A stretch of 21,177 nt of DNA. It comes from a virus. Taxonomy: Duplodnaviria > Heunggongvirae > Uroviricota > Caudoviricetes. Below the pieces are notes generated by a model. The model worked only from the letters and a program-made list of their open reading frames with translations, was not told the origin of the DNA and ran no database searches. Numbering within the stretch: position 1 is the stretch's first letter; each line of letters opens with the position of its first letter. The stretch is taken from IMG/VR virus record IMGVR_UViG_2531839102_000019, positions 1 to 21,177 of that record; one strand, given 5' to 3'. Made by a program: the position numbers and the translations under genes. Positions 1-21,177 of the stretch are shown one piece after another.

Positions 1-189
1 ATGCCGGAAAATCGCAGGATTATTCTGGATAGTAAAGAATCCTGGTTAATAATCTGTGATAGTCAGTTGGGCCATTTAATGCGCAGTATGTATCAGGGAC
101 GCCGTTTTATTCAGCTGAATCTGGAAAAATTGAAAGGGGTACATGATGTCGCCTTGCCAGTGAAATGGGAATTCACACGAAGACAGTGA
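1..189 (+). CDS. 3' portion of an upstream ORF cut by the window edge (hypothetical, possibly virion gene)
   Basis: Open frame from position 1 to a stop at 187-189 on the same strand as the downstream tail genes; no recognisable motif. Confidence 0.3.
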   Translation: MPENRRIILDSKESWLIICDSQLGHLMRSMYQGRRFIQLNLEKLKGVHDVALPVKWEFTRRQ

Positions 190-303
190 ATAGCTTTCTG
201 TATACGGGAATGGCGAAAAATGGACTGTATGGTGTGAGTGTGAAACATCTTGCGTGTGCGGAGTGATGCTTCTCGTTGCTACAGCGGCAATGATAATGCA
301 GTG

Positions 304-328
304 AAAAAAGGGGAGCAATATGCTCCCC
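304..328 (-). terminator. Intrinsic terminator-like hairpin, minus-strand orientation
   Basis: Plus strand reads AAAAAA-GGGGAGCA-ATA-TGCTCCCC; on the minus strand this is an 8-bp GC-rich stem followed by a T6 run. Confidence 0.45.
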
Positions 329-405
329 CAAACCGAAAGAAAATTGCAATAATCAATGAAGTTATTTAGTCATCATCAGAATGTCATGCAAGGCATTTTG
401 TTTCA

Positions 406-2109
406 GTGATGCCGATCGCGATTTTAGCGAATTCCATCATAAATCCCCTGATTTTTAAGCCTGAAGCAGTCAAAGGAATTTCTATGCCCTATATCGATAT
501 CACCACGATGCGTGGGATGATGCCGCGCGTTGTGACATCCATGCTGCCCGAGCATTCCGCTGTACTGGCGGAGGACTGCCATTTCCGGTTTGGTGTTATT
601 ACACCAGAACGTCAGATATCCGGGGTTGAGAAAACATTCACAATTAAGCCAAAAACAATTTTTCATTACCGTGACGATTTCTGGTTTGCATGGCCGGATG
701 TGGTGGATGTGATCCGCAGTCCGATCGCTCAGGACCCCCACGGGCGTATTTACTACACTGACGGGCGTTTTCCTAAAGTGACGGATGCGACTATTGCCAC
801 AAAAGGGGACGGGAATCACCCGACATCATCGTATCGTCTGGGGATCCCCGCGCCGACGACAGCTCCTGTCTGTACTGTTCAGCAGGGCGGTGATGTTTCT
901 GACGATAACCCGAATGATGATGAAACCCGGTTTTATACGGAAACCTTTGTCTCAGATTATGGTGAAGAAGGTCCGCCAGGTCCGGCGTCTCTGGAGGTAA
1001 CACTCCGTACTCCGGGAACTGCGGTACAACTGACGCTGGCTCCGGTGCCATTGCAGAATGCCAGTATTAAACGTCGCCGGATTTATCGCTCTGCATCAGG
1101 TGGAGGGGAGGCGGATTTTTTACTTGTGGCTGAACTGGATGCATCCGTGCTCAGTTACACGGACAAAATACCGGCGAAAAACCTTGGGCCTTCCCTGGCG
1201 ACATGGGATTACCTGCCGCCGCCAGAGAATATGACAGGCCTTTGCCTGATGGCTAACGGTATTGCCGCCGGGTTTGCCGGTAATGAAGTGATGTTTTCGG
1301 AAGCGTATCTGCCGTATGCATGGCCGGAAGTGAATCGTCACACGACGGCAGAAGATATTGTAGCTATCTGTCCGCTGGGAACGTCACTGGTGGTGGCGAC
1401 AAAGGGGGAGCCTTATTTGTTCAGTGGGGTATCACCGTCCACAATTTCTGGTTCCAAAATCCCTTCAATGCAGGCGTGTCTGAGCAGGCGGAGTATGGTT
1501 GCGATGGAGGGTTTTGTGCTGTATGCAGGAACAAATGGCCTGGTGTCTGTTGATGCAAACGGTAATGTCGCGCTGGCGACGGAACAGATTGTTTCACCGG
1601 AACAGTGGCAGAGTCAGTTTAATCCGGCCTCCATTGTGGCTTATCCCTGGCGTGGTGAATACATTGCCTGTTACACGAAACCGGATGGTAAGCAGGATGT
1701 GTTTGTATTCAGTCCGGTGAACATGGATATCCGTTATCTCAGTACACCGTTTGACTGCGCATGGGTTGATCTCGCGAAAGATATGATGCGCGTGGTGACA
1801 GGAGACAAAATGTCAGTGCTTGCCGGGGGGGCTCTGCCCTCCACGATAAGGTGGCATTCAAAAATTTTTTCATTACCTGAAAGAACCTCTTTTTCCTGTA
1901 TCAGGGTGAAATCTCCGGCGCCTGAGCGGGTGGGGATCACCATTATGGCTGATGATGTTCCTGTGATTCATTTTGCGCCGGGTACGTTTAAGGGAAGTGT
2001 GGTGAGACTTCCGGCAGCAACCGGGCAAAACTGGCAGGTGATGGTATCCGGATTCGGGCAGGTGGAACGAATAACCCTGAGTACATCAATGTCGGAGATG
2101 CCGGTATGA
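406..2109 (+). CDS. Putative phage tail fiber / host-recognition protein
   Basis: 1,704-nt ORF; alternative start ATG at 484 has AAAGGA 6 nt upstream; stop overlaps the next start (ATGA); sits directly upstream of a J-like C-terminal ORF and lom. Function is inferred from context. Confidence 0.55.
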   Translation: MMPIAILANSIINPLIFKPEAVKGISMPYIDITTMRGMMPRVVTSMLPEHSAVLAEDCHFRFGVITPERQISGVEKTFTIKPKTIFHYRDDFWFAWPDVVDVIRSPIAQDPHGRIYYTDGRFPKVTDATIATKGDGNHPTSSYRLGIPAPTTAPVCTVQQGGDVSDDNPNDDETRFYTETFVSDYGEEGPPGPASLEVTLRTPGTAVQLTLAPVPLQNASIKRRRIYRSASGGGEADFLLVAELDASVLSYTDKIPAKNLGPSLATWDYLPPPENMTGLCLMANGIAAGFAGNEVMFSEAYLPYAWPEVNRHTTAEDIVAICPLGTSLVVATKGEPYLFSGVSPSTISGSKIPSMQACLSRRSMVAMEGFVLYAGTNGLVSVDANGNVALATEQIVSPEQWQSQFNPASIVAYPWRGEYIACYTKPDGKQDVFVFSPVNMDIRYLSTPFDCAWVDLAKDMMRVVTGDKMSVLAGGALPSTIRWHSKIFSLPERTSFSCIRVKSPAPERVGITIMADDVPVIHFAPGTFKGSVVRLPAATGQNWQVMVSGFGQVERITLSTSMSEMPV

Positions 2110-3374
2110 CCAGAAAACCGTGGCGTGCGGGGAAGGATTTATCCACTGTTGTGGAGAATATGGAAATTGGCACCGGGCAGCGTGGTGACGGACGTCACGC
2201 ATTTGTGACCCGTGAGGAACTGGTTGGTCTTAAACTCGCCCGGCGTCGAACATCGGGTGGTGCCTCATATGCACTGAATCCGGGTATTGAGATTGACAGT
2301 ACTTTAATGACTGTTGATTTTCCCACAAAACCGCTGAATTTTAAGGCGACCGGTGGATTTGGCTCGGTTCTTCTTGAATGGGATATGCCTAATTATCGCG
2401 GACATTCACTGACTGAAATCTGGCGGGGTACGGAGGATGACCTTGCTGATGCAGTGCTGGTTGCCACGACGCCGGGGCAGGTTTACGGCGATCCGGTTGA
2501 CCCTGGCTGGTCGGGATTTTACTGGATACGTTTTGTTAACGCGGCAGGAGTGAAAGGTCCATGGAATGCTGAAAAAGGCACTCAGGCACAAACACAGATC
2601 GGCGTGAAGGCCATCATTGACCAGATCCGCGATGAGGCTGCAAAGTCGCCGGTTGTGTCCGAGCTGCGTAAAGAAATAAAAAACGCGCAGGGGCAGGCTG
2701 TAAAGGATGCTGCAATTAAGACAACCGAAGTTGTAGGGACTCTCAGGGAAGAAACGACAAGAACGATTGGTGGTATTGAAACCCGCATTAGCACACTGGA
2801 TTCGTCAACCAGTGAATCGCTTAATGAGGTCGACAAGCGCATCACTAAATTGGATAAAGAAGGCGGTGAAGCTTTTCTTGCAATGTGGTCAAAAAAAGCG
2901 GGAGTTGATGGTATCACTGCGGGGATCGGGATTGTCGCCGGAAAAGACAGTGAAGGCAGGCCTGTAAGTCAGGTTGCAATTTCTGCGTCGCAGTTGTTTG
3001 TCTTTGACCCGAATAATCCGGATAACACAGCCTATCCGTTTGCGGTATCAGGTGGCAAGGTAGTGATCCCGAAAGCGATGATTTATGACGCGGTGATTGA
3101 AACACTGGTGTCGCGGAAGGTTGTGGCGGATGAGGTAAAAGCCGGGGTAAGTATCACTTCGCCAGTTATCCGGAGTGCCGTTATTCAGAACGGAAACTTT
3201 CAGGTTGATTCTCAGGGTAACCTGAATATTGGAGGCCTTTTCAGTGTTACGTCACAAGGGCAACTGACAATTCGTTACTCTAATCAGAATGTAGGACTGG
3301 TGATCCGCAATGATAAAATTGAGGTTTATGACCAGAATGGACGACTGGCTGTTCGCATAGGCAGATTACGCTGA
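2106..3374 (+). CDS. Host specificity protein J-like C-terminal module with FN3-like domain
   Basis: Translation contains a fibronectin-III-like segment (LNFKATGGFGSVLLEWDMP...EIWRGTEDD...YWIRFVNAAGVKGPW), then a coiled-coil-like stretch and a beta-rich C-terminus, matching the C-terminal half of lambda J-type proteins as I remember them. Confidence 0.55.
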   Translation: MTRKPWRAGKDLSTVVENMEIGTGQRGDGRHAFVTREELVGLKLARRRTSGGASYALNPGIEIDSTLMTVDFPTKPLNFKATGGFGSVLLEWDMPNYRGHSLTEIWRGTEDDLADAVLVATTPGQVYGDPVDPGWSGFYWIRFVNAAGVKGPWNAEKGTQAQTQIGVKAIIDQIRDEAAKSPVVSELRKEIKNAQGQAVKDAAIKTTEVVGTLREETTRTIGGIETRISTLDSSTSESLNEVDKRITKLDKEGGEAFLAMWSKKAGVDGITAGIGIVAGKDSEGRPVSQVAISASQLFVFDPNNPDNTAYPFAVSGGKVVIPKAMIYDAVIETLVSRKVVADEVKAGVSITSPVIRSAVIQNGNFQVDSQGNLNIGGLFSVTSQGQLTIRYSNQNVGLVIRNDKIEVYDQNGRLAVRIGRLR

Positions 3375-3388
3375 TCAGGAGGTGAGTA

Positions 3389-3667
3389 TTGGAATACGGT
3401 TTTGCCATTTATAACAGAAATAACGTTAATGTTACGGGCGTGCTGACTCCAGTATTTTTCCTGGACAGATTTACAGCGGAGTCTGGCTCAAAGACGTACA
3501 CTAATAAACCCGACGGGAAATCATTGCAGGCTGTATGTTGTTTATTTCCCTGGAATAATGTATTTGCGGATCGGAAAGTACCGAAGATAACCATTAATGA
3601 CAATACGGTGACGTGGTCGAATCTTGAGCAGGGTATGGGATCTTATATTTATACATTCTGGGGATAA
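3389..3667 (+). CDS. Hypothetical protein, first copy of a repeated YG-x-I-Y/M-N-P-D-G domain
   Basis: TTG start 6 nt after AGGAGG; AT-rich relative to flanks; N-terminal motif MEYGFAIYNRNN recurs twice in the next ORF. Confidence 0.45.
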   Translation: MEYGFAIYNRNNVNVTGVLTPVFFLDRFTAESGSKTYTNKPDGKSLQAVCCLFPWNNVFADRKVPKITINDNTVTWSNLEQGMGSYIYTFWG

Positions 3668-3672
3668 GTGTT

Positions 3673-4290
3673 ATGTACGGTTTGAGCATTATGAAGCCGG
3701 ATGGCAGCGTATGGATAAGTCCAGGTTTTACGCCGCAGTGTCTGATCAACAAAGGCACCATACCGGCGACTGAAAAGTCTTTTTTTAAAACATCAATCCC
3801 GTCAGGCAAAAGTTGTTTTTTCTTTATCAGAACAGAGAAGAAGGCCGATGTCATGTACACGCATGAACAGATTGATGGATATCATGCACTAAGGCTTCAT
3901 GTAATTGTCAGGGGAACGAACCCTGGTGTTACGACGGTTTATGCTTTCGCGAATATGGTTACTCCACCTTCTGAGTATGGTATCGCCATGTATAACCCGG
4001 ACGGTGAGATGATTTATCATGGCGAAATGATGCTGCTTGACGCGAAGTTAATACCTGTTGATATCAAATTTGAAAAGGACCTTGGATATCCATGCGCAAT
4101 CATGCCTGCACTGGTCGGGTATTATAACTGGAAAAGAACTCCTTATGATCGACCGATTTATACCACATCCACTGGTGCTACAGGAAATAAAATATATTCC
4201 TGTGAGCATTATTCCGGTGGTGCAACATGGGATATTCGAAAGCCGTATATAGATAAGGTCCTGGTTATTAATACATCAGTATATGATTAG
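3673..4290 (+). CDS. Hypothetical protein carrying two further copies of the same domain
   Basis: ATG start 5 nt after the previous stop, in a different frame; motifs MYGLSIMKPDGS and EYGIAMYNPDGEM; AT-rich. Confidence 0.55.
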   Translation: MYGLSIMKPDGSVWISPGFTPQCLINKGTIPATEKSFFKTSIPSGKSCFFFIRTEKKADVMYTHEQIDGYHALRLHVIVRGTNPGVTTVYAFANMVTPPSEYGIAMYNPDGEMIYHGEMMLLDAKLIPVDIKFEKDLGYPCAIMPALVGYYNWKRTPYDRPIYTTSTGATGNKIYSCEHYSGGATWDIRKPYIDKVLVINTSVYD

Positions 4291-4380
4291 TTGAAGCGAG
4301 TCTTTAATATTCATTTAAAATGTCTAAAAAGATGTATTATTAAAAAGTTTAGCGTGTTATCTGAATACAGGATATCTTAA

Positions 4381-5115
4381 ATGAAGAGTATAGCAACACT
4401 GGTTGTGTGTGCAATCTCCGGGATTGCCTGTGTAAATTTATCTGCACATGCAGCAGAAGGAGAGCATACAATTTCTCTGGGGTATGCGCACTTTCAGTTT
4501 CCGGGACTGAAGGATTTTGTAAAGGATGCGACTGCTCATAACAGGGAGACTTTCAGTCATTTCGTCAACAGAAACTACTTTTCTTCATTGGGCGAATATA
4601 CAGATGGTCGGGTCAGTGGATATGAAGGCAAGGATAAAAATCCACAGGGCATTAATATCAGGTATCGCTACGAGATAACGGATGATTTTGGCGTTATCAC
4701 CTCTTTTACATGGACGCGTTCTCTCACTAACTCACAGACATTTATTGATGTGCAGTCAGCCGATCATACCAGGAAGATTAAGAATCCGGCAGCTTCTGCC
4801 AGAACGGATATCAGGGCGAATTACTGGAGTCTGTTAGCGGGGCCTTCATGGCGGGTTAATCAGTACATGAGTTTATATGCGATGGCAGGGATGGGCGTTG
4901 CTAAAGTTAGCGCTGACCTGAAAATTAAGGACAATATTAACAGTAGTGGCGGATTTTCTGAAAGCAACAGCACGAAAAAAACCTCCCTTGCGTGGGCTGC
5001 AGGTGCACAGTTTAACCTGAATGAGAGTGTTACACTGGATGTGGCTTACGAAGGTTCCGGCTCTGGCGACTGGCGCACGAGTGGCGTTACTGCTGGCATT
5101 GGCCTGAAATTCTGA
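4381..5115 (+). CDS. lom: Lom/Ail/PagC/OmpX-family outer-membrane beta-barrel protein
   Basis: N-terminal signal peptide (MKSIATLVVCAISGIACVNLSAHA); C-terminus LAWAAGAQFNLNESVTLDVAYEGSGSGDWRTSGVTAGIGLKF closely resembles the lambda Lom C-terminus as I recall it; lies downstream of tail genes as in lambda. Confidence 0.85.
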   Translation: MKSIATLVVCAISGIACVNLSAHAAEGEHTISLGYAHFQFPGLKDFVKDATAHNRETFSHFVNRNYFSSLGEYTDGRVSGYEGKDKNPQGINIRYRYEITDDFGVITSFTWTRSLTNSQTFIDVQSADHTRKIKNPAASARTDIRANYWSLLAGPSWRVNQYMSLYAMAGMGVAKVSADLKIKDNINSSGGFSESNSTKKTSLAWAAGAQFNLNESVTLDVAYEGSGSGDWRTSGVTAGIGLKF

Positions 5116-5139
5116 CCTGTATCCGGTAACCGTTTACTA

Positions 5140-5162
5140 CCCGCTGTGATGGCGGGTTTTTT
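5140..5162 (+). terminator. Rho-independent terminator after lom
   Basis: CCCGC-TGTGATG-GCGGG hairpin (extendable by an A:T pair) followed by TTTTTT. Confidence 0.7.
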
Positions 5163-5347
5163 ATTGCCCGTACAGGGCAAAAACCGTAAATTATGCGTGG
5201 GTGCCTTTCGGCTGATGGCTGGAGGGTGAACCTGAAGGCCTGATGTGGAAAGGCCCCGAGTCAACTTAACGTTAACCCGAGGCCCTAACACTTCGTACCT
5301 TAAGCAAGTAGAAGGTTAGCGCCTCTCTGTAAAAGGAGTCAAGCGCT

Positions 5348-5488
5348 ATGTCGCAAAAATCGCTTATCACCGTCACAATTTGCATGACGGTTATCTTCAC
5401 CATCTGGATGTTGCACGGTTCACTGTGTGAGTTCCGGCTGAATTTGTGGGGAGCGGAGTTTGCGGCGTTCTTACAGTGTAAGCAGTAG
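5348..5488 (+). CDS. Hok/Gef-family type I toxin-like small membrane protein (46 aa)
   Basis: AAGGAG 12 nt upstream of ATG; translation MSQKSLITVTICMTVIFTIWMLHGSLCEFRLNLWGAEFAAFLQCKQ has an N-terminal transmembrane helix and the SLCE-R...G-E-AAF pattern I associate with Hok/Gef. Confidence 0.55.
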   Translation: MSQKSLITVTICMTVIFTIWMLHGSLCEFRLNLWGAEFAAFLQCKQ

Positions 5489-5497
5489 GAAAACCGC

Positions 5498-5519
5498 GAC
5501 GGGGACGAGAGTCCCCGTC
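5498..5519 (+). other. Perfect 9-bp stem-loop with GAGA loop in the 3' UTR of the Hok-like ORF
   Basis: GACGGGGAC-GAGA-GTCCCCGTC; no following U-tract, so more likely an mRNA folding/stability element than a terminator. Confidence 0.4.
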
Positions 5520-5568
5520 AACTGGTTGCTGAGGTTCAGCCGATATGGCACCCGTTTCAGGTGAGAGA

Positions 5569-5946
5569 ATGAACGATAAAATTCTCTGGTATATGCAGCG
5601 TGTTGTGAGAAATTCCCGCAACCCTGAATTTATGAATGAAGTTAAAGACGCCTGCCTTAAAAAGCAGGCGTTTTGTTTTGAGGCACCTGATGGCTTTTTG
5701 GTGCTGCGTTCTGTGCTCAGTGCTGATGGTATCCCTTATGTTCTGGTGTTGCTGGGCGTGTGTACGGGGAGTAACAGCGTTGAGCGTTACCTGCCGGAGG
5801 TGAAGACATTAACCCATCTGGCTGGCGGACGCTGGGCTGAGTTCCATACGGCAAGGCGGGGATTTATCCGGCTGGGAAAACGACTGGGCTTTGAGCGAAT
5901 GCCGGATGATGAGGATGGCTTCATGGTGTTCAGGATAGCGGTCTGA
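5569..5946 (+). CDS. Hypothetical protein (125 aa)
   Basis: ATG preceded by GGTGAGAG; ORF ends just before the terminator at 6000; no motif recognised. Confidence 0.55.
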   Translation: MNDKILWYMQRVVRNSRNPEFMNEVKDACLKKQAFCFEAPDGFLVLRSVLSADGIPYVLVLLGVCTGSNSVERYLPEVKTLTHLAGGRWAEFHTARRGFIRLGKRLGFERMPDDEDGFMVFRIAV

Positions 5947-5999
5947 CTGCTACAGTTTTCATCATTGTGTTTAAACCAACATTGTAATTCACATTCTGA

Positions 6000-6021
6000 C
6001 CCTGCTCCGGCAGGGTTTTTT
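6000..6021 (+). terminator. Rho-independent terminator
   Basis: CCCTGC-TCCG-GCAGGG followed by TTTTTT, 18 nt upstream of the next start codon. Confidence 0.7.
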
Positions 6022-6039
6022 GTTATCCAGGGGGCCATT

Positions 6040-6693
6040 ATGGGTGGAAGTAAAGGCGGTGGTGATACCAAAGTAAAACCAACAGCAGCGCAAATAGCAC
6101 AGGAAGAAGTGGCCTGGAAAGGGTGGCAGGATTACAAAAATATCCTCCGCCCGGCAGAAGATAACTTCATGGAAAAGGTCGATGACCTTAACAGTGAACA
6201 GCAGTACGAAAATATTGCTGGCACAACAAATCTTGGTTATCAGAAACAGTTTGGTGAAGCGCGGAAGGAGCTTGCGGGTAATCTTGCTCAGTCCGGCGTT
6301 GACCCATCCAGTGGTCGTTTTAATGCGGTAATGGATGCAAATCAAAGCGACCAGGTGACCGGGCAGATTGACACAACCACACGGGGGCAGGTGTCGCAGG
6401 CAGATAAATATATTGCCGGGCTACAGGATGTTGCCGCGCTCGGTTCCGGTCAGAAGGCGGATGCGTTACAGAGTTTTAACTCTCTGGCAGACAGCAGTCT
6501 GGCAAAAGCCAAATCAGATGCACAGGCGGCGTTTACGAAACAACAGGGGCGCGCCTCTCTTGTTGGCGCTGGTCTTGGCGCGGTTGGGGCTTATGCAATG
6601 CATAAGGCTGGCGGTAGCGGAAGTGGAGGCTCTAAAACGCCAGGTACCGGCGCTAACGCTATTCAGAATCGGGCTCAGAACTGGAGGCTGTAA
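6040..6693 (+). CDS. Operon gene 1: Gly/Ala/Gln-rich protein with C-terminal glycine-zipper hydrophobic segment (217 aa); putative virion-associated
   Basis: ATG at 6040 after an AGGGGG-type ribosome-binding site; the longer 5965 start would run through the terminator; C-terminus LVGAGLGAVGAYAMHKAGGSGSGG; 2-nt gap to the next gene. Confidence 0.7.
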   Translation: MGGSKGGGDTKVKPTAAQIAQEEVAWKGWQDYKNILRPAEDNFMEKVDDLNSEQQYENIAGTTNLGYQKQFGEARKELAGNLAQSGVDPSSGRFNAVMDANQSDQVTGQIDTTTRGQVSQADKYIAGLQDVAALGSGQKADALQSFNSLADSSLAKAKSDAQAAFTKQQGRASLVGAGLGAVGAYAMHKAGGSGSGGSKTPGTGANAIQNRAQNWRL

Positions 6694-6695
6694 TT

Positions 6696-7142
6696 ATGGA
6701 GTATGGCAAATACGAAACTCTCGCAAGGGCTGGTTATTCAGGCGCTGGCAGGCCATGGGGTGACTGGGAAACCTCTGCCGCGTTGACACGCCAACAATAC
6801 GACGACTGGCGCACCAGATATTTGCCTCGTATAGCAAGGCTGGCTGACCTTGGTGAGAACAACAGTCTGATGAATGCACAGCTTGCCCGGGTGGGCGGCC
6901 TTGCCACTTCCAGTCTCCGTACAGCGCAGATGGCACAGGATAACCAGATGGCGAGATACGGGGTAAACCGCCCGGATAATCCTAACAGTAACACGCTGGG
7001 TTTACGTAATGCTCTGGCAATTGCTGGCGCGAAAAATGGTATCCGTGAAGCAGAGCAGGATCGCCAGATGAACATACTGACGGGTGCTTCTGCACCTGCA
7101 AGACAGCAACTGAGTGTTGGTGGACAACTGGTGTCAGCGTAA
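6696..7142 (+). CDS. Operon gene 2: hypothetical protein (148 aa)
   Basis: Start 2 nt after the upstream stop; Ala/Arg/Gln-rich, predicted helical. Confidence 0.7.
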   Translation: MEYGKYETLARAGYSGAGRPWGDWETSAALTRQQYDDWRTRYLPRIARLADLGENNSLMNAQLARVGGLATSSLRTAQMAQDNQMARYGVNRPDNPNSNTLGLRNALAIAGAKNGIREAEQDRQMNILTGASAPARQQLSVGGQLVSA

Positions 7143-7151
7143 GGGGGACAT

Positions 7152-7403
7152 ATGGGATACGGTTTACTGGATATTGCGAATCAGTCGCGGCGTGAGGCAT
7201 TACAGGGAATAAGTGATGCCGACAGACGACGTGAAGAAATTGAGGCTGTGAACAAGCAGATGGCGGCGCAACAGAAAGCGCAGCACAAGCAGAATATCGG
7301 TACGGGAATCGGTACGGGGGCGGCTATTGGCGCATCCGTTGGTGGTCCTGTTGGCGCTGTTGCTGGTGCAGTAATTGGCGGCATTGCTGGTTCTTTGTTT
7401 TAA
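7152..7403 (+). CDS. Operon gene 3: small protein with C-terminal glycine-zipper transmembrane segment (83 aa)
   Basis: AAGGGGGA ribosome-binding site overlapping the upstream stop; C-terminus GTGIGTGAAIGASVGGPVGAVAGAVIGGIAGSLF. Confidence 0.7.
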   Translation: MGYGLLDIANQSRREALQGISDADRRREEIEAVNKQMAAQQKAQHKQNIGTGIGTGAAIGASVGGPVGAVAGAVIGGIAGSLF

Positions 7404-7413
7404 GGAGTAGTGA

Positions 7414-8676
7414 ATGAGCGGATTTGCACAGGGGTTACTTGCAGGATTCAGCACCGTTGACCAGGCAATGACCCGTCGTAAGGAGCTTGGTTTGCGAGAA
7501 GCACAGCTTGCTCAGCAACAGAAAAATAACGAGCGCGATTTTGAATTTGCGCAGTCTCAGTTTGAACATAATAAAGACGTTGATCAGCGGAACTTTGATT
7601 ACAGAGCCAAAGTTGATGACCGCAATTACGCACTGCAGGAAAGGGAGTTTAACGCCAATCAGAATTACCGGAATGCGTCACTGGGTATGGAGCAGCAGCG
7701 ACTCCAGTTGCAGAAATACAACCAGCGACGGCTTGAGTATAACGATATGCTGGCGCGCGATCAGCCTGTGATGGCTGCGCTTGGAAAGGCTGTGGATGCT
7801 GGTGATCGGGATGCGGCAATGCATCTTTACGGGCAGTTGTCAGAGGGTAATCCGCTGAGGCTGATGGCGAATGATGGCTATGCTGCGAAAGCGGGGCAGG
7901 CCGTGAACAACCTGCAAAAAATCTTTGATGACAAGCCGGACAGGGCGATCGCTTCACTCAATACCCCGGAAAGTCTTGATGCGCTTTCCGGCGTGTTTGC
8001 CCCGGAACTGCAACAGCGTATTGGCATGCCCGATTCAACCGGGAAAAAGACAATAAAAGAGGCCAGGATTGGCAGTATCGTACCGGCACAGCAGGAAGGG
8101 TACGTACTTATCGGCCTTGATCTCACATACAGCGATGGCTCCACCGCACATAAACCTGTAACAGAATACGGCAGTGCGCACCCTGATGATCAAACCGTGC
8201 TGGCGATACCCGTTGATAAGGCTATCGCTCAGGTCAGGGATCGCAGCAAATTTGCAGAGATATCGAAAAATTATGGTTATTTTATGCCGAAGCAGCAGGG
8301 ACTTTCTCTGAAAGAGCTTCAGAAGGAAGCCAGCAAAGTAGTGGCTCAGGCGATCAAGGATGGCCGTGATGCTCAGTCTGCGAAGGATGAGTTTTTTGCA
8401 GCGCATGATTCACAGCCGCATCAACAGAAAATTCAGCAACAGAAAACCCAACAGCTTTTACAGAAGTGGCAGACGTGGGCGGCGGGCGATCCGGTTAAAC
8501 AGGAGTTTGTAAAAGAGGCTGCCGCCAATGCGCCTGCTTTGCTGGAACCTGGTCGTGAAAAGGAGGTGGAAATTTATTACCAGAATCACCTCCGGGATAA
8601 AAAGGCAGAGCATGAAAAGGCGCTGGATTATAGCGCTTCCGCATCTGCCGATAAGATCAGAAGCTGGATAAAGTAA
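7414..8676 (+). CDS. Operon gene 4: Gln-rich coiled-coil-like protein (420 aa)
   Basis: GGAG ribosome-binding site then ATG 10 nt after the upstream stop; Q-rich tracts (HQQKIQQQKTQQLLQKWQTW); no enzymatic motif recognised. Confidence 0.75.
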   Translation: MSGFAQGLLAGFSTVDQAMTRRKELGLREAQLAQQQKNNERDFEFAQSQFEHNKDVDQRNFDYRAKVDDRNYALQEREFNANQNYRNASLGMEQQRLQLQKYNQRRLEYNDMLARDQPVMAALGKAVDAGDRDAAMHLYGQLSEGNPLRLMANDGYAAKAGQAVNNLQKIFDDKPDRAIASLNTPESLDALSGVFAPELQQRIGMPDSTGKKTIKEARIGSIVPAQQEGYVLIGLDLTYSDGSTAHKPVTEYGSAHPDDQTVLAIPVDKAIAQVRDRSKFAEISKNYGYFMPKQQGLSLKELQKEASKVVAQAIKDGRDAQSAKDEFFAAHDSQPHQQKIQQQKTQQLLQKWQTWAAGDPVKQEFVKEAAANAPALLEPGREKEVEIYYQNHLRDKKAEHEKALDYSASASADKIRSWIK

Positions 8677-8721
8677 AAGTATGCGGCAGTAACGCGCTCC
8701 CCGTTAATATCGTTCACTTAC

Positions 8722-8748
8722 GCCCGACCATCGTGTCGGGCTTTTTTT
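8722..8748 (+). terminator. Strong rho-independent terminator immediately upstream of the giant ORF
   Basis: GCCCGAC-CATCGT-GTCGGGC perfect 7-bp stem followed by TTTTTTT; only 12 nt (containing GGAG) separate it from the ATG at 8761. Confidence 0.7.
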
Positions 8749-8760
8749 ACTGGAGTCTGT

Positions 8761-11700
8761 ATGGCTTTTTCAGATGAGCAGCGCCCTGAAGCGCAATTGG
8801 GTAACCAGAACCGCAGCAGCCTGAACATTAAGCAGCCGGGAGAAAATTACTGGCAGGATTTTTTCAGCAACCCGCAGAATGCCATTGATCACAGCACATC
8901 GTTCAGCCTCGGTGATGTATTGCCAACAATGGGTAAAGGTTTCGCCCAGTCCGTCCGGGGAACAGGGGAAATGGCCCGTGGACTCGGTGATGCGATGATT
9001 CAGAGCCCGGTAAAAACAGGGGTGCGTATTTTAAATGAGTTCAGCCGTATGGGGCTGCCGGGTGTCGCAACTGTGCAGGATATTTTTGCCGGTGGCAGCA
9101 GGGGGGCTGATGAGGTCATCGATACCCTGCCTGATGGCAAAAACGCGGTTACTGATACTGTCGGTAAAGGTCTGAAGGCAACCGGTAAGGCTGTCAGTGA
9201 TGGTGCCAAAGCCACTGATGAATGGCTGACCGGTAAGATGTCGCCGGGTGCAGTTCGTGCGCTGAATACGCCGATGACCGAAGGCTATAATGATTCTGCG
9301 GTCTGGGTGGCGAAGGGTGTAAACCTGATTGGTGCGCTTGTACCTGATATGGTTGCTGGCGGTGTGGCTAGAAAGGTGGGTGATGTCACACTGCGAAAAA
9401 TGCTGACCGCCGGGCTGGAGAAAAAATACATCGCGGCAGGGATGCAGCCGGAAAGAGCCACGGCACTGGCAGCAGAAGCTGTCGATAAAAAAATGCCGGA
9501 TTTATTCCAGGCGGGCCTGATCACCCATTCCACTGTAAGTGCACAGGGGCAGAGTGCAATGGCGGCAGCAGATGCTGTTCTTAATGCTGATTACTCTGAG
9601 CTGGCGCAGTCACCGAAATTTCAGCAGACGTTTTTGTCCATTGACGCCGACCCGCAGCACGCACAGCTTACTGATCGCCAGAAAATGGATCTGGCAAAAG
9701 AGCGTGTTGCCGATGAGGTGCGCGCGCAGCTGGCAACCGATCCTGAATTGCTGGCTGTGAATGCCATGGCGGCAAAACTGGGTGACGCACAACTGTTTAA
9801 TCTGGTGACACGAGGCACAGCGAAGACCGTTAAAAGCGGCATTGTCAGAAATGCCACGGAACAGGGGGCGATTAATGCGGCGCAGGGCGGCTATTCACGC
9901 TATCAGGAAAACACGGCATTGCGTGAGACCGCCGGAATGGGGGTGTCACCGTGGGAGGGCGTGGCTGACGCAACGATCGAAGGTGCAGCCTTTGGTGCTG
10001 CGATGGGGGCTCCATTCGGTGCGGTTGCCGGATATCGTGGCAGACGTCAGGCCGCAGAAGAAACCGCCATGCGTGATGCTGAAACCGTGCAGCAGGACGA
10101 CGCAGCCCCGCAACCAGAATCTGTTGATCCGGTGGCGCAGCAGCGTGAATCCATGCAGGGCATGAATCGCGAGCAGCTTCTGGAGCAGTATGCTGATGCG
10201 GATATGGCAACAGAGGGTGACGCATCCGCAGCTCATCGCCGGGAAGCTGCCAGCCAGTTGTTGAATGAACTGGACGAACAGGCGAAGCGACAGGCTGTGA
10301 TGAATGAGCTGAAGGCGAAGCCGCGTTCTGAACTGCTTGAGGAATACCGCAGACTCAGCCAGAAAGAGGGGCGCACCGAGACTGAAGAACAACAGTTTCA
10401 GGCAATACGAGAAGTCATTCGCCCACAACAGGAAGTGACGCCGGAAGCACAGTCACAGCCTGAAAATGCGGAGGATGGTAACGGGAGCATTTACCCGACG
10501 GTGCGGTTCCGGGACCCGAATGAAGTCCGCATTGAAATTAACGGGAATGGTGCGTCCAGACCAGCGGAACGCATTGAGAAGGTGCGCCCGGACAACCGTT
10601 ATTTCACGGATGAGAAAAGCGCCATGGGGAGTGATGTTTTCCGTAATGCCGCCGCCACCGGCCTGAAACCGTCCGTAGTGAAGAAAGGCGAGAATCAGTA
10701 TGCCGTTGAAATGGATAATCCTGCGTTCTCTGAAGATGTGGCAACGGAAACCATTAACACCCTGGCTGACGGAGAGCGTATTGCTGATGCTGACCCGATG
10801 GAGCAGCCCGCGTTCATGCGTGACCCGCGATTCCGTGGTTTCACGGGGGATGATACGGAGGTACAGGCCCGCCTTGCCCGTGGCAACGCGCCGACGGCAG
10901 AGGAGCTTGTACGTTCACAGATGGCTGAAGGTGATGCCGGTCCGACAGCACAGGAGTTAACTGAGCGTCCACGCCTGCCCGCTCCCGGCGATATTCATCC
11001 CGGACAGGGATATCCGTTACCGGGAGAAGTGGCGCGTACGCCGGATGAAAATCAGGCCGGACGTGGTGGTCGTTTTACCACAACCGGTGAGGTTAAGGGC
11101 CAGAGTTTCCAGAAAGGACAAGCTCCGGCACCGGAAAACGCCGCTGGTCGCCAGGGGGAAACACTCGAGGGTGACATGGTTCGTCGTGGTCTGCCGTCAC
11201 CGGATGCGCAGAACGCGACAGCACCGGTACGTGAAGGGCTACCGGCTCCTGACATTGCGCGTAATGTTCGTATGCCTCAGCCTGAATCACTTCCCCGCAC
11301 TGTACGGGACTCACTGCCTGAGCTTGCACAGCAGGCAGAAGTACGCCGACAGGCCGGAGGAAATCGTGACATCCCGCAGCCTGAGACAATCGCACCTGAA
11401 TCTGAAACAACTGTCTCTACTGACAGGGAAGCTACCGTGCGCGGAGGTGAAGTCAGGGGCAAAAAAATTGAAGACTTTGGTGAAGAAATTAAGGGCGCGG
11501 CAAAACACCGTTATGCACAGCTTGCTGAAACACTGGGTAAAACGCTGGAAGACAGGGATTATGCCACTCAGCCGCTGAGCAAACTGTTCCCGAAACCGGA
11601 CTACGCAAAACTGGCGAACGAAGGTGCTGATGCTGATACCCTGGCAATGATAGCGCTGTATCGTAGCGATATTCCGGCGAAGACGAAACACAATACGGCA

Positions 11701-14700
11701 GGCTGGGGGGAGAGCATAAAAAAAGTACGACACAGTGTATCGGAAATGCTGAACGGAACGGTCAGCGCGAAACGCCTCGCAGAATGGATGGAAGGTAGAA
11801 TGCCCTCCCGTTACGCGGATACCTGGCAACTGTTACGCACTCTGCCACCCTCACAGATGGACAGGGCTTCTGCTTATCGGGTGGTATCGGGTGTGTATCA
11901 GGCGGCAGGAGGGAAGCGTTACGATCCGCCACAGAAACTTTATTCACTGCGCAATAAGGACAATAAGGGTAGTAACCTCTTTTTCTCGGAAAGCAGGGAT
12001 GAATTACTGACAAAGGCGAAAGTCTGGTTTGCAGAGCAGGAGGAAAAATCACAGGCGAAAGGTGATGAAAAAACAGCGCCTTCACCGGATGACAAAATCC
12101 GCTTTGACGTTTACCGGAATACCCGCAGTGGCGATATTTTTATCGCTTACGGTAAAAACAAAATGCGGGTGAGAGGTGGCTTTAAGTCAGCCAGTGATGC
12201 GCGTAAGTACATTGATTCACATCGTGATGAGCTTGTTCGTCATGTGAAGGATATGCGGGAGATTTCGCGTGAGGAGCAGCGTAACGCCACCAACCGCGAC
12301 CGTACCGGACCAGAACGCCGTAAAGGGGATGTTTCACCGGAGCAGTTCAGTGATGCGTTTGGTTTCCGTGGTGTGCAGTTTGGTAACTACGTGGAAGGTC
12401 CGCGTCGTCAGGCTGATTTGAACCGGGCTTATGACTCGCTGCATGACCTTGCGGAAGTACTGAATGTACCGACAAAAGCGCTTTCCCTGAACGGTCGTCT
12501 TGGCCTGGCATTTGGTGCCCGTGGTAAGGGTAAGGCGGCGGCACACTATGAGTCAGGTGAGGTGGCAATCAACCTGACAAAAGGTAACGGACCGGGTGCG
12601 CTGGCGCACGAATGGTTCCATTCTCTGGATAATTATTTTGGTCGTTATGACGTTTCCAATGACGGGAAAATTACGTCAGGTGGCGACTTTATGACGGAAG
12701 CACAGCGTGTCAGGCGCATATTTAAAGACGGCAGGTATGTTGATGCTGAATATCCGGTACGTCAGGAGGTTTACGACGCTTTTAAAGGTGTGATTCAGGC
12801 CATTAAAAACAGTGACATGCCGCGTCGTTCAGCGCTTCTCGATGAGGTGCGCTCAAAACCGTACTGGTCAACGGATGTTGAAATGGCGGCGCGTGCCTTT
12901 GAGCGTTATGTTCAGGATAAAGCGCGTACGGCTGGCGTGGAGAATGATTATCTGGTCAATATCCGTAAGGCACCTGAGCACAACACAGATAACACCTGGG
13001 CTTATCCGACGAATGCGGAACTGGATGGCGGTATTCGTGAGGCATTCGATCACCTGTTCCGCACCCTGAAAACCCGTGAGACGGACAAGGGCGTTGCGTT
13101 TTATTCCCGTAAGGGCGTTACCCGTACACCTGAAGGTAATCTCATTTCGGATGTTAACCGTAGTGCGGAAGCTAAAGGCAGCCCGGTCCCGCAGGTTGAA
13201 GCGGTTGCCCGTGGCGTGATGAGCGGCATTAAGGACAGTGACCTGAAGGTCCGTGTGGTGAAGTCACAGAAAGAGGCTGAAGCGCTGGCGGGCGAATCGT
13301 TCGATGGTTACGGCAGGGTGCACGCATTCTATCGTCCGGATAAACGAGAAATTGTCCTGGTGGCGGATAACATCCCTGACGGGCGGACCGTACGCGAGAA
13401 GTTGCGTCACGAGATTATCCACCATGCCATGGAGCATGTTGTCACGCCAGCGGAATATCAGACGATTATCAAAACCGTGCTGAAAACCCGCGACAGTGAT
13501 AACGCCACCATCCGTGAAGCCTGGCGTAAGGTTGATGCGTCCTATGGTAAGGAATCACCGGAAGTGCAGGCGGGTGAATTTCTGGCACATATGGCGGAGA
13601 AACAGCCGAATAAATTCGTGGCGGCATGGGAGCGTGTTGTTGCCCTGGTCAAAGGGGTACTGCGTCGTACGGGGTTACTGAAGCCGACGGAACTGAACGA
13701 TATCAGACTTGTTCGCGAGACCATCCGTACGTTAGGCCAGCGTGTGCGGGAAGGTTACACGCCGCGTGAGGATGGCGCGGACGCATCGTCTCAGTACTCC
13801 CGTAGTGGTAAACCTGATCCGTTCAAAGTGCCGGAAGGTGAGGGCGAGCGTTATCGTGATGACCTTGCCAGAATGATGAAGTCTCTGCGCTCAACGGATT
13901 TAACGGTAAACATCGGGCGTACGCCGCCGGTATTGCGTCACCTTGGCGCACCAGATTTGCCGCTGGTTATCTCCCGCGACACTGTGCGTAAGGCCACCAA
14001 TGGTGTGAAACATGTGGTGCCGATGGATGTTATCGAGAGACTACCGGAACTGATGCACGATCCGGATGCAATTTACCGTTCCGCGACAGAAAGAAACGCG
14101 GTTGTGATGCTGCTTGATGCCGTGGATAAAAATGGTGATCCGGTGGTGTCAGCGGTACACATGAAGGCTGTCCGGTCGCGCCTGGAAATCAACAAGGTGG
14201 CATCTGTTTACGGTACGGAAAACGGGAAAAAACTGAAGAGTATGGAAATGACCGGTTTAACGTTGTACCGGAGAGAAAAATTAAGCCGCGATAACCTTCT
14301 GCACAGAGGGCTCCAATTGCCCAAAGGGGAACATTCTTATCGCGGCTCTGTTGATAAAATACTCTATCCTGAAGATATTCGCAAGGGGCCGTATTACTCC
14401 CGCACCAGCAGTCTGACGCCGGAAGAGACAATTGCATCCCGTTTTGTTCGCCAGATGCAGGATAAATTCCAGGTGCTGAAGGCGGTGCAGGAGAATATCC
14501 GTAAAACTGGCGGAAAAATAGATGACAGCAATAACGCCTATATGGCTGAAGAACTCTTCCACGGGAAGGCGGAAAACGACCTGAACGTAATGAAGGAGCG
14601 CTACGTTCAGCCGCTGGCCAAATTGCTGGCGGACTACAAAATTGCGCAGGCCGATCTGGATGAGTACCTCTACGCCCGTCACGCGCCGGAACGTAACGCG

Positions 14701-17139
14701 CATATTGCGAAAATCAACCCGAAAATGCCGGACGGCGGTTCGGGGATGACCAACGCGGAAGCGGCGGAAATCATGCAGCGTGTGCGTAACAGCGGCAAAC
14801 AGGCACAGTATGACCGTCTGGCAGGGATTATTGACGATATGCTGGCCCGTCGCCGTGAGATTATCCGTGAGGCAGGACTGGAAGAGAGCGGCGTGGTGGA
14901 TGCCTGGCAGAAAGCCTACCGTTACTACGTCCCCCTGAAAGGGCAGGATGTTGACGGTGTGGTGTCACTGCCACGTACAGGCAAGGGATTCACCATCGGC
15001 GGGCGTGAAAGTAAGCAGGCCATGGGGCGTGCATCCCGCGCACAGTCTCCTTCCACTCAGGCGATACAGGATTTGAGTGAATCGCTGATCCGCAATCGCA
15101 AAAATGAAGTGGGTAACGCCTTCCTGAAACTGGTACAGGATAATCCCGACAAGGATTACTGGCAGGTATTCAGTGATGACAGACCGGATACCATGCGTGT
15201 GATTGCAGAGCGCAAGGACCAGGAAACTGGTGAAACCATTCGCGAAGTTGTCGAGCGTCCGGTGGCGATGGCAATGATGGCAGACCGGTACTTCACCACC
15301 AAAAAGAACGGCAAAACGTACTACATCAAACTCCATGATCCGCGCCTGATGCGTGCGATGAAGAATATGGGACCGGAAACCAGTAACGCAGTAATCCGTA
15401 CGCTGGGGAAAGTTAACCGCTTCCTGGCAACGGTGAACACGTCGTATAACCCGGAATTCCTGGTCAGTAACTTCATCCGTGACGTGCAGACAGCGGTGAT
15501 GAATCTGAAGGCGGAGCAGGGAAGGAGCGACGGCAAACTGAAAGGGCTGGATAACTTATCCGCACTGGCTGTGGTGAAAGACAGCCGTTCTGCTATGTCA
15601 GCCGTATACGCCAGTCTGCGTGGCAAAAACCTCACGGGCAAAGGTGCGCAGTGGCAGAAGGTGTGGAAAGAGTTTGTTGAGGACGGAGGTAAAACCGGCT
15701 GGTTTAACATGGGTGACCTTGAAGGCCAGCAGAAGGAAATGGATCGCCTTGTATCGCTGGCGAAGGGAGGATGGAAAGGCCAGAGTATCGGTGCATGGAA
15801 TTCGTTCCTGAACCTGGTCGAGGATGCCAACGGTGCGGTTGAAAACGCACTGCGTCTGTCAGCTTATAAACACGCCCGTGATGCCGGTTTGTCACGCCAG
15901 CAGGCGGCGTCTCTTGCCAAAAACATGACGGTGAACTTTAACCGTCGTGGTGAGCAGGGGGCGCTGATGAACTCGCTGTACATGTTCGCCAACGCCAGTA
16001 TTCAGGGAACGGCAAATCTGGTGAGAACGCTCGGACATCTTAATGGTGAGGGACCTTTACTGGAGCGCCTTCGCTGGAAGAATCTGAATGTTCCGCAGAA
16101 AATCGCGCTTGCCGCTGTGGGAGCAGGTTATCTGCTTGGCTCGCTTAACCGCAGTGTGGCGGGTGAGGATGATGACAGGGTTAACTGGTATGACAAAGTA
16201 CCGTCTCATGTGAAAGAGCGTAACCTCGTCATCATGAAATCGATGTTCGGGGGCAAGGCCGGTGAGTACTGGAGTATTCCTCTGCCTTACGGGTACAACG
16301 TTTTCTTCCTGCTTGGTCACACAGCCGAAGGGGTGGCGGCGGGCGACCTGACCGCTTCACGTGCTGCCGGTAATGTTGTTGGTGGTGTGCTTGGGGCATT
16401 CAGCCCGATCGGCAGTGAGACGTCGGAAACGTTGTCCGGGGCATTGCTGAAAAACGCAGCGCCAACCATTCTGCGTCCGTTTGCTAACCTTGCCATGAAC
16501 GAAAACTTCATGGGGGCGCAGATTTACCAGGAGAACATGCCGTTTGGTACACCGAAACCGGACAGCCAGCTGGGAAGACGTTCAACGCCTGAGGCGTACA
16601 AGTCCTTTGCGTCCTGGCTGAATGCGTTCTCTGGTGGCAGCCAGTACCGCTCAGGCGCGGTGGATGTCACGCCGGAATCACTGAAATACTGGATTGACTA
16701 TATCTCTGGTGGTACAGGGCGTTTTATTGCCAAATCGACGGATGCGGCGGTGAAATCGCTGAATGGTATTGATATACCGGAGCAGCAGGTGCCTTTCCTG
16801 GGGAAAATTTCAGGTGAGGTGATGCCGTATGCTGACCAGCAGAAGATGTATGACCGGATGACGGAGGTTGCGCAGTACCACGCAGAGCTGAAGAGTCTGA
16901 CCGGTGCAGAAAGAACGGCGTTCATTGACGAGAACAACGGAAAATTGTCGATGAACGGGCTTATGCAGGATACCCGGAAGAGACTGAAGGATTTGCGCAA
17001 ACAGCGCGATGCCATTTATGCCGACAGTTCTCTCAGTCTGGCGCAGCAGGCGGCGATGGTGAAATCGGTAGAGCGGGATATGAAGGTTGCCGTGGATCGC
17101 TTTAACCGCGAGTACAACAAAAAAGTGGGAGTGGAGTAA
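8761..17139 (+). CDS. Giant multi-domain protein (2,792 aa) with two zincin-like HExxH motifs; putative virion-delivered polyvalent effector
   Basis: Uninterrupted 8,379-nt frame; GGAG ribosome-binding site; HEWFH at aa 1283-1287 (nt 12607-12621) and HEIIHHAMEH at aa 1550-1559 (nt 13408-13437); Pro-rich low-complexity linker around aa 730-890; Gly/Ala-rich hydrophobic segments near both termini; no P-loop or signal peptide recognised. Confidence 0.9.
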   Translation: MAFSDEQRPEAQLGNQNRSSLNIKQPGENYWQDFFSNPQNAIDHSTSFSLGDVLPTMGKGFAQSVRGTGEMARGLGDAMIQSPVKTGVRILNEFSRMGLPGVATVQDIFAGGSRGADEVIDTLPDGKNAVTDTVGKGLKATGKAVSDGAKATDEWLTGKMSPGAVRALNTPMTEGYNDSAVWVAKGVNLIGALVPDMVAGGVARKVGDVTLRKMLTAGLEKKYIAAGMQPERATALAAEAVDKKMPDLFQAGLITHSTVSAQGQSAMAAADAVLNADYSELAQSPKFQQTFLSIDADPQHAQLTDRQKMDLAKERVADEVRAQLATDPELLAVNAMAAKLGDAQLFNLVTRGTAKTVKSGIVRNATEQGAINAAQGGYSRYQENTALRETAGMGVSPWEGVADATIEGAAFGAAMGAPFGAVAGYRGRRQAAEETAMRDAETVQQDDAAPQPESVDPVAQQRESMQGMNREQLLEQYADADMATEGDASAAHRREAASQLLNELDEQAKRQAVMNELKAKPRSELLEEYRRLSQKEGRTETEEQQFQAIREVIRPQQEVTPEAQSQPENAEDGNGSIYPTVRFRDPNEVRIEINGNGASRPAERIEKVRPDNRYFTDEKSAMGSDVFRNAAATGLKPSVVKKGENQYAVEMDNPAFSEDVATETINTLADGERIADADPMEQPAFMRDPRFRGFTGDDTEVQARLARGNAPTAEELVRSQMAEGDAGPTAQELTERPRLPAPGDIHPGQGYPLPGEVARTPDENQAGRGGRFTTTGEVKGQSFQKGQAPAPENAAGRQGETLEGDMVRRGLPSPDAQNATAPVREGLPAPDIARNVRMPQPESLPRTVRDSLPELAQQAEVRRQAGGNRDIPQPETIAPESETTVSTDREATVRGGEVRGKKIEDFGEEIKGAAKHRYAQLAETLGKTLEDRDYATQPLSKLFPKPDYAKLANEGADADTLAMIALYRSDIPAKTKHNTAGWGESIKKVRHSVSEMLNGTVSAKRLAEWMEGRMPSRYADTWQLLRTLPPSQMDRASAYRVVSGVYQAAGGKRYDPPQKLYSLRNKDNKGSNLFFSESRDELLTKAKVWFAEQEEKSQAKGDEKTAPSPDDKIRFDVYRNTRSGDIFIAYGKNKMRVRGGFKSASDARKYIDSHRDELVRHVKDMREISREEQRNATNRDRTGPERRKGDVSPEQFSDAFGFRGVQFGNYVEGPRRQADLNRAYDSLHDLAEVLNVPTKALSLNGRLGLAFGARGKGKAAAHYESGEVAINLTKGNGPGALAHEWFHSLDNYFGRYDVSNDGKITSGGDFMTEAQRVRRIFKDGRYVDAEYPVRQEVYDAFKGVIQAIKNSDMPRRSALLDEVRSKPYWSTDVEMAARAFERYVQDKARTAGVENDYLVNIRKAPEHNTDNTWAYPTNAELDGGIREAFDHLFRTLKTRETDKGVAFYSRKGVTRTPEGNLISDVNRSAEAKGSPVPQVEAVARGVMSGIKDSDLKVRVVKSQKEAEALAGESFDGYGRVHAFYRPDKREIVLVADNIPDGRTVREKLRHEIIHHAMEHVVTPAEYQTIIKTVLKTRDSDNATIREAWRKVDASYGKESPEVQAGEFLAHMAEKQPNKFVAAWERVVALVKGVLRRTGLLKPTELNDIRLVRETIRTLGQRVREGYTPREDGADASSQYSRSGKPDPFKVPEGEGERYRDDLARMMKSLRSTDLTVNIGRTPPVLRHLGAPDLPLVISRDTVRKATNGVKHVVPMDVIERLPELMHDPDAIYRSATERNAVVMLLDAVDKNGDPVVSAVHMKAVRSRLEINKVASVYGTENGKKLKSMEMTGLTLYRREKLSRDNLLHRGLQLPKGEHSYRGSVDKILYPEDIRKGPYYSRTSSLTPEETIASRFVRQMQDKFQVLKAVQENIRKTGGKIDDSNNAYMAEELFHGKAENDLNVMKERYVQPLAKLLADYKIAQADLDEYLYARHAPERNAHIAKINPKMPDGGSGMTNAEAAEIMQRVRNSGKQAQYDRLAGIIDDMLARRREIIREAGLEESGVVDAWQKAYRYYVPLKGQDVDGVVSLPRTGKGFTIGGRESKQAMGRASRAQSPSTQAIQDLSESLIRNRKNEVGNAFLKLVQDNPDKDYWQVFSDDRPDTMRVIAERKDQETGETIREVVERPVAMAMMADRYFTTKKNGKTYYIKLHDPRLMRAMKNMGPETSNAVIRTLGKVNRFLATVNTSYNPEFLVSNFIRDVQTAVMNLKAEQGRSDGKLKGLDNLSALAVVKDSRSAMSAVYASLRGKNLTGKGAQWQKVWKEFVEDGGKTGWFNMGDLEGQQKEMDRLVSLAKGGWKGQSIGAWNSFLNLVEDANGAVENALRLSAYKHARDAGLSRQQAASLAKNMTVNFNRRGEQGALMNSLYMFANASIQGTANLVRTLGHLNGEGPLLERLRWKNLNVPQKIALAAVGAGYLLGSLNRSVAGEDDDRVNWYDKVPSHVKERNLVIMKSMFGGKAGEYWSIPLPYGYNVFFLLGHTAEGVAAGDLTASRAAGNVVGGVLGAFSPIGSETSETLSGALLKNAAPTILRPFANLAMNENFMGAQIYQENMPFGTPKPDSQLGRRSTPEAYKSFASWLNAFSGGSQYRSGAVDVTPESLKYWIDYISGGTGRFIAKSTDAAVKSLNGIDIPEQQVPFLGKISGEVMPYADQQKMYDRMTEVAQYHAELKSLTGAERTAFIDENNGKLSMNGLMQDTRKRLKDLRKQRDAIYADSSLSLAQQAAMVKSVERDMKVAVDRFNREYNKKVGVE

Positions 17140-17147
17140 CAGAACAT

Positions 17148-17169
17148 GCCCCGTACGGAAGTGCGGGGC
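17148..17169. other. Stem-loop between the convergent plus and minus transcription units
   Basis: GCCCCGTAC-GGAA-GTGCGGGGC (one G:U pair); no U-tract on either strand. Confidence 0.35.
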
Positions 17170-17266
17170 TGATTAAGAAATAAACACTCATTGACCTGTA
17201 ATAACTGGAGCTATTAACATATAGTCAGAAAGAGCATTTCATGTGATACAGAGAGCCGATTTATGT

Positions 17267-17608
17267 TTAATGAAGAAAAGTTGCGCAAATGGCAGCGTAT
17301 TTGCTGAAAAAGCATGGCGGATCTATGCGTTTCATTAAGCTGAAGCAGCAACGGTAATTGCCGTGCCAATCATCAGCCCAACTGGTTAACCCTGGCGCAT
17401 CAATGCTAGGCATATAGACGCTTGCAGTGTGGTAGCCCTTATCGTTATCAATGCTGGCAACGTGCTCGCCGTTGTATGCGCTCAGCGTGTCTAGGACACT
17501 ATAAAACTTTCCTCCGGCTGCCCTGAAATCCTTTACAGCCTTCACAAGACGATTCCACGCTTTTTCCTGTTCTGGCGTCAGGTCGATTAATTCCTGCAAA
17601 GTTGCCAT
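17267..17608 (-). CDS. Hypothetical phage accessory protein (113 aa)
   Basis: ATG at 17608 with AAGGAA ribosome-binding site, 1 nt after the stop of the upstream gene; the longer 17698 start lacks a ribosome-binding site and would overlap that gene. Confidence 0.6.
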   Translation of the reverse strand: MATLQELIDLTPEQEKAWNRLVKAVKDFRAAGGKFYSVLDTLSAYNGEHVASIDNDKGYHTASVYMPSIDAPGLTSWADDWHGNYRCCFSLMKRIDPPCFFSKYAAICATFLH

Positions 17609-17609
17609 T

Positions 17610-17828
17610 TCAGTTTTCCTTATATGGGTTAATTTTATTGTGCAGTGTGTTGAACGACGCCCATACCACGTCGTTATACAACTCAATAACTGGTTCAATT
17701 ATTTTCCCGATAAACCAGACCAGTAATAGCGGGGATATTGGTATCATCAACACGATAAACAGAATGAGAAACAAAAATTCTGTCGCTCTACTTTTTCGCG
17801 GATATTTTTTTCTAAATAATGTGACCAT
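17610..17828 (-). CDS. Small predicted membrane protein (72 aa)
   Basis: Hydrophobic core FLFLILFIVLMIPISPLLLVWFIG; directly abuts the downstream gene. Confidence 0.45.
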   Translation of the reverse strand: MVTLFRKKYPRKSRATEFLFLILFIVLMIPISPLLLVWFIGKIIEPVIELYNDVVWASFNTLHNKINPYKEN

Positions 17829-17915
17829 TCATTACCGCCCTTTCGGGCGGCCTCCCGATGTTCTGAGGGTGCAGAAATCCCTCCGGTTAAGGATTAAATT
17901 AATAATATGATGTAA

Positions 17916-18104
17916 TTAATTCATGTAGTGCGAACCATACTCCCAATGATGGCTAATTATTTCGGCAGCATCTCCATAACATAAATTATCCGGTTTCATA
18001 TCTTTGTCTTGCCCGAATTTACTTTCAACAAAATCATCAATATCCTGATGCGGGGCATTGGCAGGGACTGAAATTACAGTTGTCACTATTATTGTTCGAT
18101 TCAC
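17916..18104 (-). CDS. Small hypothetical protein (about 62 aa, GTG start)
   Basis: AGGAGG 8 nt upstream of GTG at 18104, embedded in the end of the Ea22-like gene; weak support. Confidence 0.4.
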   Translation of the reverse strand: MNRTIIVTTVISVPANAPHQDIDDFVESKFGQDKDMKPDNLCYGDAAEIISHHWEYGSHYMN

Positions 18105-18108
18105 TTTC

Positions 18109-18945
18109 TCACCCTCCTTTGATGCGAATGCCAGCAACACGTAGTGCATGTTCTAAGTCAGCCAGATAAAGCCAGCAGCCATTTTCTTTAGGTATCATGA
18201 CGTGGCGCTCATCATCATTTATCGGATGTCCATATCGAAGGCCGTAGCGAGTCGGCAAATGAACTTCCCGCGTTTCCAGCTCTTTAACGCGTTCCTCCAG
18301 TTCGTAGACCCTGCATTGTTCTCTATCATCAATCAGATATAACCCAAGACATTCGCTTTCTACCCAACCGCCAAAATCATGATCGTAACGCTCACATGAA
18401 AACTCACCGTCACCGTCCTTTGTTGGAATGGTGTAACTATCTAATGGGCCACCATATGTCGGCACATTTCCCAATGTTGGATGCTCAATCCACATGAAAA
18501 ATGTACGTCCGGTTATTGGGCAAATATCTGGCCGCCATTGGTTACGAACAGCCTTGGTTTCGGATAATTCTTCAGCGTGTTGTTTTACTTCCTCAAGCTC
18601 AACACGCAGCTTCCTAACCGTAAGAGCAATTTCCTCGTTCACCTGGTCGCGGCTTTTGATGTATTGCTGGTTTCTTTCCCGTTCATCCAGCAGTGCCAGC
18701 ACGGTAGCCGGATTGGCTGCGGCGATGAATTCAGCATTGGCCTGCTGTTCCATTTGGAAATCTTCATCGAAACCGCTTTCAGGATGTGCTCCTTCAATTC
18801 TGCAAATGGGAATATATCCAGCAGCCTCGCGATGAATTAGTGCATCATCACCATCAAATCGGTTCTCTCCATATTCGAGCGACCACTCACCACGCGTTGC
18901 TTTTTCTGCCTTTTCACGCAGTACCTGATAGTTAATCTCGCTCAT
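18109..18945 (-). CDS. Ead/Ea22-like phage protein
   Basis: N-terminus MSEINYQVLREKAEKATRGEW and internal LLDERERNQQYIKSRDQ match the lambda Ea22 family signature as I recall it; GGAG ribosome-binding site upstream of ATG at 18945. Confidence 0.85.
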   Translation of the reverse strand: MSEINYQVLREKAEKATRGEWSLEYGENRFDGDDALIHREAAGYIPICRIEGAHPESGFDEDFQMEQQANAEFIAAANPATVLALLDERERNQQYIKSRDQVNEEIALTVRKLRVELEEVKQHAEELSETKAVRNQWRPDICPITGRTFFMWIEHPTLGNVPTYGGPLDSYTIPTKDGDGEFSCERYDHDFGGWVESECLGLYLIDDREQCRVYELEERVKELETREVHLPTRYGLRYGHPINDDERHVMIPKENGCWLYLADLEHALRVAGIRIKGG

Positions 18946-19216
18946 TTTTCTCTTCGCTCCGGTATACAAGAATTACAACGTCACCTCTGCTAATTACGCG
19001 AGCTGGATCTCCTGGCTCCATGCTGTCAATCCCGAAGGCTTCGGAAAACGCATTCATTGCCTTCTGGCGTTGATCCTGCTTACGGCATTTATTCCATTTT
19101 TTCAGTAACAACAGCGATAGCCACCGCCCGGCGCAGAACATAATGTAAAAATAACCAAGAAGCGCCAGACCTGTGTTGAGGGTCGTATCGATCGTTATAG
19201 TGGTGTCTATGCTCAC
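18932..19216 (-). CDS. Small hypothetical membrane protein (94 aa)
   Basis: Transmembrane segment LALLGYFYIMFCAGRWLSLLLL; start overlaps the upstream stop by 4 nt and its end overlaps the Ea22-like start. Confidence 0.6.
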   Translation of the reverse strand: MSIDTTITIDTTLNTGLALLGYFYIMFCAGRWLSLLLLKKWNKCRKQDQRQKAMNAFSEAFGIDSMEPGDPARVISRGDVVILVYRSEEKNERD

Positions 19217-19434
19217 TTCACACCTCTCTGTTTGTTGATAAGTTCAATATCCTGCTGGCAACTGGCGCAAGTTCGGCATCCGCGAACAGCCTGGCGTCGC
19301 CGCTCATCTATCGGATCGCCACACTCGCAACAATGAGTAGCAGATGGGGCATTACTATCGGATTTGTATTTTTGCAGGGAGAGATTGCGCTGCAATTCTT
19401 CGATTTCAGCGGCGTTGTCGATGATATCTGCCAT
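19213..19434 (-). CDS. TraR/DksA-family C4 zinc-finger protein
   Basis: CxxC...CxxC in CECGDPIDERRRQAVRGCRTCASCQ; 73 aa; this family is common in lambdoid early operons. Confidence 0.8.
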   Translation of the reverse strand: MADIIDNAAEIEELQRNLSLQKYKSDSNAPSATHCCECGDPIDERRRQAVRGCRTCASCQQDIELINKQRGVK

Positions 19435-19454
19435 TTTCCTTTCCTTCAGGCATG

Positions 19455-19477
19455 AAAAAAGGAGCCGAAGCTCCTTT
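19455..19477 (-). terminator. Intrinsic terminator on the minus strand between the antirepressor-like and TraR-like genes
   Basis: On the minus strand: GGAGC-UUCG-GCUCC hairpin flanked by A3/U3 extension and followed by a U-run; about 20 nt upstream of the TraR-like start. Confidence 0.5.
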
Positions 19478-19481
19478 GGTT

Positions 19482-20111
19482 TCAGAATTCAAATTGTCTT
19501 GCTCTTAGTTGCGCCAGCATACTTCTGGCCCTATGCACCATATAGTTGGCGGGATCAAGTTTTGCTGCTTCGCGGAGCAATGTGTCGCGAGTCCGGTTGG
19601 TTATATGACGAGTTTCGTAGGTCAGATCAAACAGCTTTCCATAGTAATCAGAGTTCAGTTCTCTCATGACGGGGTATAGCTGTTTACTGAGTTGTTGTGC
19701 TTTTTCCATCCAGAGCTGCATGTAGCAAAGGAGGATGATTTCCTCGTCTGTGAATTGTTGCTGTGGTTCTGCTTGTGCCGACTGCATGTTGCGAAGTTTC
19801 TTTTCGCACTCGATGAAGTATCTGCGTATCTGTCGGCCTTTTTCGTTACGCTCTACCATCGCCGTTTCTTTGGCTGTATCGAGGGTAAGGTGGTAGTCTT
19901 TTTTCCCTCGCCCATAACCTATTTCCCGTTTCTGGGAAATAGCTATATAGTCCTGATTTTCAACGAATCCGTACTCTTCAATACGTTCTGTAATCCACGA
20001 TGCAAAGCGTTTACCTACTCCAAGAAAAGTATGTAAATCACGGGCATTAACGAGAAGAGTGGTTTCGTTGGCGATAGTGCCGTTGAATACGGGGATGAGT
20101 TGACTGGTCAT
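19482..20111 (-). CDS. Phage antirepressor-like protein (AntA/AntB-type N-terminal domain)
   Basis: N-terminus LIPVFNGT...VNARDLHTFLGVGKRFASWITERIEEYGFVENQDY fits the AntA-type pattern; AAGGAGG ribosome-binding site upstream of ATG at 20111. Confidence 0.7.
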   Translation of the reverse strand: MTSQLIPVFNGTIANETTLLVNARDLHTFLGVGKRFASWITERIEEYGFVENQDYIAISQKREIGYGRGKKDYHLTLDTAKETAMVERNEKGRQIRRYFIECEKKLRNMQSAQAEPQQQFTDEEIILLCYMQLWMEKAQQLSKQLYPVMRELNSDYYGKLFDLTYETRHITNRTRDTLLREAAKLDPANYMVHRARSMLAQLRARQFEF

Positions 20112-20139
20112 GATGACCTCCTTATTTGTTTAGTTTATA

Positions 20140-20162
20140 ACCGCCAGTTAGTAGCTGGCGGT
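20140..20162. promoter_or_regulatory. Perfect 8-bp inverted repeat in the antirepressor leader (candidate operator or leader hairpin)
   Basis: ACCGCCAG-TTAGTAG-CTGGCGGT, 29 nt upstream of the antirepressor start on the minus strand; a TTGACA hexamer lies just upstream on that strand. Confidence 0.35.
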
Positions 20163-20406
20163 CGGGTGTCAACTGAGCCAAATAAGAAGCTCTGGGCATA
20201 TTCCCCTTGCGGGTGTTGTATTACGCCTCTCCACCCGACCTTTGTACGGATGTAACTATGCCAAATTGCAGGCATAAAAAAGCCGCAAAGCTATCGGGTG
20301 CGGAGACCGCTTATTTGTTCAGTGCGGTCAGTATGCGATAGCTCTGGAGGATTTGTCAATCAGCGGAATATTGATGAACGGGTAACGGTAAATGCCTCAT
20401 CCAGAA

Positions 20407-20443
20407 AATTAACGCAAATTCGCATCGCAAACTTGCGTTAATT
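20407..20443. repeat. 11-bp inverted repeat with 15-nt spacer in the attR-proximal phage arm
   Basis: AATTAACGCAA ... TTGCGTTAATT. Confidence 0.45.
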
Positions 20444-20476
20444 ATCTGAAATATCAAGTTAAATCCCCTTAAATGT

Positions 20477-20526
20477 TTGGGGCACTATTGGGGCAAAATG
20501 TGGTTGTTTGGGGCATATTTGGGGCA
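20477..20526 (+). repeat. Four direct copies of TTGGGGCA (candidate integrase arm-type or Xis binding sites)
   Basis: Copies start at 20477, 20488, 20508 and 20519 (spacing 11, 20, 11 bp), about 120-170 bp from the phage/host junction. Confidence 0.5.
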
Positions 20527-20635
20527 AAAAAGAACGTATAAAGAACGGTGTAAAATTGATTTCTTCATGGTCAAAATGAGGTGTAACAGATTGAAAAATA
20601 TATGCTCTTGGACGATCTTCGGTAATTCTGTGTTT

Positions 20636-20698
20636 TTAATGCTTCATGGTTTCAATATGTCCGTACATGGAATAATAAAGCACCAGAACTTTAGCCAT
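20636..20698 (-). pseudogene. wrbA: Truncated 5' end of wrbA, interrupted by prophage insertion
   Basis: Minus-strand translation [18 protein letters not shown] matches the WrbA N-terminus I recall ([22 protein letters not shown]...) for 18 codons, then diverges (K-H-stop). Confidence 0.8.
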
Positions 20699-21069
20699 TT
20701 CTAACCACTCCTCGTGTTATCTCTATTCCGTAGCGATTCGCTACCACTTATTTAAAGATAAGACGTCCTTTTCAGAGTGCAAATTTCACAACCACTTATT
20801 TGATTTATAACAACTTTCACAAGCACGCAATTTTGTCGCAAAATGACACATTTTTATCTCATCGCGTTTTTTTAATCATAAGAGCGGCTTATGGATAATT
20901 ATTGGAGATGATATCTATTCTCGCTAAGAAGCTGTTGCAGGATATTACCAAACGCGGGTAGAAACACGTCAGTTCACTAAGCTTAGTCCCACGTAGCGAA
21001 AATATGGCAGCCGCCATACGCCGCGTTAATTCTAGCAATATGATGTCTATACCCAGACGGAGGTCAGTA

Positions 21070-21177
21070 ATGGCAAACCATCGAGGCGGTTCCGGCAATT
21101 TTGCAGAAGACCGCGAAAGAGCATCAGAAGCAGGTAAAAAAGGTGGCAAGAGCAGTCACGGCAAAAGCGACAACTAG
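21070..21177 (+). CDS. ymdF: KGG-motif general stress protein, YmdF/YciG family (35 aa)
   Basis: GGAGG 6 nt upstream of ATG; translation MANHRGGSGNFAEDRERASEAGKKGGKSSHGKSDN; stop codon is the last 3 nt of the window. Confidence 0.7.
   Translation: MANHRGGSGNFAEDRERASEAGKKGGKSSHGKSDN

Follow-up and report, generated by a model that had tools for sequence, protein, structure and literature searches.

The late genes of Stx phages depend on Q-mediated read-through from PR'/tR' (PMC7547250, PMC8065619). Q forms a nozzle at the RNA exit channel that precludes terminator hairpins (PMC9388147, bioRxiv 10.1101/651190). Stx-phage late regions also hold morons with their own promoter and terminator (PMC8065619), lambda lom and bor being lambdoid examples (Juhala et al. 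2000, via PMC4104026; PMC8065619).

In phi24B, a phage near-identical to the one analysed here, lysogens express lom (CM18), and this expression is not coupled to induction; the giant ORF (CM7), although located downstream of lom, is induction-linked and expressed only once induction has taken place (PMC3342100). A published list of growth-phase-regulated genes of strain Sakai includes lom (ECs1236) but not the genes downstream of it (PMC2241611). Tail formation in Sp5 requires the homologues of gene 7414-8676 and of the giant ORF (PMC5155283). Stx phages also encode 24B_1, published as a 'microRNA-size' RNA with the promoter p24B_1 (PMC4426718); the deletion mutant phi24B-delta-24B_1 lysogenises more poorly, is induced faster and shows globally raised phage transcripts.

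Source and relatives of the window

The window, the whole stretch of 21,177 nt that was analysed, represents the distal part of the late region of a short-tailed E. coli prophage of the 933W/Sp5 type (Stx family, Sepvirinae). Positions 4300-9300 share 94% identity with ArgO145 and 94.7% with VT2-Sakai-type phages, and the right end of the window matches the right end of Sp5 together with the flanking Sakai chromosome. The closest complete phage is PhiR12_3, which is 98% identical over the T3 region. The features discussed below are collected in Table 1.

Table 1. Features of the window, with coordinates, strand and supporting description.
Feature	Position	Strand	Description
lom (Ail/Lom outer-membrane protein)	4381..5115	+	Pfam Ail_Lom E=1.5e-32
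T1	5139..5162	+	Intrinsic terminator of lom; kept in 46 loci
Predicted hok mRNA promoter	5164..5192	+	-35 TTGCCC, 17-nt spacer, -10 TAAATT; directly after T1
hok-type mRNA	5199..5557	+	Leader, hok ORF 5348-5488, 3' stem-loop 5497-5520, fbi-like element 5538-5554
Sok-position antisense RNA and promoter	5244..5343	-	Published p24B_1 (PMC4426718); sequence; fold
Conserved ORF, phrog_610, ECs1237 homologue	5569..5946	+	Sequence
T2	5998..6024	+	Intrinsic terminator; adjoins SD 6030-6034 and ATG 6040 of the next gene; conserved
Four late genes	6040-6693, 6696-7142, 7152-7403, 7414-8676	+	Module syntenic with Vibrio podoviruses
T3	8722..8748	+	Intrinsic terminator; adjoins SD 8752-8755 and ATG 8761 of the giant ORF; compensatory substitutions
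Giant ORF, 2792 aa, polyvalent virion protein	8761..17139	+	Pfam LPD5, LPD1, MuF_C, LPD38 domains

Structure and conservation of the three terminators

The first-pass annotation had placed three canonical Rho-independent terminators on the + (coding) strand, and all three hairpins were found again at those positions with their stems and U-tracts. Each combines the features by which such terminators are defined structurally, namely a GC-rich hairpin with a stem of ~5-12 bp, a loop of 3-8 nt and a U-tract. T1 begins 24 nt past the lom stop codon (5115) and consists of a 7-bp stem (A5139-U5157) with the loop GUGAU and a U6 run at 5157-5162 (dG -10.8 kcal/mol). T2, located 52 nt past a stop codon, has an 8-bp stem (G5998-U6017), the tetraloop UCCG and a U6 run at 6016-6021 followed by GUU (dG -14.5 kcal/mol). 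T3 lies 46 nt past a stop codon, with a 7-bp stem (G8722-C8741), the 6-nt loop CAUCGU and U7 at 8742-8748 (dG -12.4 kcal/mol). No U-tract is present on the opposite strand at T1, T2 or T3, indicating that they act in one direction only.

The + strand of positions 1-17200 was scanned under strict settings (stem of at least 6 bp with at least 4 GC pairs, loop of 3-8, at least 5 T in 8). The scan returned exactly three matches, T1, T2 and T3, all of them within the 5.2% of this stretch that is intergenic. Dinucleotide shuffles gave 0.47 +/- 0.72 matches, and three or more were reached in 4 of 200 shuffles.

The distances from the U-run to the next start codon, given earlier as 18 nt for T2 and 12 nt for T3, came out the same when re-measured. 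Both gaps are occupied by the Shine-Dalgarno sequence of the next gene (GGGGG after T2, GGAG after T3), and neither holds a sigma-70-like site, which bears out the view that no room for a promoter is left there. The same annotation had allowed that the hairpins might themselves be regulated. Their minimum-free-energy structures show no competing (antiterminator) fold, so this suggestion is unsupported.

Every one of the 46-47 related IMG/VR loci that contain the region has the hairpins; as these are close relatives, statistical power is modest. The 23 nt between the lom stop codon and T1 vary at up to 13 positions across lineages, while the hairpin shows a single change, from U.G to U-A, which strengthens the pair. 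At T2, variation is confined to the loop and the length of the U-run. For T3, 100% of cells are paired over 6 distinct variants, against 29-43% in slid controls, and two pairs are altered on both sides (A-U to G-C and G-C to A-U), that is, by compensatory substitutions. The U-tracts are kept in every variant of all three. Among the relatives, sequence divergence shifts sharply just upstream of T3.

Position within a probable Q-dependent late operon

Neither a Q gene nor PR' was found within the window. In PhiR12_3, the distance from a Pfam Phage_antitermQ gene (E=5e-48) downstream to T1-T3 is ~29 to 32.5 kb, and the genes annotated from Q to the giant ORF are almost all co-directional (+ strand). 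Sp5-type phages have a Q gene as well. This phage carries nine intergenic + strand terminators under the strict settings. Relatives have three to six additional terminators in this late operon that match T1-T3 in quality, and two of these likewise sit 14-15 nt ahead of an ATG; T1-T3 are thus no peculiarity of this part of the operon. In Sp5, intergenic terminators number six, after portal, capsid, ECs1224, lom, ECs1237 and ECs1241, and downstream of them lie the essential genes ECs1222, 1226, 1228, 1232, 1233, 1241 and 1242.

Gene 7414-8676 is the homologue of Sp5 ORF79, and the giant ORF, homologous to Sp5 ORF80/ECs1242, is the last gene of the late operon. Earlier, the genes downstream of the terminators had been proposed to be silent unless polymerase undergoes Q-type antitermination. 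The Q gene of PhiR12_3, the induction-linked giant ORF of phi24B and the essential downstream genes of Sp5 all agree with this proposal. The related idea of a late-expressed giant operon holds as regards timing, given the behaviour of the giant gene in phi24B (PMC3342100), but not as regards the unit: instead of a separate giant operon there is one late transcription unit, at whose distal end these genes lie. Not all members of the wider module have a terminator at the T3 position, one Vibrio relative having a 13-nt gap instead.

The conserved ORF upstream of T2 probably starts at ATG 5569 rather than at 5545. This ORF also contains a two-way terminator-like hairpin at 5647-5672.

Accessory genes and the hok/sok-like module

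An AT-rich stretch (GC 0.32 at 4200-4399) precedes lom and contains weak -35/-10 candidates only. The lom-hok-ORF133 arrangement is present in all close relatives, and in the syntenic Vibrio phages neither lom nor hok is annotated upstream of the 6040-like gene. T1 and T2 bracket an indel hotspot among the relatives. The YadA-like gene at 5557/5560 is a genuine insertion, present in some relatives and absent from others, and some relatives lose 5974-6740 or 5622-7639.

A complete hok/sok-like module borders T1, with the features of a type I hok/sok system: a Hok/Gef ORF (Pfam HOK_GEF E=4e-8), a structured leader, an antisense RNA and 5'-3' closure of the mRNA. The Rfam sok/hok-leader model begins at 5199. 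The fbi-like element pairs with the 5' end at 5199-5214, and the resulting fold closes 5' on 3' (z=-6.6). Because the Rfam sok model (RF01794) scores 35.6 bits (E=1.7e-5), below its gathering score of 59, we treat the module as hok/sok-like. On the opposite strand, the -35 (TTGACT) and -10 (CGCTAACCT) elements of p24B_1 are the reverse complements of 5338-5343 and 5313-5321, respectively. The antisense RNA folds into a 16-bp hairpin followed by UUU (z=-5.4), to which 24B_1, the reverse complement of 5255-5274, maps. Both the lom and the hok promoters are predictions from sequence.

That the terminators insulate the accessory genes, as first suggested, is supported for lom: its expression in phi24B lysogens is uncoupled from induction while the downstream giant ORF is induction-linked, and the Sakai list points the same way. 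T2 follows ORF 5569-5946 rather than hok, and hok has a 3' structure of its own.

The published delta-24B_1 deletion corresponds to window positions 5148-5337; T1 loses its 3' arm and U-tract in it, and the predicted hok promoter, the entire leader and the antisense RNA are deleted as well. A tentative and, on balance, doubtful joint reading would make T1 also a working part of the hok/sok-like module that fixes the 5' context of the hok mRNA. 24B_1 would then correspond to the loop plus 3' arm of the antisense hairpin at the Sok position, and the mutant phenotypes would stem from losing a terminator together with a toxin-antitoxin module, not from losing a miRNA-like regulator. As a separate point, the same reading would have T2 and T3 serve as graded attenuators even for Q-modified polymerase.

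Proposed mechanism and alternatives

We consider it very likely that T1-T3 are functional Rho-independent terminators within the distal part of a single Q-dependent late operon and are read through after induction. That transcription actually terminates at T1-T3 in lysogens, and that read-through depends on Q, we infer. In a lysogen, ordinary RNA polymerase would start at promoters independent of the lytic programme (those of lom and the hok/sok-like module, and stray promoters inside 6040-8676) and halt at the T1-T3 hairpins. T1 would end the lom transcript and keep lom transcription out of the hok leader, since an exact hok 5' end is needed for the silencing 5'-3' closure. T2 and T3 would form successive barriers against transcription of the tail/ejection module and of the giant polyvalent-protein gene. 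No convincing promoter that would feed T3 in a lysogen was found, and the lysogenic role of T3 is the weakest link of the explanation. Upon induction, polymerase would load Q at PR' (~30 kb upstream in the closest complete relative), the terminator hairpins could not form in its exit channel, and it would read through T1-T3 as well as the similar terminators upstream. A Q-loaded polymerase would need no re-initiation, which is why a terminator can directly adjoin the next ribosome-binding site.

The terminators could instead be leaky and act mainly in lytic growth, as attenuators or 3'-end stabilisers that produce a descending mRNA gradient, with capsid before them and the low-copy giant protein after them; insulation in lysogens would then not be their main role. 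Terminators of equal quality follow the portal and major capsid genes in relatives, few copies of the giant protein are presumably required, and hairpins may form behind Q-modified polymerase and protect processed 3' ends. Similar placement is also seen in other phages, for example at T7 T-phi. However, the gene ahead of T1 is an accessory, non-structural one whose expression needs no induction, and PMC9388147 describes Q-loaded polymerase as termination-deficient, so little attenuation is expected. We regard a lytic gradient as rather unlikely to be the main role.

It also seems improbable that the hairpins are relics of mosaic-module or moron boundaries, moved by recombination and without a present selective role. 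The pairing of T3 is kept by compensatory substitutions, T1 and T2 are invariant between diverging flanks, and no variant has lost its U-tract, even though the T1-T2 hotspot, the abrupt change in divergence before T3 and the missing T3-position terminator of one distant relative would suit such an origin. Another possibility is an unrecognised promoter after each terminator, overlapping the hairpin or lying in upstream coding sequence, which would turn the downstream genes into Q-independent units. There is a precedent in the distant Vibrio phages 252E42.2 and D70, in which an 85-nt spacer carrying a promoter-like TTCACC-17-TATGAT separates the equivalent terminator from the giant gene. Here, by contrast, only the two short SD-occupied gaps are left, with no sigma-70-like match, transcription from a promoter upstream of a hairpin would be terminated there, and the giant gene of phi24B is induction-linked; a hidden promoter is therefore highly improbable. 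Termination in lysogens and Q-dependent read-through after induction remains our preferred explanation.

This explanation makes the locus an example of how lambdoid prophages reconcile lysogen-expressed accessory genes with a silent 30-40 kb late operon: unidirectional terminators would insulate and Q would override them. It implies that the giant polyvalent-protein gene is not expressible without Q. For the annotation of Stx phages, it is of value to have precise positions for at least six late-operon terminators of Sp5-type phages. A by-product may be of more interest to the Stx-phage field, namely that the 24B_1 locus is a hok/sok-like module and that the 24B_1 mutant also destroys the lom terminator.

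Comparison with known systems

With the lambdoid Q-dependent late operon (lambda, 21, 82, 933W/Sp5; PR'-tR'), the locus shares one long, nearly one-strand late unit, a Phage_antitermQ-family Q in the closest complete relative, and internal intrinsic terminators that Q-loaded polymerase would bypass here as well. T1-T3 differ in lying ~29 to 32.5 kb downstream of Q (by the PhiR12_3 map) rather than serving as the regulatory tR', and Q and PR' are outside the window. Like a moron, lom with T1 is an accessory gene inside the late operon that has its own factor-independent terminator; lysogens express its phi24B homologue, and insertion polymorphism occurs at the site (the YadA-like gene). In contrast to moron terminators, T2 and T3 are not placed beside accessory genes, T3 lying between two essential tail-assembly genes, and the lom promoter is here a predicted one.

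The hok/sok systems of plasmid R1 (parB) and the chromosomal hok homologues share with the module the Hok/Gef ORF, a long leader, an antisense hairpin RNA with its promoter and a tac-fbi-like closure. The module differs in its Rfam score (35.6 vs 59 bits), in lying between T1 and T2 inside a phage late operon, and in being known from sequence. Phage T7 has an internal terminator, T-phi, after gene 10 in its late region, and uses its own polymerase and partial termination. The terminators after the portal and major capsid genes of the relatives are comparable, whereas the polymerase here is that of the host, presumably Q-modified. The arrangement as a whole is ordinary Q-dependent late-operon and moron architecture, already known from the biology of lambdoid phages.

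Three intrinsic terminators in the late region

Three canonical hairpins with U-tracts, T1, T2 and T3, lie on the + strand at the positions named in the first-pass annotation (Table), and the U-runs of T2 and T3 end, as it had claimed, 18 and 12 nt before the next ATG. None of the three has an opposite-strand U-tract. A strict-definition scan returned T1-T3 as the sole + strand matches in 1-17200, against 0.47 ± 0.72 expected from dinucleotide shuffles (three were reached in 4 of 200), and all three fall inside the 5.2% of this interval that is intergenic. A looser scan of 3000-12000 gave 20 terminator-like sites, with 8.5 ± 2.4 expected. In an Rfam search of the whole window at gathering threshold, no match fell within the T1-T3 range. 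Permissive matches of sX5 and GlmZ to the terminator stems were rejected as chance, the sole other being a sub-threshold sok match.

Over its full length, the segment 4300-9300 shares 94% identity with Escherichia phage ArgO145; with Stx phages of the VT2-Sakai (Sp5) type it shares 94.7%. At a coverage of at least 80%, it is matched in 198 phage records and in about 414 complete genomes of E. coli. For the T3 region, the closest phage record is PhiR12_3 from ECOR13 (98.4% identity), and the 7414-8676 protein is 100% identical to P0001, which NCBI names as an E. coli protein. Since the window at its right end matches that of Sp5 and the adjoining Sakai chromosome, the prophage appears to share the chromosomal site of Sp5. 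The + strand gene order was compiled from ORFs, Pfam, PHROGs and annotations of relatives.

Features of the window and of related loci
Feature	Position	Strand	Details
Tail-assembly genes	406-2109, 2106-3374	+	Homologues of Sp5 ORF70 and ORF71
Two small membrane-protein genes	3389-3667, 3673-4290	+	
lom	4381-5115	+	
T1	A5139-U5157; U-run 5157-5162	+	7 bp, loop GUGAU, dG -10.8 kcal/mol; 24 nt past lom stop
Hok/Gef ORF (hok)	5348-5488	+	
ORF133, conserved	5569-5946	+	phrog_610; longest ORF from 5545
T2	G5998-U6017; U-run 6016-6021, then GUU	+	8 bp, loop UCCG, dG -14.5 kcal/mol; SD GGGGG 6030-6034, ATG 6040
Four late genes	6040-8676	+	
T3	G8722-C8741; U7 8742-8748	+	7 bp, 6-nt loop, dG -12.4 kcal/mol; SD GGAG 8752-8755, ATG 8761
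Giant ORF	8761-17139	+	2792 aa; domains LPD5, LPD1, MuF_C, LPD38
PhiR12_3 terminators 1-3		+	3' of small ORF at 11660; ahead of holin S; 3' of endolysin gene
PhiR12_3 terminator 4		+	3' of portal gene
PhiR12_3 terminator 5		+	3' of major capsid gene, ~15 nt ahead of next ATG
PhiR12_3 terminator 6		+	3' of gene after major capsid gene, ~14 nt ahead of next ATG
PhiR12_3 terminators 7-9		+	T1, T2, T3
YadA-like insertion loci	L002 13257-14848; L015-L016		
Vibrio syntenic module (252E42.2, D70 group, 1F273_PE002)	L054 1976-12741; L055; L056		Homologues of 6040-6693, 7152-7403, 7414-8676 and the giant gene

Two further hairpins flank the late genes. Nine nucleotides past the giant ORF stop, a GC-rich hairpin (GCCCCGTACGGAAGTGCGGGGC, 17148-17170) lacks a U-tract, so the late operon has no canonical intrinsic terminator at its end. 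On the minus strand, a strong intrinsic terminator (GGGGGAGCATATTGCTCCCCT followed by T5, dG -15.6, 309-329) occupies the gap ahead of the first tail-assembly gene; it faces against the late operon and is also found in PhiR12_3.

Conservation and alternative explanations

An IMG/VR scan with the 7414-8676 protein returned 47 loci (75-100% protein identity), and T1, T2 and T3 are kept in every locus containing the corresponding region. The 23-nt spacer between the lom stop and T1 differs at up to 13 positions among lineages, and the T1 hairpin shows one change only, from a U.G pair to U-A. Variation in T2 is limited to the loop and the U-run length (6 or 7). T3 is set in a strongly diverged intergenic region; over its six distinct variants every cell is paired, against 29-43% pairing in slid controls, and at two pairs both partners were replaced (A-U by G-C, G-C by A-U). 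In this small and closely related sample, the direction of evidence is clear and points to selection on the terminator structures.

This covariation, together with the conservation relative to flanks, contradicts the idea that the hairpins are functionless relics of mosaic exchange, which we regard as improbable. Promoters hidden behind the terminators are more doubtful still: a promoter scan found none within or overlapping the gaps that follow T2 and T3, in line with the initial observation that these gaps leave no room for one. By-eye candidates in the gaps were rejected for their 20-27-nt spacers. The first-pass annotation had also allowed for regulated hairpins; this option is unsupported, as each hairpin persists in the MFE folds computed for 85-89-nt segments of every sequence variant, where no competing helix appears, and a riboswitch-like antiterminator was provisionally discarded on these folds. 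A less remote alternative, though still unlikely as the main account, is that the terminators are leaky and act as lytic-phase attenuators or 3' stabilisers, a role that could coexist with the read-through model.

Probable late transcription through the terminators

In PhiR12_3, the closest complete related phage, a gene for the late antiterminator Q (Pfam Phage_antitermQ, E=5e-48) precedes a run of late genes that extends as far as the giant ORF and lies nearly all on the + strand; the distance from Q downstream to T1-T3 is about 29 to 32.5 kb. Applied to this late unit, the strict scan detects nine + strand terminators between genes, and Sp5 of strain Sakai has six, 3' of portal, capsid, ECs1224, lom, ECs1237 and ECs1241. 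In the late operon, then, terminators regularly adjoin the ribosome-binding site that follows, and the arrangement is not peculiar to the giant gene.

Mondal et al. found ECs1222, 1226, 1228, 1232, 1233, 1241 and 1242 to be essential for Sp5 morphogenesis (PMC5155283); ECs1241 is the homologue of 7414-8676 and ECs1242 is the giant ORF. Between one and six canonical terminators in succession, leaving no promoter room, thus precede essential genes, and a termination-resistant polymerase is therefore required. Stx-phage late genes are transcribed from PR' and need Q read-through (PMC7547250; PMC8065619). Structural papers describe the Qlambda nozzle on the RNA exit channel as precluding terminator hairpins (PMC9388147) and Q as enabling polymerase to read through terminators (bioRxiv 10.1101/651190). 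The presence of Q in PhiR12_3, the position of the essential genes and the published read-through support the Q-type late antitermination originally proposed.

Proposed roles of T1, T2 and T3 and the hok/sok-like module

T1 would terminate the lom transcript. Directly 3' of it, a predicted promoter (TTGCCC-17-TAAATT, 5164-5192) precedes a hok-type mRNA; the Hok/Gef identity of the ORF is a profile match, and an alignment to the Rfam sok/hok-leader model begins at 5199 and scores 35.6 bits, under the gathering score. RNA 5199-5557 (359 nt) is predicted to fold its 5' end onto 5538-5554 (z=-6.6), a closure of the tac-fbi type typical of hok mRNAs. Since a lom read-through transcript would bear a 5' extension incompatible with this closure, T1 plausibly protects hok regulation too. 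T2 would halt transcription passing hok and ORF133, and T3 would form a second barrier ahead of the giant gene. No convincing lysogenic promoter feeding T3 was found, which makes its role the weakest part of the model. Inside ORF133, about 95 nt past the predicted hok mRNA 3' end, a 9-10-bp GC-rich hairpin (5647-5672) with T-runs on both strands resembles a two-way terminator.

The published p24B_1 promoter (-35 TTGACT, -10 CGCTAACCT) maps to the minus strand at 5343-5313, and 24B_1, described as a "microRNA-size" RNA in Stx phage phi24B, corresponds to 5255-5274 in reverse complement. The RNA from p24B_1 is predicted to fold (z=-5.4) into a 16-bp hairpin, with an unpaired 5' tail before it and UUU after it, which is the architecture and position of a Sok antitoxin RNA; 24B_1 corresponds to the loop and 3' arm of this antisense hairpin (antisense RNA and promoter at 5244-5343, minus strand). 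The homology arms of phi24B-delta-24B_1 match exactly at 5097-5147 and 5338-5387, so the deletion spans 5148-5337; lost with it are the T1 3' arm and U-tract, the antisense RNA and, for hok, the predicted promoter, the entire leader and the SD. By primer sequence comparison, the complementing plasmid (~5037-5602) carries T1 and the entire module. Neither hok nor sok occurs in the text of the two 24B_1 papers.

Further copies were seen elsewhere. A second hok/sok-like locus in PhiR12_3 (L052 6985-7320; leader GGGTGCTTGAGGCTG..., annotated 'host killer protein') lies directly downstream of Q, in the place of PR'/tR' and stx of Stx phages, and Sp5 has a MokC/HokC copy in its right arm (ECs1245).

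Expression in near-identical phages

Lysogens of phi24B express lom (CM18) strongly, at a level that induction leaves unchanged and that is uncoupled from the phage circuit; expression of the giant ORF (CM7, 49148-57571) is seen only upon induction, which surprised the authors, given its location downstream of lom (PMC3342100). The intervening T1-T3 would explain this pattern, which agrees with the earlier proposal of insulated accessory genes and a late giant gene. Sakai lomW (ECs1236) is listed with genes whose expression changes in early stationary phase, and the genes next downstream of it are absent from that list (PMC2241611). Hücker 2017 does not mention the T1-T3 locus.

The Hfq-CRAC table of Tree 2014 contains no sense-strand sRNA at T1-T3, from a pipeline that dropped sense-strand peaks within 100 nt of a gene. 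Its sole entry here is EcOnc53, antisense over T1 and "not detected" by northern blot. This RNA (Sakai 1292386-1292438, strand '-') corresponds to 5115-5167, minus strand, across T1, and may be an extended transcript from the Sok-like promoter. Elsewhere, the window's sole Rfam match above gathering score, sRNA-Xcc1 (RF02221; 20152-20240, minus strand; 69.1 bits, E=6e-11), lies just upstream of a minus-strand antirepressor-like ORF (19482-20111) and overlaps the equivalent position of Hfq-bound EcOnc43 of strain Sakai (1308356-1308404, minus strand).

Variation and distant relatives

The T1-T2 interval is an insertion/deletion hotspot. Several relatives carry a 1.6-kb insertion at 5557/5560, exactly after the hok fbi-like element; it consists of a YadA-like adhesin gene whose leader is AT-rich, and its site favours ATG 5569 or a later codon over 5545 as the ORF133 start. 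Two lineages have deletions, of 5974-6740 (L026) and 5622-7639 (L041, L047).

Among the matches listed, protein homologues of 7414-8676 come from E. coli only, at an identity of at least 78%. Against genome contigs, the giant protein N-terminus matched only two short contigs labelled Xanthomonas pisi; these (NZ_JPLE01000183.1, 801 nt; NZ_JPLE01000269.1, 376 nt; DSM 18956) hold pieces of the giant protein at 90-94% identity and are probably assembly contamination.

A tblastn search of phage records reached Vibrio podoviruses, of which 252E42.2 and D70 have the module in common with Stx phages at 28-43% identity. In the D70 record, a minus-strand gene inserted in the module is annotated as an HNH endonuclease. 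Both phages have a canonical terminator between the homologue of 7414-8676 and the giant gene, then an 85-nt spacer with a promoter-like site, whereas in Vibrio phage 1F273_PE002 this junction is just 13 nt. By sequence comparison, a putative transcription boundary at the T3 position is thus recurrent but not obligatory. The absence of promoter room at T3 in Stx phages is consistent with reliance on Q.

Relation to known systems

We found no paper describing these hairpins individually, and the 24B_1 authors, using ARNold, reported no Rho-independent terminator in the lom-vb_24B_43 region or a longer lom-containing fragment. T1 and T2 are sequence-identical to those of long-sequenced VT2-Sakai-type phages, and neither the mechanism nor the type of element departs from the textbook. 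Compared with lambdoid phages, the arrangement is a standard late-operon architecture with embedded morons.

Follow-up and report, generated by a model that had tools for sequence, protein, structure and literature searches.

The stretch of DNA analysed here (21,177 nt, hereafter the window) belongs to a short-tailed Stx-converting phage, of which it is a late/accessory segment. It is ~97% identical to phage 933W over its whole length, save for positions 8447-8701 and 17358-19627, and its coordinates up to ~8400 match the numbering of locus L002 (933W from 40313). The region of interest, 5100-5600, is 100% identical in 933W, VT2-Sakai (Sp5) and dozens more Stx phages. It takes in the end of lom (4381-5115; Ail/Lom by Pfam) and the intrinsic terminator of this gene (5139-5163, +; an 8-pair stem at 5139-5157 plus a T run), which abuts the predicted promoter of a small toxin gene, hok (5348-5488, +). 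The strand is that of lom and of the downstream structural genes. In Stx-phage records the ORF at 5348-5488 is mostly labeled 'hypothetical protein' or left unannotated, nothing is annotated at this position in the original 933W record, and a literature search for a hok cassette beside lom in 933W found none.

The hok gene opens with ATG 5348, nine bases downstream of a Shine-Dalgarno sequence identified by reading the DNA (GGAG, 5335-5338, +), which pairs with CUCU 5324-5327 in the single-sequence minimum free energy (MFE) fold. It encodes a 46-aa peptide, MSQKSLITVTICMTVIFTIWMLHGSLCEFRLNLWGAEFAAFLQCKQ. A first-pass annotation of the bare sequence had reported a 46-codon ORF with a ribosome-binding site and a Hok/Gef pattern behind a hydrophobic N-terminal segment, all of which were confirmed: residues 6-22 are hydrophobic, LCE lies at 26-28 and AAF at 39-41, and an alignment of 18 sequences, K-12 HokA and 933W HokW among them, shows no variation at C27, E28, A39 or F41. 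The profile search that it had proposed as a check matched residues 8-44 of 46 to Pfam HOK_GEF (PF01848) at 33.2 bits (E 4e-8), above the curated cut-off of 22 bits. This score, the small size, the N-terminal hydrophobic helix and the Cys-Glu and Ala..Phe positions make the peptide a member of Hok/Gef, and RefSeq names it 'Hok/Gef family protein'. In a large protein search, 56 relatives came up in Escherichia, Shigella and Salmonella, most of them 46 aa long, and the source names attached to them are all Hok/Gef. The ORF encodes a Hok/Gef protein under purifying selection: its pooled pN/pS is ~0.24 across relatives, and all 7 differences between the window and the copy in one Stx-phage relative (L054) are synonymous.

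The same peptide has been listed before. A survey of Hok proteins (Escalera-Maurer et al., bioRxiv 10.1101/2025.08.07.668861, 2026 v2) includes an identical 46/46-aa sequence as 72_1589, taken from a 'high abundance cluster', cloned as pAZ3-72_1589 (LRP157) and assayed for toxicity on induction. According to the preprint, 42 of the 45 Hok homologs tested were toxic, and 72_1589 is outside the three named as non-toxic. The 46-aa, HokA-like branch to which the window toxin belongs is cluster 72 of this survey.

A hok promoter is predicted at 5164-5192 (+), with the -35 hexamer TTGCCC (5164-5169), a 17-nt spacer and the -10 hexamer TAAATT (5187-5192). The copies of the cassette in P2-like prophages (P2-type copies, see below) repeat these hexamers and their spacing (TTGCCG-N17-TAGATT), and the gap between the -10 and GGGTGC is 6 nt, likewise in hokW (TAGAAT-TGCTGC-GGGTGC) and hokC (TATAAT-AGCGGC-GGGTGC). 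A generic sigma-70 scan of both strands between 5050 and 5750 flagged no promoter under its 9/12 rule; the hok candidate scores 8/12 against the consensus, and it and the Sok candidate described below both fall just under the rule, so hokW, hokC and the P2-type copies served as guides for placing them. The first-pass annotation had likewise expected the gene to have its own promoter.

The predicted hok mRNA body spans 5199-5556 (+), with its 5' end at ~5197-5199 and its 3' end at or beyond 5553. This 358-nt RNA has an MFE of -155.4 kcal/mol (z = -6.5 against shuffles). A consensus fold was computed from 28 distinct relatives: paired cells make up 98.5% (37-44% with slid partners), 8 pairs show changes on both sides, and covariation scores 0.121, compared with ~0.03 in the slid controls; the consensus structure was derived from the very sequences scored, which flatters the comparison with slid partners. 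In these folds the RNA shows the closing helix between 5' and 3' ends, the target stem-loop, the sequestered start codon and the 3' hairpin of the family.

The closing helix appears in both the MFE and the consensus folds. Its tac-like 5' element at 5199-5213 (GGGUGCC 5199-5205 and UCGGCU 5208-5213) pairs with an fbi-like 3' element at 5538-5553, recognized by its complementarity to the 5' end (AGCCGA 5538-5543 and GGCACCC 5547-5553), such that 5199-5205 meets 5547-5553 and 5208-5213 meets 5538-5543. The first of the two helices is intact in 27 of the 28 sequences with no compensatory change, and the second has one-sided changes only, so the pairing is backed by conservation. The Sok-target stem-loop (5279-5325, +) consists of a consensus helix of 5279-5291 with 5314-5325 around the loop 5292-5313; 98% of its cells are paired in the 28 relatives, with one-sided changes only. 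A downstream box at 5452-5468 forms a 15-pair consensus helix with the hok start region (5348-5364), in which 99.5% of cells are paired; 10 of these pairs are constant throughout and the two strands of the helix are both coding sequence, so that what this helix displays is conservation and not covariation.

Behind the stop codon lies a 9-bp stem-loop with a GAGA loop at 5498-5519 (+; GACGGGGAC-GAGA-GTCCCCGTC), present just as the first-pass annotation described it. The clear compensatory changes of the mRNA fold fall in this hairpin, whose two apical pairs change on both sides, in 14/28 and 13/28 sequences, respectively. From its 3' edge to the end of the fbi-like box is 34 nt, in line with the ~35-40 nt expected between a post-stop stem-loop of this family and the mRNA 3' end. 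In the hok mRNA of plasmid R1, 3' trimming stops at the post-stop stem-loop, and by analogy the 5498-5519 hairpin is likely the stop point for trimming here. When the RNA is cut back to 5522, its 5' end is predicted to move onto 5247-5257. The hairpin has no T run on the plus strand and is thus not a plus-strand terminator, and none was found inside the cassette after the fbi-like box. The nearest plus-strand intrinsic terminator (5653-5680) is within the next ORF, ~100 nt past that box. Of the two terminators between which the first-pass annotation placed the gene, the upstream one, that of lom (5139-5157 plus a T run), is real.

Several observations concern the 3' side of the cassette. A two-way canonical intrinsic terminator at 5648-5680 (GCCTGC..GCAGGC, then TTTTGTTTT) is located within ORF 5545-5946 (L0129) and may be where hok transcripts end; in one P2-type copy (L004), an intrinsic terminator lies ~22 nt past the fbi-like box. 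The annotated L0129 start, ATG 5545, overlaps the fbi-like box (5547-5553), and the in-frame ATG 5569, preceded by GGTGAGAG, looks like the better candidate for the start. On the minus strand, the post-stop hairpin reads as a 9-10-bp stem at 5497-5520 followed by CGGTTTTCC, with a terminator-like score, and the same holds in L004 (2840-2817); this stem might keep antisense transcription from reading through into hok.

The sok/hok-leader model of Rfam (RF01794), which is built on the hok-leader strand, matches the locus over its full length at 5199-5361 (+) with 35.6 bits (E 2.6e-6 locally and 7.8e-5 window-wide). This was the covariance-model search suggested at first pass: RF01794 is the only Rfam match near the ORF, but its score is below the gathering threshold of 59 bits. 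The window-wide search gave no second sok-type match. With the same model, hokW scores 113.5 bits, a P2-type copy 45.9 and a Citrobacter copy 53.5, and relatives within the branch range from 38.6 to 53.5. The locus is a divergent branch of the sok/hok-leader family and not a non-member.

Opposite the hok leader, a Sok-like RNA of ~59 nt is predicted at 5248-5306 (-), comprising a ~20-nt single-stranded 5' tail, a 16-bp hairpin (5250-5286) and then UUUCC. Its putative promoter (5313-5342, -) has -35 TTGACT (5342-5337), an 18-nt spacer and -10 TAACCT (5318-5313), the last matching sokW, and would start transcription at ~5306-5305. A 67-nt minus-strand RNA from 5306 to 5240 folds at -32.5 kcal/mol (z -5.25), compared with -17.2 kcal/mol (z -2.15) for the plus strand, whose fold is weaker because minus-strand G-U pairs turn into C-A mismatches. 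The hairpin is kept in 31 relatives, and AGGTTA, the plus-strand complement of TAACCT, in all but one of 28. The Sok 5' tail is complementary to 5287-5306, mostly inside the loop of the 5279-5325 hairpin. The promoter and the minus-strand hairpin are thus predicted to form an antisense gene directed against the hok leader, with a strongly folding hairpin RNA encoded behind a -10 element like that of sokW. The first-pass annotation had anticipated an antisense RNA; a candidate with its own predicted promoter can indeed be placed, but the interval it guessed, 5300-5360, mostly covers the promoter.

The leader of the window copy has no intact mok. A mok was sought in the window as an in-frame extension of hok (mokW/mokC type), as an out-of-frame ORF (R1 type) and as a conserved leader ORF, and none was found: no reading frame starts in the Sok target, overlaps hok and could couple the two translations. 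The hok frame upstream of ATG 5348 is closed by TAA 5330-5332 and TAG 5309-5311, and no ATG, GTG or TTG occurs near the Sok 5' end, where mokW starts. A GTG ORF at 5245-5319 (24 codons, ending at the conserved TAG) was considered as a coupling ORF and rejected, as its frame is not kept in relatives. What is present is an 8-codon ORF starting with ATG (5243-5269, +; MWKGPEST) behind an SD-like GAAGG (5235-5239), probably a mok remnant. The lack of an intact mok accounts for the failure of the first-pass annotation to place an overlapping leader ORF.

Among 28 aligned relatives, ATG 5243 is present in 26; the length of its ORF ranges from 8 to 79 codons, and it overlaps hok in four (61-79 codons): one of these copies is from Escherichia albertii and the other three are from Stx-phage relatives. 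A different ATG opens a 70-codon ORF in four P2-type copies. In total, a long (61-79 codons) ATG-started leader ORF that overlaps hok is found in 8/28 relatives, from two different ATGs, and is absent in 20/28. The switch between states is small: one extra T in the Sok-hairpin loop of three relatives (L044, L039 and L058, compared with the window at 5260-5275), with small nearby changes, turns the 8-codon ORF into a 61-codon ORF overlapping hok. What the branch conserves is the toxin ORF, both predicted promoters, the closing boxes and the Sok hairpin, with the leader frame being switched by single-base indels. The Hok peptide is unchanged while the mok-like frame toggles among close relatives, and mok therefore looks dispensable in the HokA-like branch. 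The missing mok is the sole unusual aspect of the locus.

The extent of the cassette was revealed by copies in a second setting. At the end of P2-like prophages, directly after ogr, ~82% identical copies occur, whose homology to the window runs from ~5179 to exactly 5553, with the -35 hexamer (5164-5169) aligning as well; homology ends at the fbi-like box. Stx phages carry the cassette behind lom and P2-like prophages behind ogr, and its boundaries are the same in these two unrelated settings. The matching extent indicates that the unit is a portable cassette of ~390 bp, from ~5164 (the -35 hexamer) to 5553-5556, longer than the interval 5166-5519 flagged at first pass. The P2-type copies are at 2501-2930 of L004 and 2501-2880 of L005, and their prophages lie beside tRNA genes in one genome and serS in another. 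Some similarity to 5100-5600 is detected in 1675 of 5426 complete E. coli genomes, and a match covering at least 80% of this region, which takes in the lom-side flank, in 417 of them. Contigs assigned to Xanthomonas pisi, a Planococcaceae MAG, Vagococcus sp. and Moraxella osloensis (L006, L007, L009 and L014) also bear enterobacterial hok loci, with hok peptide identities of 45-100%; the 100% case, L006, is a contig of 857 bp. These contigs are most likely contaminated assemblies. Elsewhere in the window, the Rfam family sRNA-Xcc1 (RF02221) has a full-length match at 20152-20240 (-) with 69.1 bits (gathering threshold 53), just upstream of an AntA/P22 antirepressor-like ORF at 19482-20111 (-), and the same match is found in 933W.

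Taken together, ~5164-5556 is very probably a self-contained type I toxin-antitoxin cassette of the hok/sok family, an accessory 'moron' that a 933W/Sp5-like Stx phage has just downstream of lom. If it works as R1 and hokW do, the lysogen would constitutively produce both the hok and the Sok RNA. Pairing of 5199-5213 with 5538-5553 and of the AUG with 5452-5468 would lock the long-lived hok mRNA. Slow 3' trimming to the 5498-5519 hairpin, as in R1, would then let the 5' end refold onto 5247-5257. As long as the short-lived Sok-like RNA (5306 to 5248) is supplied, its 5' tail would pair with the loop of the 5279-5325 hairpin, and the Sok/hok duplex would be cleaved or translation blocked. Once Sok synthesis stops, through prophage loss, host shut-off or induction, Hok would be translated, insert into the inner membrane and depolarise it. 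We infer promoter activity, RNA ends, half-lives and RNase III/Hfq involvement by analogy with these relatives. With no intact mok, Sok would have to act via mRNA decay, via the 8-codon leader or through structure alone; the leader ATG 5243 is 3 nt from the edge of the Sok duplex. By the same analogy, the biological role could be prophage retention, phage exclusion or, as for hokW, earlier lysis. As a tentative extension, which we think may well turn out otherwise, the cluster 72 branch would be a hok/sok variant that works without mok, with Sok acting by cleavage, structure or the 8-codon leader, and would serve as the sole hok module in phages lacking hokW. If so, the cassette alone could play a hokW-like part in lysis timing or exclusion in those phages.

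Several chromosomal hok loci of E. coli K-12 are inactivated, and the cassette could likewise be a regulatory relic, passive and inert, in which the toxin ORF is intact but Hok is no longer made from its own mRNA after the loss of mok coupling. The leader argues for this, in that the conserved ATG 5243 opens only 8 codons in the window while L044, L039 and L058 keep the 61-codon ORF overlapping hok, and most copies have no long leader ORF; K-12 mokA is also annotated as a pseudogene, next to IS150. The toxin and its RNA elements point the other way. Hok is unchanged in Stx-phage relatives at the level of the peptide (the comparison with L054 and the pN/pS given above), and both prophage contexts preserve the promoter hexamers, the 5'-3' boxes and the Sok hairpin, which is unexpected for a dead cassette. 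Moreover, even apparently selected copies differ in their mok frames, suggesting that mok is dispensable rather than that the locus is dead. We consider a relic improbable. That the ORF and the nearby hairpin are a functionless chance association, as might be imagined in a region with many 20-50-codon ORFs, is refuted for practical purposes by the HOK_GEF score above cut-off, the hundreds of conserved copies, the codon-level selection, the RNA z of -6.5 and the published testing of the identical peptide (bioRxiv 10.1101/2025.08.07.668861).

A different question is whether the cassette is an addiction module at all. It may instead be an accessory of lysis or exclusion, with Hok made at induction by read-through of the late operon, so as to hasten lysis or abort superinfecting phages, and the antisense RNA only silencing leaky expression in the lysogen. 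The co-orientation of the cassette with lom and the downstream structural genes is consistent with this, and the sister locus hokW-sokW does speed growth arrest by ~40 min and double Sp5 release (PMC8621323). The result for hokW may not transfer to the lom-side cassette, however, and the sequence does not separate such a role from the standard mechanism, with which it is compatible. We regard the lysis accessory as possible, though on the unlikely side, and retain the toxin-antitoxin cassette as the best explanation.

The locus is already known in kind and in peptide, and is a member of a textbook family. Minor additions here are the map of RNA elements at coordinate level, the distinction from hokW-sokW and the finding that mok has not been kept. 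How Sok acts in the HokA-like branch when no intact mok is present is a small, testable question.

Plasmid R1 hok/sok (parB) was compared by description only. The window locus resembles it in the stable folded mRNA, the 5'-3' pairing, the unstable antisense RNA directed at the leader and the small membrane toxin, all as predicted here. In R1, Sok blocks translation of mok, which overlaps hok and is translationally coupled to it; the window copy differs in having no intact mok to couple.

The closest named Hok is that of K-12 hokA, which is accompanied by a mokA pseudogene. The window peptide is 46% identical to K-12 HokA and shares the ...SLCE...AAFL.CK tail with it, and the 3' end of the hokA locus also has GCACCC. 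The two differ in length (50 aa in HokA and 46 aa here), and hokA DNA is too dissimilar for blastn. The 5' side of K-12 hokA is interrupted by IS150, and its promoter and tac region are thus not comparable. For the cluster 72 protein, the survey covers coding sequences only, with Sok, Mok and mRNA ends explicitly set aside; the cloned 72_1589 DNA differs from the window by synonymous changes, and the available text does not discuss a lom-adjacent phage context (bioRxiv 10.1101/2025.08.07.668861).

Within the same phage group, the nearest system is hokW-mokW-sokW of phage 933W and Sakai prophage 5 (Takada et al. 2021, PMC8621323; annotated in AF125520), a member of the same family, which after mitomycin C brings growth arrest forward by ~40 min and increases Sp5 release twofold. 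The hokW mRNA also starts with GGGTGC, ends with GCACCC and has a similar post-stop hairpin. The sokW promoter (TTGCCT-N17-TAACCT, then 6 nt to the annotated start) has the same -10 hexamer and the same 6-nt distance as the predicted Sok promoter, and primer YO-421, used for the sokW promoter-less mutant (PMC8621323), alters exactly the TAACCT hexamer region relative to the native sequence. Both antisense RNAs have a 5' tail and a long hairpin, with sokW being 71 nt long and the RNA predicted here ~59 nt. The two loci also differ. HokW has 51 aa (MKQQKAM...) and is 33% identical to the window peptide; mokW extends hokW in frame at its N-terminus, whereas the same frame is shut by two stops in the window; and RF01794 scores 113.5 bits on hokW but 35.6 on the window.

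Identity of the window locus with the published hokW-sokW was rejected, since neither the primers of PMC8621323 nor the HokW sequence matches the window. In 933W, hokW-mokW-sokW is located at 58460-58734 on the opposite strand, ~13 kb away from the lom-side cassette. The hok/sok locus on Stx2 prophages that the first-pass annotation mentioned is hokW-sokW (PMC8621323), a different locus, which is absent from the window. The 933W segment that carries it (L002 17352-19542) is replaced in the window, at 17358-18596, by unrelated sequence, which contains ORFs without a Pfam match and then an Ead/Ea22-like ORF at 18109-18969 (-). Within the 21 kb examined, the window phage has only the lom-side cassette, whereas 933W and Sp5 carry two. 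The annotation of 933W-type phages should be corrected accordingly, the second cassette being HokA-like and beside lom. This bears on the reading of the hokW-sokW deletion experiments in Sp5: VT2-Sakai is 100% identical to the window over 5100-5600, Sp5 thus keeps its lom-side cassette, and Hok toxins may contribute more to phage release than the reported twofold effect suggests.

Follow-up and report, generated by a model that had tools for sequence, protein, structure and literature searches.

A conserved six-gene block of a Stx-type lambdoid prophage probably encodes an ejection-protein module with a giant polyvalent protein

A block of five closely spaced genes in a Stx prophage of the Sp5/933W/phi24B type, together with the gene for a 133-aa protein in front of it, probably constitutes a module of internal virion proteins (ejection or "pilot" proteins) of a short-tailed Stx-type lambdoid phage. 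The window, i.e., the whole stretch of DNA analyzed (21,177 nucleotides), represents the right end of the prophage, and the block belongs to its late region. The DNA identity to prophage Sp5 is about 97%, and the five products of the block are 79-98% identical to their phi24B homologues. An ejection role of the giant protein was already proposed by the phi24B authors, and for the four small proteins we infer such a role here. The genes, the signals between them and their correspondence to known genes are as follows.

5545..5946, + strand: gene for the 133-aa protein, conserved first gene of the module, product with 3 cysteines; Sp5 ECs1237 (presumably ORF75), phrog_610
5998..6023, + strand: terminator-like hairpin (5998-6017) and T-run just upstream of g1; -16.5 kcal/mol, z -4.8
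6030-6034: SD-like site of g1, GGGGG
6040..6693, + strand: g1, 217 aa; ECs1238 (presumably Sp5 ORF76), phi24B gp51, phrog_611
6683-6687: SD-like site of g2, GGAGG
6696..7142, + strand: g2, 148 aa; ECs1239 (presumably Sp5 ORF77), phi24B gp50, phrog_596
7143-7148: SD-like site of g3, GGGGGA
7152..7403, + strand: g3, 83 aa; ECs1240 (presumably Sp5 ORF78), phi24B 86-aa frame, phrog_594, database label "bacteriocin"
7403-7407: SD-like site of g4, AGGAG
7414..8676, + strand: g4, 420 aa; ECs1241, Sp5 ORF79, phi24B gp48, phrog_601
8722..8748, + strand: terminator-like hairpin (8722-8741) followed by a run of seven T, between g4 and the giant gene
8752-8755: SD-like site of the giant gene, GGAG
8761..17139, + strand: g5, the giant gene, 2792 aa; ECs1242, Sp5 ORF80, phi24B gp47, phrog_616

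The five reading frames of 217, 148, 83, 420, and 2792 aa were confirmed at these positions, all on the plus strand. A previous sequence-only reading of the window had claimed gaps of 2, 9, and 10 nucleotides between the small genes each with a ribosome-binding site; the gaps between g1 and g4 were confirmed from the coordinates, and SD-like sites were read from the letters before each of g1 to g5. Strict translational coupling, which it had also claimed, is putative. The same reading had described a unit of five genes. These genes are indeed found where it placed them, but the functional unit was found to consist of six genes, because the 133-aa gene at 5545-5946 belongs to it. A homologue of this gene is located directly before the g1 homologue in 54 of 55 related loci, and likewise in Aeromonas phage phiARM81mr and Vibrio phage D80.

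The hairpin at 8722-8741 has a free energy of -13.8 kcal/mol (z -4.2), and none of 200 shuffled sequences folded equally well. Sp5 carries a compensatory A-T to G-C change in it, and a strong hairpin was found at the equivalent place in 41 of 48 distant loci, with stem changes that visibly compensate between loci. Entry into the giant gene had been described as terminator-gated. The hairpin is real and conserved, while the gating is a step beyond it, and one that is weakened since late transcription of lambdoid phages is expected to be antiterminated. The hairpin would most likely set the ratio of the small proteins to the giant protein by way of mRNA stability or partial termination, and an on/off gate is unlikely. 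The hairpin upstream of g1 is nearly identical in Sp5, ArgO145, and phi24B, and its location at 5998-6017, just before g1, supports ATG 6040 rather than TTG 5965 as the start of g1.

The gene order nozzle, needle, 133-aa protein, g1, g2, g3, g4, giant was found to be kept in about 55 loci of Aeromonas-type prophages, retrieved with an alignment of the g4 subclade, and the same order was found in phiARM81mr and D80. In all these relatives the module directly adjoins the nozzle and needle genes downstream. The label "virion structural protein" carried by the phiARM81mr module is a deposited annotation. The order parallels that of P22 genes 10-26-14-7-20-16. In the window only an island at 3389-5500, with a GC content of about 40-42%, stands between the needle gene and the block; it holds lom and an ORF of the Hok/Gef family. 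The claim that an accessory island separates the block from the tail genes was therefore right as to the island, which is real, but the island is not purely accessory, since phi24B virions contain a homologue of its 205-aa product.

The data on virions and mutants are published data on homologues at 79-98% identity, from phi24B and Sp5 rather than from the present prophage. For purified phi24B virions, the proteome table lists the homologues of all five proteins, i.e., gp47, gp48, gp50, gp51, and the 86-aa frame. The giant homologue gp47 ranks second in abundance by PSMs, and 1634 PSMs were assigned to gp48 (g4), 523 to gp51 (g1), 129 to gp50 (g2; 83 of these in the batch sample), and 13 to the 86-aa frame (g3). 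The spectral counts would correspond to roughly 3-6 MDa of internal protein. Among the rows of the table that were examined there was none for the 133-aa reading frame. gp47 is missing from the phi24B cryo-EM map and was proposed by its authors to be an ejection protein, while gp48 and the homologue of the 83-aa protein were dismissed by them as contaminants on annotation grounds. Literature queries that paired "ejection protein" with Stx or 933W gave no hits.

Sp5 cells deleted for ORF79 or ORF80, i.e., the homologues of g4 and the giant gene, made DNA-filled heads but gave neither plaques nor lysogens (Mondal et al., 2016). Deletion of ORF76 (g1) strongly reduced infectivity, and lysogens were obtained from concentrated lysates only. 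Individual deletions of g2 and g3 (presumably ORF77 and ORF78), if both were made, are not among the Sp5 mutants reported defective. The heads in the ΔORF79 and ΔORF80 lysates were not labeled by antibodies against the tail fibre, and the genes were read as tail-assembly genes (Mondal et al., 2016). The g4 and giant proteins would then be tail-assembly or completion proteins that build or attach the short tail, with no ejection required, conceivable functions being those of a plug, of a scaffold within the portal-nozzle channel or of an assembly factor that uses energy. The position of the genes next to the tail genes agrees with this, as does the lost labeling of the DNA-filled heads. We nevertheless consider it quite unlikely: the five proteins were counted as virion-abundant, yet they lie outside the resolved tail and capsid of phi24B, and their lack of cysteine and their parallels to P22 gp7, described below, fit ejected proteins. 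An AAA+ ATPase (COG1483) hinted at in 2016 was not reproduced with Pfam or NCBIfam. Tail assembly and ejection can be compatible, if stable tail attachment needs an internal core.

No cysteine was found among the 3660 residues of the five proteins. In the module proteins of the relatives the cysteine content is 0.00-0.10%, compared to 1.36% in the nozzle, and giants of 3190 and 3066 aa have none. Cysteine is likewise absent from P22 gp7, gp20, and gp16, from T7 gp15 and gp16, and from N4 gp50, gp51, and gp52, whereas the helper proteins P22 gp14 and T7 gp13 have 4 and 3 cysteines, respectively. The absence is not exclusive to ejected proteins, as cysteine is also missing in the needle and in the N4 capsid protein. 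It fits proteins that cross the oxidizing periplasm unfolded. By term counts, no mention of cysteine was found in an ejection-protein review or in a 2026 paper on N4. If the signature is general, it would provide a cheap flag for ejection proteins in podophage genomes where sequence similarity fails.

The small proteins had been described as rich in Gly and Gln. This was the case for Gln in all four (7.4-10.2%) and for Gly in g1, g2, and g3 (10-18%), but g4 has a Gly content of merely 5.7%. Two of them had also been said to end in glycine-zipper segments. For g3 this was found to be so: residues 52-83 form a hydrophobic C-terminal glycine zipper ending in GSLF, behind a polar and helical N-terminal half, and the terminal SLF is kept across the family. 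The match of g3 to Gly-zipper_YMGG (E 8e-6) is under the Pfam cut-off. The g1 protein, rich in Gly, Ala, and Gln and without cysteine, is not strictly zipper-ended, because its weaker Gly/Ala segment at about residues 170-190 is followed by a polar tail. The Gly/Ala segments of g1 and of the giant protein have moderate Kyte-Doolittle values of 0.9-1.4, and a clearly hydrophobic C-terminus is found in g3 alone.

Together g1 and g3 resemble P22 gp7. The C-terminus of g3 was aligned to that of gp7 by hhalign with a probability of 93% and an E-value of 3e-7, the score being 45.5, whereas the reversed alignment reached 18.9 and column-shuffled alignments 15.6. Residues 3-50 of g1 were aligned to residues 22-70 of gp7, its mature N-terminus, with an E-value of 5e-4 and a probability of 32%, which exceeds the reversed and shuffled controls. 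Common to gp7 and the pair are the N-terminal motif GGKGG...AQ and, at the C-terminus, a glycine zipper with SLF as its last residues. The Pfam family P22_gp7 (PF25688) matched neither g1 nor g3 nor any of 36 members of the g1 family. An AF2 model of g1 with a 36-sequence MSA had a pLDDT of 34.8 and thus shows no stable monomer fold.

The database label of g3 raises the question whether the prophage expresses the block as a module of lysogenic conversion, bacteriocin production, toxicity or defence; a defence or toxin module had also been the alternative in the sequence-only reading. Such a role might seem plausible for a block that lies beside the morons lom and hok and is flanked by terminator-like hairpins. 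However, g3 scored 19.8 bits against Bacteriocin_IIc, for which the cut-off is 27.1, and the match covers the generic glycine zipper only; with virion genes as neighbours and a homologue in virions, g3 was rejected as a class II bacteriocin. PADLOC gave no meaningful matches and the NCBIfam scan was uninformative. Late synthesis is on record for close homologues of the five proteins. The giant gene is expressed on induction and not in the lysogen, while lom is constitutive, so that abundant transcripts in uninduced lysogens, which would have spoken against a virion role, are not seen for the giant gene. Homologues of the products are present in virions, two of them being essential for infectivity, and in Vibrio phage D80 the module is kept with late and structural genes as its only neighbours. 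A toxin or defence module is thus largely refuted and, in our judgement, very improbable.

The remaining small proteins have few recognizable relatives. The g2 protein lacks cysteine and any recognizable domain, while its position is kept in all related loci. The g4 protein, also without cysteine, begins with a conserved Gly-rich stretch, contains a small beta domain that is likewise conserved (VTYxDGSTAxKPVT), and ends in a mosaic C-terminus; single-sequence AF2 predicted one helix of about 124 residues in a mediocre model (pLDDT 66.7). Its family is small (75 representative clusters). Nothing was found for g4 in Pfam or the PDB, and Inj_translocase (PF16928, P22 gp20) matched neither g4 nor any of 26 family members. 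Foldseek searches with the g4 model gave nothing below E 0.09 in the PDB and family members only in BFVD. The representative protein P0133 was considered as a fusion of g3 and g4 and was rejected, its tail being frameshifted and cysteine-containing and the zipper absent. For the 133-aa protein no match was found in Pfam, PADLOC or the PDB, the latter also with a family profile. An alignment to P22 gp14 was weak and local, though at the same residue positions; its hhalign probability of 2.5% was not significant. By analogy of position with P22 gp14 and T7 gp13, the 133-aa protein is a candidate assembly factor.

Sequence searches of the PDB were empty for the giant protein, g4, and g1 as single sequences and for the family profiles of g4, g1, and the 133-aa protein. 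With phmmer and BLASTP, all proteins of the window were compared to the ejection proteins of P22, T7, and N4 and nothing significant was found. The g2, g4, and 133-aa families gave nothing by hhalign against the P22, T7, and N4 proteins (1% probability for the g4 family and gp20), and T7_gp14 (PF24072) was not matched, with hhalign probabilities of at most 0.5%. Judged by these comparisons, the block would be an ejection set that stands outside the P22, T7, and N4 families by sequence, and membership by fold in a known ejection-protein family was not found either.

The giant protein, which has no cysteine, is a phage-type polyvalent protein with the following regions.

9274..10329, + strand: conserved N-terminal region, aa 172-523
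11908..13077, + strand: variable cassette with LPD5 (aa 1050-1199), a zincin-like region with HEWFH at aa 1283, and LPD1 (aa 1360-1439)
13168..13749, + strand: second HExxH region, conserved, aa 1470-1663, with HEIIH at aa 1550
14005..14274, + strand: MuF_C domain, aa 1749-1838; Pfam E 1.4e-17, above cut-off
14413..17130, + strand: conserved C-terminal region of about 900 aa, aa 1885-2790, including LPD38 (aa 2475-2680)

The Pfam scores are 153.6 bits for LPD5, 83.5 for LPD1, 64.2 for MuF_C, and 165.4 for LPD38, with cut-offs of about 27 each. A putative zincin-like domain is suggested by the two HExxH motifs at aa 1283 and 1550; a CLCA_X-like match at aa 1181-1436 is below threshold (148.5 bits, cut-off 260). 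The conserved N-terminal region is matched in about 96% of related giants and in D80, and aa 1470-1663 in about 98% (E 9e-27 for D80), whereas the variable cassette is found in merely about 17%. In the C-terminal region LPD38 has a Pfam E-value of 2e-48 and the match to the D80 giant one of 7e-224, and by PHROG matches this end is connected to other giants (3400-3900 aa), at their C-termini. Moderately hydrophobic segments were found by hydropathy in the N-terminal region (Gly/Ala segments at aa 181-199 and 406-424) and in the C-terminal region (Gly-rich segments at aa 2448-2466, 2514-2532, and 2535-2553).

Polyvalent proteins are recognized by at least two LPD or effector domains in a product encoded among virion genes (Iyer et al., 2017), as found for the giant protein. 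MuF_C has been assigned to the predicted BECR-fold RNase class, PBECR (Iyer et al., 2017; PMC5512222). The giant protein shares LPD5, LPD1, MuF_C, LPD38, two HExxH motifs, and the late-gene context with the polyvalent class (Iyer, Burroughs, Anand, de Souza, and Aravind, 2017). The class was defined computationally as injected effectors, whereas the Sp5 homologue of the giant protein is essential also on a permissive host, and strongly conserved termini flank its variable centre. The essentiality and the conserved terminal regions suggest a structural role in delivery besides that of effector cargo.

It has to be considered whether the giant protein serves solely as an injected effector against host defence or for host takeover, in the manner of P1 DarB or T4 Alt, which the small proteins merely recruit or organize in the head, with the conduit coming from something else. 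Its polyvalent nature with a variable central cassette would fit, and so would the DarB-like PHROG match at aa 2350-2680 and the mosaic junction formed by the C-terminus of g4 and the N-terminus of the giant protein, which may, from the sequences, indicate interacting termini. Injected antirestriction cargo such as P1 DarB is dispensable on permissive hosts. In contrast, Sp5 deleted for the homologues of the giant gene or g4 is wholly non-infectious on K-12. Other candidate ejection proteins are not visible in the conserved late region, and g3 and g1 bear membrane-type glycine zippers like P22 gp7. We therefore regard a role as cargo with packaging helpers as doubtful.

An ejection module agrees with several properties of the class. 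The homologues in phi24B are present in the virion and are not part of the ordered capsid or tail, gp47 being absent from the map. In Sp5, g4 and g5 are needed for infectivity and not for packaging, and this is partly so for g1. In the relatives the genes are contiguous and follow right after the nozzle and needle genes, as in other ejection sets (Swanson, Hou, and Cingolani, 2022). A search for lysozyme or transglycosylase domains in the block with Pfam, NCBIfam, and PHROGs gave none, and only the zincin-type HExxH motifs were found. Canonical ejection-protein sets carry a peptidoglycan hydrolase domain, and in this respect the block differs from the class.

The closest resemblance in gene arrangement is to P22, where nozzle and needle are also followed by a small cysteine-containing protein (as far as known in neither case in the virion) and then by tightly spaced cysteine-free genes. 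Two of the sizes are similar as well (229 and 471 aa in P22, 217 and 420 aa here), and in both cases the proteins are needed for infectivity and not for packaging, as seen here for the g4 and giant homologues in Sp5. P22 differs in having three proteins where the block has five; what is united in gp7 seems to be split over two genes here, the last protein has 2792 aa compared to 609, and P22_gp7, Inj_translocase, and DUF2824 of Pfam are without match in the block. P22 ejection-protein mutants still assemble tails, whereas the Sp5 mutants lose tail-fibre labeling.

N4 resembles the present phage in having a cysteine-free multi-domain giant of about 3000 aa or more, encapsidated with small cysteine-free partners that are encoded alongside, and its virion RNA polymerase gp50 has a zincin peptidase domain, comparable to the putative one here. 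For the transport of a giant of 305 kDa, the obvious model is the "beads-on-a-string" passage in N4, where the channel measures about 35 Angstrom. In contrast to gp50, the giant protein lacks an RNA polymerase domain, sequence similarity between the two was not detected, and its payload is LPD5, LPD1, MuF_C, and LPD38; there are four small partners compared to two in N4 (gp51 and gp52), and the phage is temperate and lambdoid and should need no virion polymerase. In T7 the internal virion proteins are also encoded after tail genes, gp15 and gp16 are free of cysteine while the helper gp13 has 3, and the labour is divided by gp14, gp15, and gp16 over outer membrane, periplasm, and inner membrane. 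Unlike T7, the block has no T7_gp14 match in Pfam and no transglycosylase domain, and the phi24B report describes no ordered core stack.

Altogether, a partnership of the small proteins with the giant protein in ejection, in an internal core or in a membrane channel, as the sequence-only reading had suggested, is the best-supported explanation, given the homologues in virions, the Sp5 mutants, the synteny, the lack of cysteine, and the likeness to gp7. Ejection could then proceed as follows. On release of the needle at the cell surface, the proteins would leave in extended form through the narrow portal-nozzle channel and refold in the envelope to form a trans-envelope conduit. The glycine-zipper proteins g1 and g3, which resemble the two ends of P22 gp7, would insert into a membrane, and g4 with its predicted helix of about 124 residues would contribute the part that spans the periplasm. 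The giant protein might be anchored by the conserved part near its N-terminus and by the C-terminal 900 aa or so, LPD38 included, and would bring a variable enzyme payload into the cell, made up of the two zincin-type peptidase motifs, LPD5, LPD1, and the MuF_C RNase-fold domain. It would be a polyvalent early effector, in the part played in N4 by the giant RNA polymerase. The 133-aa protein, which contains cysteine and for which no virion row was found among those examined in the phi24B table, holds the position of P22 gp14 and may help in assembly.

In its boldest form the proposal is that a five-protein ejectosome, unrelated in sequence to those of P22, T7, and N4, passes a polyvalent enzyme without cysteine, about 305 kDa in mass and equipped with two zincin-type peptidase motifs and a domain predicted to be an RNase, along the tail channel and on into the cytoplasm, and, separately, that total avoidance of cysteine is a general sequence-only marker of phage proteins whose route leads through the tail channel and across the periplasm. 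We consider the chances for and against this form to be even. If the ejectosome exists, Stx phages would deliver an essential protein payload besides their DNA, and the module would be a second natural system, besides N4, for the passage of a protein of about 300 kDa through a channel of few nanometres. An ejection role would also explain why a 60-kb genome keeps the giant gene, which costs it 8.4 kb.

Among E. coli, Shiga toxin genes are spread by short-tailed Stx phages. To this day the small proteins, all four, are labeled "hypothetical" or, wrongly, "bacteriocin", and two were dismissed as contaminants in the only virion proteome. Recognition of the six genes as one conserved ejection module would provide concrete targets for blocking phage transfer.

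The window shares ~97% identity with the right end of the Sp5 prophage in E. coli O157:H7 Sakai. It matches 186 records of Stx-type phages, and phage ArgO145 has 91% identity across the gene block. The matching phages are short-tailed lambdoid Sepvirinae, according to the taxonomy lines of their records. The block genes, termed g1 to g5 in order (g5 encodes the giant protein), correspond to ECs1238-ECs1242. ORF79 and ORF80 are given in the Sp5 paper as ECs1241 and ECs1242 (PMC5155283), while the assignments of ORF76-78 were inferred from the consecutive numbering.

Features of the block and its upstream region
406-2109, nozzle gene, upstream of the block
2106-3374, needle (tail-tip) gene, upstream of the block
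5998-6017, hairpin just 5' of g1, -16.5 kcal/mol
6040-6693, + strand, g1, ORF of 217 aa
6696-7142, + strand, g2, ORF of 148 aa
7152-7403, + strand, g3, ORF of 83 aa
7414-8676, + strand, g4, ORF of 420 aa
8722-8748, GC-rich hairpin followed by T7, in the 84-nt spacer 5' of g5
8761-17139, + strand, g5, ORF of 2792 aa

The five plus-strand ORFs, the gaps of 2, 9 and 10 nt and the ribosome-binding sites described in the sequence-only reading were confirmed by the ORF coordinates and the sequence; a purine-rich Shine-Dalgarno-like site precedes every start. The hairpin at 5998-6017, immediately 5' of g1, favours the ATG at 6040 as the g1 start codon. The small proteins had been described as Gly/Gln-rich, two of them ending in a glycine zipper. 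This holds in part: g4 is Gln-rich but not Gly-rich, and a true C-terminal zipper is found in g3 only. A single helix of ~124 residues was predicted in g4 (single-sequence AF2).

Late expression, presence in the virion and a requirement for infection but not for packaging have been shown for close homologues. In-frame deletions were made in Sp5 by Mondal et al. (2016; PMC5155283). Deletion of ORF79 (g4) or ORF80 (g5) gave zero plaques and zero lysogens, with DNase-protected DNA at wild-type amounts and normal-looking heads, and deletion of ORF76 (inferred to be g1) gave lysogens from concentrated lysates only (PMC5155283). ORF79 and ORF80 were classed under "tail formation" (PMC5155283) because an anti-tail-fibre antibody did not label the mutant heads. 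This missing labelling is the main tension for a role of the block in ejection; one possible reason is that phages of this lineage attach their tail stably only with an internal core in place. By qPCR, the giant gene is induction-linked and lom constitutive (Riley et al., 2012; PMC3342100).

Phage phi24B, the proteins of which are 79-98% identical to those of the window, was studied by cryo-EM and virion proteomics in a 2026 preprint (doi 10.64898/2026.04.10.717836). The giant (gp47) is abundant in the virions, is not visible in the map and was proposed by the authors to be an encapsidated ejection protein (doi 10.64898/2026.04.10.717836). The products of all five genes are present in the supplementary virion table (doi 10.64898/2026.04.10.717836):

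Total spectral counts in the phi24B virion table
gp47 (g5), 10,962 PSMs
gp48 (g4), 1,634 PSMs
gp51 (g1), 523 PSMs
gp50 (g2), 129 PSMs
86-aa frame (g3), 13 PSMs

From the same table, a rough spectral-count estimate (batch sample, crude length normalisation to the portal) places the four larger proteins at no less than the abundance of a 12-copy protein. Both gp48 ("transcription factor?") and the "bacteriocin" homologue were put aside as contaminants from annotation alone (doi 10.64898/2026.04.10.717836). Given the proteome and the Sp5 genetics, this dismissal of gp48 looks wrong. In the gel-slice data the giant peaks in the top slices, and we therefore read it as mostly unprocessed in the virion.

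The giant protein carries the following features, the Pfam domains all scoring far above cut-off:

aa 1050-1199, LPD5 (Pfam)
aa 1283 and aa 1550, two HExxH motifs
aa 1360-1439, LPD1 (Pfam)
aa 1749-1838, MuF_C (Pfam)
aa 2475-2680, LPD38 (Pfam)

By its four domains and two motifs, as predicted from sequence, it is a "polyvalent protein" of the phage type as Iyer et al. (2017; PMC5512222) use the term. Such proteins are described as packaged and injected early effectors; the zincin peptidase is seen as a hub for autoprocessing, MuF_C is predicted to adopt an RNase fold, and LPD38 is confined to phages (PMC5512222). Comparison with relatives showed conserved ends and a variable middle. The conserved stretches are 172-523, 1470-1663 (with the second HExxH) and 1885-2790, the last matching Vibrio phage D80 with an E of 7e-224. 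The LPD5-HExxH-LPD1 cassette is found in only ~17% of relatives, and moderately hydrophobic Gly/Ala segments are restricted to the conserved ends.

Out of 1.84 billion proteins, 75 representative clusters belong to the g4 family, which makes it a small one. When viral contigs were scanned with a distant g4 subclade, 55 loci emerged, mostly Aeromonas prophages as judged from the names of the g1 homologues. Essentially all show one gene order, namely nozzle, needle (259 to 2165 aa), 133-aa homologue, g1, g2, g3, g4 and a giant ORF (1800 to >3300 aa). Aeromonas phage phiARM81mr has the same order, and four of its five homologues were deposited as "putative virion structural protein". Vibrio phage D80 also keeps the order, broken only by the insertion of an HNH endonuclease gene in the opposite orientation. 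The 133-aa gene (window 5545-5946) is thus the conserved first gene in essentially all relatives. The five-gene unit proposed earlier is real, but since the order is kept across relatives, the conserved unit comprises six genes. The layout mirrors that of P22, i.e., gene 10 (nozzle), 26 (needle), 14, 7, 20 and 16. The 133-aa protein and P22 gp14 also match locally at equal residue positions (YLPE[VI][KR]...G), but this match is weak and not significant.

Separation of the block from the tail genes by an accessory island was likewise correct for the window but not for the relatives, where the module normally sits directly next to the needle gene; p92, p205, lom and hok form an island inserted specifically in the E. 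coli phages. In the window the needle gene is followed by two small genes, lom, a Hok/Gef-family ORF and the 133-aa gene. The two small genes (92 and 205 aa; 3389-4290) have a GC content of ~40% and are missing from the relatives in Aeromonas and Vibrio. The homologue of the 205-aa protein, gp54, was nonetheless detected in phi24B virions, and the preprint suggests that it is located at the needle tip as a receptor-binding candidate (doi 10.64898/2026.04.10.717836). Between lom and the module, the Hok/Gef-family ORF (5348-5488, + strand; "MokW-like" in the ArgO145 annotation) is followed just downstream by a strong terminator-like hairpin on the other strand (5520-5497, - strand). This matches what a type I toxin paired with an antisense RNA would show; gathering scores were not reached by any Rfam family in this region.

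Downstream of the giant gene, ArgO145 has attR almost directly, whereas this window and Sp5 carry ~3.8 kb of minus-strand genes (within 17140-21003) before host gene ymdF, inside which the window terminates. These encode an Ant antirepressor, a TraR/DksA-family protein and ead/Ea22-like fragments. An Rfam match to sRNA-Xcc1 (RF02221; 69.1 bits, gathering score 53, E 6e-11) adjoins the antirepressor gene at 20152-20240 (- strand).

A mosaic junction among Stx phages was observed at 8300-9360. Identity to Sp5 and phi24B is only 40-62% over the last ~120 aa of g4 and 84-93% over the first ~200 aa of the giant, compared to 95-100% for the remainder of both, and megablast similarity of many Stx2a phage records ends past ~8341. 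Either a recombination cassette or two interacting termini that co-vary could account for the junction. In phiARM81mr, an unannotated gap of 1.86 kb (17683-19540) separates the g4 homologue from the 3190-aa giant. This giant was unmatched by the window giant in phmmer, while giants of other Aeromonas loci were matched; its N-terminal conserved region may lie in the gap, in a split or frameshifted gene.

Pairwise searches against canonical ejection proteins found nothing, and Pfam P22_gp7, Inj_translocase, DUF2824 and T7_gp14 had no match in the window proteins or their family members. Profile-profile comparison aligned the last 41 residues of the g3 family to the last 42 of the gp7 family (probability 93%, E 3e-7), with a conserved C-terminus ...[S/G]SLF in both (g3, window 7389-7403; P22 gp7, 10044-10058 of the retrieved P22 record). 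Residues 3-50 of g1 aligned to gp7 22-70 (E 5e-4, probability 32%); mature gp7 begins at residue 21 after removal of a 20-residue leader, according to the record annotation. Reversed and column-shuffled alignments scored 18.9 and 15.6 ± 1.4 for g3, against 45.5 for the real alignment, and 22.6 and 16.9 for g1, against 32.2. These controls argue against mere composition. We read g1 and g3 as carrying the features found at the two ends of gp7, and do not claim membership of the gp7 family. The terminal aromatic residue of g3 and gp7 recalls, speculatively, the C-terminal signal of outer-membrane beta-barrel proteins, a likeness that draws attention because BamA is the proposed receptor of these phages.

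The hairpin before the giant gene folds at -13.8 kcal/mol, and 0 of 200 shuffles fold as well. It is kept in Sp5 with a compensatory A-T to G-C change. A strong equivalent is present in 41 of 48 distant loci, where stem changes visibly compensate between loci and the g4-to-giant spacer is ~133 nt, the other genes being tightly packed. With this conservation and the long spacer, the hairpin is evidently under selection. In lambdoid phages, Q normally antiterminates late transcription. The hairpin is therefore less likely to gate entry into the giant gene, as had been suggested, although it is real and conserved; more likely it tunes the ratio of small proteins to giant through stabilisation of the upstream mRNA or partial termination. 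Constitutive moron transcription in the lysogen could also be kept out of the module by the hairpins that follow lom and precede g1.

No Cys was found in the 3660 residues of g1 to g5 (by our own arithmetic a chance of ~1e-16 at a background of 1% Cys), compared to eight in the nozzle, four in the 205-aa protein and three in the 133-aa protein. Giants of the 55 loci have 22 Cys in 115,633 residues, compared to 1.36% Cys in the nozzles, and none occurs in the giant of phiARM81mr (3190 aa) or that of D80 (3066 aa). The GenBank phi24B giant has only two, both in an N-terminal extension, MPGHCAGFFYGVC (HM208303 49148-49192, i.e., 8649-8693 of the retrieved phi24B stretch). Because this extension translates the terminator-like hairpin, the GenBank start is probably over-extended. 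Cys is also absent from P22 gp7, gp20 and gp16, T7 gp15 and gp16, and N4 gp50 (3500 aa), gp51 and gp52, with one in T7 gp14. The small proteins encoded just upstream of the ejection genes contain four (P22 gp14) and three (T7 gp13). The window repeats this pattern gene for gene, including a Cys-bearing 133-aa protein at the gp14 position. The absence is not exclusive to ejection proteins, as the N4 capsid protein and the needle are also Cys-free. Plausibly, proteins that exit by a narrow channel and fold again in the oxidising periplasm cannot afford disulfides.

In the proposed mechanism the proteins would exit through the tail channel in an extended state, g1 and g3 would insert into the membrane, g4 would take a periplasmic role and the giant would anchor and deliver effectors, with the 133-aa protein acting as a helper. 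This mechanism explains neither the lack of a peptidoglycan hydrolase domain nor what g2 does. The closest working analogue is N4: its gp51 builds a complex in the outer membrane and its gp52 a tunnel in the periplasm, and the giant gp50 moves through a ~35 Angstrom channel like beads on a string (PMC13434306). Unlike N4, the module has five virion proteins and a helper, its members fall in PHROGs 611, 596, 594, 601 and 616 (all labelled "unknown function"), and its payload is a polyvalent protein without a polymerase.

Podophage ejection proteins, or the ejectosome, are a known class, matched by size and synteny rather than sequence according to reviewers (PMC8954989), and the role of the giant was already proposed in the preprint (doi 10.64898/2026.04.10.717836). 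None of the papers covered by the literature search was found to assign a role to the four small proteins, to describe the six-gene module or the lack of Cys as a signature, or to connect the module with gp7.

Follow-up and report, generated by a model that had tools for sequence, protein, structure and literature searches.

A giant ORF of Stx podophages probably encoding a polyvalent internal virion protein with two zincin-like domains and an RNase-like domain

The plus-strand ORF at positions 8761-17139 of the window (the whole stretch of DNA analysed here, 21,177 nt from the virus record IMGVR_UViG_2531839102_000019) probably encodes a giant polyvalent protein located inside the virions of Stx podophages of the 933W/Sp5/phi24B type (Traversvirus), one that would be packed into the head, ejected, and active early in infection. 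The 2,792-aa protein is built of five parts, namely, a Gly/Ala-rich N-terminus, a disordered, acidic, Pro-rich linker, a module with two zincin-like domains, an RNase-like domain, and a helical C-terminal module. Four Pfam "large polyvalent protein" domains (LPD5, LPD1, MuF_C, and LPD38) all lie well above the Pfam gathering cutoffs, as a polyvalent protein should, which is what the original prediction had proposed. Its multi-domain reading stands, but it had overlooked the RNase-like PBECR domain and the ∼900-aa C-terminal module. The polyvalent-protein reading is itself already in the literature (2013, PMC3650047; 2017, PMC5512222; 2026, bioRxiv 10.64898/2026.04.10.717836). The class was published in 2017 by Iyer, Burroughs, Anand, de Souza, and Aravind (PMC5512222) as giant multi-domain proteins encoded among virion genes of phages or transfer genes of conjugative elements, with zincin hubs and PBECR RNase-like and LPD domains, and the same layout is found here. 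That paper is a computational classification; it assigns LPD5, LPD1, and LPD38 no function and lists LPD38 as phage-type specific. The gene accounts for ∼13% of the genome in phages that spread Shiga toxin.

The giant gene and its upstream signals

The frame is uninterrupted from its ATG to position 17139, as had been claimed, and is the sole long ORF across that span; its product contains no cysteine and is the orthologue of phi24B gp47 and VT2-Sakai H0150. The gene is carried full length by 186 Stx-phage records at 90-99% nucleotide identity. Its best matches are "PPwrbA" prophages (98.1-98.5% identity) and host ymdF/rutG lies downstream of it, so the earlier assignment to a 933W-type, wrbA-integrated Stx phage was correct. 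In RefSeq, the gene is named "LPD5 domain-containing protein", and a PHROG 616 match spans the protein full length. The orthologues in phi24B (gp47, vb_24B_48), 933W, VT2-Sakai (H0150), PA2, and Stx2a_F451 are the same gene at the same late-operon-end position; the few amino-acid differences from phi24B gp47 and the 933W-type orthologues fall mostly in the first 100 codons, which are hypervariable. The gene is the final one of the Q-antiterminated late operon, after tail, nozzle, and other virion genes, and this last place supports the late expression that had been predicted. At the prophage end, it is adjoined by moron-type genes (lom and a hok-like gene).

The giant ORF is separated from the virion gene 5′ of it by an intrinsic-terminator-like hairpin (8722-8748, plus strand), with a 7-bp G+C-rich stem and a 6-nt loop (GCCCGAC-CATCGT-GTCGGGC, 8722-8741) followed by seven T residues (8742-8748). 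The T-run ends at 8748 and the ATG starts at 8761, which leaves the 12 nt that the original prediction had given. A GGAG ribosome-binding site (8752-8755, plus strand) sits 5 nt before the ATG, and the segment GGAGTCTGTATG is identical in phage Stx2a_F451. That phage retains the hairpin stem via a compensatory change (GAC/GTC to GGC/GCC) and keeps the hairpin although the sequence 5′ of it is unrelated. No promoter-like site was found near the start of the ORF, and no signal peptide was found in its product. Measured against Stx2a_F451, the ORF has a dN/dS of 0.11; the gene is under purifying selection, with dN/dS values of 0.045-0.2 in the zincin and PBECR domains.

Readings of the ORF as a tape measure, an RNA polymerase, or an adhesin were rejected because Pfam, PHROGs, and NCBIfam returned no such families. 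Two absences that had been reported from the letters alone were borne out: the P-loop pattern GxxxxGK[ST] does not occur in the ORF, and Pfam contains no match to RHS or haemagglutinin-type repeat families. Compared with the sequences of PDB chains, the full-length protein gave noise only (E 0.7 or worse).

Domain architecture

The N-terminal Gly/Ala-rich domain (aa 1-440; 8761-10080, plus strand) occurs only in Escherichia and Salmonella homologues. It contains a glycine zipper, GAAFGAAMGAPFGAVAG (aa 408-424; 9982-10032, plus strand), with five Gly at i+4 spacing, and the zipper is also present in the Salmonella homologues, which are 57% identical overall. The Gly/Ala-rich hydrophobic patches expected near both ends were located at aa 179-207, 404-424, and 2444-2466. 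None of them is a clear transmembrane helix because the maximum Kyte-Doolittle value in a hydropathy scan of the protein is 1.38, and confident transmembrane helices were rejected on the same ground. The acidic, Pro-rich, low-complexity linker that follows (aa 441-900; 10081-11460, plus strand) includes the Pro-rich stretch reported at nt 10960-11420, which forms part of an acidic region at aa ∼700-900. The "imperfect tandem units" described there are a compositional resemblance only because Tandem Repeats Finder detected no DNA-level repeat in the linker; true tandem units were thus rejected.

The middle module (aa ∼900-1680; 11461-13800, plus strand) consists of LPD5, zincin domain 1, LPD1, and zincin domain 2. 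Its two HExxH motifs lie exactly where they had been placed: HEWFH at aa 1283-1287 (12607-12621, plus strand), followed by D1290, and HEIIH-HAMEH at aa 1550-1559, in which HEIIH (aa 1550-1554; 13408-13422, plus strand) is invariant in 12/12 and 34/35 sequences. From the composition of the protein, 0.035 HExxH motifs would be expected by chance, as against the two observed. Conservation among homologues had been proposed as a check, and both motifs are kept in distant relatives: among sequences of 33-48% identity, the first is present in 34/34 and the second in 34/35, and HExxH, the upstream His, and the downstream Glu are conserved in homologues of 34-50% identity. In the AlphaFold model (mean pLDDT 74.8, with local values of about 90 and about 80 at the first and second motifs, respectively), both motifs fall in predicted helices, and both regions show a core of β-sheet and helices that resembles solved zincins. 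Taken at the level of sequence and predicted fold, these observations point to two conserved zincin-like domains, in agreement with the one or two metallopeptidase-like modules originally put forward.

Zincin domain 1 (aa 1181-1436; 12301-13068, plus strand) is of the CLCA_X type and carries conserved H1262, H1283, E1284, H1287, D1290, E1374, R1378, and E1381. The CLCA_X profile (NCBIfam NF041907) matches it with E 2.3e-43 over 243/250 positions, at a score of 148.5 bits that is under the NCBIfam whole-protein cutoff of 260; by this profile comparison, the domain is a predicted domain-level relative of CLCA_X and not a member of the short stand-alone subfamily. The CLCA_X predicted zincins were described in 2013 by Lenart et al., with a 260-residue protein as the founding member (PMC3650047), and are found mostly on phages and plasmids. 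The HExxH followed by a conserved Asp is common to the family (PMC3650047; NF041907) and to zincin 1, whereas zincin 1 is embedded in a 2,792-aa protein and has a second, diverged zincin after it, the NCBIfam profile being 250 positions long. Pfam recognizes this region as LPD5 (aa 1050-1199; 11908-12357, plus strand; E 5.6e-45, 153.6 bits, cutoff 27) and LPD1 (aa 1360-1439; 12838-13077, plus strand); LPD1 and the end of LPD5 are parts of one zincin domain. LPD1 carries a conserved EMAARAFE helix that may supply the third zinc ligand of zincin 1, and the conserved downstream candidates for this ligand are D1290, E1374, and E1381 (34/35 each).

Zincin domain 2 (aa ∼1480-1650; 13198-13710, plus strand; H1521, H1550, E1551, H1554, and E1601 or E1606) is covered by no Pfam or NCBIfam model. 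Aligned to domain 1 with hhalign, it scores E 3.1e-5 with the strand-2 His and the HExxH in register, and it is a diverged copy relative to the CLCA_X-type zincin 1. Its candidate zinc ligand is E1601 (29/33) or E1606, two alignments disagreeing on which. The domain 2 profile found nothing significant among PDB chains, where an IrrE-type zincin appeared at E 2.3 only. The middle module is also known in the form of free-standing proteins of ∼870 aa, one of which (P0076) is encoded among TraG, TrbL, M23-peptidase, and MobA/MobL relaxase genes of a conjugative element.

The PBECR/MuF_C domain (aa 1681-1875; 13801-14385, plus strand) is a predicted BECR-fold RNase with H1751 and S1815 as the candidate catalytic residues. 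It matches Pfam MuF_C (PF18819) at 64.2 bits (cutoff 27.6), a family for which we collected 1,820 relatives. Among 143 relatives, the H1751 column is 99% His and the S1815 column is 96% Ser and 3% Thr, which is consistent with an RNase-like domain whose predicted catalytic His and Ser are intact. The BECR fold and the catalytic pattern of MuF_C are set out in section 19 of PMC5512222. The phi24B preprint (bioRxiv 10.64898/2026.04.10.717836) lists the LPD and MuF-C domains, omits both HExxH domains, and mislabels MuF-C as a metallopeptidase, whereas the defining paper (PMC5512222) has it as BECR-fold RNase-like.

Virion presence and the C-terminal module

Purified phi24B virions contain the orthologue gp47 in abundance, and it was proposed to be an ejection protein (2026, bioRxiv 10.64898/2026.04.10.717836). 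Its 10,962 PSMs place it second to the major capsid protein alone, in keeping with the earlier expectation of a packaged protein. Peptides across frame residues 92-2441 gave about 80-103 PSMs each; because these counts are pooled and not given per gel slice, the comparison shows only that all regions are in virions. One of the peptides detected, GFTGDDTEVQAR, comes from the phi24B linker. The four top gel slices contain the most gp47, the bulk of the signal lying in the largest gel species, and processing before ejection is therefore at most partial. Smaller gp47 pieces smear and could simply be products of decay, the sample having been stored for six months. A rough calculation from batch-sample PSMs, length-normalized to 12 portal or 535 capsid-protein copies, gives ∼20-35 gp47 copies per virion. 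The Bcep22-type relative JC1 gp69 was likewise found in virions.

The conserved C-terminal module (aa ∼1890-2792; 14428-17136, plus strand) is mostly helical with one β-domain. Within it, Pfam LPD38 (PF18857; aa 2475-2680; 16183-16800, plus strand; E 2e-48, 165.4 bits, cutoff 27) is matched over profile positions 2-189 of 189, so LPD38 is only a 190-aa piece of a conserved module of ∼900 aa. A fold search with the module returned no structural relative. The module is the most widely shared part of the giant protein: it is present in 356 phage records, among them those of Vibrio, Ralstonia GP4-like, Burkholderia Bcep22-like, and Bacillus phages and of a Methanosarcina virus, and its identity is 35-76% in proteins with other cargo domains, such as ART-PolyVal, methyltransferase, InPase, and LPD3. 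It is thus common to giant virion-block ORFs of many phage groups with different N-terminal cargo. From this distribution and by analogy with the N4 vRNAP, we suggest that the module may be the packaging/ejection part of the protein. In a knock-down screen, the LPD38 protein of phage PTXU04 was required for efficient infection, even in the laboratory host.

The N4 virion RNA polymerase, gp50, is alike in layout, with a possibly membrane-active N-terminus, a flexible linker, cargo, an HExxH domain, and a helical C-terminus. It too has a large C-terminal part without a known structural relative; it is packaged in the T=9 head of a podovirus, is ejected, and is not seen in virion maps. In contrast to N4 gp50, the giant protein has no RNA polymerase family in Pfam. 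With hhalign, its C-terminal module has no detectable homology to the C2 part of N4 gp50 (probability 0.2%), and zincin 2 gives a weak local match of 32 columns to the N4 C1 HExxH segment (E 0.0045, probability 8%). The giant "DarB-like" protein of Bcep22 (gp75) and JC1 (gp69) has the C-terminal module in common (27% identity over 85% of the module). It too is encoded last in the virion gene block, the portal and capsid proteins of these phages being similar to those of 933W, and mass spectrometry detects it in virions. These proteins are about 4,500 aa long, and their DarB-like annotation implies methylase/helicase cargo, which Pfam does not find here.

The internal head proteins of T7 (gp14/15/16) and P22 (gp7/20/16) are also podovirus proteins that leave through the tail, but they are three separate smaller proteins, and no sequence or fold similarity to the giant protein was found. 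T7 gp16 carries a transglycosylase domain; neither Pfam searches of the giant ORF nor the fold matches of its C-terminal module revealed a lytic transglycosylase, lysozyme, or peptidoglycan-peptidase domain.

Proposed mechanism and alternative explanations

In the mechanism that we propose, the conserved hairpin 5′ of the giant gene would shield it from moron transcription in the lysogen, and Q-modified RNA polymerase would read through it during late expression. Tens of copies of the protein would be packed whole into the T=9 head via the C-terminal module. Upon release of the needle, the protein would exit via the tail, either together with the DNA or before it, and its glycine-zipper N-terminus may engage the envelope. 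After ejection, the two zincin domains would cut the polyprotein, and possibly host proteins too, so that the RNase-like domain and other modules would be freed to act early in infection. If the zincins and the RNase-like domain are indeed active after ejection, the protein would amount to a set of injected effectors that influences the earliest minutes of infection and, through them, the lysogenic conversion of new E. coli strains. More tentatively, we can imagine that the C-terminal module is an unrecognized carrier of new fold that loads interchangeable cargo, the Stx cargo being self-cleaving zincins that free an active RNase; in this bolder reading, which may well not hold, the carrier would be used by giant internal proteins in head-tail viruses that infect Proteobacteria, Bacillus, and even Methanosarcina. 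Should the module prove to be a packaging/ejection signal, foreign proteins could be loaded into phage heads with its help. Specific, testable mutants follow from the points refined here, namely, both peptidase positions, the correction of the "MuF-C metallopeptidase" label, the full extent of the C-terminal module, and the two-zincin homologue that stands free on a conjugative element.

The phi24B preprint offers a different account, in which a periplasmic channel is formed or extended by gp47, whose metallopeptidase would break down peptidoglycan to let the channel through to the inner membrane. We regard this as unlikely as a whole, although several observations are compatible with it: podophages need ejected proteins that span the envelope, gp47 is abundant in virions yet invisible in the cryo-EM map, as expected of an internal protein, the giant protein has the glycine zipper and other Gly-rich hydrophobic patches, and the PTXU04 LPD38 protein is needed even in a laboratory host. 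However, the "metallopeptidase" of the preprint is MuF-C, the RNase-like domain of PMC5512222, and the actual HExxH domains fall in the CLCA_X/polyvalent-protein peptidase group, outside the known families of cell-wall peptidases; in the ORF, Pfam shows neither a lysozyme or transglycosylase domain nor an M23 or NlpC domain. Moreover, the conjugative element on which the two-zincin module stands free encodes an M23 peptidase of its own, and among the carriers of the C-terminal module are Bacillus phages and a Methanosarcina virus, the hosts of which lack a Gram-negative type of periplasm. The idea of a conduit also fits the ejected polyvalent protein that we favor, and the peptidoglycan-protease part alone conflicts with it.

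It is more improbable still that the protein is mainly a structural filler or inner body of the head that takes up volume and organizes the DNA or sets the internal pressure, with enzyme-like motifs that are relics. The estimated 20-35 copies, the lack of cysteines, and the long disordered stretches would suit such a role, and with 57.7 kb in its T=9 head, as against 70.2 kb in that of N4, phi24B has room left for several megadaltons of protein. Relics would not be expected, however, to keep their predicted catalytic residues 96-100% conserved in very distant relatives, as those of both zincins and the PBECR domain are, or to be under the purifying selection noted above for these domains (dN/dS 0.045-0.2), and the varied enzymatic cargo on related chassis proteins is hard to explain for an inert filler.

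We give very little credence to a DarB-like antirestriction function, in which the injected protein would use methylation or helicase action to shield the entering DNA from type I restriction. The label arises from a match of aa 2350-2680 to phrog_10089 ("DarB-like antirestriction") and from the Bcep22/JC1 and Ralstonia phage relatives so named, which are virion proteins. The match is confined to the shared C-terminal LPD38 module, and Pfam finds no methyltransferase or helicase (E up to 1), nor is there a P-loop; the label thus stems from cargo domains that are absent here, and we rejected it. Least credible of all is a prophage-expressed toxin or superinfection-exclusion factor that acts within the lysogen and not by way of the virion, for which the moron-type neighbors and the possible co-option of polyvalent proteins by hosts (Iyer et al., PMC5512222) might speak, since the gene has a conserved terminator directly upstream and no promoter-like site near its start, its product has no signal peptide, and the phi24B orthologue is abundant in virions.

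The giant ORF, its upstream signals and its relatives

The giant ORF runs uninterrupted from an ATG for 2,792 codons at 8761-17139 on the plus strand, the single 8.4-kb frame of the original prediction, and its translation carries both expected HExxH motifs, HEWFH at aa 1283-1287 and HEIIHHAMEH at aa 1550-1559; given the amino-acid composition of the protein, chance would yield 0.035 such motifs. The gene is already known: its class has been published since 2017, its first zincin family since 2013, and its virion association since 2026. A gene 90-99% identical to it along its full length occurs in 186 phage records, which without exception belong to Stx or related Traversvirus (Sepvirinae) phages; RefSeq names the matching product 'LPD5 domain-containing protein'. 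Prophages integrated at wrbA match best, in line with the 933W-type gene that the original prediction named for this position. To this we add a predicted second zincin domain, the assignment of LPD5 and LPD1 as putative flanks of one CLCA_X-type domain, the finding that the predicted catalytic residues of PBECR are intact, how far the C-terminal module truly extends, how widely it is spread and its lack of structural relatives, and a free-standing two-zincin homologue on a conjugative element. The giant ORF is a good experimental target in medically important phages, with a function that is so far predicted.

A G+C-rich hairpin (8722-8741) followed by seven T (8742-8748), together with GGAG at 8752-8755, lies ahead of the ATG at 8761 and matches the terminator-like hairpin and ribosome-binding site expected there. 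In phage Stx2a_F451, the sequence 5' of the hairpin (8722-8748) is unrelated to that of the window, and the stem is kept via a compensatory change (GAC/GTC to GGC/GCC), which suggests selection on the structure and a functional hairpin. Against the F451 orthologue, dN/dS is 0.11, and the synonymous distance jumps from segment to segment: 0.40 over codons 1-100 (8761-9060, holding 17 of the 54 amino-acid differences), ∼0.004 over codons 101-900, and then 0.04-0.22, with 0.22 over codons 1881-2792. These jumps point to a recombination mosaic with breakpoints inside the gene.

The 2,792 residues include no cysteine, an unusual feature in so large a protein, and a motif scan of the whole protein found no P-loop, as anticipated. 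The predicted Pro-rich stretch, which is acidic, and the Gly/Ala-rich hydrophobic patches are both present. The imperfect units of the Pro-rich linker do not amount to a tandem repeat at the DNA level, and no patch in the giant ORF reaches transmembrane grade; because the maximum Kyte-Doolittle value is only 1.38, there is no confident transmembrane helix.

Paired zincin-like domains and PBECR

Four Pfam families lie far over threshold: LPD5 (aa 1050-1199), LPD1 (aa 1360-1439), MuF_C (aa 1749-1838), and LPD38 (aa 2475-2680), all of them families established for the 'polyvalent proteins' that phages and conjugative elements encode (PMC5512222). The Pfam matches in the giant ORF cover neither HExxH motif. 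When aa 1151-1680 are used as the query, hundreds of relatives are returned at 34-50% identity, many of them ∼870-aa proteins with two HExxH motifs ∼233 residues apart. Conservation was counted in a 35-sequence alignment of this region. In zincin 1, the HEWFH domain, at least 34 of the 35 sequences share each of H1262, H1283, E1284, W1285, H1287, D1290, E1374, R1378, and E1381; in zincin 2, the HEIIH domain, H1550, E1551, and H1554 are found in 34/35 and H1521 in 27/34, and a downstream Glu is conserved at E1601 or E1606, the choice varying with the alignment. Zincin 1 combines a His ending strand 2 with an Asp three residues past HExxH, the identical pattern given by Iyer et al. for a widespread phage-type peptidase clade (PMC5512222).

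The NCBIfam model for CLCA_X, a predicted zincin family mostly on phages and plasmids (PMC3650047), aligns 243 of its 250 positions to aa 1181-1436 (E 2e-43), with a score under the whole-protein cutoff. On this evidence, one predicted zincin takes in both LPD1 and the end of LPD5 as its flanks, and its catalytic core has no Pfam model. Profile-profile comparison of the two domains (E 3e-5) puts the strand-2 His and HExxH in register and identifies zincin 2, at the level of sequence, as a diverged second copy of zincin 1. A free-standing 874-aa LPD5/zincin/LPD1/zincin protein is encoded at 10001-12625 of L003, a conjugative-element record, beside genes for TraG, TrbL, an M23-peptidase, TnpV, a group II intron reverse transcriptase, and a MobA/MobL relaxase; its presence there argues that the predicted two-zincin module is common to phage-borne and conjugation-borne proteins.

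The MuF_C region is PBECR, a predicted RNase of BECR fold according to the defining paper, with a first-helix His and a strand-4 Ser/Thr as the predicted catalytic pattern (PMC5512222). In 143 relatives these columns are 99% His and ∼99% Ser/Thr, and the giant ORF has H1751 and S1815. In the phi24B preprint this domain is termed a metallopeptidase (bioRxiv 10.64898/2026.04.10.717836), apparently in error.

C-terminal module, packaging and proposed mechanism

Conservation takes in the last ∼900 aa as a single unit, well past LPD38 (190 aa). Relatives of this module (35-76% identity) bear other N-terminal cargo (ART-PolyVal, methyltransferase, InPase or LPD3), so that, judged from alignments, the module is constant while the cargo differs. 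A tblastn search places it in 356 phage records, among them a Methanosarcina virus, podophages of Bacillus megaterium, and phages of Vibrio, of Ralstonia (GP4-like) and of Burkholderia (Bcep22-like); in the two annotations examined (Methanosarcina virus, Bacillus podophage) it forms the C-terminus of a giant ORF. The predicted structure is confident (pLDDT 81, pTM 0.77) and mostly helical, and a fold search with this model found no real structural relative. The first ∼1,050 aa have homologues in Escherichia and Salmonella only and include a conserved glycine zipper (aa 408-424).

The Methanosarcina virus MetMV, with an assigned archaeal host, carries the module in a 3,002-aa ORF (L007 2557-11565; 28.6% identity over 92% of the module). 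This occurrence is unexpected, as the other carriers are phages of bacteria.

The orthologue gp47 gives 10,962 PSMs in purified phi24B virions, below the major capsid protein only; it is richest in the top four gel slices, which lie above the portal (80 kDa), with smaller species trailing, and its peptides, at frame residues 92-2441, are similarly frequent in all regions, at ∼80-103 PSMs (bioRxiv 10.64898/2026.04.10.717836). The even counts and the top-slice signal therefore indicate that gp47 is packaged as a whole polypeptide, mostly as a very large species. Our own rough calculation from the batch-sample counts gives ∼20-35 copies per virion. gp47 cannot be seen in the cryo-EM map, and the preprint puts it forward as an ejection protein (bioRxiv 10.64898/2026.04.10.717836). 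From the literature, JC1 gp69, a Bcep22-type relative, is a virion protein, and the LPD38 protein of coliphage PTXU04 is required for efficient infection. The giant ORF closes the virion gene block of the window, and in the annotated phi24B genome the orthologue is the final gene of the late operon, which runs rightward from the Q-dependent late promoter. A late-operon gene with a product packaged whole and predicted catalytic residues conserved in three domains supports the original prediction of a late, packaged, multi-domain protein with metallopeptidase-like modules.

We propose that Q-antiterminated polymerase reads past the upstream hairpin, whose likely role in lysogens would be to shield the giant ORF from moron transcription. 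The C-terminal module would mediate packaging and exit, and the glycine-zipper N-terminus would meet the envelope. After ejection, the zincins may cut the polyprotein or host proteins, freeing the RNase-like domain; autoprocessing by polyvalent-protein peptidases was proposed by Iyer et al. (PMC5512222). The layout parallels that of N4 vRNAP, but homology is not detectable. The preprint instead proposes a peptidoglycan-degrading metallopeptidase in gp47, a reading that is weakened because the domain given that name is PBECR, no cell-wall hydrolase family is found in the giant ORF with Pfam, and the conjugative element that encodes the free-standing two-zincin protein has an M23 peptidase of its own.

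Neighboring genes and window ends

ORFs 5965-6693, 6696-7142, 7152-7403, and 7414-8676 lie immediately 5' of the giant ORF and may form an internal/ejection-protein block with it; none has a Pfam family over the gathering cutoff. The phi24B supplement finds proteins of this upstream block in virions (gp51, 523 PSMs; gp50, 129; gp48, 1,634), with gp48 exceeding the portal in the batch sample. They are never discussed in the preprint text, and gp48 is labelled 'Transcription factor?'. The 83-aa ORF 7152-7403, 'bacteriocin' in relatives, encodes a glycine-zipper membrane peptide (Gly-zipper_YMGG, E 8e-6, below the Pfam cutoff), and that label probably reflects Gly-zipper composition only; the giant ORF also contains a glycine zipper (aa 408-424). 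By gene order, we infer that the 567-aa ORF at 406-2109 (PHROGs 'internal virion protein', phrog_511) corresponds to the 579-aa phi24B ORF labelled 'gp57 nozzle', and ORF 2106-3374 to 'gp56 CTF' (central needle fibre).

At ∼5300-5700, relatives have an annotated MokW/hok-like host-killing gene (6597-6737 in L001, the record of one annotated relative), and a hairpin scan gives several strong hits at 5497-5671, with both strands represented, as expected of a type I toxin-antitoxin locus. The 3' side (17140-21177) holds early-type phage genes on the minus strand (DUF4014, broken ead/Ea22-like genes, DUF4752, TraR/DksA, antirepressor Ant) and then host ymdF. This side is what remains of a second, decayed prophage, lying between the end of the Stx-type prophage and the wrbA-ymdF-rut locus, and this whole 4-kb arrangement occurs in only 4 of 5,426 complete E. 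coli genomes.

Follow-up and report, generated by a model that had tools for sequence, protein, structure and literature searches.

At the right-hand end of a 21,177-nucleotide stretch of tailed-phage DNA (IMG/VR record IMGVR_UViG_2531839102_000019; hereafter the window), the first codons of the bacterial gene wrbA run into phage sequence that carries both direct and inverted repeats. This arrangement raises three questions: which kind of phage made the junction, between which bases the strands were exchanged, and what the repeats beside the junction do. Taken as a whole, the region is with high probability an attR, the right-hand prophage/chromosome junction of a 933W/Sp5-type lambdoid phage in wrbA, formed by tyrosine-integrase recombination, with probable integrase arm sites in the direct repeats and a candidate RNA element in the inverted repeat. 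The features of the region are collected in Table 1.

Table 1. Features at the right-hand end of the window, followed by the four attachment-site sequences that were compared; positions are those of the window.
Feature	Position	Strand	Remarks
AntA/P22_AR_C antirepressor gene ant, last prophage gene before attR	19482-20111	-	Pfam PF08346 (3e-27), PF10548
sRNA-Xcc1 family RNA (RF02221), ant leader	20152-20240	-	69.1 bits against a gathering score of 53, E = 1e-11, full model length
Sigma-70-like promoter match TTGACA-18-CATACT	20330-20359	-	Consensus match; reads towards sRNA-Xcc1 and ant
Hairpin, candidate terminator/insulator	20402-20448	-	24 bp, one U/U mismatch, 3-nt loop, then UUUUCUGG; formed best by minus-strand RNA
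Four TTGGGGCA octamers	20477-20484, 20488-20495, 20508-20515, 20519-20526	+	-175 to -126 from core centre; candidate P-arm arm-type sites
Two direct AAAGAACG copies, 11 bp apart	20529-20547	+	Directly after last octamer; candidate accessory-factor (Xis?) sites
Block ATATGCTCTTGGACGATCTTCGG	20600-20622		-52 to -30 from core centre; conserved in attP arms whose cores differ; candidate protein site
Truncated wrbA frame at attR (20 residues)	20636-20698	-	Stop TAA at 20636-20638; codons 18-20 and stop are phage DNA
7-bp att core (overlap region) GTTTCAA	20649-20655		Common to attB, attP, attL and attR
Host-derived 5' end of wrbA (codons 1-14 and first base of codon 15)	20656-20698	-	Identical to K-12 wrbA; promoter region of wrbA continues rightward
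Host gene ymdF, short allele (35 aa)	21070-21177	+	66-bp in-frame deletion relative to K-12
attB, K-12			GCCATC GTTTCAA TATGTCCG
attL, Sakai			GCCATC GTTTCAA CATGTCTA
attR, window			TTCATG GTTTCAA TATGTCCG
attP, Stx2 phage I circular record			TTCATG GTTTCAA CATGTCTA

The prophage junction in wrbA

The wrbA gene is one classical insertion site of Stx2 phages in E. coli O157:H7, and an earlier note on this DNA had guessed that the prophage might belong to the Stx2-phage lineage. The guess holds up well: positions 20100-21177 of the window are 100% identical to positions 1308313-1309390 of E. coli O157:H7 Sakai, the right end of ‘prophage Sp5, lambda-like phage’, and Sp5 (VT2-Sakai, Stx2a) carries both stx2A and stx2B. 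The Sakai annotation (NC_002695.2) runs here from the antirepressor gene ECs_1251 across the Sp5 boundary to rutG, and the VT2-Sakai record (AP000422) annotates ‘wrbA ... divided by the insertion of prophage’. With the Sp5/VT2-Sakai attR the window thus shares, beyond the identity of 20100-21177, the same 7-bp core, the wrbA stub, and ant and ymdF as neighbors; the 933W attR (AF125520) has the same 7-bp core in wrbA and differs by three 31-bp repeat units against two here. Among 5,426 complete E. coli genomes, 151 hold at least 80% of 20100-21177 in one place, and other matching genomes hold part only. Both the attR junction in wrbA and its core are already known and annotated in GenBank, where they have stood since 1999-2000, so the junction itself adds nothing new.

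We ruled out that the whole window equals Sakai. Identity is 100% at 1-2729 and at 20100-21177 and drops to 89-92% at 17100-19600, and the closest match to the whole window, at 97.8%, is a bovine isolate. Its sequence places the window among the 933W/Sp5 (Sepvirinae) phages at wrbA as a mosaic member, a relative of Sp5 and not Sp5 itself. No stx gene lies within its 21 kb, as the earlier note had observed, and in Sakai stx2AB is located about 21 kb to the left of where homology to the window starts. Since the window is a mosaic relative that itself holds no stx gene, stx carriage by its prophage is not readable from it.

The core was placed by a four-way comparison of attB (K-12), attL (Sakai), attR (the window) and attP (the circular record of Stx2 phage I), which includes the alignment against an uninterrupted wrbA that had been suggested as a check. 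In this comparison the attB stretch reads CATcGTTTCAAtATGTC and the attP stretch CATgGTTTCAAcATGTC. Because the four sites share only GTTTCAA between swapped flanks, strand exchange is placed, by comparison, within this 7-bp overlap, and the attP of the excised circle would be expected to read ...CATGGTTTCAACATGTC... The GenBank annotations map to the same bases: the ‘attachment site’ of AP000422 is 6 bp long (GTTTCA) and corresponds to window positions 20649-20654, and the ‘attR core’ of the 933W record AF125520 is 7 bp long and corresponds to 20649-20655. Imperfect sharing extends around the core over 17 bp, 20645-20661, which read CAT(g/c)GTTTCAA(c/t)ATGTC.

These assignments separate two parts of what had been proposed for the junction. 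Its location in wrbA stands, being identical to the annotated attR of Sp5/VT2-Sakai and having the core annotated in 933W, but the placement at 20640-20647 in codon 19 marks only the end of the visible similarity to wrbA, and the crossover lies in codons 15-17. Translation of the minus strand at 20645-20698 does yield the 18 residues of the K-12 WrbA N-terminus that the earlier note had read there, followed by K, H and a stop. On the wrbA strand the core is TTGAAAC and spans codons Ile15 to Thr17. Base 20648, which on this strand is C against G in attB, is the third base of Thr17 (ACC versus ACG) and is phage-derived, and the ATG at 20645-20647, the Met18 codon, is likewise phage DNA; Met18 is kept by coincidence, the flank on the phage side (CATg) being similar to that of the host (CATc).

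The DNA left of the core is the phage P arm; right of it lie wrbA codons 1-15, the promoter region and ymdF. The earlier note had named a missing wrbA 3' fragment at the other prophage end as evidence against its reading; the Sakai attL has this fragment, with wrbA codons 15-198 directly adjoining int and xis. On the plus strand, an open reading frame at 20477-20704 (75 aa, hypothetical in some phage records) was considered as a gene and rejected: it spans the att core and thus changes on integration, and part of it is a mere translation of the octamer repeats described below.

Paired octamers on both arms of attP

The four direct octamer copies that had been reported on the phage side of the junction are present on the P arm with the reported spacing of 11/20/11 bp. 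One further TTGGGGCA copy is found elsewhere in the window, at 16391; shuffled sequence is expected to hold 1.2 copies per whole window, and five copies occurred in 0 of 100 shuffles. The octamers belong to two 31-bp units (TGTTTGGGGCAnnAnTTGGGGCAAAA...; 20474-20504 and 20505-20535) with one octamer pair each. Unit number differs among Stx phages, with two units here, three in 933W and Stx2 phage I (six octamers) and four in Min27 (eight octamers). The O104:H4-type and Stx1a phages have the two-unit, four-octamer layout with at least one base change, and keep one to three exact TTGGGGCA copies. This P-arm unit-number polymorphism is an addition of the present follow-up; the GenBank records of Sato et al. 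mark the unit variation as ‘region III, arrangement g / gg’.

In an intact attP, the motif is repeated on the opposite arm. The int stop codon lies 22 bp from the core and the P' arm is therefore inside int, where TTGGGGCA and CTGGGGCA, oriented like the P-arm copies, stand 11 bp apart at +67 to +85 relative to the core centre. Intact attP thus has all six copies, four on P and two on P', of a repeated motif that is unrelated to the core. The integrase of Sp5, 436 aa long, combines Arm-DNA-bind_2 at its N-terminus (PF12167, residues 7-70, E = 6e-26) with the catalytic Phage_integrase domain (PF00589), and the excisionase adjoining int belongs to the DUF1233 family.

Across int homologues, the P' heptamers are read in different frames, as xxT-GCC-CCA (Ala-Pro) and as xTG-CCC-CAx (Val/Met-Pro-Gln/His), and are near-invariant including their third codon positions, with TGTCCCA as the sole variant. 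The 3-4 nt between the heptamers and the codons flanking them vary freely, and the variant TGGGACA is found on both arms within the same lineages. Near-invariance at synonymous positions, in two frames, argues for selection on the DNA itself. Selection on the protein may account for the P' copies in part, as the Ala-Pro...Pro-Gln/His peptide is itself conserved.

The motif recurs in relatives that integrate elsewhere. Salmonella prophage Fels-1, whose Int and Xis are 65% and 63% identical to those of Sp5 and whose core is different, has TTGGGGCA/GTGGGGCA/TTGGGGTA/TTGGGGCA on its P arm, with spacings of 11/20 and 10-11 bp (GTGGGGCA and TTGGGGTA are one-base variants), and a TTGGGGCA/CTGGGGCA pair on its P' arm, inside int. 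Scanning IMG/VR with the Int protein gave many integrases of 68-73% identity, most of which keep the P' pair. A pattern scan of IMG/VR for the two-pair layout gave 42 distinct P arms, typically 150-270 bp from the prophage end; for four of the 42, the opposite end of the same contig encodes an Int that is 69-70% or 100% identical. Many of these two-pair arms are from yecD-site prophages. We had also considered the IMG/VR arms with LexA boxes as Rac/ttcA prophages and rejected this assignment, since a dinI-family gene beside yecD forms their flank.

Fels-1 and the E. coli yecD/yecE-site prophages share with the wrbA phage an Int 65-73% identical with the same arm domain, two pairs on P and one on P', and a block ATGCTCTTGGRCG near the core. 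They differ in their cores, their host targets and the gene beside the P arm, which in the yecD type is a LexA-boxed dinI-family gene and here is ant with its sRNA-Xcc1 leader. Other cores with the same motif and layout indicate that the motif follows the integrase family and not the integration target.

This conservation bears on whether the 31-bp repeat could be a neutral, slippage-prone minisatellite with no part in recombination. Unit numbers of two, three or four among near-identical phages would suit such a sequence, as would its treatment by Sato et al. merely as ‘arrangement g/gg’. The octamer, its 11-bp pairing and the two-pair layout nevertheless persist in arms that are otherwise little alike and have different cores, and the octamer pair persists on the P' arm in coding DNA, and we regard a neutral repeat as very improbable. 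Instead, the TTGGGGCA octamers are very probably arm-type sites of the integrase arm-binding domain, as judged from sequence comparison. The suggestion in the earlier note that they are recombinase binding sites of an attP arm receives strong support from their presence on both arms and in relatives with other cores.

Which of the recombination proteins binds them is a further question. Direct repeats about one helical turn apart are typical of lambda Xis sites, and conservation by itself does not discriminate, as Xis and Int are about equally conserved between Sp5 and Fels-1. The octamers could on these grounds be sites of the DUF1233 excisionase or of another accessory protein. They occur, however, on both arms, including inside int on P', whereas Xis sites in the lambda paradigm are confined to the P arm; Int has a dedicated arm-binding domain that needs sites; and the pairs, at -175 to -126 and at +67 to +85, are placed much as P1/P2 and P'1-3 are in lambda. 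We accordingly hold an excisionase or accessory-protein site to be improbable. Assignment to Int is the most likely one on the combined strength of the comparison and the lambda paradigm.

Two other elements of the P arm are candidates for protein sites. The AAAGAACG pair, a weak candidate for accessory-factor (possibly Xis) sites, is retained in part by Fels-1 and by some of the IMG/VR arms, and yecD-type arms have an inverted copy within their conserved block. The block at 20600-20622 is at a position matching that of the lambda IHF site H2. A search with the IHF consensus gave one match with 1 mismatch, at 20584-20596 on the minus strand, which does not exceed chance, and window-wide counts were below chance expectation.

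The inverted repeat and the ant leader

Much of the ‘arm’ region to the left of 20400 is ant regulation and not attP. The sRNA-Xcc1 element is followed by a second hairpin (20140-20162) and then by the ant ribosome-binding site. The copy of this element in 933W, annotated in EDL933, is an abundant transcript with very low ribosome coverage (PMC5331693), and in APSE phages a member of the family lies upstream of an ORF6N-domain gene (PMC7313666). No LexA box upstream of ant was found in 20100-20700. An Rfam search around the arm in four relatives, covering hok/sok and other families, matched sRNA-Xcc1 only.

Between this unit and the octamers lies the perfect 11-bp inverted repeat that the earlier note had seen, AATTAACGCAA at 20407-20417 and TTGCGTTAATT at 20433-20443. 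It extends to 22-nt arms with a 3-nt spacer, at 20402-20448, and its distance from the core is 204-250 bp, not within the 170 bp previously given. Its earlier interpretation as a protein site of the attP arm also gives way, in our reading, to an RNA hairpin. Folding energy is -28.3 kcal/mol for the minus strand (z = -6.1) and -20.0 kcal/mol for the plus strand, and int, xis, ant and wrbA are all encoded on the minus strand. The same asymmetry is seen in four of five natural variants, the exception being Stx1_2409, where plus and minus strands fold equally well (-18.5 kcal/mol for one and -18.3 kcal/mol for the other). In every variant, the imperfect positions of the stem read as G-U in minus-strand RNA and as C-A in plus-strand RNA.

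The position of the hairpin differs between the two states of the phage. When the phage is circular, the int stop codon is some 220 nt upstream of the hairpin, which sits just beyond the outermost arm site; after integration the hairpin has the intact wrbA promoter on one side and ant on the other. O104-type phages have lost ant and its leader by a deletion ending near the equivalent of window position 20335, and have kept the core and the repeats along with the hairpin. No counterpart of the hairpin exists in yecD-type relatives. We prefer an RNA terminator or insulator, possibly a retroregulator, over a protein-binding palindrome because of the folding asymmetry of the minus strand, the geometry resembling lambda sib/tI, the position between the wrbA promoter and ant, and the retention in O104-type phages; even so, we give this reading slightly less than an even chance. 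A simple consensus terminator scan did not call the hairpin, whose stem is long but AU-rich and whose UUUUCU tract is short, interrupted and overlaps the outer stem.

Alternatively, the inverted repeat may act as double-stranded DNA, as a palindromic operator or accessory-factor site, for example for the leftward sRNA-Xcc1/ant promoter, or as part of the attP arm. The perfect 11-bp dyad fits such a site, as do its location 43 bp upstream of the promoter-like -35 box and the different palindrome (CAATGTTAACATTG) that Fels-1 has at the equivalent place, just outside the repeats. The single compensatory pair among the five hairpin variants (G-C to A-U) would fit a symmetric operator equally well. 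Elsewhere in the stem, three pairs differ in one arm only and another is broken in four of these variants, and a covariation test on the five was not significant. On the other hand, all variants have G-U in minus-strand RNA where plus-strand RNA has C-A, which in Sp5 makes the minus-strand RNA more stable by about 10 kcal/mol, a signature of RNA selection. One stem position moreover steps from U/U through U-G to C-G among the variants, a path that passes through a state pairing only in minus-strand RNA, and the inverted repeat lies outside the outermost arm site. On balance we hold a double-stranded DNA site to be less likely than the RNA element.

As such an RNA element, the hairpin could, in the circular phage, terminate transcription downstream of int or offer RNase III a sib-like target, and in the prophage it would stop read-through from the wrbA promoter into the antirepressor gene. 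The candidate element could in this way couple the expression of int and ant to the integration state.

Comparison with lambda and consequences for Stx phages

Lambda attP has the arm-type sites P1, P2 and P'1-3 along with Xis, IHF and Fis sites, and lambda Int is heterobivalent. The present attP shares with it the position of int beside attL, the P arm in attR, a 7-bp overlap, and, on each arm at similar distances, repeats of an arm motif unrelated to the core. Lambda Int likewise has a separate N-terminal arm-binding domain, which here is predicted from sequence and is of another family, Arm-DNA-bind_2 (PF12167), with the motif NTGGGGCA. The systems differ further in that the sites here are arranged as 11-bp pairs, with 4-8 sites on P and two on P' (binding being predicted), in that the P' sites lie inside the int frame, and in that lambda attP has IHF sites, of which the consensus search found none convincing here.

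By analogy, the integrase would be heterobivalent, with its catalytic and core-binding domains acting at the core and its N-terminal Arm-DNA-bind_2 domain binding the NTGGGGCA octamers. These would be engaged as 11-bp-spaced pairs, two on the P arm and one on P', within the last codons of int. Bridging between arm and core, with bending and with accessory proteins (the DUF1233 Xis and possibly IHF), would build integrative and excisive intasomes as in lambda.

The hairpin has a lambda counterpart in the sib/tI retroregulator of int, reportedly described by Guarneros, Echols and co-workers in the early 1980s. Common to both is a long hairpin on the int strand, set immediately outside the outermost arm site with attP between it and int, and this location means that integration separates the hairpin from int. 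The two nonetheless have no sequence similarity; the stem here is AU-rich and the U tract weak, the hairpin is missing from yecD-type relatives, and its processing or its function in termination is hypothetical.

A literature search found no paper combining 933W, arm-type and integrase, and a broader search likewise found none on the arm sites of this integrase; only the arm-site assignment and the sib-like idea may be undescribed. We tentatively propose, at rather less than even confidence, that paired NTGGGGCA is an undescribed arm-site code of the widespread Arm-DNA-bind_2 integrases (933W/Sp5, Fels-1 and yecD/yecE-site), with unit number tuning integration and excision and a sib-like hairpin retroregulating int. 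The base-accurate crossover and the comparative case for arm sites across several chromosomal targets are modest additions that leave current understanding unchanged, with a possible use where integration and excision of Stx phages are to be engineered or predicted. If the proposal is true, the presence of two, three or four units could adjust how readily Stx phages integrate and excise, and through this their mobility, and the sib-like hairpin beyond the arm would give lambda-style retroregulation of int while shielding the antirepressor gene of the lysogen from the host wrbA promoter.

Arm-unit copy number and the genes beside the P arm

The 31-bp arm unit (window 20474-20535; also retrieved loci L003, L004 and L009) is polymorphic in copy number among near-identical Stx phages: Sp5 and the Stx1 phage carry two units, 933W and Stx2 phage I carry three, and Min27 carries four. 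In phi191, two octamers each have a single-base deletion. The gene adjoining the P arm also varies among relatives. Where prophages carrying this family of integrase occupy the yecD site (IMG/VR P arms L096-L143; E. coli database matches H123-H129), the P arm adjoins a dinI-family gene, which holds the position taken by ant in the window and has a near-consensus LexA box ~40-60 bp from the first octamer. O104:H4-type phages carry a deletion whose junction places the middle of a hok-like gene against the conserved TTGACA box (window-equivalent ~20354; phi191, L013 1672-1850), leaving a truncated Hok/Gef ORF directly beside the att module.

Reading frames at the attachment sites

At Sakai attL (L006, NC_002695.2 1244500-1249500; positions 1683-1686), the int stop codon overlaps an in-frame ATG of the remaining wrbA as ATGA, giving a 192-aa ORF that starts MINHILRHVETMARAV and whose translation is potentially coupled to that of int. 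This ORF, labeled a wrbA pseudogene in RefSeq, is without the first β-strand and FMN-loop residues of WrbA. At attR, we rejected ORF-43/B44 as a gene: it spans the att core, partly translates the octamer repeats, and is almost certainly not a genuine coding sequence. In the host flank, ymdF differs from the 57-aa K-12 gene by a 66-bp in-frame deletion between two GCATCnGAAGCAGGTAAAAAAGGTGG repeats; in some records the gene is still annotated at 57 aa, with its start placed at an ATG farther upstream, at 21004.

Features of the window
Feature	Position	Strand	Remark
2,792-aa ORF	8761-17139	+	annotated LPD38/LPD5-domain protein in matching genomes
ant	19482-20111	-	AntA-type antirepressor gene
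Hairpin	20140-20162		accompanies sRNA-Xcc1 element
sRNA-Xcc1 (RF02221)	20152-20240	-	full-length; within ant leader
75-aa ORF	20477-20704	+	"hypothetical protein" ORF-43/B44 in several phage records
ymdF	21070-21177	+	35-aa allele

The antirepressor region and its leader RNA

A single ORF of 2,792 aa makes up 40% of the window. Upstream of ant, identity to Sakai and 933W is only 89-92% across the ea22-like/DUF region (window 17100-19600), against full identity in the flanks on both sides; the region looks like a recombinational mosaic patch. The ant leader contains the sRNA-Xcc1 element, and in EDL933 lysogens the 933W copy of this RNA is strongly transcribed but hardly translated (PMC5331693). 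In APSE phages, the same RNA family lies upstream of an ORF6N-domain gene (PMC7313666). Together, the location in the ant leader, the high transcription and scant translation of the 933W copy, and the ORF6N neighbor in APSE suggest that the element is a cis-regulatory or processed RNA controlling antirepressor-type genes, a role comparable to those of P1 c4 and P22 sar.
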